From: Amphiscolops sp. MND2022 | Lineage: Eukaryota | DNA: 64,000 bases | Assembly (NCBI GenBank): GCA_964187785.1 | Contig: OZ076409.1 | Location: 3,412,001-3,476,000, forward strand | Reading direction: 5' to 3' | Shown: piece by piece, positions 1 through 64,000 of the stretch | Layout of the letters: each line of letters begins with the position of its first letter | Position numbering within the stretch: position 1 is the stretch's first letter | Translations under genes and position numbers: made by a program | The notes under the pieces: generated by a model | The model's database searches: none | What the model was told of the DNA's origin: nothing | What the model saw: only the letters and a program-made list of their open reading frames with translations

Positions 1-222
1 CAGTATTCGGTCCAGAAACCCCACATCATCCTTATAGACGGACAGTTATTCCGACAGTGTTTTGGGGAAACAGGGAGCGTCAAGTACCTGTAGGTAATTC
101 TACCGGAACAGTTGGTGGACTCAATCATTTTTGCGCGCCACGGGATGGCCAACATACACCATGAAATTACAAAAGTCATAAAACAATGCTACTTTCCAGG
201 CCTATCGGATAGCACGCCATGA
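1..222 (+). pseudogene. Ty3/Gypsy integrase zinc-binding (H2C2) region fragment, degenerate
   Basis: Frame +1 reads HIILIDGQLFRQCFGETGSVKYL*VILPEQLVDSIIFARHGMANIHHEITKVIKQCYFPGL. This fits the 'DGxLxR...lP...H...H...K...YFP.L' pattern at the start of Gypsy integrase. It has an internal stop. Confidence 0.5.
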
Positions 223-3200
223 AAACGATAGCGAAGGCTGCGTTCCAGACACACCAACAGAACCAACAGTGGCAGTTACACGTGTCTCAGATCCAACAAA
301 AACCTGTCTCACTTGCAATTAACTGGGAAGCAACTTCATCGAGTGACTTGGTAGGAGACGTAGTACCTGAGAACACAATCACCAACGCTCTAGGACGCCA
401 ACACGAAACTAGTTGCAGATGATAGCTATTAAAACGACCTCTCAGATCACGAAACAGATCCCGACGAACTAAAAGAAAAACGACTGCCAATGCGCGAAAG
501 ATGAATCGTCCATGAAAGACTTCCCAGAAAGCAGGTTTATATTTGATTCCTCGAGACAATGTCATTAAGTTGACAGAAACTACTATCCGAACAGGAACTA
601 CTATCCGAAATCTAGGACTGCTCTGACAGAATGGATGACGTCAAAACCTTCTTCGGAACATGAGAATCACAGCGAAATTTCCACGTCGCGACAACAACCC
701 AGAAGATCAGATCAGTTTGGCGGAGAAAAACGCTCTCCTCAACAGTTGATATGTTACGTTGGTTACGACCACGCATATCCACCAGTAAGGATATGAAGTG
801 GTTCCTAGCTGTTTTGGCATCTAGAACCGACACTCTTCCACAAAACTGCAAACATGACACCCGATCATGGAACAGTGCAACACTGTAGGCCTCTCCACCC
901 TGCTAGCGCACATCTTAGGAGCAACAACAAGAACTGGGGGCCAAACAGGAATGAGAATAAGCCGACACATTGGGGACTTCCCGGAACAATAAAAAATGGT
1001 GACAGTCACGAAAGAAACTACCCTGAATGGCATCGCAACAACCGCCCAGAGCTAGTGCGACAATGGGTTCATTTCTGAGACAATCCACAGAGTAGACCAG
1101 GTAACCAAGGGGCGCCCAATGTAGTCACTCCACGCATCAAGTTGATGTAATTCCGCGAGTTTCTTTACTTAACCAGGAGGCTTCAATTTAAAAAAAAACT
1201 ACACATAGTTACGACAGCTGTAGTTGAGGATGGTAGAATCCAGCCGTTTCTCAAAGTTTGACTGGGAGCAACTCACGAGTACATGGAGCAGATTAAGACG
1301 CCGTGAAAGCAAAATATCTGGCACAGCAATCATGCCCAATACCACAGGGGTTTTACCACGAGGCGTAGGAACAAAACTATTCTCCGTGAAAAAAAGTTCA
1401 CATCCTCTCAGTGACGAACCAACTCCACAAGGTCGTCACTCAAAGAAGCGAAATGGATCTCATGACGCTGCACAAAACGCTGAAAACTCACTGAACTCAT
1501 CCTTGAGGGCTGATGAACTGCTTTGTTGAAGTGAAGTAACAAGACCTCCAAGACAACAAACGTGTTTAGCGACTGAGTGCCAATCAATCCAGTCTTTCAA
1601 ACATGAACTTTGAAAACGTCGGAAGTGTACTCCAAAAGAGACAGCGGTACAAGTTGATCATGGAATCGACAAATTTTTGTGAAAATGTTGAATTGGATTG
1701 AAGAAAAATTTAATAACCAGACGGGCGAAAGTTCAGCATGCAGAATAGCGAGCACCTGAGAGAAACACTCTATCTCTGCATCGCCGATACCGGGAGCCCC
1801 AGGCTACCACAGGGCACGAAGTTCCCGAATGACATCACCGGTGTAACATCACACAGAGCAGCGCACCCCGTCATCTCCCTCCTGCAGCAGAAGGCTGAAA
1901 TGGTCTTTTTCACACCTCGACTGAATCCGACAGAAGACAGAAAATGCGAGGGTACAACGTCTGACTCACAATCAACAGTGATTCAGTATTTCTCCAGGTT
2001 GCCTAGCATAATTTGACTAAACGGGCAGATTGGTCTGAAAATGGTTCCAGAGTTGCCTCGGGAAACTTGGTGAGCCAACAATGCGAAGAAGTTCAAAAAA
2101 CCTACCGACGAATGTGAAGAACGGAACTTTCCATAACACCCCAATGAGAGCATCAACCCCATCCCATTTGAAAAGATTCTTTTTCCCCAAACCCACCGCG
2201 AGGTCTGTTCGATCTTGGCCTGTAGCTCAGCTGACATCGATGTCACTTCGGCCTGATCGAATCGGGAAGAGTTAATGGCATCTCATGATCCAGACGATAC
2301 CTTCAATGCTTTGAGAAAATGCTTTCACTCCCAAAGTGTTGTCAGATTACGGGCTCACCCCGACTGAGGAGCGACACATCTTTTTGAAAGATAGCGCAGT
2401 TGAAGCCATTTGCGTTCTTATCGGATCTCTGACTGACAACAAGCTTTGGCTCAGATGCTCATTTTTTTCTGTAGCACGTGTCTCTCCGCCTGCCTCCTTT
2501 TCTTATTTTCATTGTCAGCATAAAGTTTTGCTTTCGCCACCTGGACGGCGTCTGCCCAGGACTGAGGCCTTGCCTGTAGTTACTCCTACCTTTCAATAGC
2601 GTCAACATTTCGTGGAGGCCTAAACGAAGCAAACAACCTTCTGAAGACCAAAAAAGCATGCACACTGACAAAAACCAAGTTGTAACGGACAATAGTATCA
2701 ACCAACTAATACTAATCAATTGACATTAGAAAATCAAACCCAAGAAAGCACAGTGAAAATAAAAACTAAAACAAATGACATGAAAATTAGAAAACTCACG
2801 GCGAGACAAAGATCTTTCCCCGAGCTGACTCTGAATCCCTTCGAACGCATAGCTGCTTGATTGAACGCCAGGAACGGGAACGACGAGAGGTACACAACAC
2901 CGAGTTGGGACATCAGACAATCCAGGTGAAAAGAAACTTTGATCGTGATAGAACAAATTCCTGGCAAGAAACAGTTACAAACAACTAAATATCACTGATG
3001 AAAATCATGAAGATATTCTCCCACTCGTAATTAAGCACAGAGCGCTCCTGCAGCCCTACAGCAGGACGAGCATGTTGACTCCGTCCACGACCACCAGTCG
3101 GAGTCCAACAGGAATTTGAATCACAGTAACTCAGAGCCTCGTCATGGAGTTGTGTCCCATCAACATCGCAAGCTAAGCTCTGAGACGGATCAGCAAACAA

Positions 3201-3665
3201 CCACCGGCGCGATAAGACCGGAGAACGCCTAAAACACAACACATTCAATACCACGACACCTAGCACAAACATAACTATGACCGAAAAGAATACCTACTGG
3301 TTTTTGACGAAGGCTCAGGATCCTCATGAATATCATCCTCGTCGCATGACCCGCCCCGCACATGACAAAAAAGTGAGAACGCATAGAACCGGTGCCCTGC
3401 CGATCCGAGTGAAGACGCTTGCCAAGGCGAACATCTTCAGCAAAAGCAGGCGTCCTTGGGAGGAAGTCCTCATCAACAAGATAATACCGAGCCCACACCA
3501 CAAACAACACCAGTAGAAGAAATGACCCGTCTGAATACTAGCATTAACAACTGTTAACTTTAAAACTGGCCATTATCACTAAGCTAAACGATTTACCCTG
3601 TCTGTTGCGGAAGAAGTCCAGAGTGTGCATGTCATTTCTCCCAGATGAATGGATGGACTGCTCAC

Positions 3666-3755
<90 letters not shown>
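3666..3755. repeat. (CAT)30 perfect microsatellite
   Basis: 90 bp of uninterrupted CAT units read directly; explains the poly-M and poly-I ORFs. Confidence 0.98.
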
Positions 3756-3939
3756 GTTTATCTTAGACGATCCGACACTTGAAAATTCGGAGAAGTCGGT
3801 CAAAGCGTCTGTTTCGGGCCGTTTAATGGGGGTTGGTTAGTCTAGTCCAAAATCCTAGGGTTTTTTGAAGATTTGAACTTTTTCATTTTAACAATTTCAT
3901 TTACCTGTAAAAACTACATATAAAAAGAACGTTCGTTTT

Positions 3940-4621
3940 TCATATGCTGTTTTTTGTACTAATTATGTGTAGTTGTTCTATGAGTTGGAACATGTGTTCT
4001 TTAGAGTCAGATAAAAGTAATATATCGTCAATGTAGACAAGGGCAAAACCTTGTTCTATAAGAGTTTTAAAGAAGGTAGACATTTGTTTTGTAAAGAAGT
4101 TTGGGAGTCCTTTGAGACCATAAAAGCCTCGGATGAAAGCGAAGAGTTTATCTCCTGAGGAGAAACTGGTAAGTTTAATAGTGTCTTCGTCAAGAGGTGT
4201 ATGTGCATAGGCATACATAAGGTCAATAGCAGATTTGTAACTTTTTGTTTGCGCGTGCTAATTGTGGAGCGAGAGGTTCAATAGGCCAAGATTCATCAGA
4301 TTGTTCTGTATTGGAATTAGGATGTCGAGCGTCTAATACACATTTTATAGTATCTCCTTTGGGGATTATAATGAGAGGGTTTAAATAAGTGGTGCCATAA
4401 ACTGGTTTGTCTTGTGGAGAGGAACCAATTTGTTTGATAATGTTATATTTTTCGAGTTCTTCGAGAAGTACATTAAGTTTGTCTCGGTAGTGAATAGGGA
4501 CTTTAGAAGGACGTTGTGTTATAAGTTGTGCATTAGGTTTGAGTCTAATACGGAAGGAAGTTGCAGTTTTTCCAACATCGTTTTTATGAGTGGCATAACA
4601 TGTTTTGTACTTAAGTAGCAT
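3940..4621 (-). pseudogene. Reverse transcriptase of Gypsy copy A (frameshifted, truncated)
   Basis: ORFs 4223-4621 and 3940-4218 contain NPLIIIPKGDTIKCVLDAR, GLKGLPNFF and ALVYIDDILL (YxDD). Confidence 0.92.
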
Positions 4622-5399
4622 ATTGCAAAGAGTAATGTATTCTGTGTCTGTGAGGTCAGAAAATTGGACGTTGATTTTATTATTTATATTTCAGATTTTC
4701 AGAAGTCTATGGTAGAGAAGGAAAAATGCGTTTTTCAGAAGTATGAGAAGTAGGCTGAACGTTATATAAAGGAGAAGTTTGATTTGGATTGTCATCATTG
4801 GTCATATAAATTTGATGTAAGGAGAATTGAGGAGGAGGGGTTGTAGGATCATCGTATTGTACAATATAGTTAGTTTGTGGAACTGGTTCAGTGATTTCAG
4901 GATGATAGGTATGAGTAACATTGCGTATTAAGGTGTTAATATCGCTGACTTGAAAGAATTTGGGTTTTTCATTTGTTATAGGAACTTCAATATATCCAAT
5001 ATGTCCTGTAGGAAGTGTGGCAACATGTTTCAGGTGTTCTGAATGATAGTTGCAAAAATATCTGGCTTGTCATCAGTGAATACTTCAATAAAATTGAAAT
5101 TTGTACGAAATTTAGAAGCAAAAAAGGTATGAGGTACTGAAGGGAAGAAGTGATTTTGTGGTGTAGTTGTAAAATGGAGGTTATGATAATTTTTTTATTG
5201 GAAAGTGTGCAGTTTTTGAAGACTTGGGTTTTAGACGTATTTGAGTTTTTGAATTAATTCTATAAATGTAGAAGAAATATGGATAGTCTTTAGATAGGAG
5301 TGTTGTGAACTTTGTATAATTTGGGTGTGTTTTGATTTTTATTTGAATTCGATAGTAAAGTCTTGTATGTTTATGTTTTGTATATTGTCTTCAAAGAAG

Positions 5400-8300
5400 G
5401 GTGTACCAAGATTAATGTATTTGATATCAGCTACTGCAAAAGGTACTGAAAAGTAACGAGAATTTTCATCAATAGTGGTGTTCAAAATTATATTGGCAAA
5501 TTGTAAAATAGGAACTTCAGTTTGGCTTGCAACGGTTAATGTTTTGGAGTTTTGAGTTGGTCCAACATCAGAAGTGTGATTTGGTCTGATATCTTAGAGT
5601 TTCGTGAGAGTTATGTTTGTTGGGTAGTTTAATACAGAAATGGAAGTACCGCTATCTAGAAGGAATGCAATTTCCAATCTAGATGGGTTATCTCTTTGTA
5701 CTATACTTGAGGGTGTATGAACATATAATGTATAAAACCAACTTGTAGGTGTTACAGCGTTTGCCATTGCTGTTGGGTGATACATGTGTACTTCAAATTT
5801 TATAGGGTCAGATTGGTCTTGTTGTTGTGCCATATTAATTTTGTTTCTGGAAGTGGAGTGTGAGCGAGATCTAGAAAATCTAGAGTCTCTTGGTCTTGAA
5901 GGTGGTCTGTATGAATTTGTATATTTTGTGAATTTGTTGTCTCTGGAATAGGAGCGTGATCTGTATCTAGGACGAGAGTTGTGTCGATATGGGGATCTGT
6001 ATGAGGATCTGTATGGAGAACGGTAGGACCGGGAATCACGTTTGTATGTATCATATCGTGATCTAGAGTAGTGTGGAGGAGTAGTACCTTTATCGTAACT
6101 AAATCTATCTCTAGATGTAGAACGGTATCGATTTTGTGAATAGTTTTTAATGTAATAGTTGTCTCGTGAAGTACTTCGACTTCGGTATCGATTATCATAG
6201 TGTTTTGTTCTATCGTTGGAAGGAGAACGGAAATATTGTACAAAAGATTTTTGTGGAGATTTAGATCGAGCATATGTTTCTCGTTTGTCTTCATCATCTC
6301 GTTGTTTTTTGAAACAAGCAGAGATGGAATGATTTGTTCTATGACAGTATGAGCAATATTTTTTATATGCAGGTTTGTTTTTGTTATTTGGATCTTTGGG
6401 TTGTGTAAACATAAGTTGTTCTTGAGATGAAGGGTCAAGAGTTCGAGTGTTTAATTGTTTTGTGATATTATTAATTTCAAGTGCAAGGTCATGTGTTCTG
6501 ATTTTGTCGTTTGCAATATCTTCAGCGTCAACAAGTTTTACTAATGTATGGAAGGGAATTGAAGGTTCTAGAACAGTAGAAGTGTGTTTTACTTGCCTTT
6601 TTTTGCAAAGTCTTTAAGCTTTTTTGGAAGTCCTTTCGGTAAAGATTTCATTACATTTAAGGTTAATAGTGGATGCATTCTCATTACACCAGCCTTTTTC
6701 AACCAGCTGTTGAACTTTGAGTGCAAAATGACGTACTGTTTCATTATCTTTCTTTGTTAAATTAAGGGCTTCAACTTGAGCATAGTAAGCGTTCTTTTGT
6801 GAAGAAAATGTTTTTTGAAAGCTTGTACAAAAGCGTGCCAATCGTGCTTGTAGGTGTCATTTAAACGAATGTACCAACTAAGTGCTGTACCTGTTAAAGA
6901 GCATTGTATGAAAGCCATGCGACGAGCGTGCCAAAATTTATATTCATGTCCTGATGTAGGTTGTAAACCTAAGGAAAATGTAACACGTGCTTCAATATGT
7001 TGTAAATATGCTTCAGGTGTATAATTATGTTCTAGTCTATCAGAAGGTTTAATGGGTTCTGATATAGAAGTAGAAGAGTTAATATATGTTGGGTGTGACA
7101 TAGTATTATGAGATATGGTAGATGGTGGTACTGTATTGTATGTAGGATTATTTGAAAGATTAGTAAAAGAAGTGGTAGAAGTGTTATGAAAGTGAGGGTT
7201 GGTTCTAATTGTTGTTGAAGGAGGATTTTGTATTTGAAATTGGGAAGTTTGTAATGTAGGTGTGATTGTATTAAACGTATGTTGAGAAAAGAGAGTATTT
7301 AATGAATTGGGTCTGTTATAATTTATCTGAGATTGTTGTGTATGACTTGGATTAGTGCTGGTAAGACTGTACGATAATGGATTAGTTAATATAGTTTGTA
7401 ATGGAGGTCGAGAAAGATGTCTGGCAGTGGTGTAATTAAAAGATGGGTTGGAATGAATGATGTTAATATTTAAGGTAGGTTGTGTAGTTTGTACTGGGTT
7501 AGTTTGAGCTGGAGTATAAGTTGACGTTTGCATTTCAGAAGATGATGGTGGGGTTGGTGTTTGAAAATGTGCTGTATTAGCGTTCTGTGTAATATGGTGT
7601 GTATTTGATGAGCTTTGTTGAGGAGAATTTTTGGTGTTTATCTGAGTTGAGAATTGAGGTGGAACAGAAGGTGGATTATAATTTCGAGGAGATGGTACTT
7701 GTGTCTGAGAGGGTTGTGTAATATTAGTGTTGGATGTAGATAAAACAGAAGTATTGTCTGGATCTGTAATTAAAGTGTTGTCTTGGTTTTGGTTGTTAAA
7801 TTCGTTTTGTGTAATATGGTGAGTAGGAATTTGTATAAGATTTGAGTCATCAGTTTTTGTAAAACTTCGTGTAATTTGTACAGTTTCTTCAGAGAATTCA
7901 GATGTATCCTGAATTGTAGCTGTTTCAGAAGGATTTGGTTGTTGTATATCAGAAACTTGTGATAGTGGTTGTTCTTGAGGAGGGTCTGAATTTGGAAAAA
8001 GGTTAGTAAGGGCTTCTTGTTCTGATTGTTCTGATTGTTGTCTAGTATATAAAGGTTCAACATTAGAGGTTTGTTCTTCAGGAGTTGTTTCAGGAGAAGT
8101 ATCGGATGTAATAAAAAGTCGGTTATCTGATGTTTCAGAATGTTCAAATAAAAAGTTGTGATCTAAGTTTATTTGTTCAAAATGTGTAACATTGAATGAT
8201 GTAAAATCTCTGTAGTGTAAATGTTTGTACTCATTTTTTATGATGTATGGTAAAAGTTCTGTGTGTGTTAGGATTTGAGGGAAGTTAATGTAAGTTTGTT

Positions 8301-8941
8301 GATCTTTTTGTTCCCAAAGTAATTGATAGTTAAATCGAAGAATCTTTAATAGAAACTGAGTAAAAATTTTGACATGAGGTATAGTGTCATCCGTAAGGAT
8401 AATGTTGTTAAAGAATCTGTATTGAAACTTTTTTATTTGTAAGATATCTCGTTGTAGCCAATAATGAGGGTTATCATGTCTTTGAACTTTTGTGTCAAGA
8501 TCGGGGACCTCGAAATATTCAGATCTGTGTCTTAGTTCTTGTAGGTGAGAAGGACGATAAAGTGGTGTGTCTTGGTTTTCATTGAATTCAATGAGTTTTT
8601 GCATATATGTGCGGAAAACATCTTGTATAGAAAGTGTAATATTTTGTGGGTGAATGGTTCTATAAAATGTTCCAGAGCTTATTCCTTTAACTGGGTCAAA
8701 AAAAAACCTGAAAAGGGGTTTGTGATGATGTTATTTCAAGTGTTTTATATCGAATGTAATAAAGATAAGAATCACAATGTTCTCGTGCTAATGGAATATT
8801 ATGTAATGTCTGGGGTTCTGTTTCGAATGGAAGTGGATTTGTGTACTGAAAGATGATGTTATTTAGAAAAGGTGTTACATCTTGTATGAGAGATCGATTT
8901 TGTCTTTTTTCTGTAGTTAATGTAAATGGAGTGGGATGCAT
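5400..8941 (-). pseudogene. Gag (long N-terminal extension, capsid, CCHC knuckle, RS-rich tract) plus aspartic protease of copy A, split by frameshifts
   Basis: ORFs 8696-8941, 6757-8604, 6614-6841 and 5594-6412. Capsid-like SLTGTALSWY...WHAFVQAFKK, CX2CX4HX4C, and LLDSG protease motif. Confidence 0.88.
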
Positions 8942-9748
8942 TATATGGTATAAAGTTTAGTTAGTATAATAAGATTGCTGGATAATGGATAGATGTATTG
9001 GAAAAGAAGATATTTTGTATTGAATTGTGAATTATATGGTAAGATTTGGTCTATGAATACAACTTGTAAGAAAATTGTAAGTGCTGTACTTATGAAAAGA
9101 AGGAATGGGTTTTGTATATATTGGATAAATGTATAAAAAGTGTGGTAAAGACTAAGCAGTCCAAAAAGAGGTAGTACTATACTTGTTAACATAGAAGAAA
9201 AAGGTTGTACTTTAAATTTTTGGTATGAATGAAATTAAGAATTTGTCAAGAAAAAAAGCAAGACCGGCAACGATAGCAACAAAGAACCAAAAGCAGACAA
9301 TGAGTCTAACTACAGTGTCTACTGAAGGTGGCATGTACAATAAAGTTCTACTAAGAGTATGTCAAGGAGGTTGTATAAAAATTTGTTATGTAAATGTATG
9401 AAAAAATGAAAGTTATATAAAAAATTATGTGATATATTTGTTATGTATTTTAATTGTTATGTATTTGGATCCGTAAGCTAGTTTTGAAAGAGTTTTGTAT
9501 GATGTTTGTCCTATAGAAGAGAGAGAAAGAAAAGTGTTATAATGGTGTTATGTAAAAAATATATGTTATATAGGTGTGCCAACTTTAGAGTTGATCCTAG
9601 CGGCTAGAACCAAAGAACTTTTACTAGCAGGAATCGCTGGATAGCACTGTAGAAGGGCCAACACGTATCGGACGTCTGCGATTGGAACGGAAGAAAAAGA
9701 GAAAGCCAACACGAATTCACTCAGAGGTGGTTGGAACGAAAAATTTAA

Positions 9749-9877
9749 CTGACAGGAATTACGCTAAGAAACGTAGTCAGAACCAAAAAATATGTCTGAC
9801 AGGAATTACGTTGAGAAACGCAGTCAGAACCAAGAATTGTAACTGACAGGAATTACGTGGAAGGACGTAGTCAGAAC
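9749..9877. repeat. Three ~47-bp tandem repeats with internal hairpin in the 5' leader of copy A
   Basis: CTGACAGGAATTACG-N8-CG(T/C)AGTCAGAAC occurs three times; CTGAC/GTCAG and TACG/CGTA are self-complementary. Confidence 0.85.
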
Positions 9878-10058
9878 AATAGCAACACGAATCAATTTCA
9901 ATTAGAAATTGGTTGCAACGTTGAAGTTAATAACGGTAGGCGATATTGAGAAGTGGAGAAACTGTGTGTCGAACAAAGAGATATCGGATGAGAAAGTCGA
10001 GAAAAGGTGTACAAAATTTGTAGAATTGTGAAATGAATGGGAGAGAAAGAAGAATTTT

Positions 10059-10071
10059 CTTGGTCGCACCA
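10059..10071 (-). promoter_or_regulatory. Primer-binding site of copy A (TGGTGCGACCAAG)
   Basis: Starts with TGG, 2 nt after the LTR-terminal CA. The same or a near-identical motif follows the LTRs at 47430 (+), 60520 (-) and 37432 (-). Confidence 0.8.
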
Positions 10072-10073
10072 AT

Positions 10074-10486
10074 TGAGCTGTTAAAAAGTGTGATGGTTGT
10101 TTCTTTTAGATGTTTTATTATTGACATAAGAAGTCTAAGATTTTAACAGCGAGGTCGTCTTACTTTATATCTCGGAGCTAGCTAGTTCTAAGTACAATCT
10201 ATTTCTGAGATCTCAGTTCTTGAAGTGCTAGAGAGAAGACTGATCGTCAGGATGAATTCTCAATTTCTCCGAGTAGACATATTCTATTAACTACGGTAGG
10301 TTTCATCATTTAACAATGTGACAGCCACAGGATGAATCTAAGACGCTTGTTACAGGATATATTAAATGAAGTTTCTTCTAGAATAATTAGCTTTCAAATG
10401 AGATTACATTTACTAATTACTTTGGTTAGGAGTTCAGAGTATTTCAGATTTATAGAATCTTTGAGGACATGCATCATGCCATCACA
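10074..10486 (-). repeat. 5' LTR of copy A (~413 bp, TG...CA)
   Basis: Begins TGTGATG (10486) and ends CTCA immediately before the PBS. TATAAA (~10168) and AATAAA (~10115) occur in the expected order on the - strand. No partner LTR in the window to confirm the outer edge. Confidence 0.7.
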
Positions 10487-10727
10487 CCTCAAAAATAGGT
10501 ACGAAATTTTTTAAAAACAAATGGAAAGATAATAGAACTCAAACAACTTTGAACATTTTCCAGCTCACATTTTTATGAAGGAACTTCACGAAAAAAGAAC
10601 AGCAGAACAAAAATATATATAATTTTATTTATTTATTTGTTTGCTCTGAAGCTCTGTTAGTAATCTCTTCAAAGTACTAGTTGTCCGTCCTGTCTTCATC
10701 TCTAATCTAAACTAGTTTCTAATATAC

Positions 10728-10968
10728 AACAAGACGCCCGCTAAGCACCGGGATATTTTCCGCTATAAAAAATGAAACGCTCCAACCCGGGTTCGAACCC
10801 ATGACCTCGTACCTGGCAGGCAGACGCACTACCCACTGTGTCACGGTGACTTGTTTCTCGTTTCACTAAATGGAGTAAGTAAAAGTGGATATTTGGCAGA
10901 ATTTGTAAAAAAACGCAACACATATCATGATTTTCCTCCCCCATTTATGTGGGCGGAAAATAACAAAA
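10728..10968 (-). mobile_element. Helentron-associated (HINE/DINE-1-like) non-autonomous element containing a tRNA-like segment
   Basis: Subterminal inverted repeat TATTTTCCGC (10754-10763) / GCGGAAAATA (10953-10962), a 5' hairpin at 10931-10960, a 3' mini-hairpin CCCG..CGGG, and a terminal CGTCTTGTT shared with the element at 48639-49124. Confidence 0.6.
10778..10850 (-). pseudogene. tRNA-derived sequence (tRNA-Gly(GCC)-like pseudogene or SINE head)
   Basis: A-box-like TGACACAGTGG, anticodon-loop-like CTGCCAG and B-box GGTTCGAACCC at tRNA spacing. The acceptor stem does not pair, so it is not a functional tRNA. Confidence 0.7.
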
Positions 10969-11065
10969 TCAACTGTACTTTACTGAAGAAGCAGATTTAA
11001 GTTTCACTCAATTATTTCGCTATTGAAGTGTTTGTTAACGAACACCCAAACTGACTGTTTTTAGA

Positions 11066-11852
11066 CCCAGTGTAAAAACTTATGGTTTTCTTACCAAGAT
11101 AATGGATTTTCCCAAAAAAATCCTGCTAACTCTTGAATTTCTTAATAAGACCTTGGAAATTCTTACTTCTTGCAAAAAATCTTTAATTTCTTGACAAGAT
11201 TCTTATCAAGAAATCTGGGAGGTGAAAATTTAAATTTCGAGACCAATTGTGAGACCAATTGTGAAACCAATTTCGAGATCAATTGTGAGAGTGAGCGGAT
11301 TTCAACGATTTTCCAACTTTATCTGCCTTTTTTGGATATTTTATGATCAATTTTAGGTCTGAAATATCTACGTTTCAGATTATTGATACATACCAATTGA
11401 ATCTTGTTTTCAATCCTTTTAGATCATTATTTTGCTCAACTCAGATCTGAATTTGCGATTATGAGAGCAGAATACAATGATTTTCCAACTTCATCTGTAT
11501 CTTTCAATCTTTCATGATCAGATTTGGCTCTAAAATTTGCAATTTTTAGATCGTTATTTTGTAATGCATGTTTTTGGATATGTTTTAGCTCATTTGCCGA
11601 GTCTTCTGAAGTTTTTATGATGACTGAGGTTCCAAACGAGAATCTTGAAGCGTCTCGCATTTTCTTGCCAATTCTTGGTTTCTCTTGAAACTCTTTATAA
11701 AAAATCTTGGGATTTCTTGAACTTCTTGGCACAATCTTGCAAGATCTTGCAAATTCTTGGATTTCTTAGTAAGAGTCTTGGCAAGATTTTTACCAAGAAA
11801 TCCAAGAATATCCAAGATTCTTATCAAGAGTTCCAAGAGTTTTTACACTGGG
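11066..11852. mobile_element. Non-autonomous TIR DNA transposon (MITE-like, CCCAG termini)
   Basis: Perfect 15-bp TIR CCCAGTGTAAAAACT (11066-11080) / AGTTTTTACACTGGG (11838-11852), many subterminal TCTTG/CAAGA repeats and internal GAGACCAATTGT repeats. No clear TSD. Confidence 0.8.
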
Positions 11853-12045
11853 GAGGTGAGTTACTTCATAATCCCGTAAAATTGAAGTATATTGTTGTTT
11901 CTATCTTGTGTGTGGGTTCGAAACCTTCAACGCTAAACTCTCTACTGACTTGAATAATGTCCGTCAAAACAAGACGAGTTAAACAGTAGCAGAAAAAAGA
12001 GCTCAAAACTATGAATCATAGCATTTGACGTCAACGAAAACTAAC

Positions 12046-13285
12046 GGTCACTAGGAACCACATCGATTCCCGTGGATTCAAGTTGCTGTTGCAGACATTC
12101 CAATAACAAAGGGCTAGCCACGGCGCTCCCGCGTACCACTATTTGCCCATGAGCCAACTGACTTCTCGATTTCAAAATTTTCTCGACTAATTTGGCCAGA
12201 AAAATAAGCAACATTGTTTTTCCTGACCCTTTGCTTCCAGCAACCACAAGACGTAAACCTTTCCCGGAAGGTCCTGTGAAGTGTTCATATACTTTCGAGA
12301 TTACTTGCATCTGATCTTTCGTCCACAATATGTACTTTTCTTTTCCCTTATGGTTCTTAACTTTCGACAGCTCGATTATTGCTTCAGTCGAGTTTTTATC
12401 TAGTGAGTAGGGTTGCACTTGATTTTCCAAATGTTCCTTCTTAGTCACCGATTGCAAATATCCACTAGCCAACTGATCATGAATCAATGCTAGCGAGCTT
12501 TCCATGGAACTCAGTGCAATGAGTCTGGAGACCAAAATATCCAATTTGGGCAAACTTGACTCAGGTATATCTCCAAATGTTTGCAATGTGCGGTTCCAAG
12601 TTGCCGGGAAGTCTGCTGAAGTCAACTCATTTTTGTTGAAGACTATCGTTTTGTCGTCAAAGTCCTTTGTTTCTTCGGTTAACTTTTTGAATTTGTCGTC
12701 GACAATGTTGAAATTGCAAACTACAGTGTGAATTGGGATCTCTTTTCCTTCAACTGTGTCGTTGATAGTTGCCAAAATCCGTAAGAACCTTCTATGCTTT
12801 GCAATATCGTCCTTCATTTTCTGCGAAGACGCGCTTTTCCCTCCCACATTTTTGACGTTGAATATGAAGACACCTTTTGTTTGATGTATCAAAATTTGGT
12901 CAATTTCAACTTTTGCCGCTTTTGTATCAAACATTTGACTTCCGTCAAAGTTGGGAAAGACAAGAAATCCAGGTAGTCCAGAGAAATTGCCTTCCATAAA
13001 CAACATGTACAATTGTTTTTCAGCCAAATCACCTTTTTGCGTGGGCTTGAATATCTTTTCTAGAGATTTAGCCATTTGCAGATTATGTAAGAACAGCTTA
13101 GGAATCCTTGCAACAGGAACAGAGGTTACTTTTCCTTTTTCTTTCCAGTCTGGATACTGTTTACAAACCATGTTTAGCATAACCTCGTCATCCAGAATAG
13201 ACGCAGTCTCTCCTCCACTTCCCGGCATCTGAATCCGGATTTTCTGCAACTCTTGTTTGAATTCGTCTCTTTCGTTTGCAGCCAT
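12046..13285 (-). CDS. Exon 1 of NERD-like nuclease / SF1 helicase, paralogue 1 (downstream exon not found in window)
   Basis: Intact 414-aa ORF with GDLAEKQL, EIDQILIH..GVFIFNVKN, Q-motif WTKDQ and Walker A GSKGSGKT. Ends at a phase-1 donor C|GTTAGT (intron starts 12045), at the same position as in paralogue 2. Confidence 0.85.
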
Positions 13286-15110
13286 GACACTCCCGAATAT
13301 GAAAACTATTGAAGGAAATTTTTTATTACTTGATAACAGTAAAAGAAGATTTTTATTCGGTGAAGTTCAAATTAATACCGTTCTCAAAGAGTACAGCCTT
13401 GAGTTAAAAGACGTCGGTTTGAGGGCTTGATAAAATCGAAGTTAGAATATTCTACGACGAAATTATCGCGTTTGTTTTTTTTTGTCTGAAGAACATCTTT
13501 CACTTTTTTTCTGCAGATTTCAAACTTAATGTTAAAAAATACATACGTTTTTCATGTCAGTATTTTTTGATTCCTTAATTAACTTCCTATTTGCTGGAGT
13601 ATTTTTCGGAAGCAACTCTCCATTCTCACGTCTCCCAGTTTTGATGAATATGCGCACAACTAACAATTTAAAAAGTCACATCAGAGAAACCGCATTTTTT
13701 GGGGTCGCGGACTGTTAAAAAAATCCCACAAATTGCGAGTTTTTATAATAGCGTAAAAGTAAAACGTCTCTCGAAAAATCTCGATACGAGGTCGAAAATT
13801 ACATATGCGTCTTTCACATCAAGACTGAACAAAAGCAGTTTATCAATCTTGTTTGACCAGAAGTATAGCTTTGTATACAGTAGAAGAAAAACGTTTTGTC
13901 GTTATTTTTTAGGCTCATGAATTTTTATTCTGGTGTCTTCTTTTGCTTTCAAAAGTTGTTATAAATGACCATTACTCAAGTCATATGATGCTCCAGCTCA
14001 AAACTGAAAAACAAATGCTCATTTAGTTTGAACGAAAGTGTTCTGGCTACAGAAATTTAACATTCAGTTGCCAACACAGATCAGCTCAGAATATGCTCAA
14101 AAAAAATCTGATCGTGCTGTTTTATTTTTCGATTATCATGTTAAGTAGCTTCATGCAAAGAAACCTCAAATACCTTTCATCTGAAAATGCTTGTAACCAT
14201 TACCAAATAAATTATTGAGGAAAATCGATCAGTAAATGATGTTTTCTAGTTTTTCTAATTTAACGAAATTAGTTGCGGCACACATTTCTCGACTGTCAAA
14301 TTGAGGTATCTTCAAAAAATAAACATTTTCAAAAAAACTCAGACCACCTTTAGAGGGTAGTCATTAGTGTTTGTATAAAAGGTATAAATATGCAAATGGA
14401 CTAAAGCAATAATGCTTCTAACTCAGAGTTCAAATAACACAAAATAGGGTTTTGTCAATGCTGTTTTTAATGCTTTAGCAAACGTTGATTTATTTGAGTG
14501 TTTTTAGATCTATTCTACTCCTTTTTACTGCATTCAACGTTTTTAATAGACATTTTCCCCTTTTCAAAAGATTTTGAATAATTTTCAAACAATCTCCGTT
14601 ATTGTACCAGATTTGCGAAAGTGTGACGTCGGAACCCTTCGGGATTTGATTAGGCCGTATCCAGGGTATTTCACTTTTTTGTTGTTAGAAACAAACCAAA
14701 AGTCTTTGATAAATATTTTCCACCGAAATGCCGAATCATTCCATTTTGAAACGTTTCGTTTCTGTTTATGCGAGTGTAAGTTTTTTTATTCAGAAAAATT
14801 GCACTGATCTCGGAGTTGTACTTCTTTTGGTAGTTTTTTTGGACTTTCATTTCTTCTAACCCATGAACGATACCCGTTTGCGTCTATCAAAAAATGACTT
14901 AAAAAAGAAATCTTCATGCAGTTTCTTTCGACTTCGTCCTTTTTTCAACGGACTTGAACTTTTTCCAATCATTTTTTCCTTACTGGATTTGCTATATCTC
15001 AAAACTAAGACCAATTACCTCGAAAATTGTTTCAAGTGCAACTAAGCGACAGTTTCGTTTTGCGCTGTTTTCGAGAAAACTAGCATAAACCATTCCGTTC
15101 TCTATCTTCT

Positions 15111-16029
15111 TTTATCTGTCCATTTTCGTTAGTTTCATATCATTAAACTCAAAGCAACAAACTGCACGTATCCAGTTCGAATTCAAAATTTTGGCAGAAA
15201 AATTAGTTTAGGATCTTTTCGGAATTAGTTGAAGATCTATGTATTTGACAGAAAAATTTATTTGCGTTTTTTTCTATTTCAAGTCTGGCTACTGGTTTCA
15301 CTTCCCTAAGAGCAATTCTTCTTTCAGTATAATTTGAAAAGATAGAAAAAATTTGATGTCGATTGTTTTCGAAAAAAAAGATTATTTTTATTTTGACAAA
15401 ACTTGAATTTGTGATGTTACGTCCCTCTATGTAATCTTTCTTTAGAAAAATTCCCAGCGTTCATTGACCGGCTTTTTCGCGCGTAAGTTTTCTTTCTGAC
15501 GTTGTTAACGTGCTTATTCGAAGTTTTAATTATTCACCAATGCTTCGAACCGGTTGTTTAATGTTTGGTTTTATCTGTCCATTTTCGTTAGTTTCATATC
15601 ATTAAACTCAAAGCAACAAACTGCACGTATCCAGTTCGAATTCAAAATTTTGGCAGAAAAATTAGTTTAGGATCTTTTCGGAATTAGTTGAAGATCCATG
15701 TATTTGACAGAAAAATTTATTTGCGTTTTTTTCTATTTCAAGTCTGGCTACTGGTTTCACTTCCCTAAGAGCAATTCTTCTTTCAGTATAATTTGAAATG
15801 ATAGAAAAAATTTGATGTCGATTGTTTTCGAAAAAAAAGATTATTTTTATTTTGACAAAACTTGAATTTGTGATGTTACGTCCCTCTATGTTATCTTTCT
15901 TTAGAAAAATTCCCAGCGTTCATTGACCGGCTTTTTCGCGCGTAAGTTTTCTTTCTGACGTTGCTAACTTGCTTATTCGAAGTTTTAATTATTCACCAAT
16001 GCTTCGAACCGGTTGTTTAATGTTTGGTT
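15111..16029. repeat. Recent tandem duplication, 2 x 459 bp
   Basis: TTTATCTGTCCATTTTCGTTAG starts at both 15111 and 15570; about 5 substitutions seen by eye between the copies. Confidence 0.95.
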
Positions 16030-17347
16030 TTTCTATCCCCATCGTACCACACTGGTATAGCCCACCGCCGCTCACTTTTTAGCACTTTTTTAGCGCTGAT
16101 TCTGGGATTTTAATTTTTTTCAATGTAAATTGTTTGTACTATTCCGTCTTGATACTCTGTTTTCTGAGAAAGTTTATGATTTTTATCGCCTCTTAATTGC
16201 GGTAAATCTTATATCATCTCGTCCCGAATTTTTTAAACACCATGCTTGTAACTAAATTTTTCTTTACCTGTTGAGTAATTGACAGATCCTGTATTCGAAA
16301 GTTGGTGATCCCGGCTCTAGGTTCGAGTGCAATGTTTTATTACAAAGCTGTAGAAAACCAAAGTAGCACTTGTAACAATAACGGTTATAAACGTAGCACA
16401 ATCGGGCTAATAGCAGAGCCACCATTTGCTTCAGGATTACGAGATCCAGGGTTCTTCAAAAAAAAAAGAATTTCGAAATAGAAAACCCGAGCATTTTCAC
16501 CATTTTTTTGGATCTAACATGAGGTTGCTTCCGTCAAGCTTTCAATTAATTCAATTACAAAGTCGAGAACTCTATTTGCAAAAAAATTCTGACTTTTGTC
16601 CTAAAAATTAAAACTGATGCAAGAAAAATATAAGCAAGAAATGTGAAATTATCAAAGTTTCAATTGCTATTATACAGCGAAAAGCAGTTTAATGTTCCAA
16701 ATGTACATATAAATCTATAAATGTACATATAAATTTACAATTTCATTATCAATCAGCAAAAAACTGTTTCTATCAAAATAGCAAAAGTTAAAATTAATTC
16801 CAAAGATCAACGCAATCAAGCAAAAAATTAAGCAATTAAGCATTTAAAAACGTTTAACGGATCCTTCAAAAGCACCAATGGTCAAACCCAATTGTAGCCT
16901 TTTTCAAATTTGATTTTAAAAATTCAGAATTGGACACTAAAAGATCACATTGATACACAAATTGCCGAATCCAATCAAACGTTGTTTGAAATTCATCAAT
17001 TGAATTCAATTTCGACTAGAATCGAAGTCATCAAAATCTTTGATAAACAAGCTTTAAGCTTTTTCTATTTAAAAAACAGCAAAAAAGCCAAAATATCTCT
17101 CATACCTTTGTAAAATTAAATTTCTATATGGGAGACGTACAGCAACGTCTTTAAATAAATAGGAAAATAATGAATATAAATAAATAAAAGTCGACAAAAT
17201 TACAACGAAAGACCCTGTTTAGTTAATTGAGTTTGTAATAGTCAACCAATGGATGGCACCTTTATCCACTAAAGGTCACCCGTCGTGACCTCCAAGGTCA
17301 CACCGAGAGGTTACAGAACGAACAACCGATGCATGTCAGTGGTTGGG

Positions 17348-17452
17348 TCAACTGTTCTCGTCTTCAATGTCATTGGAGCTCTCATTGCTCTCAATATCAT
17401 CCAGCGAATTTACTGTGACTTCTAACTGTTCGCTTTCGCTAGAGGAGGTTTC
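17348..17452 (-). CDS. Putative terminal exon of an acidic low-complexity protein
   Basis: Acceptor TTTTCATTTGCTTTTGCAG| followed by ETSSSESEQLEVTVNSLDDIESNESSNDIEDENS*; phase 0, matching the donor at 17748. Confidence 0.45.
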   Translation of the reverse strand, partial: ETSSSESEQLEVTVNSLDDIESNESSNDIEDENS

Positions 17453-17748
17453 CTGCAAAAGCAAATGAAAAGAGTCGTCAGATCCGCTTAGAGTAGATAA
17501 TGTTGGAACAAAGTATTGTGTTATTTCGGTCGTGTGTGTTACGTAACATGTAACAATTTGTTTTCACTTCTGTGGTTTCACACAACAATTTGACGTTTCC
17601 CTAAGACAAGCGGTTATGCGTAAATTGCATGGGAAATGAAAACGGGCGATTTCTTCACTTTCGGACATTAAATATCCCCAAAAAGCAGAAATGTGGGGAA
17701 ACATTTTCCAAAAATACATTCATTTTTACCCAACCCAGAAATACCTAC

Positions 17749-18081
17749 GTCCAGAGAGGGCGTTGATGGCGACAGAGGCGAGGAAGACGTTGAAGTAAGT
17801 TCGCCCGGGCTCGTATCAATGATGACGTACGTGACGTCATCATCCCGAGTCGTAACAGCCGTGACGTCATCGCCTCGAGTCGTATCAGCCGTGACGTCAT
17901 CGCCTCGAGTCGTATCAGACGTGACGTCATCACATCGAGTCGTATCAGCCGTGACGTCATAACGTCGAGTCGTATCAGCCGTGACGTCATCACGGACATT
18001 GTCGTGTGCGACGTCACCCAGCGACCAGAAAGCGCCACTCGATTCTTCGTCAGTTGGGAAGTCATCTTTTTCGTCGTCGCT
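17749..18081 (-). CDS. Putative internal exon of an acidic protein with DDVTADTTRG decapeptide repeats
   Basis: Open frame SDDEKDDFPTDEESS...PSTPSLD ending GAC|GTAGGT (phase 0). The upstream acceptor (TTCAAG|) is weaker, and upstream exons were not identified. Confidence 0.4.
17831..17990. repeat. 30-bp minisatellite, ~5.3 units, six TGACGTCA palindromes
   Basis: GTGACGTCAT starts at 17831, 17861, 17891, 17921, 17951 and 17981. Confidence 0.95.
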
Positions 18082-20029
18082 CTTGAAGGGTTGAGTAAAT
18101 GATATTATGTATGAATGGCACCCTATTTCGAATATCAACGCTGTTTTTACAGTGACTAGATTTTTTGTCAGACCACAGAAGTAGTATGTAAAATTGTTAG
18201 GTGATTAGAGGGTCAAGTGACTCCTCCACTCTTTCAACGGGGGATTGACTGCCGATAATTTTACGACCCTGAGATAAATGTTATGCCTTTGGCAGGGTGA
18301 TAAAATTTCACTGCTACTTGTGGAAACAAAAGAAAACACTTCAATATCTTTTTGTTTACATAGTGTCATAAAGTTGATATCAGCACCATCTGCGAGTTTG
18401 CAATGTAGCAAAAGCGGTCAGGGGAACTGAACTCTTGCTGGAACTGAAGAAATACCTAACAGAGAAAGTCAACAAAAATAGTAGTTCTTCGGCCGAGAAA
18501 AATGAACGCTTCAACTGAGATAAACAGTCTCATCAAAGCAGGCTAAGTATCTAAATTTCACATCATGAAAAGGAGGTACAACCCCTTTCAATGCTGGTAA
18601 ACAAAACTGACGAATTGAGTTCATGAGAAACTGAGGAAAAATGTCTCAAGGACCGATAATTCTCATATGAAAATTGTAAAGGAAAATTCAGTGAAAATAA
18701 AATCATTGTACCAGAAAACTTGAAACAGTTAACATCATTCCTTAGCAGCTTTTTTTTCGAAATCTTGAAATCGACTCCAATATTGCCGCTCTTCAAAACG
18801 TCTAACCCGAGCAACTCCGAATACGAATATAATGGATACGATGTGGAGAGTTGGCACGGGGATTTCAGCACTGATATGGTTGACTCTGAACCCATGGGTA
18901 TATCAGCTCCCTCAACGCACAGAAAACCAGACACACAAAAAGAAGAAATCATTCAATTTAATTTCCCGACATTCAAGTAAGTTTTTTCAATGAAATCCTA
19001 ATGAACAAGTCGATCTGTTTTTAAATTACGAAATACCAGTCGCTCGAAAAATAGATTGATTTTTGAAGTTCAACCAAAAATTGAAGTTCCACATGTTATT
19101 TCAGGATGCCGACAACAACTCAATGGGCGACGATGACCCGTAAATAATCAGCGATGATCATTACGACGACGACATAAGAGTTAGTGAGAATCATTTTGCT
19201 TTGACTCGCAACCTTATTGCTCTATGAAAACTTTCAAAGTCTAAAACTGATCGCAATCAAACCATAGATATGCTCACAGGTTTTTGTACTATGACACCAT
19301 ATGTTTCGAGAGATAACTGAGGACAACTGAGGCCACTTTACAGCAAAAAGAAAAGTCACCAACTGAAACCACGACTTCGCTATCAAGCCACTGCTATGGC
19401 AGGAGACGGCGACAGCTTTTATGGGTATCGGAAGCAATTAGACAGCAGGACAGGGCTGCAGAGAGACCGGCCAACTCGATAGCCGCCCTAAACTGGCGCC
19501 AAATAGAGTTTGGTTACCTGCCTCTCAACAATCCTTCGACGATTCCACGTGAAGCCAGAGGACAGAAAGGATCGCTCAAAATCGTGATTCGACCAGTACC
19601 AGCAGGAGTTGGCATCAATGGACCACCAATGGTCCGACTGATGGTGAGTACCATTGGAGTCAAGGACTGTCTTGTTAGAGTCCAGGAAGACCCACGTCTG
19701 GGCGTCAACGCGTCAACTTGGCCCGAGCAATGGACTCAGCCATCAGGCGATTGCAAATCGTTTGTGTCTACAATTTTTGAAAATTTTGTCTTGTGTTTAA
19801 TTTATATTTTTCTTGTTTTTTTATCATAGCCTGAGAAGAGGCAACAAAGGTCATCCTCATGGTGTTATCACTACCGCACAGCTTCGAGTATTTGAATCCT
19901 GGGGCTCATCAACCGGCAATGGTCGAAAGTTGAAGTGCAAGGGCTGAAACATTGTTTGAAAACACTTTTCGATAAATTCCCACTATTAGGATGAACTTTG
20001 AGCAGCTTCAGCTTCCAATATGGTAATTT

Positions 20030-22435
20030 TAAACAATAGTTTGTCCTCGTAGTTTTCCCGGCAGCATTTTGCCACGGATATTTTTGGCATAGCTTTTGTA
20101 CGGTAGATTTTTGAGCAGCATTTCGGTACGCTTATCTTTGACGAGAGGTTCGCATCGTAGTTTTTTTGGCAGCATTTCGGTACGGAAATTTTTGCCGATA
20201 ATTTCGTGCCGTAGTGTTTTTGGCAGTGATTTGCTACGGAGATTTTTGGCATAGCTTTTGTACAGTAGATATTTGAGCAGCCAGTCGACACGCTTATCTT
20301 CGACAATAGTTTCGCATCGTAGTTTTTTCGGCAGCATTTCGGTACGGATCTTTTTGACATAGCTTTTGTACGGCAGATTTTTGAGCAGCATTTCGGTACG
20401 ATTATTTTCGCCGATAATTTTGTTCATAATTTTTCTGGCAGCTTTTTTGCTACGGACATTTTTGGCATAGCTTTTGTACGGTAGATTGTTGAGCAGCGTT
20501 TCGGTACGCCCATTTTTGCCGACAAATTCTCTTCGTAGTTTTTTCGGCAGCATTTTGCCACGGATATTTTCGGCATAGCTTTGTACGGTAGGTAGATTTT
20601 TGAGGCAGCATTTCGTTACTCCTATTTTTGACGATAGTTTCTCGTTGTAGTTTTTTTCAGCAGAACTTTGCTACGGTTATTTTTGTCAAAACTTTTATAA
20701 GGTAGATTTGTGAGCGCAGCATTTCGATACGCTCGTTTTTGACGATAGTTTTTCTTCGTAGATTTTTCCGGCAGCATTTTGCTACGGATATGTTTGGCAT
20801 AGCTTTTGTGCGGTAGATTTTTGAACAGCAATTCGGTACTCCTATTTTGACAATAATTTCTCATCGTAGTTTGTGCGGCAGCGTTTTGCTACGGTTGTTT
20901 TTTGGGCATAGCATTTGAACAGTAGGTTTTTGAGCAGCATTTCGGTACGCTTATTTTTGCCAATACTTTCTTCTTGTAGTTTTTCTGGCAGCTTTTCGCT
21001 ACGGATGTTTTTGGCATAGATTTTGTACAGTTGATTGTTGAGCAGCATTTCGGTACGCTTATTTTTGCGTATCAATTCTCTTCGTAGTTTTTTTGGCAGA
21101 ATTTTGCAACGGATATTTTCGGCATAGCTTTGTACGGTAGATTTTTGAACAGCAATTCGGTACTCCTATTTTTGACAATAGTTTCTCATCGTAGTTTGTT
21201 CGGCAGCGTTTTGCTACGGTTGTTTTTGGCATAGCATTTGAACAGTAGGTTTTTGAGCAGCAATTCGGTACGCTTATTTTTGCCAATACTTTTTTTCGTA
21301 GTGTTTCTGGCAGCTTTTCGCTACGGATGTTTTTGGCATAGATTTTGTACGGTTGATTGTTGAGCAGCATTTCAGTATGCTTATTTTTGCGTACCAATTC
21401 TCTTCGTAGTTTTTTCGGCAGAATTTTGGCACGGATATTTTCGGCCTAGTTTTGTACGGTAGACTTTTGAAGAGCAATTCGGTACTCCTATTTTTGACAA
21501 TAGTTTCTCATCGTAGTTTGTTCGGCTGCGTTTTGCTACGGTTGTTTTTGGCATAGCATTTGAACAGTAGGTTTTTGAGCAGCATTTCGGTACGCTTATT
21601 TTTGCCAATACTTTCTTTTCGTAGTTTTTCTGGCAGTTTTTCGCTACGGATGTTTTTGGCATAGATTTTGTACGGTTGATTGTTGAGCAGCATTTCGGTA
21701 CGCTTATTTTTGCGTACCAATTCTCTTCGTAGTTTTTTCGGCAGAATTTTGCCACGGATATTTTCGGCATAGCCTTGTACGGTGGAATTTTGAACAGCAT
21801 TTCGGTACTCCTATTTTTGACGATAGTTTCTCATTGTAGTTATTTTTGGCAGGGTTTTGCTTCGGTTATTATTGGCATAGTTTTTATACGGTAGAGTTTT
21901 GAGCAGCGCTCATTTTTGACGATAGTTTTTCTTCGTAGCTTTTCCGGCAGCATTTTTCTACGGATATGTTTGGCATAGCTTTTGTGCGGTAGATTTTTGA
22001 ACAGGAATTCGGTACTCCTATTTTTGCCAATAGTTTCTCATCGTAGTTTGTCCGGCAGCCTTTTGCTACAGTTATTTTTGGCAAAGTTTTTGTACGGTAG
22101 GTTTTTGAGCAGCATTTCGGTACGCTTATTTTTGGCAATAGTTTCTCTTCGCAGTTTTTTGGCAGCTTTTTGCTAAGGTTATTTTCGGCACAACTTTTGT
22201 ACGGTAGATTTTTAAGCAGCATTCCGGTACGCGTATTTTCAACAATAGTTTTCCTTCGTAGTTTTCCCGGCAGCATTTTGCTACGGAGATTTTTGGCACA
22301 GCTTTTGTACTGTAGATTTTTGAGCAACATTTCGGTACGCTTATTGTAGACGATGGTTTTCTCTTCATAGTTTTCTCCACGGCGCTTTGCAACGGATATT
22401 TTCTTTCAGAGTTTTTGTAGGGCAGATTTTCGCAG
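20030..22435. repeat. Satellite array, ~108-bp monomer with ~323-bp (3-mer) higher-order repeat in the centre
   Basis: Recurrent GGCATAGCTTTTGTACGGTAGATTTTTGAGCAGCATTTCGGTACG. ORF-track peptides repeat every 36 aa, and the variant RKNK(R/H)TEMLLNNQ recurs at ORF starts 21075, 21397 and 21720. Confidence 0.92.
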
Positions 22436-22456
22436 CGATGGGACATTACTAGGAGG

Positions 22457-22906
22457 TCAGACATTGAAATTGTTGACAGTTTGGGACCAGGAAGGTGATG
22501 AAGCCAGTTCTTCGTTTCTTCCGTTTGTTACGGCGTCAAGAATCTGAGACGATCCCCAGTCATCATCTTGTACAATCTCACGGAACACCGGAAGATCTCG
22601 AATTTCAAAGTGTCCAAACGGTAAACATGTGATACCCTCTTCCAGAATGAAGCGTTTATCGTAGAAAGCAGATAGGGAAATTGTCTGATTTCGGATCGTT
22701 TGTAGGACACGCTTCCGTGCCCCGATTCGGATATTGGAGGACCGCATCAAACTACCTGTCATTAGAACAATTCTGAAGACCTCGTGATTGAGAGAAGACT
22801 GAGAATACCGACAAACACCTTTCGCAGACATCTTCTGTTTGTCTTCGTAGACAATAGAATACATTTAAGTTTTCAAGCCAACGAATTCCTTGATAGCGGA
22901 GCCCAT
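22457..22906 (-). pseudogene. C-terminal fragment of protein-primed family-B DNA polymerase (Maverick/Polinton/adintovirus-like)
   Basis: IKEFVGLKT*MYSI...SAKGV...ISLSAFYDKRFILEEGITCLPFGH matches the EFVGLxxKMYS / KAKGV / LSxFDDKRxIxxDGIxTLPxGH pattern of these polymerases. It has one stop and is 5'-truncated. Confidence 0.78.
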
Positions 22907-24405
22907 TAAGTATGATATCTTAAATCAACAAGGTAATTAACTGGAATTTTATCGTAACATTGTTCAGCGATAAATAAAAGAGAAAGGTGATGAGGACAAT
23001 CATAGAACCAGGCTGTAGAGCCATCGACATATAGAAAATTACTACGATTTCGAGTTAAGAGGAAACCAGCAAGTTGTGCATTTTTGACAGACATTGCAAA
23101 AATTGTTAAGAGTTGAGTGCGTTCGACTTCACAAATAGTATGAAGAGTATCAAGTTCAGCAACAGACATACTTTTAAATACCTCGGTAATAGAATATCCA
23201 ATTTTGGTATTAATGTGAGCTCATAATCAATAGTGGCAAAGTTATTAGAAGAGTTTACAGCAGGAAAAAGAAACCTGTCTTGAGTATGGATTAATTTTCC
23301 AAAATTAGTAAGATGAAATTAGATGAAATTAGTTGGGTGGTGAGTTGATCATATTGTTCATTTTGAGGGAGTTGAAGAGGGTTAGGTTTACCAGTATGCA
23401 TGTTAAAACCTTCATTATATGTGATAAAGAGGTCAGGGTATTGAGTAGTATATAAAGGAGTGGGTTTGTTACAAAACATTTTTTTTCGGTGAAAATTTCA
23501 AAACGAGAGAGGCGGGTTTGAGATTTACTATCATGATAAGGAGTGTCAGATGAAAAATTAGAGGAGTGATTGTTAAAAAAGTCTTCAGTTTCAAGCCAGT
23601 AGCGGTTATTGAGTTTAGACATTCGTCCAACAAAAGAATGAATTGAGAAGATTAAACAGAGTTCTTCAGGGAACCAAACAAGGGTGAAGAATGTTAAAAT
23701 AGTGGGTTTACAAAAACCATCGTCATGGAGACAGGGTAAGGTGTGTCCATGATAATTGAGTTTTTTATCTTTGTCATCATAGGTGATTTCAATTTCTTTT
23801 ACAATGAGAGACCAGCTATCTTTTTCAATAGTGTATTCTTAGCGGTTCCAACAAACAGTTTTTTTAGAAGTAGAGTTTAAAACTAATTTGGAATTGGCGA
23901 TGTTTTTGACTATCATTGAAGAATGTAAAGGAGTTGGTGTAATTAAAAGTATCGAGTTGAGGATTATTAGTTCCATTCAAGTGACGGATATCAAGTTTGC
24001 ATTCCGTAGGGTCAAGAGTGCGAGGGCGTTCTATAGTATTCTGATGGTAATCAGTACGATCATGACGACGGTATTTTTAATCGGATTGAGCACAGACAAT
24101 TTTCCACGTTTAACGTATGCTTCTCAGGTCCAAGCTTTGAGGCGTTCAGCTTTTGCACGGACAAAAACATTTACAAAACCGCGAGTACTTTCAAATGAGG
24201 AGGGAGCTTGAGAGCAAGGTTGAAATCGAGTTAGACTAAATTGTCGCAAGTTGTGTTGTTTGGAGCAATCATAATGAGAAATTAAAAGATCAGAAATGTG
24301 AGGATCATTTGAATCAACATGGTCAGAGGAGGAGTCAGTGGAGGAAGTGATTGGAATAAAACAAAGGAGGAAGTAGGAGAGATAGTAAAGAACGCGAGGA
24401 GTCAT
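22907..24405 (-). pseudogene. env-like glycoprotein resembling chuvirus / herpes-gB class III fusion proteins, frameshifted and 3'-truncated
   Basis: Signal peptide MTPRVLYYLSYFLLCFIPITSS, then in order: ISHYDCS..FSL...C; LPCLHDDGFCKPT..TLVWFPEELC; FCNKPTPLYTTQYPDLFI; ICEVERTQL..LAGFLL..VDGSTAWFYDCP..CYDKIPV. Located downstream of integrase. Confidence 0.72.
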
Positions 24406-26099
24406 AGTTAAAATTGGGCAGTATATTTCAAGAAGGTGAGAGTGTTAAGAAAAGTGATAGAGCCGTGTAAAAGACGAAAGGGAGGATGGTCGCTTACGAA
24501 AAGACTAAGAAAAGTGGCAATGAACGGACGAGGCAAGGATTTAAAATTGACAGCAGTGTGACAAGGAATTGAATTCGGCTTAAATTATGGAATTTAGCAG
24601 TAATTTCAAATTTCTAGATTTGTGTTATCAAGACGGTGAAATTCTTTACGGTGACGTTCATTTGAAATATTAGGATTCGAATTAAGTTTTTGAGTGGCAA
24701 GATATAGAAATGTAGGATCTAAACGAGGACTGTTAATAGGAGTATCGTTGACAATTAAAGGATAGTCAACACGATTAGGTGTACGGGGGAGTATAGTACT
24801 GATCAGTAGTTAGGTCAATATGAAGCAAATGACTATCAGATGAAGGAACACTAGGGTTTTGAGAAATTGGTCGAGAAAAGAGATGACCAGTTTCGTTATA
24901 AGATGAAAGAGAGGAGCGTTGAGAGAAAGCAGTATCAGAAGTTGGAGAGTTATCAGGAATCGAAAGAGAGTCTGTTGAAAGAGATTGAGCGTGATGGCTT
25001 AAAAGAGACGAGTTTGTACTTGCGAGAGAAGGAGTAGGACGACGATTATTACGGAGATTATATCTATGACGAGGTGGCTGGCGAATGGTGGATTCAGAAG
25101 TGGTTTCGAGAAGGTTATCTAAAGAAGAAGTAGTGTATTTAGAAGCGGAAGTGGAAGGAGGAAGACGCGGATAAAGGAGAAAGGAAGTTGTTGAATCAAT
25201 TTCACTGATATCAGTTTTTTTTTGAAGGGAATCAAACAATTCAAGTGCAGGAATTTTAAGGGATTTAGGTGGAGGGAGTGAAAATTGAGATGGGAGATGT
25301 GAACAAGGTGGAGGAATTGGAAGAGTTATCAAATTGAGAACGTCTACGAAAAGACTTGATGGAAGTAGTAATGAGAATAGATTTAGGTGCAGTTGGATTA
25401 TTAAAATGTCTGAGTAAGAGAGGATCAATATCACTAGGATCAGGAATATGAAGAAGAGAGGGAGGTGGAGAATGTGTGGGGGTTATGTTAAAAGGAGATA
25501 GAAGAAGTTCAACATCAGAAAGGGGAAGAGTTAAAGAAGTTTGAGTTTGTTGGGGAACTGACGTTTTAATAGGAGTATGGTTAGGAGTGTTGATGGGAGT
25601 GGTATTCAAAGAGGGAGTTACGGGTATATGGTTGAGAGGAGGTTGTCGGAAAATTTGTAAAGAATTTTGTGAGGAGGAGATAAGATCAGTAGAAAATGAA
25701 CAAGAGGTTTGATAAGTAGAATCCGTGGAGTCAGACAAAAAGACAATAAGATCCAGGATGAAAACAAAGAGAACGGTAGTGTATAATAATAGAGAGTGGT
25801 AAGGGATGGACAAAGATTGGTCACTGATTTGTACAAGAGTGTAGTTATGAATTTTAAAGACAAAATTGAAAATGATATTAGTTTTGTTTCGATGGAAGCA
25901 ACCGTTCAGCTAGAATTCGTGAACGAGAAATGGAGAACAGTTGTTAGGAAACTGTTCGTAATTGCATTGTCAGATGTCAGACTGAATAAAAGTCAAGACT
26001 AGGGACGAGGAAATAGGTTCATCAAGGGATGATTGGAAAAAGGTGTTAAGATCTTGAGTACTATAGTGTGTATGAAGGGGTAGAGAATCACAGTATGTT

Positions 26100-26760
26100 G
26101 CTATACAGGTGTTAGAAGAGTCACGAGATAAATTAAGAGAGAAGGTTAAAGGAATGCGAGGATGGGTATGGAAAACAATCTGATAAGGGGGGAGTTTAGG
26201 TTGAGAGAGGGGAGTAGTATTATGGGCGTAAGCCTACATTTGAGTTTGAAATGACCAGTTGGTAGGAGGGTTTTGTCAAAAAAGACGTAGATGAGTGCCA
26301 AGGTTACGATTTTGGGGCTCAACTAAACCATTTGTCCAGGGAAAGTATGGAGTACGAGGTGAGTGGTTAATATGGAAAAGAGAGCATAAATGGGCCATAT
26401 CTTTATATATTCAGTATACATTCAGGTTTATATATTCAGTACCTCTGTCAGTAACGAGATAATGTTGGGTTCCAAATTTTTTAATCCAATGATGAAGAAG
26501 AGTTTGAATTGCATATTTAGAGGTAATATGAGGAGCTGGGATAGTAACAAAAAAGTGGCTTAAGCATCAATGATAACAAAAATATATGAGGTATTATGAG
26601 AGAAGTAGAAATGGGTGCTTCACTGTCCATTGAAATTCGGTAATTAAAACGAGTAGCAATTCCATAAAATGGTAGAGGAGGAGAAATATTTTGAGGTTTA
26701 ATAGGAAAGTGTTTATTTGTTTGACATTCATTTTGGAATTGTCGATAGTTAGTGTATAAA
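26100..26760 (-). pseudogene. Integrase core of copy B (frameshifted)
   Basis: Fragments RISMD, YIFVIIDA, LVTDRGTE and TPYFPWTNGLVE.QNR (D,D35E context). Confidence 0.8.
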
Positions 26761-27056
26761 GAGTTTGCTTTAATAACTGGAGTTAAAGAATGAGGTCATT
26801 GTTTTTGTTTTAACCATTTATAGACAATGGAAAGGACAGTATCAATCTTTTGAGCTTGAAGCAGAATAGGTAGTGTTAGAAGAGTATCCGAAGGGAGAAA
26901 GAAACTCTCAAATGCTTTACATTGAGCAAAAAAGGATGGGCCAAAGAATGGTAAAGATTGAGTAGACGTAGATTTAATAGGGGTTTGGGTTATAGCATTA
27001 GTGTTAGTAGTGTTGATAACATTAGAGGAGGAATTGGTAGTACTGGTTAGAATGTC

Positions 27057-28900
27057 TTAGGGCAAGTTAATATCAATAAAATTGTGGTTTTGTATTTCAG
27101 CGAGAAGGGTGTGAAGATCTTGAGATTTTTGTGAATCTTGTGTAGGGATTCGTTTATCAACGGGATCGTCAGTTTCATATAAATCAGTTTCACTTAAAAG
27201 AGGATTTTCTTGAAGTAAAGTTTTAACTTTATTCTTGATATGCTTTTTATATTTATTTAAAAATGATGAAACAGATTGAAAAGAGAAGGAATCAAGAGGG
27301 GTATATTCAACAATATTTCCTTTATCTTGGATACGGAGTGTAAATTGATCATCACCATATTCAACTAAGATGAGAAGTGAATCATTTTTTTGTGTAGGGA
27401 GTACATCTTCATGTTTGACTAAATAATGAAATAGTTTTAAGATGTTATCATTTTTGAGATGAAGAAAATCGATGTGTGGAGGAAGGGTTTTGTGTTGAAG
27501 TTGGCATGTTTTGTTATTATTAGCTGAAGACCTTCTACTGAGCATGTAAGCAACAGTGAGGTTTGTACCGGCTGTACGAATAATTTGTAAGTTGGAGAAT
27601 TTGGTTAGTAGCATTTGAGCTTTATATTGTCTGGGAGTAAGGTTACATTTAAGGGTAAAAAGGAAAAGAATGGGGTTGTGATCTGTGGAGATAATTATTG
27701 GAAATTTAGAACCAATTAATATAAATTCATATTGAGAAAGAGCAAAAGTAATGGCACAGAGTTCTCTGTCATATGTAGAGAGTTTTTGTTCTTGAGTTGT
27801 TAAAATACGAGAGTTGTAAGAAATTACTTGCATTTTATTGTTAGAGTTGGGTTGAAATAAGACTGCGCCTAGACCAATTAGGGAGGCATCAACGGTTATA
27901 TAAAAAGGGTGAGTAGTATTAGGAATAGCCAGTTCTGCGTCTTTAGAAAAGAGAGAGTTTATTTTGGTTAAAAAGTTTATCAAGATCAGGAGTCCATTCG
28001 AAGGAAACATCTGCATGGAGGAGAGTGTACAAAAGTTTCAAGGAAATGTGTAGTTTGTTAATAAATTTGGACTAAAAGTTCATTGATCCGATAAAACGCA
28101 TCAATTCGGTTCCAGAAGTTGGTGTTTTTAATTTATGGATTCCATCAGCTTTAGAAGAGACGGGTTTAATAGTTTTGTGACCAATTTCATGTCCAAAAAC
28201 TTTGACAGTGAGAAGAATATAAAATGACTTTTCAGGAGCAAATTTAAGGTTGTTGGAGTGACAAACTTGATGTAAGTGTTCAATTAAATCTAACATATGA
28301 GTTTTTGTATGGGCAAGAACAAGAATATCATCGATGTACACAAGTGCAAAGCCTTGATCGATGAAATTTTGAAAGAATGAATACATTTGTTTTGTGAAAA
28401 AATTGGGCAGACCTTTAAGGCCATGAAAACCTCGAGTAAAGGCATAAAGTTTATCTCCAGATGAGAAACTAGTTAAGGGTATAGTTTCTTCATCTAAGGG
28501 GGCATGAGCATAAGCGTACATGAGATCAATAGCTGATTTAAATTTTCTGTTAGCGCGTGCAAGTTGAGGAGCTAAAAGTTCAATAGATTCAAAAGATTGA
28601 TCGGTGTTAGGGTTTAGATGTCTTGCGTCTAGGACGACTTTCATAGTATCTCCTTTGAGGATAATTATGAGAGGATTTAAAAATGTGGTACCATAAATGG
28701 ATATATCAGACGGAGTAGAACCAATTTGGCAAAGAATATTGTGTTTTTCTAATTCATCTAGGAGTTTTTTGAGTTTTTCTCTGTAATGGATAGGAACTTT
28801 GGTATGTGTTTGGGTTAGGAGTTTAGCATTAGATTTGAGGCGAATTCGAAAACGAGTAGCTATTTGACCAACGTCATTTTTGTGTGTTGCATATCAATTT
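27057..28900 (-). pseudogene. RT and RNase H of copy B
   Basis: ORFs 28072-28644 (ALVYIDDILV) and 27057-28016 (YITVDASLIGLGAVL, STYDRELCAI, STDHNPI). Confidence 0.92.
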
Positions 28901-29599
28901 CTGTATATAACAAGAAACGAGCAGAGTTTTAAATATTCTTCATCAGTTACATAGGAATTTTGGAATCTAAATTTATTGAGGAATTGTTGAGTATCAGGTG
29001 AATATGGCAATGAGGGGAGAGGACGGGTTAATATTTGAGATGGTTGTAAATTATGAATTTCAACAATAGGTTTGCAAAGGGAAGAACGACGGAGAGGAGG
29101 TTTTGGTTCAGATAAATCTGGATTTTATGAAAAAAATACGGTGTGTAATAAAGAGTTTACATCATTAACTTTGCAGTGGAGAGGTTTTATATTAGTGGCG
29201 GGACTTCAATGTATCCAATGTATCCGGGGGTAAGAATGGCAGAATGATGAGTGATATTTTGAATAATAACGGAACAACTAGTAGGTTCAGTTTTAATAAT
29301 TTGATATACCTGGAGAAAATTAAAGCTAGAATTAAAAGAATGCGTGAGGTGTAGAAGGAAATATAAATTCATTATCAGAAATTTGAAAAGTTAAAGGAAA
29401 AGTTGGTTGGATTGGAAAATGACTAACTTCAGAGGTGTTTGGTTTAAAATAGATTTTATTTTTAACTTTGATGGTGTATATGTAAGGGAAATATGGATAA
29501 TCTTTTTTCAATGAGCTATAAAAAGGAGAGTGTTCACACGAGATTCATCAGTTGTGTTAAACGTGTTAAATGTAAAAAGAGAGACATATTTTCAAATTT

Positions 29600-32500
29600 A
29601 AGGGTTTCAACGTACTTTTCAAAAAAAGAGTTCCATGAATATTGTATTTGATATTTGCTACTGCAAATGGAATAACAAGTGTGCGAGTACTTCCAAGAAT
29701 AGAAGTATGAAGGGTGAGGATGACATTGTATAAAATAGGTACTTCAGTTTTATTAGCGACAGTTAAATGTTTGAAATCATCTTTATGAGGAGAAAGTCTC
29801 GAACATTTTAAAAAGTGATCGGCTAAAATTGTAAAGGTGGGTAAGTTTAAAACACAGATAGATGCACCACTATCAAGTAAAAATAGGAGTTCTAATTTAG
29901 AAGGGAGCGAAGTATCTTCACTGGGTTTGATAATTTATAAATTAACAAACCAAGTTGAAGGTGTAATAGCGATAGAATGTTCAGTTGAGAGTGAGGAGTA
30001 TTGTGAGGCAGAAGAAGTGGGGTGGTACATATTAATTTCAAAGTTGGGTTCTGTAGAAAGATTACTTTGAAGAGGTGGTGTAGATGGGTGAGTAAGATTA
30101 ACAGAGGGGTTATATTGAAAATTAGAGTAGTTTTTTGAGTTGGAATGTGGTCTACTACGATAGCGATCGTTACGTGGTTTAGAAGGAGGGCGGTAAGGAG
30201 AGTTGTATCGCCTAAAAGAAGAGTTATTATAACTAGAGGAGCGTTCACGGAGACGAGGATAATATTTAGATGGACTACGAGAAGAGGTAGAATTAAAATA
30301 TGGACGTGAAGAAGAAGAGTAAGATTTGTGGGGGTTTTGGTTATAATGTTTGTCATATCTAGATCGATCACGGTTGTAATAAGAAGAGTAATTATGAGAG
30401 TGAGATTTATCATTGTATCTAGGACAAGAATGCGAGCGCGAGTAAGAACGAGATTTATATCGGGTGTCACGAGAAGATCTACGGTAAGGATTACTATGAC
30501 TTCTACTACGGTAGCGAGAATATTGAGGTTTATTAGAGGGTGTTTTAAAATATTGATAAAAAGAGTTGGAGATCGAGATGGTGGTTTAGATTCTTTAAGC
30601 ATATTGAGTCTACGAAAGCAGGTTGAAACGGAGTGATTATTTTTGTGGCAAAAGGAACAATATTATTTAAATTGGGGTTTAGTTTTATTATCAGGATCCA
30701 CTGCTTGAAATTGTGGGGTTTCCGGAGGAGTACCTTAAATAGTTGTATTTTGTTGAAAGGTGTTTGAAAGATTATTAATTTCAAGAGAAAGTTCTTGAGT
30801 TTTAGTTTTTTCAAGTGTGATGTCTTCAGAGTCAACCATATTAACAAGAGAGTGAGAAGGAATAGAAGGTTCGAGGGAACTTGAAATGTGCCTAACTTGG
30901 CGTTTATTGGCAAAATCTTTTAATTTTTTAGGGAGACCACGGGTGAATTTTTCATTGCATTTAAGGTTATTAGAGGATGGGTATTCATTGTAGCAGCCTT
31001 GTTTGACAAAGGTGTCGACTTTGAGGGCGTAGTGACGAACATTTTGATTGTTCTTTTTGACAAGGGAAAGAGCTTCAATTTGAGCATGGTTTGCGTGTTT
31101 TTGAGAATAGAATTGTTTGCTAAAAATTTGGAGGAAGGATGACCAATCATCTTTATATACTCGTGGGAGGCGATCATACCAATTAGAGGCAGTTCCTGTT
31201 GAAGTACAACAGAGGAGAGATATACGGCGAGAATGCCAGGTTAAATATGATTGGAGATCAATAGGTTGGGGACCAAGTTGAAACGTTACACGAGCACTAA
31301 GATGGGCTAAAAATTTTTTCAGGAGGATAAGTGTGATCTAAGCCATCAAAAAGTTTCATAGGGTCTGAGAGAGCGGCAAAGGGAACAGAAGGAGTCATTT
31401 GAAAATGCGGAGAAGGTAAGAAGAAGGAGGATTAAAGGATAATGAAGAGTTTGATGGTGGAAGAAGATTAGGAGGAGTATTAGGAGGTTGAAAGAATTTG
31501 TGGGAAAAGTTTGAAATCCAGGGTGGGTGAAGTGAGACATAGGGGTTATGTGATGTAGACGGAAGACTAGAGGTAGTAGGTTGGGAAATAAAAAGATTTG
31601 GCGGTATAGATACGGATAATGGTGGTTTTGAATAATTAAAGAAGGATTTTGGGGGAAATAAATTGGAGAATTTCGAGTTTGGGGTTGAGTAGAAAATGTT
31701 TTTTTCAAAGAAAGAGGGATTGGAGGTATGGTTGGAATTTGGTAAACTGGAAGTTGTGGATTATTGGAAGGAATCACAGGTGGAGTGTAGGAAAGAGTAG
31801 TATACTGATTGAGGGTATGAGAAGTAGAAAGGTTTGCAGTGGTTGTGGTAGTTTGAGATGTAGACGGAGGAACATTTTGATTAGTAGTAGGGTTTGTATG
31901 AACTATTACATTTGAAGAGGAGGAAAGAGTTTGAAGAAAAACGTTTGAAGTGGTGTCGATGGAAAGGGGGAGAGGGTTTTGTTTTGCATAAGGACGAATA
32001 GGAGGGGGAATGTTAAGACTTTTATCAATACTATTGGATTCATTGGTGATGTAGGCAAAACGGGAAGGAGGAAAATCGAGAAGAATAAAAAAACTGAGGA
32101 TGTTGATTGTCAGAGTTATCGATAAAAGGTAAAAGTTCATCGTTAGTAAATTGTTGGGGGAAATTGATACAAGCTGATTGAAATTTTGAGTGCCAAACTA
32201 GTTGGTATTTATGTCAAAAGAATTTTCTAAGAAAAAGAGTAGATTTGAATTTGTTCTTTTGTACTTATATTGAGAGTAAGGTTTTGAAAAAATTGATATT
32301 CAAAATGATGAATTTGGAGAATGTCAGTAGTAAGCGAGTGGTGAGGGTTATTTTCAATAGTGCGGAATTGTTCAAAATTAGGAAGGTCAAAAAGAGATTC
32401 TTTTTGGAGAAGGGTTTGGATTGAGAATGGGTTAAAAACATGTTTGGGTAAAAGGTTATTTTTTTCATGGAGACTATTGAGAAAGGTGGTAAAGACATTC

Positions 32501-32871
32501 GCAATGGGAAAATCAATATTATGGGGATGGATGTTTTTTCTGAAGGTATCAGAATGGTTTATGGGAGGAGTGAAAGTAATAGAAAATGGAGGTTCATCAG
32601 GAGTTTCAACAAGAGAATGTGTGTCAATATAGTATAAACAAGAGTCATGACGTTCATGAATGAGGGGGATAGTATAAATATGTTCCGGGTAGGTTTCAAA
32701 AGAAAGAGGAGCGGTAGAATTATAGATGAGATTGTTAAGAAATTTGGAGAGGGTGTGAGATTGTTCACGGGTAATACGTTGGAAGGTGTTTTCGCAAACA
32801 AAAAGAAGAGGAATGAGAAGAGAAGGAGGATCAGACATTAAGAATGTCGATGAGGGAAAAAGTGTAACCAA
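29600..32871 (-). pseudogene. Gag and protease of copy B (multiple frameshifts)
   Basis: N-terminal domain homologous to copy A (APLSFETYPEHIYTIPL..LYYID), capsid fragments, CCHC knuckle, RS-rich tract and DSG protease motif. Confidence 0.85.
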
Positions 32872-33852
32872 ATACGGTCTAAGATGACGTCGGGATGAAT
32901 GGATGGTTCAGTAGGGAGTGGTTTATTATAGCGGTGTATTTTAAGGAGCATATGGTTAAAATGGAAGTAGAGAGATGGATAAAAACAGAGGAGGGAATGG
33001 AGTGGAGTTAGAAGAAGTTGGAATGATGCAAGAAAAGGTTTAGAACGGAGGAAAAGCAAATGCATACAGAAGAGGAGGAAAAGGAGGAAGAGACAATAAA
33101 AAAAGAGTAGCGGTGAAAAAGTGATATGGTTAATTATAAAGAGAAGAGGGAATAGAAGGAAAGAAGTGGTTAAATAAAAATGTGATGGGAAAGAAGGGGA
33201 TAGAAAGTTATTGAAAAAGGGAAGCGAGTATTTTCTCAATGAGAAGCATTAAGCATTAAATACCTAGACGCAGACTTAGGTATTTCTTAGCCTTAAGAAA
33301 AATTGTATTGTGATTTTAAACTGAATTCCTTTTAAGCTTCTTTGCCGAAATGGTACTTTGTTTCAAATTTATCACTGCACAAGCGTTCATTTTTATAAAC
33401 TTGTCACGTCTTGTTGACGGGTTTATCGACACACTTGGTTAGCTGCTGAGTTTGACGAGGTGCAGACGAGTTTTTGGAATGAACTTCAGCCAGCTGCGAT
33501 TATTGTGACATAGTGCTGATGTCACAGCCGTTACGACTACTAGTTACCACGGCCATTTTTGTTTGTTTAACGACATTCTTTCAATGTGCGTTCTAAATGT
33601 ATTTTTTTGTTTTAAATCAGTATATGCTCTTACTTTAGAAACTATTATGTCCTTAATTTCTATTTAGATTGGCTTATTGTTTTTTAGAGTTTTGTGTTAG
33701 TCCAGTTTCAGGCTGAGAATGTCTATAAATTGGCGTAGCACAAGCATCTTGGCGGAATTGTGTCGAAACTTCTTTCAATCTGTCCAGTTTTGGTGTTCAT
33801 TTCCGTTTTAGATGTGTTCAATTTTGGCATTCGTTTTCATTTTTGAATTCGT

Positions 33853-34340
33853 CTGAGAGTAGTCATTTACTCTTTAATTAAGTCACTGTTTATTGTATTT
33901 GGCCAAAAACTTTGTTTTAAAAGTTGAAAACCCACTCTGGGAGCCTTGAGCTTCATCCGTGGCCTTTTCCGAATCCTATTCTCGCACATCCACAAACCAG
34001 TCCGGGCGCGTACTGTGACAGATGTCATTATCATCCATACGCGAGAATGTTTCAATGCTGATGACGCTGAAATTGTATATTAGAAGCTTGAATCGTTGTT
34101 GTGTTAAAATGTTGTTCTCAATTTTGTCATTCATTTTCTTTTTTACGTTCGGCTGAGAGTTGTCACTTACTATATCGTTAAGTCACAATTTATTTTATTT
34201 TTTTAGAACGTTTGTTTTAAAAGTTGAAAACCCACTCTGGGAGCCTTGAGCTGCTTTCGTGGCCTTTTCCGAATCCTATTCTCGCACATCCACAAACCAG
34301 TCCGAGCGCGGACTGTGACATGTGCCGTGGTTATCATCCA
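33853..34340. repeat. Imperfect tandem duplication with 300-bp period
   Basis: TTTAAAAGTTGAAAACCCACTCTGGGAGCCTTGAGC...CACATCCACAAACCAGTCCG occurs at ~33916 and ~34216. Confidence 0.9.
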
Positions 34341-35099
34341 TAGAACGAGAAATTGTTTATTAGAACCATGGGTCGTTGTTGTGTTAAAGTGTTGTTGTCA
34401 TTTGTTGTTCGTGGTTGTGATGCTCAATTGTTTAACAGACGGTAAGTCACCGCTGTGTCCCTGTTTATTATCGTTCAATGATGTTCTACTGATGAAAAAG
34501 TATTTTCTGCTTTACGCCAAACGTTTGAAGATTCCATTTCATTCACGTTTAAACTAGTGAAATTTTGTATGTTCAATTGTTTTTGTTGGTGAAACTACAT
34601 CCTTTTGTTGGTGTCAACTTTCATCTCATCATCGCTTCATCATTCTCCGCAACAGTTGTTCCCTCTTTAGTCGCGCAATCCATCTTGCAAGTCATCATTT
34701 TATTCTAGCTTCCTTGAGTTTCGTTGAGAGTTGACTGATTTTTCACGATTAGCGTGCCTTCATCGTCGAATTTTGAACAACTCTTAGCTTTGCCGCCACT
34801 TTGACGAAGCGTCAGGAAGTTTACTCAGATACATAACAAATTTTCCAACAAGGACGGTTAATGAATGACACAACAAGGAAAGTTAACGCCTTTTTTTGAT
34901 ACGCAAGCCTAAGGGAAATAAAATGAATCAACAAGTACTTTCAGTGAACAAGTCGGTTTTTTCGATACCTAAGAACTTATAGGCGAGGAACAAATGTTGA
35001 TGCAAAAGTAAAAATATGACTGTTTTTAGAATCCAGTCTGGATTGAACTCAAAACGATTACGTTGGAAAAGTCATTACTCTTTCAACAGTTTCTGTCTT

Positions 35100-36620
35100 C
35101 CACTTAAATGACAACTCGAAGTCAAAGATGGAGAGCTGTAGATCAACTAATTTCTAGTGAGTTTGAAATTCCCTAGAAGAAAACAAAACTAACAAAAATC
35201 CACTTCCTGGATTTAGTAAACCTTCTAAACTCCATCCTGGAAACCTGGACGAGATGAAAACGTCACTTCAAAACTTTGTCAGACTTGGCCGAAATACTAA
35301 CTGAAAACAAGAAAAGAATGTTAAAACAGATAGCCCCAGCGGTGAAGAAAACGTCCACGTTTCAAAACGTTGAAGACTCGGGCTCTGATACTTACAGTAC
35401 TTTCATTGCTCCTACATCAACTCCTGAAAGAACTAGAACGACTCTTCAAATCACCACTCCGTTAGTAAGTCGCGATATAGTGACAGGAGTTTTCAACGAC
35501 TCTACAAATCTTGGAACAAAGGAGACCAATCTATAACGCTCGCAGAACCAACTCGCAAAAGAACGCAAGACAAGCCCCATACTACTGTTTGCACTACAAC
35601 CACCAACATACTCACCCCAAGTATGCTACCAATGCAAAAAGCACTACCAGCGTCCCCCCAGTGTTCAACGACAAGTCGTTACAGTTCGTGTTGTTTGAAG
35701 ATCTAATCAGGAACAACATAAAAGTGTACCCACACCTGGTAGAAATGAAAAATATCAACTTCTTTCACTCATTGTTACGAGGCAATGTACCACAAGCATG
35801 CACTACCACTGTAACTTAAAAGACGCTTAAATAGACGAAGTGGAAGAAAAACCCACAGCGTTGAGACGGTGATTCGGTGATATCCTATCCTCTGTCAGTG
35901 CTAGATGCGCGTGGGACGCATATTGTCCTACACCTAGAATTGAGAAACGCGACTCAATAGCTTTGGTGCCCCTGACGAAACAATCTTGATACCATTAAAT
36001 TCTGTCGACAGCGACGTCAGCTCCAACAAAAATTACAGAATTAGTTTGCCTGGACGATGACCAATCGACGCAATCAGGAAAATGAAATGAAAACAAGAAG
36101 CACGAGCGACCCGATTTACTTCAACAATCAATGACCTGAAATACAATCACCCCCATCAACACAAACAGTAACGATGAAAAGAGAGGAAACCCAGAACCTC
36201 TACCAGTAGACTTAAACATCATACGGGATTTTATCCAACATGCCAAAGAAGACGACTACGTCCCGCTAAAGTCCCGCAATAACCTCAAGGAGAAAAGAAG
36301 CTTCTCGTTCCACTCAGTTCAATAGAGTTAAAAGTGACCCCATAGTTGACTCAGTTGCGTACATGAATCTCATCAACTCAATGCAAAATATAAGAAGCAC
36401 TAAAACACCTTTTCACGATCATTTATCCAAATACTTAACTCTAACAAGCCCTCGCAACCTGTACATTGAGATTTAACACAGCGACTTAACGACTGAGGTA
36501 ACTTTCATAATAATGACCAAATCATTGAACCCAATAATCGGATTAGTAGTCTTGCGCAAACACTCCGCTATACTGGACACCGCACATGGGCCCAAAAATG
36601 CAGATCGTGATGACACTCAC
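35100..36620 (+). pseudogene. Gag-protease remnant of a second Ty3/Gypsy family
   Basis: PVFNDKSLQFVLFEDLIRNNIK...INFFHSLLRGN (capsid N-terminal PxFxG...INxFHSLLRGxA pattern), a degenerate VDSxA and PIIGLVVLRKHSAILD (protease end). Many stops. Confidence 0.65.
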
Positions 36621-37249
36621 TGAGGAAGTGCGAAAAGGCAATCCACAACCACTACAAACTTTCTTCTACAGTGTGTTTAATCTCACATCCCTGAGAATCG
36701 GGAACAGCCACCGAAAAAGAACTCGTTTCAATCAACACTGCAGTTGCAGGGGCAGCTCCGCAGTGGCAGAGAAAGGAACAATGCTGGTAAGAGCGACTGC
36801 ATCAGACAAGGTCAAGATTGCTACTGAAAATCAAGATTCGGATCAGACGCGTCAGATAATCGGGTAAGAGTAGAATGGCTGATGACCTAACAATAGTCCA
36901 GTTACCCTCGAAAGTCGGAACGATCGTCAATGTCAGAAGGATGGACATCGTCTTTGATCCGTGCATACACGGTTCCGTCGCCACTGACACAGGAGCAAAG
37001 AAACAGTCAGTCTCGTCAAAGGAGAACAAAAGAAACCACCATAGAAGTAGTGACGTCATGATGACGCAGTTAAAATGAAGAAAAAGATCACGTCAGAACG
37101 ACGCAGCTCAGGGTGAAAGGGACTAAAAATCATTCTGAAACGATCACAGTAAAGACCGAAGCAAAACCCCTCAAGAAGAAAATAAAAGAAAATTGGAGGA
37201 AAAGAAACCAATTGGAAGCCAATGAAAACTTCGATGAAGAAGGAATGTG

Positions 37250-37735
37250 TCTCAACAAAGTTTCTGAATCACGTTGGTGATTAGCACAGAAAGGGTTATA
37301 CCGACGAAATGTCGAATCACGGTGTGTATTTAGTTTAGAATTAGCCGTTGTGAAATTTTGAACCAAAATAATTAGTACAGAAGGATTGAGTGAAAAGGTG
37401 AAATAGGAAAGAAAGAGATAATGATCACACCAGTTAAAGTACTTGTGATTACTCGGTATATTTTTTTTAGACTACGCTTTTTTACATCTGGAAAGTTAGT
37501 ACTTTAGGAGACTTTAACGGAGCTGCAGTATTAGGTCTAGATATAGTGACAACTGGGTGGTTAGTCTACTATTTCTGGTGTGTGCGAGTTACAAATCAAA
37601 AGACTTTTACAGTGATGATTACAAATTATACAAACTAGTTACATTTACATCGAGAACACAGTGCAGCAAAATCTAGACAGTTAGACTAGACAGACATATG
37701 AAAGAATGAATCAATAATCAGGTATATTAAAAAGG
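37250..37735 (-). mobile_element. LTR + PBS + leader remnant of the same lineage as copies D and E
   Basis: TAACGGAGCTGCAGT...TGACAACT...CAAATCAA...TTTTACAG aligns with 60600-60700; degenerate PBS TGGTGTGATCAT at 37432-37421. Confidence 0.7.
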
Positions 37736-40700
37736 GTATCTATTGGATTCAGATAATTGATGTTTTTTGTGCCTCTTATTGTTTATCTGTTATTTATCTT
37801 ACACAAGTTATGGACTTTAAATTGCAGTTTTATATTTATACTATCAAGTTTTGTCAATAATGAATGAGGAACATTATACATACATAAAGTATACATAAAA
37901 TCATACATCCAAAAGAAAAACAACAAGAACCACAACCCAATCGAAGTCCAACACTAGTAAAAACCAACAAAATTTAACAAAAGAAAGACAATAGTTTTAG
38001 AAAAATTGCCGCTAGTGGGTTTTATCCCAAATTACCCAATTTAATTTTTCCTAACTTTAGGGAAACTTGCTTCAACCCCTCTTGATGATACTGGTCGCTC
38101 CGCATATACCTCCAATATTTAAAAACTATACTCACACGTCGAATTGGATACCATCCTCGCCAAACGTTGTACTTTCATTTCGAAAACTTCACAAATACAA
38201 CCCTTCCATTACTGTCTCTTATAAACGTTCTCATGATCCTCCAAGCGACATCGCCACAATTATATCTGACACTCCTATAACATTTCGAACGACTTCGAAA
38301 GAGATTCCACAAACAAATCCTGCTTTTGCGCAAAATCTTGCGTTTGTTCTTGGAAGTACGAAGTCTATTGTTTGCAATAAGTCTTTGAACAGTTAGACTG
38401 AAGGATTTGAGAAGTTCGAAATGTTCACCGTAAAATCTCTCCGGAAACACACCAACTCTGTCAGAATCAACCATATGTTTGTAACCTACTCTTCAAAACC
38501 TTCTAAAAATCCACAACACTGACATCCACTTGTTTTTACAAAATCACTCCTACATGTTAAAGACTTTTAAAGGAAACTTTTCGAGAACTCTCACATTTGA
38601 CGAAAACTTCAAATCTCTACTCTAAACATCTATACTTCATTAACAACGCCTTCTCTAACCTTTGCCATAACGCCATTTTTCTGGGTTACAATTCTTTTAT
38701 TCGGTAAATTTTTTCCATGACTCCGAAAATTTTGCGAAAATCTTGATAAATACATTTGGTATTTAGCCTTCATGGTGTCCTCTAATTAATCATCTATACA
38801 TTTTAATAAACGACCCGATTAACCATTTCCTCAACCTCAATTACAAAAAAGTGCAATGGCACTCCGTCTTTTCCTTTGTTTTCCAAACAAACTTCTTTTG
38901 CCTCTCGTTGAGAAACTCCTTTTCTCTTTTGATTTCACAACTATCGAATAAAATGTAACAGCAACCGCTGATGTCAACAATTTTCGACGATTTTCAACAA
39001 AGTGCCAAAATTTCGTTCAAATCTGACGTGGCAGCCTGAGTATGTTTGCGGTCAAAGACCTGTCAGAAAACAGCCTCAAAAGTGACGAGACGCCGCCCGC
39101 GAGAACGAAAACCACAAGACCAGCAGCTAGTACAGCTATTCTGACGTTTTTCACGGAATTGTGCCCATCTCCGACAAGATTTCTCTACTTTGATAGCAGA
39201 AACCCGTGAATCCAGATGTCTGCCTGAAGATCCCTGTGGTGTTCTGTGGTGACCAGCCCGAGCGCTGGGTATCCTTTTGGTCTTTTTTTCTCGAAGAACG
39301 GACTCAAACTGTTGTATTTTGATGTATTTGTGTCGGTTCAGATTGATATAACCGAGAGCTGTCTAAACACCATCTGTGCTTCTGTTCTGTATTGGCGATT
39401 TATCAGATTCCCCTAAAACTGTGGCTCAACTCTAATCCCGTTTTTCGGCCCCCTTTTTAGAGGCTAATTATGCAGTGGTCTTTAGCCCAAGGAAGATGCT
39501 TGTTATTTTTAGCAGTTACAGACTGGGACCAGGCCAGAGAGCATCCGACAAGACGGTTCCCCCACCCTGGGACTTGCTCCCTTGGAGGACCGTGGAGATC
39601 TAAATCCCAGATCACATTCACTGTTCTAGTTCCTCCACTTCTAAGTCTCGGTTAAGCGCCAGCGCTTGTCGTCACATTGAAACTCATTTTTTGGCGACCA
39701 CGGAGGGATCGTCTTGGGAAGCTTTTCCGAGTGGTTTTTAAAAGATCTAGCCCCCTGGAGATCAGCGCCAAGCCCGTTTCGACTCTGACAAAGAAGGAGA
39801 GAGCAGAGTTTTATTTTTCTTCAGTCGTATTACGTCTTACCGGAAGCGGAAGTGGTGTTGAACCAGAGAAAACCCGAAGTAGTCTCGTTTTCAGGTGCGA
39901 AAATGGCATTTTTAGCTGTTTTAGAAGGAAATTGCCAAATTTGTGTGATGTGTTGTTTGCCCATCAGCGGGTATCTTTTTGCAAGTGTAGACGACCGTAG
40001 CACGTGGCCACGGGTGTTTAACAGGTTTTTCGAGCTATTTTCAGCCATTTTATGCCATGCAAGAAGGTGACTGGTGGACGGTTAGCCACGAGACAGTGCG
40101 ACGGGGCAGAGGGGTCAAATAGTGTGTTGCTGACTTCTACTCCCATTTCTCGTGGATACGTCCTAGAGGTATGGTTTTTGATGGACCGCAAGTGCAAGAG
40201 TAGACAAGGCTAATGGTCCAAACCGCGTGTCTCTATCTGTTCTAGATGTGGAGAAAAAGCGTGGCGAAGAGGCACCCTCAGATGGATCATGGTTGGCGAA
40301 AATTCAAAAACGCACCTTTTCCGACGGGGAGCTAACCTACAGAGCACTAATCACAACTGTTGGTGGCGGATTGAGGCATCCTGAGGCTGATATTGTGCGC
40401 AAAACATGCAATTTTAGGCATTTTCAGGCATTCAAGAGTGTATTGTCCGAAAGTCTTTGGAGTGAAGCCTAATTGGCAGTGGGGAAACTGCGCGTTCCCA
40501 TTTTCTGTTTTTTTTTTAAGTGACAATAACGTGTGGTGGTGAAATCCGCATGTAAAAACTCCCATTCAGTGCTGAGAAAAGTGGAAAAACGCACTGAATT
40601 TGGTCAATTTTCCACAAAACCGGACTGTCTCTGAGTTAGGGTCGAGTCATTGATTCCTGAATCCTAACTACAAAGATGTTGCATTTTCGTAACCACCACC

Positions 40701-41489
40701 AAAATGAACGTTAGTGCCGAAAATTTGGTGAGCGTATCGGTCACCAAAGTCGAGAAAACCTCTGTGACGTTTCGACTTCAGAAAGCGAAAGAAGAGCCGA
40801 AAAAAATCCAAAATTGCAGGACTGTCAGTGCATTATAATTACCGGGCACAACCAATTGATGGTTTGTCCCAGTGCTGCGGATAGTAGGGCAACACGTTGG
40901 TCCCATTTTGCCTGTCGTATTACTTTCCGAGGTTATCTTCTTGATCAATTTGTGAAAAAAGTTGTCAAAAACAGTGTTTTCGTGTGTAACGTCCATATTG
41001 GGTCGAAACCTTAAGCAAGCATGCGCGCTTCAATTCGACCATTTCAGTGGCCTTGCAGACACTCAGTGGCATAAAGTACCAAGTTTGGTGTCAATATGTG
41101 CAGTACTTGTTGAGAAATTAGCAAAAACGAGTCACCGAAAAAGGTGTGCAAAAAGGCAGTTTTTTCTTAATTTTTCCGAGTAACTCAAGCACATCAGCCG
41201 AATAGTGAGGCTATATTGCATCCCACCATCGTAACTGGTGCCAGTTTCTACGCCGCTGCAGAGAATTTGAGCTTGCTATCTCTTTCTGGTGAACAACAAT
41301 CTTTAAATAGACGTGAAAAACAGTGCATTTTGGTACGTAGTGGTACCGGACGTCTGTACCTAGGTGAAACTGTTTAGAAGGGGCGCAGCTCAAATCTGTG
41401 CTCATTTTCGTGAACCTACGTGTACCTAAGATTTGCTGGTCGAGTTTGGGCCTGGTACGGGCGCTATCCGCATTTTCTAGCATGAGAGA

Positions 41490-42760
41490 AAATCTCGACA
41501 AATTATTAAAGCGGATCAGTGTGCCCAGTATGTGGACGACATCGGCATCGCAGCCAATGATGCTGATCACCTCATTGCCAACATGAGAAAAACTTTCAAA
41601 TGCATCCAGGAGGCAGGCCTTAAGCTGACAATGCACAAATATCAATTTGGTGCTACAGAAATTGATTTCCATGGCCGAATCATTACCCCACAAAGCGAAA
41701 AAAAACAAATTCCCGAAGTCGAAATGGGCTTTGCAACCCTATCTGGGATTCTTGAACTATGACCGAAACTATGTCCCACGACTGTCCGAACGCCTTGCTC
41801 TATTCTACAAGATGCTAAAAAGTGACTAAAAGGTCCTAGTATCGAAGGAATTGGTTCAATAAGTTAGAGAAATCAAAAGAGCACTTGACAAACGTTGCGA
41901 CCTGGCCCTACAACAACCTATTCCGAACAAACAAATCGCACTAATGACAAATGCGAGTTTTGGTGCCGCTGGATACGCAGTCTTAATTGAAGAATGATCC
42001 TAACCAGAAATTCACCTCACTCCGAAAATCGTACGCACTGGTAGCTCATGGTTCCAAAACCTTCACCCCTGCTCAGATCAAGATGTCCATCTATGCAAAA
42101 GAGTTTTTTGCGATTCATTTCGCAATTAAAGAATTTGGACATATTTTCTGGGGCGCGCCTAAGCCGGTGATCATCCTCACTGACAATAAAGTCGTGACCA
42201 GATTTTTGAAACGAAAATCGTACCCCCAGCCCTGTGGAATGCTTGTGACTACGTTATACATTTTAATTTAGTCATACCGCCCATCCCAGGAGCACAAAAC
42301 ACGGCAGCGGGTTATTTGTCCCGACTAGAAGCTGACCCGAAGGACAAACTAGTCATGAAAATCCGCAAGGAGGGACAAACCTTACCAATTGAAATCAATG
42401 TCCAATCAGCAGGAGTCTCACAAGAAGAACAAATCTTCTATACAAACGACGACCATGAGACAGAAAAGCACTTTTTGGGCGAGGAAAGAAGCAATTAGAC
42501 AAAATTCCGCCTCAACAGAAACAACAATAACGATTCAGTCCGTTTCTACAAATTTGGTCTAACAACAACCCGAAATACAGGTCCGATTAAGGAAAACGAA
42601 TCAGATAATATTGAGAAATCCTAGGATGCAGTATTACAGCAATTGAAGGCAAAACTCCTTCATGAGGAATATTCAGAGAATGTACTGTAACAGGATGCTC
42701 GATATAGACATTACGCAAACAACTTGGAACGAAAACAGATCAAGCCTACGACACACGCCT
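41490..42760 (+). pseudogene. RT-RNase H remnant of the second Gypsy family
   Basis: CAQYVDDIGIAAN..GLKLTMHK..FG..EIDF; IALMTNASFGAAGYAVL; SIYAKEFFAIHFA..ILTDNK. Contains stops and frameshifts. Confidence 0.85.
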
Positions 42761-44982
42761 TGGAAGAATGTCCTTAAAACCTTTCTCAATTATTCACAGT
42801 GAAACGCACCCCAAAATCACCCCTAAGTCTTTTTTTTCCAAAATCTAACACTTCGAAACTTTTTGAAAGTTAACTCGTAAAAACAATGACATAAACCCAA
42901 CTGAACATTGGCAGTGTATTATGATTACTATAATCGATGCAGACCGTTGTCTTTTTTTTAAAACCCGGACGGATGATACGACTATATTGTTTATAAGCCA
43001 ATCAAGTCTCTGTAAAGCAGTCTGGGATAATCTGATCACTTATCTAAGCTGTTTCAACCAATCAGATTTAAATGTATCATACTTACCATTTGATGTATAT
43101 CTACATTTATATGTTTATCAGCTGAATAAAAACGACACAAGATGAATAAACTTTCTTTTATTGAGACCTAAAAACTGCCGCTTTGTTGGTTGTCTCGTTT
43201 AAAGAACTAACCTCAACGCTTTCCCGTAGTTCGTTCTTGTCAGAAAAAATACTTGTTATCTCTTAACTAACGTACAATTACTACAAGTATTTTACTATCG
43301 CCCCGGAATATCAAAACTTTCTTTTGTCTGATAACTAACACTTGGAAGATTGATTGTGATGCTGCTTTTGCAAACTGTAGCAAAACTGTTTCAAACAATA
43401 ATTAAGTTTGCTTAGTATTTTTTTTCAATTTTTTTGATAATATTGATAAGTTTCATATAATTGATTTTCATATAATTATCAGTTTGCATGGAATCTTTGT
43501 ACTTCGCTTGGGTTGAAAAACAAACAGGCGTTGCCTTTTCTAGTCTTTCGTGAAGATAGAGAATTGAAAAACTAAAATCATTCAAGGTCCCATTTATACC
43601 TTTCTCTTGCAAAGATGACAAACGCATGTGGTCAAAAAATAACCCGTAAGCTTTGCGTTGCGCCGAAGTTTGAAACTATTTAGACTGAGTGATCATACTT
43701 CAGTGATTAATTGCCTTGACATTGATGTTAGAAAACATATCAGAAAAAGTCCCGGCACATTTTTCGTCAAGTTCTTGCCAAAGCAAGGAAGAGTAGTTAT
43801 CTAGACAGAACTCACGGCCATTTCTGAGCCCTTTCGAAATAAAATATGAAAAAAACATTTCACAGAAAAAAAGCAAATTGTCTGTACACAAGAAATATAC
43901 ATATCTTTTCATGTTTATTGTTTTTGAATATTCCGTTCGAAGAAACGGCAAAGCTATAATTTCAATCATGCGAAAAGCTAGAACTCTCTTCTTTGACTAA
44001 ACAAATGCAATGGTATATGCAACCGCTCGGAACATTTTTGGCACCATGTGTTGCAATTTTGTCAAATTTCAGAAAAGAACTTTTTTAACTTCGCGCTTAA
44101 AATGTAAGTTGTTCAAATTTCCAATAGAATTGAAATCGAAAATTCGACTGAATGAGAAACATATGGACACTTCAATTGCAACACATGGCGTACGGAAGAT
44201 GCAATTCTGGAAACGATTATTTCCACAACACTGGTTGAATATATAACTTTGTACTATCTCGATATCCAACAGCTAAGATTGAAGAGAATTTTTTGTCAAC
44301 TCAATTTAATCTCACACGCTCAGTCCGTTAGAAATCAGGTTTTATATTAGATCAAAAAAGTTGCGGCGTTGTGAAAAATTGACCCTCCTAAAAAGTCGTC
44401 TTTGAAATGATAACCAAAAATCACAAACAAAAACTGTTATCAAAAAATGTTAACAGCAACGTTTTGTTGGGGTCTTTCAAAAGATGTCGTTCATGCTTTT
44501 CCAGAATGAAGCTCGAAAACAAGAGTTTAATTCCAACTTCAATAAAATGCTTACTTGAAAAATTTCTGCAGAAAACTTCTGCAAATTTCTGCAATTAAAG
44601 ATAGTTCGATCACTAGTAAATACCAATACAGCAAGAAAAACCAGATTTACTTGAAAAGCTGAAGAATTTGCTTACCAAAACCCCGTCATTGAATCTTCTC
44701 AATTCTCCTTTATTTTCACTAATAGTGATGTTCTAAGAGCTCAGCTCTAAGAGTTCAAACTCGCGTTCAGCTGGAACCAATGTTAAGGACGTTTTTGGCA
44801 ATTCCATAGGGCTAGAAAAAATCAATAGTTTTGAGAAAAAAAACAATTTTGGTAGACCTCAAAGTCGCAACTTTTAAAACAAGGTCGATCTTTACTACTT
44901 TCATTGTCATTGACACAGAGGAACTGCCAAGTGTTATCAGTCAAGTAAAGTGCATTGTACACGCTTCCAGTTCGCAAGTTTA

Positions 44983-46219
44983 ATGGCTGCAAACGAAAGC
45001 GACGAATTCAAACAAGAGTTGGAGAAAATCCGGATCCAGATGCCTGGAAGCGGAGGAACGACTGTTTCTATTCTGGATGACGAGGTTATGCTGAACATGG
45101 TCCAAAAACAGTATCCAGATTGGAAAGAGAAAGGAAAAGTAACCTCTGTTCCTGTTGCAAGGATTCCTAAGCTGTTCTTACATAATCTGCAAATGGCTAA
45201 ATCTCTAGAAAAGATATTCAAGCCCACGCAAAAAGGTGATTTGGCTGAAAAACAATTGTACATGTTGTTTATGGCAGGCAATTTCTCTGGACTACCTGGA
45301 TTTCTTGTCTTTCCCAACTTTGACGGAAGTCAAATGTTTGACACCAAAGTAGCAAAAGTTGAAATTGACCAAATTGTGATACATCAAACAAAAGGAGTCT
45401 TCATATTCAACGTCAAAAATGTGGGAGGGAAAAGCGCGTCTTCGCAGAAAATGAAGGACGATATTGCAAAGCATAGAGCGTTTTTACGGATTTTGTCACA
45501 GCTCAACAACACAGTTGAAGGAAAAGATATCCCAATTCACACTGTAGTTTGCAATTTCTACAGTGCGGACAACAAATTCAAAGAGTTAGCTGAAGAAACA
45601 AAGGAATTGGATGACAAAACGATAGTCTTCAACAGTAAAGATTTGACTGCAGCAGAATTTCCGGGAGCATGGATCCGCATATTGGAAACTTTTAGAGATA
45701 TACCTGAGTCAAGTGCGCCCCAATTGGATATTTTAGTCGCCAGACTCGTTGCACTGAGTTCCATGGAAAGTTCGCTAGAATTGATCCACGAACAGTTGGC
45801 TAGTGGATATTTGCAATCAGTGACTAGGAAGGAGCATTTGGAAAATCAAGTAAAATCTTTCTCCGGAGATGAAACATCGACTGATGCGATAGTCGAACTG
45901 TCGAAACGTAAAAACCATAAGGGAAAAGAAAAGTACATATTGTGGACGAAAGATCAGATGCAAGTAATCTCGAAAGTATATGAACACCTAATGGGACCCG
46001 AGAAAGGTTTACGTCTTCTCGTTACTGGATGCAAAGGGTCAGGCAAAACAATGCTGCTAATTTTTCTTGCGAAGTTAGCGCATCACGTTTTGAAATCAAG
46101 AAGTCAATCAGCTCAAGGGAAAATAGTGGTATTTGGAGGAACTATGCCTTCTACATTGTTTTTGGAACATCTGCGACGGCATTTCAAATCTACTGGAATA
46201 ACCGTCCTTTCTACTACTT
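44983..46219 (+). CDS. Exon 1 of NERD-like nuclease / SF1 helicase, paralogue 2
   Basis: ATG at 44983 aligns with the paralogue-1 start (MAANE). Same nuclease motifs, WTKDQ and GCKGSGKT; ends T|GTTAGT (phase 1). Confidence 0.88.
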
Positions 46220-47122
46220 GTTAGTTTTCATTGACGTCAATTTTGCCTAAAACTGGTCGTTACTGTTACTATAAAGCTCGCTGAAAAAGGAAATGTGTAC
46301 GGATTTTTCAAACCAGTTAACATTCTGGCGTTCAAAAGTTCAAAGCACCTCGCAAAGTCAAAATCAACAAAAGAGAATTTCTATATTTTCGTTTGGAATG
46401 GTTAAGATATTTTTATGAACTGTCAGTTTGAAATTACTATCAGGTGAGTTCACGAAAAATGCATCCAGATTGACTACGTTGAAGCAGAAGAATGAGGGCA
46501 CTATATCCGAATACATTACGTTGTGTTCCCAAAATAGCACCGTTTACAAAAATTATATCAGAAAAAGTTTGCTCAGCTTCGGTTTGGAAAAAGGCACTGA
46601 GAGGAAATCGATTCTGCGCCCATTGATTTCCTCGTTAGCGCGCCAACCACTAGAATATTGAGACAAACATGCGGAGAAAATTATCTCAAGGATAAAATTT
46701 ATAGAACAGTGGCCACTGTAGGAGTTTTGAAGTTTTTCAGAAGCACTGACTGAGATGTACGAAGATCGTTTAAATTTCAGTAAAAATGGAAGTCAGCGTT
46801 GTTCATCTGCTGTTAGCTGTAAGCTGTTACAAAGAGAACACTTGGCCAGTTTGGGGCCCAGCGAACTGGTGCGAGAAAACCATCTCATCAAATTTTTCAA
46901 GCACCGTGCCAGCACAAGCTGGGCCAGCTTGTGTTGTACAATGTGGCTCTAGATGGGAATAATCCAAACCAGGTCAACAAAAAACAATTTTATTATCATT
47001 ATGGAAAGAGTTGTCGCTGAGGATCGATCACGGCCGGGGCCGCACCAAAAACTTCATCGAGTGTTCAGTTTCAGATGAGATCCACTTTTTATAGGGAGTC
47101 AATGGTCACATGTTCGCTTTAA

Positions 47123-50100
47123 CGTCATGATATACCTATGGTATAATTTTGAGTCATCATCCTCTACCCATTACCATTATCTTAATTGTAAGTCTAGACT
47201 TGTACTCGCTGTTTGCAATTTTAGTTTTTCGAATCTATTTTCAATACGTATTCTAACTGTAAAGCACTTTCTGATTTGTACACCTACAAAACGATAATTA
47301 TTCTACCATCAAGTTGTCTTCTTTTACTACCTAACACACTGCAGCTCTGTTAGCGTCTCTTTAAAGTACTTATCATCTCCAATCTGAAATAACATAGCTT
47401 ACTCAACCAAAACAAACTAGTATTTCAACTGGTGCAACCAAGACATATCCGTCTGTCCCATCCTTTTTCTAATATCTTCTGTAATGACCATTTTGGTTCG
47501 ATATTCTCCATATCGGTACACAATTCCTTCTGTACTAATCACAAAAAGTGATTCGCAATTTTGTCGGAACATAATTCATATCTTCTGTAATAATCACTGA
47601 ATGTTCATTGCAAGTTCTGCTGGCCTTCTGTACTAATCAAGTTGGCTCGACGCCCTGTCGATACAATATCAGTACCAACCATCTTTGATTTGACAATCTC
47701 GTGGGTACACCATTTTTCTGTACTAACCAAAAACTTTTTTTGGTTTAACGATTCTGTTGGAACAAACTCAATTCAGTTTTTTCTACCAATTCATACCTTG
47801 TTTATATGATTCTGTTGGTATTCTCATATTTTTTGTATATTTTTGGAATCATTGCGATCGCTCGCCTCGTCCCCGACAAATGCATGATTGATTTCATTCC
47901 CCGATAGCTTGAGTGAAATCTCATCTCATGTTTTCAACTAAAAATCTTCCAACTATATATTTTCAAAAGATATACTTTTGCAATGTTTGTTCGTCTCATG
48001 CTTACATCGCTTTTTCATTGACATAATTTCCAACTCATAACCTTCTTTCCCAATCCCAACCTTGACTTCAACTCTATTTTCATCCTACCTCCGTTCTATT
48101 TAAATTGACTCCGCTTTTTATATCCAATCTTCTTTTTTCCAATCTTTCTGCTCCCCATTCCTTTAAACACCAATCCTCTAATTGCTCTCTCGCAACGTCT
48201 AATCATCAACTTTTTCATGCTTTTCACCACTATCTATTTAAACCCCACTTTCCTTTTCCACTGCCAAAAGAAGCTTCTCAAACTCCATCCACATTTACAA
48301 CCACTCCCCACTGAACCTTCTTCTCTATTCACCCTGATATTATTCTAGATCGAATCTGGCTGGTTATTGTTTTGTCCTCATCGCCATTCATAATGACTGA
48401 CCCACCTACTCTAATCTCTCTTCTCTTTTCCTTTGATGTTACCCATCAGCGTCTTTTACGCGACATCGCTCAAGTACTAACTAAACTCCTTAAAAGTCTC
48501 ATCTATGGCTCCACTGCTCCTCTTTCTTTTGAACCTTACCCTGAAGATGTTTACACTACACCTCTGATTCGTGAACATCAAGGCTTATATCTTTATTACA
48601 TCGACACACGTTCTTTGGTAGAAACTCATGTTGAACCCTTTTTAGTCGGCGCCTTTTCCCTTAAGGAGAAAAGCCCGACTCTTACAGTGAGTAGTTTTTT
48701 TTTGTTTTTTTCAGTTGACAACCTCACTCTGAGTGGTCCACTTTTCTTACAATTCTGCAATTCTGCGCAGAAGGCAAACTTTACTCCAAAGGGTCCGCCT
48801 TTCAGTTTTTACTTTTTCAAGGAAACATACACAACCGGACGTGCCCAAAGGGTCCCCCCTTTGGATTTTTTTCGGCACTGTGCGACTTTTTTTCGAAAAT
48901 TTTTTAATGTCCCCAAAGGGTCCCCCCTTTGAGTTTTTTGATATTTTGCAACGGAATGTTTGTTAATAAATCCAGAAGGGTCCCCCCTTTTACATTTTTC
49001 GGCACTATGCGACTTCTTTTGAAAGAAAATTTTTTTTCAAAAATTCCAATTTTTTTCCAAAAAAAGTGTTCTACGCTTTTTGAGCCTTAGATATGGCGCC
49101 GACTTTAGACGTTCTCGTCTTGTTTCCCATTCCTTTCACCTCTCCTCTTAACGGTAATGAGACTTTTCGTTAGAACCGAAACCCCTTCTAGTATTTATAT
49201 CCCAATCGCTCCAGTTTTCATAACCTTCTTCAGAAATTTCTCTGAAAAAAATACTCTTTCACCTCAAAACGCTTTCACTCAGTCTGCTATACAAGCTCTC
49301 CTCCAAAAGGAAACCCGTTTTGATCTTCCCATTATTGAAGAACTCCGCACTACCAAAGACAAAGCTCATCCTTGGCCTACCACTGGTATTCTTCAAATTC
49401 ATCACTTCCAAAACCATCTGTTTCAAAATTTCACCCTAAATACACAAACCAAAGAACAAATTCGAATCTATTCTCTCTTCCTCAGCAAACTGTTTAGACA
49501 TAACTACTAACTCATTTGGAATTCAAAGTTTCAAGACGCTTTTACAAATTTTCCTTCACAATCCAAATCCTATTTCTACCCAACCTTCTGTTTCACACAT
49601 TCACCAAACCCTTCCTCCAATTCCTTTCTTTCCATAAAACTATCAGTACTCAACACCAATCTCACTACTCTCAAACATAACCCTCAGTCCTCCTACCTCA
49701 ACCCTAAGCTCATCTCAAAATCCTTCCTTAAACCTTCCACTTTCCACTTCAAAACCTCTTCCGACATCATATGATCCCTACGCATCACCCCACCCAGATT
49801 TTCATAACTATCCCCCGTCTTCTTTGCAACATCGCCTTAGACCTCTTAACCCTCTTCCACTCTCCTCGTCTACCTTTCCTTTTATTCCACCTTCTCAACC
49901 ACCTCCATCTACTTTTCAAATGACTCCTTCCATTTCTTTTGCCGCTCGCTCCAATCCCAATAAACTTTTTGATAGCATGGATCACTCTTTCCCTTCTGAA
50001 ATGTTTTTAGCTCATCTCCGTGCACGTGTAACATTTTAACTTGAGTCTCAACCCCTCGATATTCAATTATATTTAAACTGGCACCCAAGACTTTTGTCTC

Positions 50101-53100
50101 TTCTTTATTGATCCCTCACAGGAACAGCCTCTAATTGGTATGATGGTCTTTCTCAAGTTTATAAAAACGATTGGTCTTCCTTTTTTTCAAAATTTCAAAC
50201 GAATTCTTTTCTCAAAAACATGCAAACCATGTTCAACTCGAAGCACTTTCCCTTGTTAAAACGATAACGAAATTGTAAGACATTACGCTCTGAAAGTTGA
50301 ACCCCTTGTTAAGCAAGGCTGGTATAATGAATACCCATCAACCATAAATCTCTATTGTAATGATATTTTTACGCGTGGTATCCCAAAAAGCTAAACGATT
50401 TTGCAAACAAACGCTTAATTAAGCGTATTTCTAGTTCACTTGAACCCTCCATTTCTTTCCATTCTCTTGTTAATAAGGTTGACTCTGAAGATATTACCCT
50501 CGAAATCAAATAATTACAAGATCACTCCCTTGAAATTCAGTCTCCCTCTGTCACTTTCAGCAGAATGCTTCTGGTAAAGAAACTCTTTCTGAATCTTCAC
50601 AATTATATGTGGTAGGTACTAATAATAAATCTAAGCCTCAATTATATAAATTTAGTTTTCTGCAGTAAAAATATTCAATCCGTTTCCACCTGCTATTGTA
50701 GACTCACCTGCTTAAAGAATCTAAATCAAAACTACCTACCCCCTCCTCTACCAACATTACCAACCCCAAACAACAAATATAACACTGAAACTCCTCGATA
50801 TCGTAGTCGAAGTAATACTAACCATTATCAAAAATTCGCTCGAGAATCTCGATGAAAATCTCGTTCATACTCTCGTCCCACTTCTCGCTCAAAATAATTT
50901 GATAGACAATCTCCACATAATCATTCTTCATACTTTGATCGTAATCGATCTCGCTACGATTAGCATTAAAGAAATTCTCTTTCACGAACTTATTATGAAT
51001 CTCGCCAAAATTATAACTCTACACCTTATCGTAGACCATAAATCACCATATCGTTCACCATCTAAACCACGTTCTGATCGCTCTGGAAGTCTCGCTCAAA
51101 ACCTATTCTCCACTCCAATCAGATTTACAAACCCACTAGTAATCCATCTCAAAAACCACTTCATCAACTCGCGACCAACACTCCACAGAACATAAAAACC
51201 TAAATTTGAAGTTATTATGTACCACGCAACCTCTTTCCCTCTAGTAACTTCTCCACACTTACAATCAATCTTGCTAACGCTATAACACCTTCTACCTGAT
51301 TTGTTAACTTACACACCTTCAAACCCCCTGAAGTCTCGCTTTACCTTCTAAACTAGAACTTTTATTCCTACAAGACAGCGGCGCTTCCATATGTGTTTTA
51401 GACATCCACCTTCGCAATATTACCTAATCATGTTCTTAAATGTTCCAAATCCACTCCCTCCAATAAAAATTTACAACCCTCACAGTAGCAAATAAAGCTT
51501 AGGTACCCATATTATTCAATGTCGTCCTCACAGTACATACCTCCTTTCATGTAAACACTCACACTCTTATTAACCCGTTTGCAATTGCAAATATCAAATG
51601 TAATATTCTTGGTACCCGTTTCTTTGAAATGTATGTTAAAACTCTCAGCATTGGGCAAACGTCACTCACATTTAAAACACCACATGAATCCCATGTCAGT
51701 ACTCTTCCTTTCACTGCTCATGAAGAAAAAAAATACCCCGTTGTCTCATACATATGCACACTTAAAGTCAAAAACATATTATATTTTAAACTTCACGCGC
51801 CACAAGTTATTCATTTTCCAATTCATCCCACTCTCCCTTTAACGAACAAAACGTCCGAAAACTAAATTAAATTTCCTTCAACCCAACACCCATTTTTCAA
51901 TACCCGCTTTAACGACATTTGTGATTTTCTCTAAGATTATCAATCAAAATTTTAAAACCAAACCCGACAGTTGCTCCGCTATAATCTAAACTTTTACTCA
52001 TCACTCCGTAATCGTTTCGCCAGGGTACATCTGCTGTATTGCAGTTCCTGCCACTAATTTTAAACTACTCCACTATAAAGTTAATGATGTCAATTCTCTC
52101 ATCCACACTATATTTCGTTCATTTTACCCAGATCTCTCAAAACCCAAACATCCTATTCGTCGTACCGCACTCCGAAAAACCAACTTGGAAGGTAATACCA
52201 GACAATCATCTCAAATTTTAAACCGACGTCTTCCTTGTTAACCGTATTCACCAGATACTCAAGAGTTTCTTAACAATTTAAAAGTTCGAAACTCGGATGT
52301 CATTGATGACGTTATGACGAAAATTTAAAACTCTGCTGAATTCCAGTTAAATTTCAACACTGTTATGGTACTCACCGTAATGATAATGGTAAAAAAGCTA
52401 CTTTATTCAAAATTCGTCCCGAACATAATACTAAACTCCAAACTCAAAGACCTACTAAAGTACCCATACATTATAGAGAAAAAGTAAAAAATCTACTCGA
52501 TGATTTAGAGACTCGCAACATTATTTGAAAAACTGGCTCTACTCCTTCAGATAATTCCAATTATGGTACTACTTTTTACAACCAACTCATCATTATTCTC
52601 AAAAGAGAAACAATTAAAGTCGTCCTAGACGCAACTCACCTCAACTCCAATGATGACAAATCCTTTGAGTCTTGTCCTATTGAACTTTTAGCTCCTCAAT
52701 TTGCAAAAGCTAACAAAAAATTGGAGTCTGCAATTGATATCATGGACGCCTATGCACCCGCCTCCTTAGATAAAGTAACTATTACTCTCACTTGAAATTA
52801 CTCCTCCTTCTGACACTCTGCAGCAGAAAGCTTCTGTTGGAAGAACTCCTTCAGAATCTCCACAATTATATGCAGTAGATACTAATAATAAATCTAAACC
52901 TCAGTTTTATTAAATTAGCTTTCTGTCGTAAAAATAATCATTCTGTTTCCACCTGCTATTGTAGACTCATTGTGCTTAAAGAATCTGAACCTATATCGAA
53001 ACCTATGATTTCATCCGAGGTTTCTACGGTCCTCGAGGACTCCCAATTTTTTTCACCAGACGGAGGTATTCCTCTTTTTGAAAACTCCTACACCAATTGT

Positions 53101-56100
53101 TGTTTAATTTGACGGTATCTTCTTCTTGATATCTTCTTCCCATATTTGAACTCCGATATTAGACTTAATTAAACAGTTACACTAAATATTTAGCTCTAAT
53201 AATTTTGGAATTGCTCCTGAAAATTCATTTTATATTCTCCTCACTGTCAATGTTCTCGCACATGAAATTGGCAACAACACCAATAAACCCAACCTTTCTA
53301 TATTTTCGTTGACGGCTTTTTATAGGTTTTAGGTGCAATCTATTTCACCCCAACCAAGATAATAAAATGCAAGTTAAATTTTCTAACTCACGTATTTTAA
53401 CAACACAAGAACAACCCCTTTTAACTTTAGATCACGAATTCTGAGCTATAGCGTTTGCACTTTCTCAATACGAGATTATTTATATTGGCTCCAATTTCCC
53501 GATCAGTATTTTCATTGATCATAACCCTATTTTATTTCTAATCATCCTTGAAGGAAACCCCAAACCAAGACAATATAAAAACCAAATGCTATTAACAAAA
53601 TTCTCAAATATTCAAAATAATCTTACTGCAGGTACTATATTAACTGTTGCTCTTATGCTCAGTCAAAATACTTCAAGCAAGTATTACAAGCACAATGCTT
53701 CGATTACATCTCAAAACATTTCCACAACTTAGAAGAAATATGGAAAATTCCCTAAACCTAACCTATGACACATTATCTCATACTAATGCTATAACGCAAA
53801 CTCTTATTAACTCTACTTCTACCAGTTCATTGCAATTTTTTGACTGATATGTTCAATCTAAAGTGTTTGAAAACACTTTCCTTCCACCCGACACAATTTT
53901 AACAATAGCGATCTTTCTCAAAGCTCAAAAAGATGATCCTGTTCACTCCCCAGTTTATACATGGTTAAAACTAAAACAAAAACCTTAAATCCTAACCCCA
54001 GTTATTGACGCTGACTCCGTTCTCAACACGTACTATGAACCATTTCAACAATCATACTTAGATCCAAATCCACACCCCGTTCGATACTATACACCTAACA
54101 CTCGATAATTTGAAGAAATCTGCACCAAAACTCAACTATCTATTAACTAAACTCGCATTTGTTTACCATTTAAACTCTTCTATGCTGCTTTTGACAAAAA
54201 CCCATCTACGAGGCCACTTCGGTGAAAACTATCCATTTAAACTGTTAGGCAGTTTAATTAAATTCCACATTTACCTTTTTGAATCTCTGTTTTCATTTAT
54301 GATTGTGTTGAATATCAAACGAGCAAACACGTCCCTATCAAACCTAACATAATTTATCCTCCTCTTCCATTTTTTTAAAAATGCCACAAATTTTAATGAT
54401 AGAATCTCCATGGACAGAAACGGATCTAATTCCCCTTCTTCACAAAATGAGTCCTTAGTTTTTGTAATCTATGACGCCTTCAATCAATTTTAGTTACCAA
54501 CCCTGTACCTCATATTTCTTCTAGATATGCTACTCAAGCACTGCTTAACAATTCTATCGGTAACTTTGGCCCTCCTCAGAATCTCGTAACTGATCAAGGT
54601 ACAGAATATTAGATTCAAAATATGACACATCTTTGGTCTCTCTCTTTAAAAACAATCATTCTCCACAAACTCCATTTCCTCCTTCGACCAATGGTTGAGT
54701 GGAAGTACGCAACCAAAACTTTGGAACTCATTTTTGCTTCTTTTTACAAACTCCTCCTCCAAATTGGTCATTTCCCACGCCATTGTGTGCTTACGCTCGT
54801 AATAGTACTCCTCTTCCCCAACTTCAACTCTCTCCATATCAAATTAGTTTTCATACACACCCCAGTTTCCCATTAATTTTTTCTTTTATTTTAGTAAGTA
54901 AATCTGCCTAAGACTGTATTGTCACAAACTCTGATTCAGTTCCAATCATTACACACTACAGTGAACAAGATCTTGATCCTTTTTTCCGCTCACTCATATT
55001 TAAACCTAGTTTTTTATATCTTTTATCAGCTGAACATAGTTCATATTCATATAACTAACAAAAATAAATTTACAATTTTCTATATTTGTAACAACTCATT
55101 TAAAACAACTCCCTTTTAATACCTTTTTTATTCACACTAGTGTATATCTGACATTTTCTCTCCAGCTTTTCCGTGTTGGTCCATATAAAATTCTTCAACC
55201 TCTCTCAGATGTTACATAGGAACTCATGGCTCAAGATGGCTCTACATTTCATACTCACCGAAACAACACTTTACCATATTACCCCAAAGAACCTGATGTT
55301 TTCCCATATCTCCGTCAAATCATTCTACCCCCTCACTCCTTATAATCCTGATACTGATTCGTACAAAGATAATCTCACTCACTCTTTCCATTTTATTAAA
55401 GAAACACTATTCGAATCTTTTGACCCTCATACTTCTATTAAAACAATTGCACAACCTCAACGCACTTTACCTCCATCTCCGAATTATCAAGTTCTCCCTG
55501 ATTTTATAACCTCCTATTGGTTCACTTGATGAAACTTTTGACTCCATAGATTCCGATTTTGAAATGCTCTGAAATCCTTTTTATCGTACTAGTTCTTCCA
55601 GCACTCCATCTTTGTCTCAATTTTATCCACGTGTTGTTGACTCTCCTAACCATACTTTTGAATCTACTCCTGACTCTCAAACTTTACCCACGCTAATTAG
55701 AGCTCGTCACCTTATAATTTACGCTCACTGCCACCAAAGGATTGACATACCCCCAATACTAACATTAACCTTTCTACTTAATTTTAAATTCAACCACTAA
55801 TTGTAATAGTTTTACAAACGCTACTTGACTTGTCTCCTGTCTAGACTTCTCATTATTTCTGACGCATGACATACCGAATCTGATTATTAGACATCCCATT
55901 TCTTACAGTTCGATCATTTTGTGAAAAACTTTCCGACTGTACAGTCGACTTCTAACGGTTGCTATCGACTAATAACCAAGACTAACAACAACTTCAACTT
56001 TCTTTAGTATATCGATTTTTAGTTGAAGAAAAGTATTTTATTCTATCTACTTTTAAAACCACTCACTGCTATAATATAAAAATTACGTTTCCTTCCTGGA

Positions 56101-56290
56101 TCCCACTGTTATTTTTGCATCAGGCTCCACAGACTCATCTGTTTCTTCCTCAGTCTCCACCGGAACTTACACCACTTCTCAAACCTCTTTGTTAATCTTA
56201 AGCCGTCTTCCTCTAAACCCTAAACCTAATACTCGCTCTTTAGACAAACCCCCTAAAAATACTCCTTTAGACTCTATGTTTAACTTTTAT
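47123..56290 (+). mobile_element. Ty3/Gypsy copy D (LTR-PBS-gag-pro-RT-RH-IN), heavily decayed, no 3' LTR seen
   Basis: LTR ~47123-47427, PBS TGGTGCAACCAAG 47430-47442, gag homology 48390-51200, DSGAS ~51375, RT 52370-53290, RNase H 53300-53680, integrase (RISMD, TDQGTE, NGxVEVRN) 54400-54870. The 3' boundary is approximate. Confidence 0.88.
48639..49124 (+). mobile_element. Helentron-associated (HINE/DINE-1-like) non-autonomous element inserted in gag of copy D
   Basis: Sub-TIR AGTCGGCGCC (48644-48653) / GGCGCCGACT (49095-49104), a 5' hairpin, a 3' hairpin AGACG-TTCT-CGTCT, internal AAGGGTCCCCCCTTT repeats and T-run flanks. Gag homology (LVETHVEP|FPIPFTSPL) resumes after removal. Confidence 0.82.
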
Positions 56291-59200
56291 TATGTAGGTT
56301 TAAGAGAAAATAGGTAATCTTTTTCTTTTTGAGCGGTAAAAGAGATTCATGGGGTGTTCTAAATGTGAGTGACACTTAATCAAGTTTGAGAGTTTTAACA
56401 TGTTTTTCAAAGAAAGGGGTACCAAGAGTATTGTTTTTGGTATTTGCTATTGCGACAGGATAACAAAAGTTGGAGTACTTCCATGAATGGAGGTAAGTTT
56501 TGTGAGGATGGCTTTGAATAGTATGTGTACTTCAGCTTCTTTTGCTACTGAGAGTTTTACCATCGGTATTAGAAGGATTAGATTTTGAACATTCAAGAAA
56601 ATGGTCAGCTAATATTGTGACTGTGGGTAAGTTTAGAACACAAACAGAAACGCCGCTCTCTAGAAAAATTAAAATTTCTTGTTTAGAAGGTAAAGAAGAG
56701 TCTTCAGGTGCTTTGAGATGTATGGATTGACAAACCATGCAGAAGGAGGATTGACAAACCATATAGCGTTAGCATGATTGTTTGCGAAAGTGGAAGATGT
56801 TACATGAAGAGCGGTGGTTGGATGATACATATCAATTTCAAATTTAGGTTCTGCGGAGGCTTTTTTTGAGTTGACGAAATAGGTTGTTGATAGTTGGTAT
56901 TATTCGGTTTGTAAGTATAATTGTAGTGGAGATTAGAATTTGAGTGTGATCTACTTCGATAACGATCAGTAAGGGTGAACGATATGGTGATTGATACCGT
57001 CAAAAAGATGAGTTGTTATAACTAGAGGAGCGTTCACGATAACGAAGATATTTTTTAGGGACTACGAGAAGATGTGTAGATGTAATATGGACGGAAAAAA
57101 GTTTTCGTGAAGGAAATGTTTATAACGATGATGATAGCGAGTTCGATTACGATCATAGTATGAAGACTAATAAGAGATTTGTCGAATATTTTGAACGAGA
57201 GTTTGAGCGAGAGTGGGGAACGAAATTTGTATCGAGATGCTTATAAAATTTAATGATATTGGTTACTATTATCACTTCGACTACGATTACGAGAAGTTTG
57301 AATTTTGGTTTTGCTGTCTGATGTTCTGCAATATTGATAGAAAGAGGGAGTAGGTGATTTTGATTGGAGTTTAGATTTTTTAGGCATTTTGAATGTAAAA
57401 TAACAGGTGGAAACCGAATGATTCTTTTAATGGCAGAACGGAAATAATTCTTTATACTGGAGTTTGGATTTATTTTTAGGATCCACTGAATATAGTTGTG
57501 GACATTCGGAAGTCTTTTCTTTAAAAGAAAAATTCTGTTGAAAAGTGTCGGAGCGAGTTCGAATTTAAAAGGAATGTTCTTGCGTTTCAACTTTATTCAA
57601 GAGTACTATCTTTGGAAGCAACCAAATTGACAAGAGAATGGAAAGGAATGGAGGGTTAATGTAAACTAGAAAAACGATAGTTGGCAAAATGTTTTTTTTT
57701 GGGAGACCACCCGTAAAACCTTATTTCATTTGAGGTGTATGGTTGATAGGTATTCCTGTACCAGCCTTGTTCAACAAGATTTTCAACTTTCTTTCAGAAT
57801 GTCGCACATTTTTGTAATCATTTTTAACAAAGGGAAGTGCTTCTAGTTGCGCAAGATATGCATGTTTTTGAGAAAAGAATTGTTTTTGAAAATTTTTTTG
57901 AGAAGGAATACCAATCATACCAATTGGAGGCAGTTCCTGTGATGGAAAAAAGGAGATATTCGTCTGGAGTGCCATTTTGAATATGATTGAACATCAAAGG
58001 GTTGAGATCCAAGTTGAAAGGTTACACGTGCACTGAGGTGAGCTAAAAACGTTTCTGGAAGGTATGTGTGATCCAAGCCATCAAGCAGTTCAATGGGATC
58101 AGAGAGAGAGAGAGAGAGCAGCAAAAGAAACAGAAGGAGTCAATTGAAAAACAGATGGAGGAGGTTGTGAAGAACGTGGATTGAAAGGTAGAAGCAGATG
58201 ATTGGGGAGGGCTAGAAGGCAGATAAGGGGGTTGAAAAGAAGATTAATCATAGTTTTAAAAATCTAGGTGAAGTGATGCGTGAGGATCATAGGATGTAGG
58301 AGGAGGATTTGAAGTATTTTGAGATGTGGCAAAAGAGGATTGAGGATTTTGATTACAAGACGAAAGAGTTGGAGGAAAGTATGATTGAAAAGAGTGGGAT
58401 TGGGGTTGAGTGGTGATGGAATTATAGAAATAAACATAAAATGGAAGAAGGATTTGATGGAGGTGAGAGAATGTTGAGTAGTAATGAAATTTATTTTGGA
58501 AGAAGTAATACAGTTGTGTAGTGATTAAGAAGTTGAAGGTTGAGTATTGGTAGGTTCTGGTGAAAAAGAGGAATAAGGGGATCTAAATTTGGAGGAAACC
58601 AATATGGTGAGTAGTTAATAAAACATTGGGAGATGAGGGAATAGTTTGTAAAGAAAGATCAGATGTGGTGTTAATTGATGGAATCTGAAAGGTATGCTTT
58701 GCTGGTCTAACAGAAAGATGAAGTTCAAGATTTTCATCAATGCTGTGGTTGTCAAACGGGAGGTGGATGGAGTGAGCAAAAGGAAAATCCAGGAGGTTAT
58801 AAAACTGAGGATGATGATTTTCAGAAGTGGCAATAAAAGGTAAAAATTCAGTGGCAGAACATTGCAAAGGAAAGTCAGTACAGGAGTCTTGGAGTTTTGA
58901 ATCACAAACATCTAGGTAGTTATGTCGAAGAAGTTTTCAAAGAAAGAGAGAGTGGATTCGAATTTCTTCTTTACTTTGTGTATTCGAAATGAGATTTTGA
59001 AAGAGTTGGGTTTGAAAGTGGTGAGTTTGAAGAAAATCAGTGATTACCCGATGATGAGGAATCCTTTCAATACTGGGAAAGGCAAAAATAGTTTTCTGTA
59101 GCAGAGCTTGTATAGCGAATGGAGTAAAAGCATGTTGAAGTAAAAGATTTCCTATAAAGAGGTTTTTGAGGAAGGTGGTGAAAACTTGAGCTATGGGAAT

Positions 59201-60827
59201 ATAAATCTTAGAAAGATATAAGTTTTTACGAAAGGTTTCGTTACGATAAAGAGCCGAGGTTAAAGGAAGTTGAAAAGAGGGTTCACCGAGAGTTTCGAGA
59301 GTTTCTCTTGAAGAACGTGTGTCGATATAACATTGATATCAGTCTTGATGACCACGAATAAGAGGTATAGTGTGAATATCTTCAGGGTATGTTTCAAATG
59401 GAAGAGGAATAGTTGAGTTATGGATTTGATTTTTATGCAGTTTGGTAATTCTTTAAGCGGTATCGCGTGAAAAAGGATAATGAGTATCATCAAAAAAGGA
59501 GGGCGGAGTAAAGGAGCAGGTGGGTCAGTCATTATGAGTGGTGATGAGAAAAATACTTTTACCAGATTTGGTCTAAGATAGTATCAGGGTGAATAGAAGG
59601 TTCGGTGTTCGGTTGGCAGTGGTATTGATATCGATGGAATTCAAGAAATATATATATTGACTTTGGAAGTAGAAGAGAAGATTAAAATGAACTGTTGAGA
59701 GGAGTACACAAAGTAAGTTAGCAAGAGTTGTGAGAGAGCAATGAAAGGGATTGAGTTTGAAAGAAAGAGGAGCATGAAAGTATGAGATGAGAATGAAAGA
59801 AACTTTTGAGAGTCAAGATGAAATAGGACTGAGGTGTGTTAAAATGAGGTTTAGTGTAGTTTAACATAGAGAGGGGAAAAGATAACATGAGAAAAGGGGT
59901 GAATTTATTAAAAATAGGAGACACCAATTTTTTCTTCGAGAAGCATGAGAAAAACAAGCATTGCGAAAATACATGTGACAAAAACAAAGATTGTAGCAAG
60001 TTTTTCAAATAAGAACATTGATTGTGGTATCAAAGATATTGTCGGGGAAAAAATCAATCATGAATTTGTTTACGAGGAGAAGAACGATCGCGAAAGGTCC
60101 AAACATGGACAACAAAATAAAAAAAATACAATCGGAATCATTTTAGGAAGGCATGAAGATGTACAAAAGCGACGCAATTAGTTGTATCAACAGAAATGTT
60201 GAACCACATAATGTTTTGGCTATTACAGAAAAATGGTGTACCGAGAATGTCGAATCAAAGATGGTTTGTACTAGAATTGTACCGAAAGGACGTCGAACCA
60301 ACTTGCAGAAAAGTTGAATTTGTACCGACAAAAATGCCGAATCACTTTTTGTGTGTAGTAGAGAGAGTTGGTGTACCGACAAAGGTGTCGAATCACTTCG
60401 ATATGATTAGTATAGAAGAAAGAAATTGTGTACCGATAGGGAGAATATCAAACCAAAATGGTTAGTACATAAGAGAGTAGAAAAAGGAAAGCAAAAAAAG
60501 TACTTTTCTTGGTCGCACCATTTAAAGTACTTTGGTATTGGTTGGATTTGGATTGTTTAGTTGGACGATTGTTTCGGAGATGATCAGTACTTTAAAAGAC
60601 TCTAACAGAGCTGCAGTGTTCGGCCTAAAGATTGACAACTTGATGTTGGAAGATTTATTATCGTTGTGAATAGTTCAAATCAAGAACTGTTTTACAGATA
60701 GAATAAGCAATGAATACAAAATAGATACATTAAAATTCAAAGCAGCGAGTACAATTCTAGACATTCAGAAAAAAGGAAAAAGAGGGGATGATTATTATTT
60801 ATTAAATCATAGGTATATCAATTTACA
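56290..60827 (-). mobile_element. Ty3/Gypsy copy E (LTR-PBS-gag-pro), 3'-truncated, inverted relative to copy D
   Basis: LTR ~60827-60523, PBS TGGTGCGACCAAG 60520-60508, gag (DGLDHTYLPETFLAHLSARVTFQLG), protease (FLESGVSVCVL). Ends ~56300. Confidence 0.88.
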
Positions 60828-61277
60828 CTTGGGTGGAAAATCGAGAAAAGAAAGACACAATATACTCGGGAACACTAAAAAGTTCCATACAAGTTTCTAC
60901 AATAACTAAAACTAAATAAATTTTCAGAGCACCTGACATAAGTAAAGCCTACTCGGCATTCAAGGGAACAGGAACCCCAATGGACTAAACTGTTATCTCA
61001 ACGAAGTCTACAGCCGTGTGAACGCTAAATTGCCGTGTGAACTAATGTAACTGTAACTAATTTCAGATGTCCAACGTGCATACATAGAGATGCGTACTTG
61101 AAACTTGCGCTAGAATACGTTATTTTAATTAAAACTAGATTGTTTTACTAAATCCTTATTCATCAATATAGTCTTAAATAACAACATCGAAACCGACGAG
61201 TTGAGATATTTGGATTGTCATTGGATTTTTTTAAAAAATTTTGAACAGTCTTCCATATAAAACTTTTACTGTTTCAG

Positions 61278-63607
61278 CTTCTCTGAATACCACAATGTTC
61301 AGTTGTGAGACGGAATACCGTTCATTGGCTAATGAATTAGAGCAGCAAACAAAAAAGGCAACTCTTATACTATGTGACGAGTTTGATTGGCTTAGCGATG
61401 GTCGTCACCCACATCTGGATTGCCTACAAGCAGATCAGAATTGTATTTTTTTCACCTCTCATACGTATTGGAAGGAAATACCCCAGTTTGACAAGTTGCA
61501 TTTAAGTGCTTCCCTCCGATCGACTGGTGAGATATCTCGCTTCGCAGCAAGGTGGAGAGAATGCAGTCGCGTCCGCGAATTCGATTGGCGTCTTGGTCAC
61601 AATTTTGAAGGTGAAAGAGTTGAAGTTCAGATCATCCAAAAACTTGAAATGGAACCAAACAGTCACCGGCAATATTCTCATTTCACTTCTAAATGTGCAA
61701 CTTTAATCAAACAAACGGCAGATAATTTAGCAGATGACGGAGTTCTTCCTGTAATTTGCTTTATGAGTGACGCGCTTCAAGATATGCTGTTTTCTGCTTT
61801 CATAATAATGTTTCCAAACCAACTATGCATCCGCAGAACTGAAAACATGAACCATCTATCAGGGAACCATGGACCTCTTATTCGTTTATTCAGACCTCAC
61901 GAGGTTGCAGGCATGGAGTTTGGTGCAGTTTTTATTTTATTCAGCTACATGCATGTGGCAGACTTTGACTTTGCTCACAACGAGTTTTTTTTCACTGCCA
62001 TTACAAGAGCTTCCACTAAATTGACAATTATAGCGAGTGATTTGCAACTTTCCGATTGCCGGATGTTGAAGAATGACCCGAAGGATGATTTGCAAGAGTG
62101 CTGCCTGACAGACGAGTGGCAGAACTCAACGTTGCAGCAACATATAGCAGCAGCTGGTGCGATCAATGAAAATCTTTCTGTTCTTTTGGTTGGGTATGAA
62201 CCCTCCCTGGCTTCGTTCCAGAAACGAAAATATGAAGCAAGTGGTTTGTCTATTGAAGGGGTTACCGAGTACGTCGGTGTGAAAGGAAGCTTCCTTCACG
62301 TAGAAGATGTGGCTGACACCAAAAGTCTTGAAACATTTCAAAATCTTGGTATAAAAGTTATTTATGTAGCAACTGTTCGTGTACAAGGCAGAATGCAAGA
62401 CAGATTTTACCAAATCACCCACCGGTTGATTGAAGCTTTCTTCAAAAAACAGGAGAACCCTTTTAGGATTTTTTTTCTAGGAGACAAGAACGGAAACATG
62501 GATGAGTTTCTGTCATTTTTAAAATTTGTTCTATCAGAGTCTGGAAAAGGCTCAACCTTCACCAGTATCGATTGCGATACCGAGAGAAATTATTCAGATA
62601 TACTCTATCAAATTCGCAGTGATATTAGCTGGAGAAAGTGGAAACCAAAAGCGGATGCTCTATTTAGAGTAGGTGAAATGGATTTGTCATTAATTGCTTA
62701 CTCCTTTGCTTTCGAAAGCCTGAAAAAAGAGCACCTTTTGGCAAAGCAAAGCAGTAGTTTATCTCAGGTTGTTGAAACGATGAAAGAAGCGGCCAAAGTG
62801 TTGGCAGACGTTTCTTTAGTTTATTTGAAGTTACCACCAATAGAGTCGAGCATACATCCAATTGAAAAATTGGTTCCATTTTGCCTGGATTTTAATGATC
62901 TTCAACCATTCCAATGTCACCTAATGAAAGCTTTGCTTTTCGCAATGTATGCTACAAAATGGAACGTTTGCTGGTTCGAAAGCTATGATAGAATTGGAGC
63001 CGCCGTGCAGAAATTGAGCTTCACAGCTCACATTCAGATGATCGAAGAAGACAAGAAAGCCCCAACTGATACATTGAACAAACGCATGAAAAATTTGATT
63101 AAAGAGGATAAATTGCTGAAGGAACCAGTACGTTTTTGGGACGCTTCTATTTTGAAAATTGGGACATTCTTCTATGCTGATATTGAACCCAAGTTGAAAG
63201 AATTCACCCAAGCTGTAAGTAATTATAAAGAAGGATTGGATTCAGCAACTATTGAAGAGCTTATCTCTTTGAGGAAGAAAGTATCAGATGTGCTTGAAGA
63301 GCTTCAAAAATGTAGTGGTGACGTCAGAAAGAAGATTTTGGATGAGCGTGCTGATCGCGAGGATGCAATTCATAAGCTGAGACTCGAAGCTGATATTGTT
63401 TTAAAATCTGAAATTCTTTTTGGTACATACGCTGTAAGATGGAATCCGACCAATGTCAAAAACTACCAAACTTTATTGGCATCATTGGAGAAGTTTGAAA
63501 CAGTGGTTAACCAACTCAGCGTTGAAACAAAACGTTTATCTCAGTACCTCGAAGTTATCGCGAAGAAGGAAATGTCAAGCAAAAAAAGAAACTTCGTCGG
63601 CATATGA
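61278..63607 (+). CDS. Exon 2 of paralogue 2: SF1 helicase motifs II-VI plus TPR-like/helical C-terminus
   Basis: Uninterrupted ~776-codon frame with Walker B LILCDEF, motif IV LSASLRSTGEI, motif V HEVAGMEFGAV, motif VI FFTAITRASTKL and TPR-like WKPKADALFRVGEMDLSLIAYSFA. It lacks its own Walker A and begins at a strong acceptor. Confidence 0.88.
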
Positions 63608-64000
63608 ATCGTAAGGTATATAAACTTGAGAAACGTCAATTGATGCACCAGCGCCTTCATTAAAAATTTCATCAACGATCAGAGCAACTATTAGAAACTC
63701 ATATCAAATTAGTTCCTAGATGAGAAAAACTTAATTTCTGATATGTACAGTTATAATAATTTTTCCTGGAGATATTGATTCGTCACGTTTTTTACAAGAC
63801 AAAATGCTTCAACGAACCTTCCATGTTGAAAGACAATTGTTGAAGCTGACAGTAAGCTTTACATCAATATTGCCTTGATGAACCGGGGAAAGGAATCATT
63901 TGAACGCTTAAAATTATAACTCATCTTCGTGAAATTTTGGTTATCACATTCCTAGTTTTGTTTGGAAATTTAGAGGAGGATTCTACATATTAAATTGCAA

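Follow-up and report, generated by a model that had tools for sequence, protein, structure and literature searches.

An animal gene split by a 15-kb intron is predicted to encode a NERD-like domain, an SF1 helicase core and a TPR-like tail, with a possible role in defence

Do the two long forward-strand open reading frames (ORFs) in this stretch of the Amphiscolops sp. MND2022 genome belong to separate proteins or to a single gene divided by a large intron, and what might the product do? The window—the whole 64-kb stretch of DNA that was analysed—contains 17 ORFs of at least 150 aa, only four of which exceed 400 aa: the two ORFs in question (44950..46224, 424 aa, and 61241..63607, 788 aa), the first exon of a paralogous gene and the gag-like ORF of a retroelement. 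An earlier reading made from the letters alone (the sequence-only reading) had joined the two ORFs into one gene for a nuclease–helicase with a TPR-like tail, and had suggested that it serves innate immunity. The parts of this gene are as follows.

44983..46219, + strand: coding part of exon 1, from the ATG at 44983, 412 codons plus one base (from the ORF and its translation)
46220..61277, + strand: phase-1 intron of 15,058 bases, with donor GTTAGT and acceptor TTTCAG
61278..63607, + strand: exon 2, two bases plus 775 codons and a TGA stop (from the ORF, its translation and a structure model)

The donor site reads ACT ACT T/GTTAGT (the slash marks the splice junction), placing the end of exon 1 at 46219, whilst the acceptor reads CTGTTTCAG/CT, placing the start of exon 2 at 61278. 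Base 46219 opens codon 424 of the first ORF and 61278 is the middle base of codon 13 of the second, so both sites are in phase 1. The codon across the join is TCT (Ser), and counting from the ATG at 44983 reproduces the 1188 codons proposed before (412 + 1 + 775). Exon 1, the product of whose ORF is designated P0001, encodes a conserved N-terminal stretch and continues through a NERD-like domain and a helical linker into the beginning of helicase domain 1A, where the Walker A motif lies; alignments of homologues to it begin at query residue 12–20. Exon 2, the product of which is P0002, encodes the remaining helicase core, an alpha/beta domain and a TPR-like helical tail, and its structure model (m91e435da5773) has a mean pLDDT of 78.

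Several comparisons bear on the join. A phase-1 N/GT is found at the homologous place in 11 of the 12 paralogous exon-1 loci examined (the exception, L016, has no clear site), and because of this recurrence the join is more than chance. Of seven loci examined for acceptors, four have a clear site (L001, L003, L005 and L021) and two a plausible one (L004 and L006), with no site assigned in L008. Exon-1-like and exon-2-like parts lie on one strand, 2.4–31 kb apart, at 11 loci. The full-length homologues P0029 (1203 aa) and P0034 (1172 aa, RefSeq XP_075261236.1) run unbroken over the junction, aligning to P0001 up to approximately residue 423 and to P0002 from approximately 427–432, and a single bacterial helicase profile aligns to exon 1 over columns 251–325 and to exon 2 over columns 369–444. 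The possibility of a missing small exon within the intron was ruled out: the continuous homologues have a linker between the two parts that is shorter rather than longer.

It is very unlikely that the two ORFs are never spliced together, being instead separate genes or an untranscribed relic copy that happens to stay open. Such a reading would fit the presence of an ATG at the sixth codon of exon 2 and the ORF-based predictions in a public protein collection, where exon 1 (413 aa, P0155, with the same ATG) and exon 2 (770 aa) appear as two separate proteins; a search of sequencing runs with exon 2 returned no RNA run among those listed. It is at odds with the distribution of the ATPase motifs, since the Walker A (GCKGSGKT, 56 residues upstream of the exon 1 end) and Walker B (LILCDEF, 29–35 residues past the exon 2 start) of one RecA-like domain are split over the two ORFs, as noted previously, and neither half is able to form an ATPase alone. 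It is at odds also with the unbroken homologues, the conserved splice sites, the retention in both ORFs of every family-invariant residue checked and a dN/dS below 1. By comparison of sequences, then, the two ORFs are confirmed as two coding exons of one predicted gene with a protein of ~1188 residues, and the suspicion that ORF-style annotation conceals this gene proved correct.

The sequence-only reading had also described everything between the stop-free exons as decayed, and this holds: the intron has no ORF longer than 186 aa and consists largely of two copies of a retroelement with in-frame stops.

48360..53678, + strand: decayed Ty3/gypsy-like retroelement copy, with gag-like, RT and RNase H pieces containing in-frame stops
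57160..59470, − strand: second decayed copy of the same retroelement family, inverted (from blastn and tblastn), with nucleotide similarity reaching 56268–60820

A tblastn search using ORFs of the copy at 24.7–33 kb in the window found the first copy (blastn identity 66–71%), and RT and RNase H families could be assigned in the retroelement pieces. Together, the two copies form a large imperfect inverted repeat, the halves of which have opposite GC skew. The 15-kb intron is swollen by retroelement debris. Scans of the 64-kb window for tRNA genes and Rfam families gave no matches.

What kind of protein does the joined gene encode? The N-terminal domain lies as follows.

45217..45564, + strand: NERD-like (PD-(D/E)xK-derived) domain, P0001 residues ~90–205 (from Pfam NERD and hhalign)

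The proposed NERD-type assignment is upheld by a Pfam NERD (PF08378) match to P0001 residues 133–201 at 24.8 bits, against a gathering cut-off of 22.1. Paralogues from the same genome score 29.5–32 bits, and 25 of the 47 family members scanned are matched (best E 1.8e-7). The motifs are GDLAE (E100), VEID (D140) and FNVKN (N154, K156), and hhalign places D140, N154 and K156 in register with the bacterial D, E and K. In the model of P0034 the secondary structure elements (H74–91, E100–103, E125–129, E133–140, H151–170 and E186–192, pLDDT mostly above 85) appear to run in a-b-b-b-a-b order, as read from this full-length homologue's model. The word ‘nuclease’ is not supported, however. ExK is the usual NERD signature and is present in the 13 bacterial proteins used here, its glutamate being invariant in both bacterial reference sets, but the E...D...ExK signature fails in the window's protein, which has E100, D140 and N154-V-K156, and every family protein that bears the motif (73 of 73) carries N or S at the position of the glutamate. 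With the catalytic glutamate missing, the ‘nuclease–helicase’ mechanism of Nhi is not simply transferable, and the NERD-like domain would be more likely to grip or recognise nucleic acid than to cut it.

The helicase is divided by the intron.

46027..46050, + strand: Walker A (motif I) GCKGSGKT, P0001 residues 360–367, aligned to bacterial AGSGKT
61280..62059, + strand: helicase core from Walker B to motif VI, P0002 residues 1–260

The intron-split core, identified earlier as SF1, aligns to bacterial helicase profiles and has an SF1 fold with two RecA-like domains. The full-length fold was viewed through P0034, which is 35% identical to P0001 and 18% identical to P0002, and the best structural matches are UvrD, HelD, FBH1, PcrA/Rep, UPF1 and the Schlafens. 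Both Walker motifs are invariant across the family, or nearly so in the columns of Walker A, and align to the bacterial motifs. In P0002 the DE of Walker B lies at 33–34 (LILCDEF 29–35), motif IV is LRST with R80, motif V is GMEFG (211–215) and motif VI is TRA (242–244, with R243); the invariant columns of motifs IV–VI, which are R493, G613/E615 and R645/A646 in P0034 numbering, align to bacterial N.RS, KG.E and TRA. Two glutamines differ: the family has DE-F/Y at motif II in place of the DEGQDF or DEGHDF of the bacterial sets, and motif III is absent in its GD..Q form, the family having C-I-x-F-(S/T)-S-D against FLGDRDQL in RecD. As these Q residues of the bacterial sets are lacking, unwinding is only putative, whilst the ATP-binding motifs of this UvrD/Schlafen-like SF1 core are, as read from the sequence, intact. 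Pfam UvrD_C_2 scores 19.1 bits on the window's copy, below its cut-off of 27.4, and RecD as a single sequence against the family profile reaches only 10% probability (E 0.003).

Beyond the core lie two further regions.

62177..62539, + strand: alpha/beta domain, P0002 residues ~300–420 (from the secondary structure of the exon 2 model)
62612..63595, + strand: helical tail, P0002 residues 445–772

As the alpha/beta domain falls within the SF1-aligned span, which the model ranges extend to ~426, it may belong to domain 2A or be accessory. The tail begins with a TPR-like domain (~445–580) carrying the family motif W..WK.KA..LF..G.....AY, followed by long helices. Its earlier description as TPR-like is supported, the profile match being weak: the exon-2 profile finds the FKBP-type TPR chain 3rkv at E 0.27, no Pfam TPR family matches P0002 at E <= 1 and an Atlas search with the tail alone gave no usable match. 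Tails differ among family members, being either TPR-helical or a beta-helix plus MYND. In the proposed mechanism, the TPR tail would recruit or sense a protein partner, and the protein as a whole would act as an ATP-driven translocase or sensor on nucleic acid.

The gene is one of many. The family has ~30 loci in this genome, in tandem clusters and including several broken copies that are interrupted or frameshifted; the window's copy is an intact member. A second member begins within the window.

12041..13285, − strand: exon 1 of a neighbouring paralogue, divergently oriented, its exon 2 beyond the window start

Its product is 81% identical to P0001 and matches Pfam NERD at 23.8 bits; its donor is C/GTTAGT and its acceptor CTGTTTCAG/CT, and its exon 2 is interrupted by 2.78 kb. 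Elsewhere the family was found in acoel flatworms and one scyphozoan jellyfish, from which alone named members come, with 103 representatives among 1.84 billion; the word-indexed protein search returned six matches each time. An Atlas search with P0034, which provides leads only, returned mollusc clusters, bacterial NERD-helicases and a Schlafen helicase, all at 0.89–0.91. Against the closest paralogues exon 1 has dN/dS values of 0.42 and 0.30 and the tail a value of 0.57, indicative of purifying selection on both exons, as had been suggested. A multi-copy status and dN/dS values of 0.3–0.6 fit non-immune families too.

Might the copies reflect the spread of a mobile or viral element that carries the family, or from which it recently derived, rather than host duplication? 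The number of copies, some interrupted or frameshifted, and the richness of the loci in retroelements would fit, and bacterial NERD-helicases often move with mobile defence islands. We nevertheless consider this improbable: the place and phase of the intron are conserved although the intron itself differs between copies in content and in length (2.4–31 kb), and dS between copies ranges from 0.24 to >2, so that the duplicates are old. The retroelement pieces occur within the intron in either orientation and bear no relation to the exons; none of the members scanned has a transposase, Rep, integrase or capsid domain, and a pattern scan of 2.9 million viral contigs found no relative. Nor did tblastn of exon 1 against 72,556 plasmids give a match, or pattern and tblastn scans of prokaryote genome contigs a relative; the tie to bacteria is thus detectable only at the profile level.

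Bacteria had been said to fuse NERD to UvrD/SLFN-g3 (DUF2075)-type helicases, and among 13 bacterial ORFs picked by size (527–650 aa) 12 match both NERD and a helicase family at E <= 1e-4; the thirteenth, taken for its NERD match, reaches that threshold with helicase families alone. Alignment by hhalign of the family with the two bacterial NERD-helicase sets gave 98.1% (E 1.3e-13, 288 columns) and 97.5%, and permissive extension yielded one colinear path that begins at NERD, ends at the C-terminus and covers 527 columns. The predicted family proteins are colinear with bacterial NERD–SF1 helicases of 527–650 aa over the span between NERD and motif VI. PADLOC defence models give weak matches, which come from other family members: among 47, nine match NERD+UvrD (best 2.8e-7), six the DRT-associated NERD-helicase, five AbiO (best 2.1e-7) and two Nhi (best 1e-5), examples being P0135 to Nhi (1.2e-5, residues 284–411) and P0040 to AbiO (1.7e-6). 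P0001 itself has two matches at E ~3e-3, none to Nhi or AbiO, and P0002 has no PADLOC matches.

Is the family then concerned with defence? Weak matches to models of defence systems, the pattern of the gene family and analogy together suggest that it may be: its targets would be viruses or mobile elements, as they are for the bacterial look-alikes (Nhi, AbiO and the NERD+UvrD candidates) and for the structurally similar Schlafen helicases. We lean slightly towards a single gene with a 15-kb intron whose product—NERD-like domain with N for E, linker, SF1 core, alpha/beta domain and TPR-like tail—would be a nucleic-acid translocase or sensor in defence. The same gene model could instead describe a family with a housekeeping role in repair, replication-fork processing or RNA surveillance and decay, which we consider unlikely, if far from negligible. 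UvrD, HelD, FBH1, PcrA/Rep and UPF1 stand beside the Schlafens among the best structural matches, 3-TPR domains of the matched kind typically bind chaperones or adaptors, all parts are under purifying selection and the altered nuclease motif takes away the one feature that would plainly mark the protein as destroying foreign DNA. A housekeeping helicase, however, is normally encoded by one gene copy and is conserved broadly, which sits poorly with ~30 loci, several of them broken, with so few representatives from so few kinds of animal and with such variable tails. Moreover, orthology to a known housekeeping helicase, set beforehand as the finding that would count against an immune role, did not emerge: a PDB sequence search with three family profiles returned nothing significant (best helicase row 3dmn, E 0.54), so that no solved helicase was matched by sequence.

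A bolder form of the defence reading is doubtful but possible. Animals, at least acoels and scyphozoan jellyfish, may keep an expanded, fast-evolving branch of the bacterial NERD–SF1 defence lineage (Nhi/AbiO-like), in which the helicase is the closest structural kin of the Schlafen helicases, the tail (TPR, or beta-helix plus MYND) is a sensor and the NERD domain is rewired, possibly non-cutting. If true, this would be a previously unrecognised family of innate-immune sensors or effectors against viruses or retroelements and could connect bacterial NERD-helicases to vertebrate Schlafens.

cGAS–STING, gasdermins, TIR domains, viperins and STAND/Avs-like ATPases are animal immune modules with bacterial anti-phage counterparts, and NERD-helicases are a recurrent bacterial defence module. 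Our literature searches found no paper on animal NERD-helicases and no described animal counterpart; within the literature searched, this multi-copy animal family has not previously been studied. Genome surveys for conserved immune genes can easily overlook the family, because ORF-style annotation divides each such gene into two. The locus described here provides a concrete, intact and testable animal gene, colinear with bacterial proteins, with a helicase that—judged from the homologue's model—folds like those of Schlafens, and with a catalytic motif whose alteration predicts a different mechanism.

How does the predicted protein compare with known systems? With the SF1A helicases UvrD, PcrA and Rep there is no sequence-level match, and they differ from the predicted protein in their accessory domains and at both termini. 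STAND-type immune ATPases with TPR sensors (Avs5/AVAST5, SAMD9) share a P-loop ATPase followed by a TPR-like solenoid, and whole-chain Foldseek searches with the exon 2 model match 9nc9_G (E 6.1e-4, prob 0.69) and SAMD9 (9zjs, E ~1.2e-3, prob 0.41–0.66) weakly. A STAND NTPase or AAA+ identity was rejected: the Pfam matches, nSTAND among them, cover the Walker A stretch only and fall below their cut-offs, TM-scores are 0.10–0.15, and fold and profile are those of an SF1 helicase with two RecA-like domains rather than a STAND NTPase. The likeness is one of design by analogy, not of membership.

Group III Schlafens (human SLFN11 and SLFN14) give a strong fold match to the helicase part, but their N-terminus has the Schlafen core/AlbA_2 fold, in contrast to the NERD-type domain here, and they are without the TPR tail added in the animal family. 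No Schlafen core (AlbA_2-type) is matched by Pfam in P0001 or six full-length homologues, and none is present in the full table for P0034 or among the 25 commonest of the 58 families listed for 47 members. The SLFN-g3-type helicase domain (PF09848) scores 14.6 bits on P0034 (E 0.02, cut-off 24) and is matched also by 3 of the 13 bacterial NERD-helicase references, whilst the solved SLFN chains show no detectable sequence match. The NERD-type N-terminus, the added tail and the lack of an SLFN sequence match indicate that this is not a member of the Schlafen family.

The bacterial NERD–SF1 helicases, a set that includes PADLOC ‘NERD+UvrD’ (C3a187), the DRT-associated NERD-helicase, Nhi and AbiO, differ in lacking the conserved intron of the animal gene, ~75 extra N-terminal residues and ~500 extra C-terminal residues (the alpha/beta domain and TPR-like tail), and in having the ExK glutamate and the motif II and III Q residues. 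Whilst their similarity to the family is by profiles only, they have in common with it the order of domains between NERD and motif VI, a GE helix and a NERD-motif D and K that are all in register, both Walker motifs, the arginine of motif IV and the TRA of motif VI, and the PADLOC matches to the 559-position NERD+UvrD model are themselves colinear, residues 120–392 aligning to 46–231 and residues 592–631 to 506–542.

Two open reading frames of the window, among only four longer than 400 aa in a total of 17 of at least 150 aa, were found where the sequence-only reading had placed the halves of a single protein:

44950-46224, + strand, exon-1 ORF, 424 aa
61241-63607, + strand, exon-2 ORF, 788 aa

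The donor at 46219/46220 reads ...ACT ACT T followed by GTTAGT, and the acceptor at 61277/61278 reads CTGTTTCAG followed by CT. Read in the frames of their ORFs, donor and acceptor are each phase 1, so that the joined codon is TCT and, counted from the ATG at 44983, the join yields 412 + 1 + 775 = 1188 codons without a frameshift, just as had been proposed. The split of the ATPase motifs was also read correctly: the Walker A motif GCKGSGKT stops 56 residues short of the donor and Walker B (LILCDEF) lies 29-35 residues past the acceptor. In P0029 and P0034, two continuous full-length homologues, the exon-1 match stops near residue 423 and the exon-2 match begins near residue 427-432. No exon is missing. 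Judged from these alignments and sites, a two-exon gene is very probably the correct model. The gene is indeed hidden from ORF-style annotation, a public collection of this kind holding its exons as separate proteins, P0155 (exon 1, 413 aa) and P0123 (exon 2, 770 aa). A GTAAGG comes within three bases after the TGA stop codon (window 63605-63620), and an alternative 3' exon may follow downstream of it.

The intron spans 15,058 bases, in which the largest ORF is at most 186 aa, and contains two decayed copies of one retroelement family, both with in-frame stops and 66-71% identical to the window copy at 24.7-33 kb:

~48360-53678, + strand, intron copy 1 (nucleotide similarity over 47128-53663)
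~57160-59470, - strand, intron copy 2 (nucleotide similarity over 56268-60820)

Their opposite orientation accounts for the mirrored GC skew. The copies form an imperfect inverted repeat (47128-51690 versus 56344-60820; arms of ~4.5 kb, ~68-70% identity), and it is pure speculation that this could pair in the pre-mRNA and draw donor and acceptor together. Elsewhere in the window, Ty3/gypsy-like copies retain open pieces and give rise to the strong GC-skew blocks (+0.4 to +0.56) at 4-10 kb and 24-34 kb:

24775-32871, - strand, Ty3/gypsy-like copy
28072-28644, reverse transcriptase (RT) within that copy
27057-28016, RNase H within that copy
5594-8604, - strand, Ty3/gypsy-like copy
6757-8604, gag-like ORF of 615 aa within that copy
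3943-4348, - strand, Ty3/gypsy-like RT fragment

Six-frame searching of the species' own assembly (1.07 Gb, 1929 contigs) returned 55 exon-1 and 35 exon-2 matches, which merge into ~30 loci on reading of the match tables. At 11 loci, the window gene included, an exon-1-like part is followed on its own strand by an exon-2-like part 2.4-31 kb away; at one further locus (G000:C10:20531780-20546521) the two occupy opposite strands ~11.7 kb apart, which may reflect an inversion or a pair of truncated genes. Of 12 exon-1 loci, 11 lead in frame to a phase-1 GT in the corresponding codon, the exception (L016) being without a clear site. The usual animal donor is GTAAGT or GTGAGT, unlike the GTTAGT that is common in these paralogues (six of the 11 loci with a recognisable site; the others have GTGAG, GTAAG, GTAAT or GTCAG). 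Of the seven acceptors inspected, four, the neighbouring paralogue's among them, are unambiguous phase-1 (T)nCAG sites; a further two look plausible and the last has no assignable site.

The neighbouring paralogue has an acceptor identical to that of the window gene and is arranged head-to-head with it, their starts being ~31.7 kb apart:

Window 12041-13285, - strand, neighbouring paralogue exon 1
G000:C1:3404300-3412000, neighbouring paralogue exon 2 (L021), beyond the window start

Protein identity between the two genes is 81% in exon 1 and only 57% in the tail. The values of dS are likewise unequal (0.27 and 0.52, respectively), a hint that exon 1 may have undergone gene conversion. In the neighbour, exon 2 is broken after '...ECCL' by a 2.78-kb insert containing a piece that resembles retroelement debris at window 48805-49037; this copy is possibly a pseudogene, or it may have acquired an intron. 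Against the closest paralogues, exon 1 has dN/dS values of 0.42 and 0.30 and the tail has 0.57 (0.09-0.52 in other pairs); both exons are under purifying selection, as had been suspected, and this is weaker on the tail.

Run in full against 1.84 billion representative sequences, phmmer with exon 1 as query yielded only 103 relatives, some of them uninterrupted proteins 1017-1598 aa long. Those with a species name are RefSeq models labelled 'uncharacterized protein' in the acoels Convolutriloba macropyga and Symsagittifera roscoffensis, together with two EukProt entries of the jellyfish Sanderia malayensis; Atlas leads point to candidate NERD-bearing clusters in molluscs as well. Our literature searches found no paper on animal NERD-helicases.

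For comparison we used 13 bacterial ORFs with NERD (527-650 aa), all 13 of which carry UvrD-type, AAA_19 or SLFN-g3 helicase domains and 12 of which also list NERD at E <= 1e-4, rates that are biased by selection on ORF size. In profile-profile comparison, ten full-length animal proteins matched one bacterial set from Walker A to motif VI (98.1%, E 1.3e-13, 288 columns) and also a second (97.5%, E 5.9e-12). Between the NERD motif and the C-terminus a single colinear path takes in 527 columns, this being a permissive extension whose flanks carry no independent significance. The exon-1 profile falls on columns 251-325 of the bacterial helicase profile (87%, E 4e-6) and that of exon 2 on columns 369-444 (56%, E 1e-4); at the profile level, the window's exons behave like two successive segments of a single helicase. 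The family has kept Walker A and Walker B, the arginine of motif IV, and motifs V and VI, and it lacks the Q residues of motifs II and III.

The predicted NERD-like domain was recovered by Pfam at exon-1 residues 133-201 (24.8 bits, cut-off 22.1), with 29.5-32 bits in paralogues and a match in 25 of 47 family members scanned. NERD-only slices of the family match the bacterial sets at E 5e-5 to 1.4e-3. The order expected for a PD-(D/E)xK core is alpha-beta-beta-beta-alpha-beta, and this is the order in the NERD region of the model of P0034, a homologue of the window protein. In the window protein the motif reads E100 ... V-E-I-D140 ... F-N154-V-K156; counted from the Met, D140, N154 and K156 are D129, N143 and K145. 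The ExK glutamate, invariant in the bacterial proteins compared here, is N (58) or S (15) in all 73 of the 153 family proteins that bear the motif. P0106, a metagenomic fragment belonging to the family, keeps CEVK. This replacement of the glutamate leaves the canonical metal-binding triad incomplete across the animal family, and 'nuclease', as the domain had been called, should be read as 'nuclease-derived'.

Structures were predicted for P0034 (1172 aa) and for exon 2 (pLDDT 78, pTM 0.71). Confidence in the P0034 model is good for residues 1-660 (pLDDT mostly 75-94) and lacking in the tail. Its top Foldseek matches were human SLFN11 and SLFN14 (E 2e-13 to 4e-13), with IGHMBP2, UvrD, RecD/RecD2, UPF1, Dna2 and HelD ranked after them, in agreement with the SF1 helicase assignment. 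In exon 2, the central part of the tail shares homology with the tails found in distant members (86%, E 5e-6). In a sister architecture the helical tail is replaced by a right-handed beta-helix (Pfam Beta_helix/NosD) and a C-terminal MYND zinc finger, as in P0036, P0042, P0128, P0129 and P0092 from other genomes; of the two jellyfish proteins here, P0129 (1580 aa) has the NERD-like start and P0092 (1353 aa) begins just ahead of the ATPase without it. An architecture of NERD-like domain, SF1 helicase and TPR-like tail is highly likely.

That the family serves defence is, by analogy, a tentative proposal, and less likely than not. In its favour, the helicase fold is nearest to that of the Schlafens, the tails differ among members, and the family is multi-copy, clustered and partly broken, as in the split exon 2 of the neighbour. 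The best matches in the PADLOC library of defence-system models, with colinear alignments, are NERD+UvrD (9 of 47 members, best 2.8e-7), the DRT-associated NERD-helicase (6 of 47), AbiO (5 of 47, best 2.1e-7) and Nhi (2 of 47, best 1e-5). Against such a role, the window's own parts scarcely match in PADLOC, the catalytic motif is altered, UvrD, a repair helicase, gives the best rigid fold match, and TPR domains of the kind matched here, which are like those of Hsp70/Hsp90 cochaperones, usually bind chaperone tails. Taken whole, one two-exon gene for a NERD-like/SF1 helicase/TPR-like protein with a putative defence role is the best explanation, and one we favour by a little.

The bacterial kind is already known, the animal family being present in databases only as uncharacterised predictions. 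In bacteria, NERD appears among the domains of Mokosh type I systems and of systems like Nhi (PMC10952713). Phage SSB activates the Nhi protein of Staphylococcus epidermidis, for which degradation of phage DNA has been proposed (PMC10732053), and a NERD-helicase has been predicted to be a partner of type I-G Tiamat (bioRxiv 10.64898/2026.09.30.754977).
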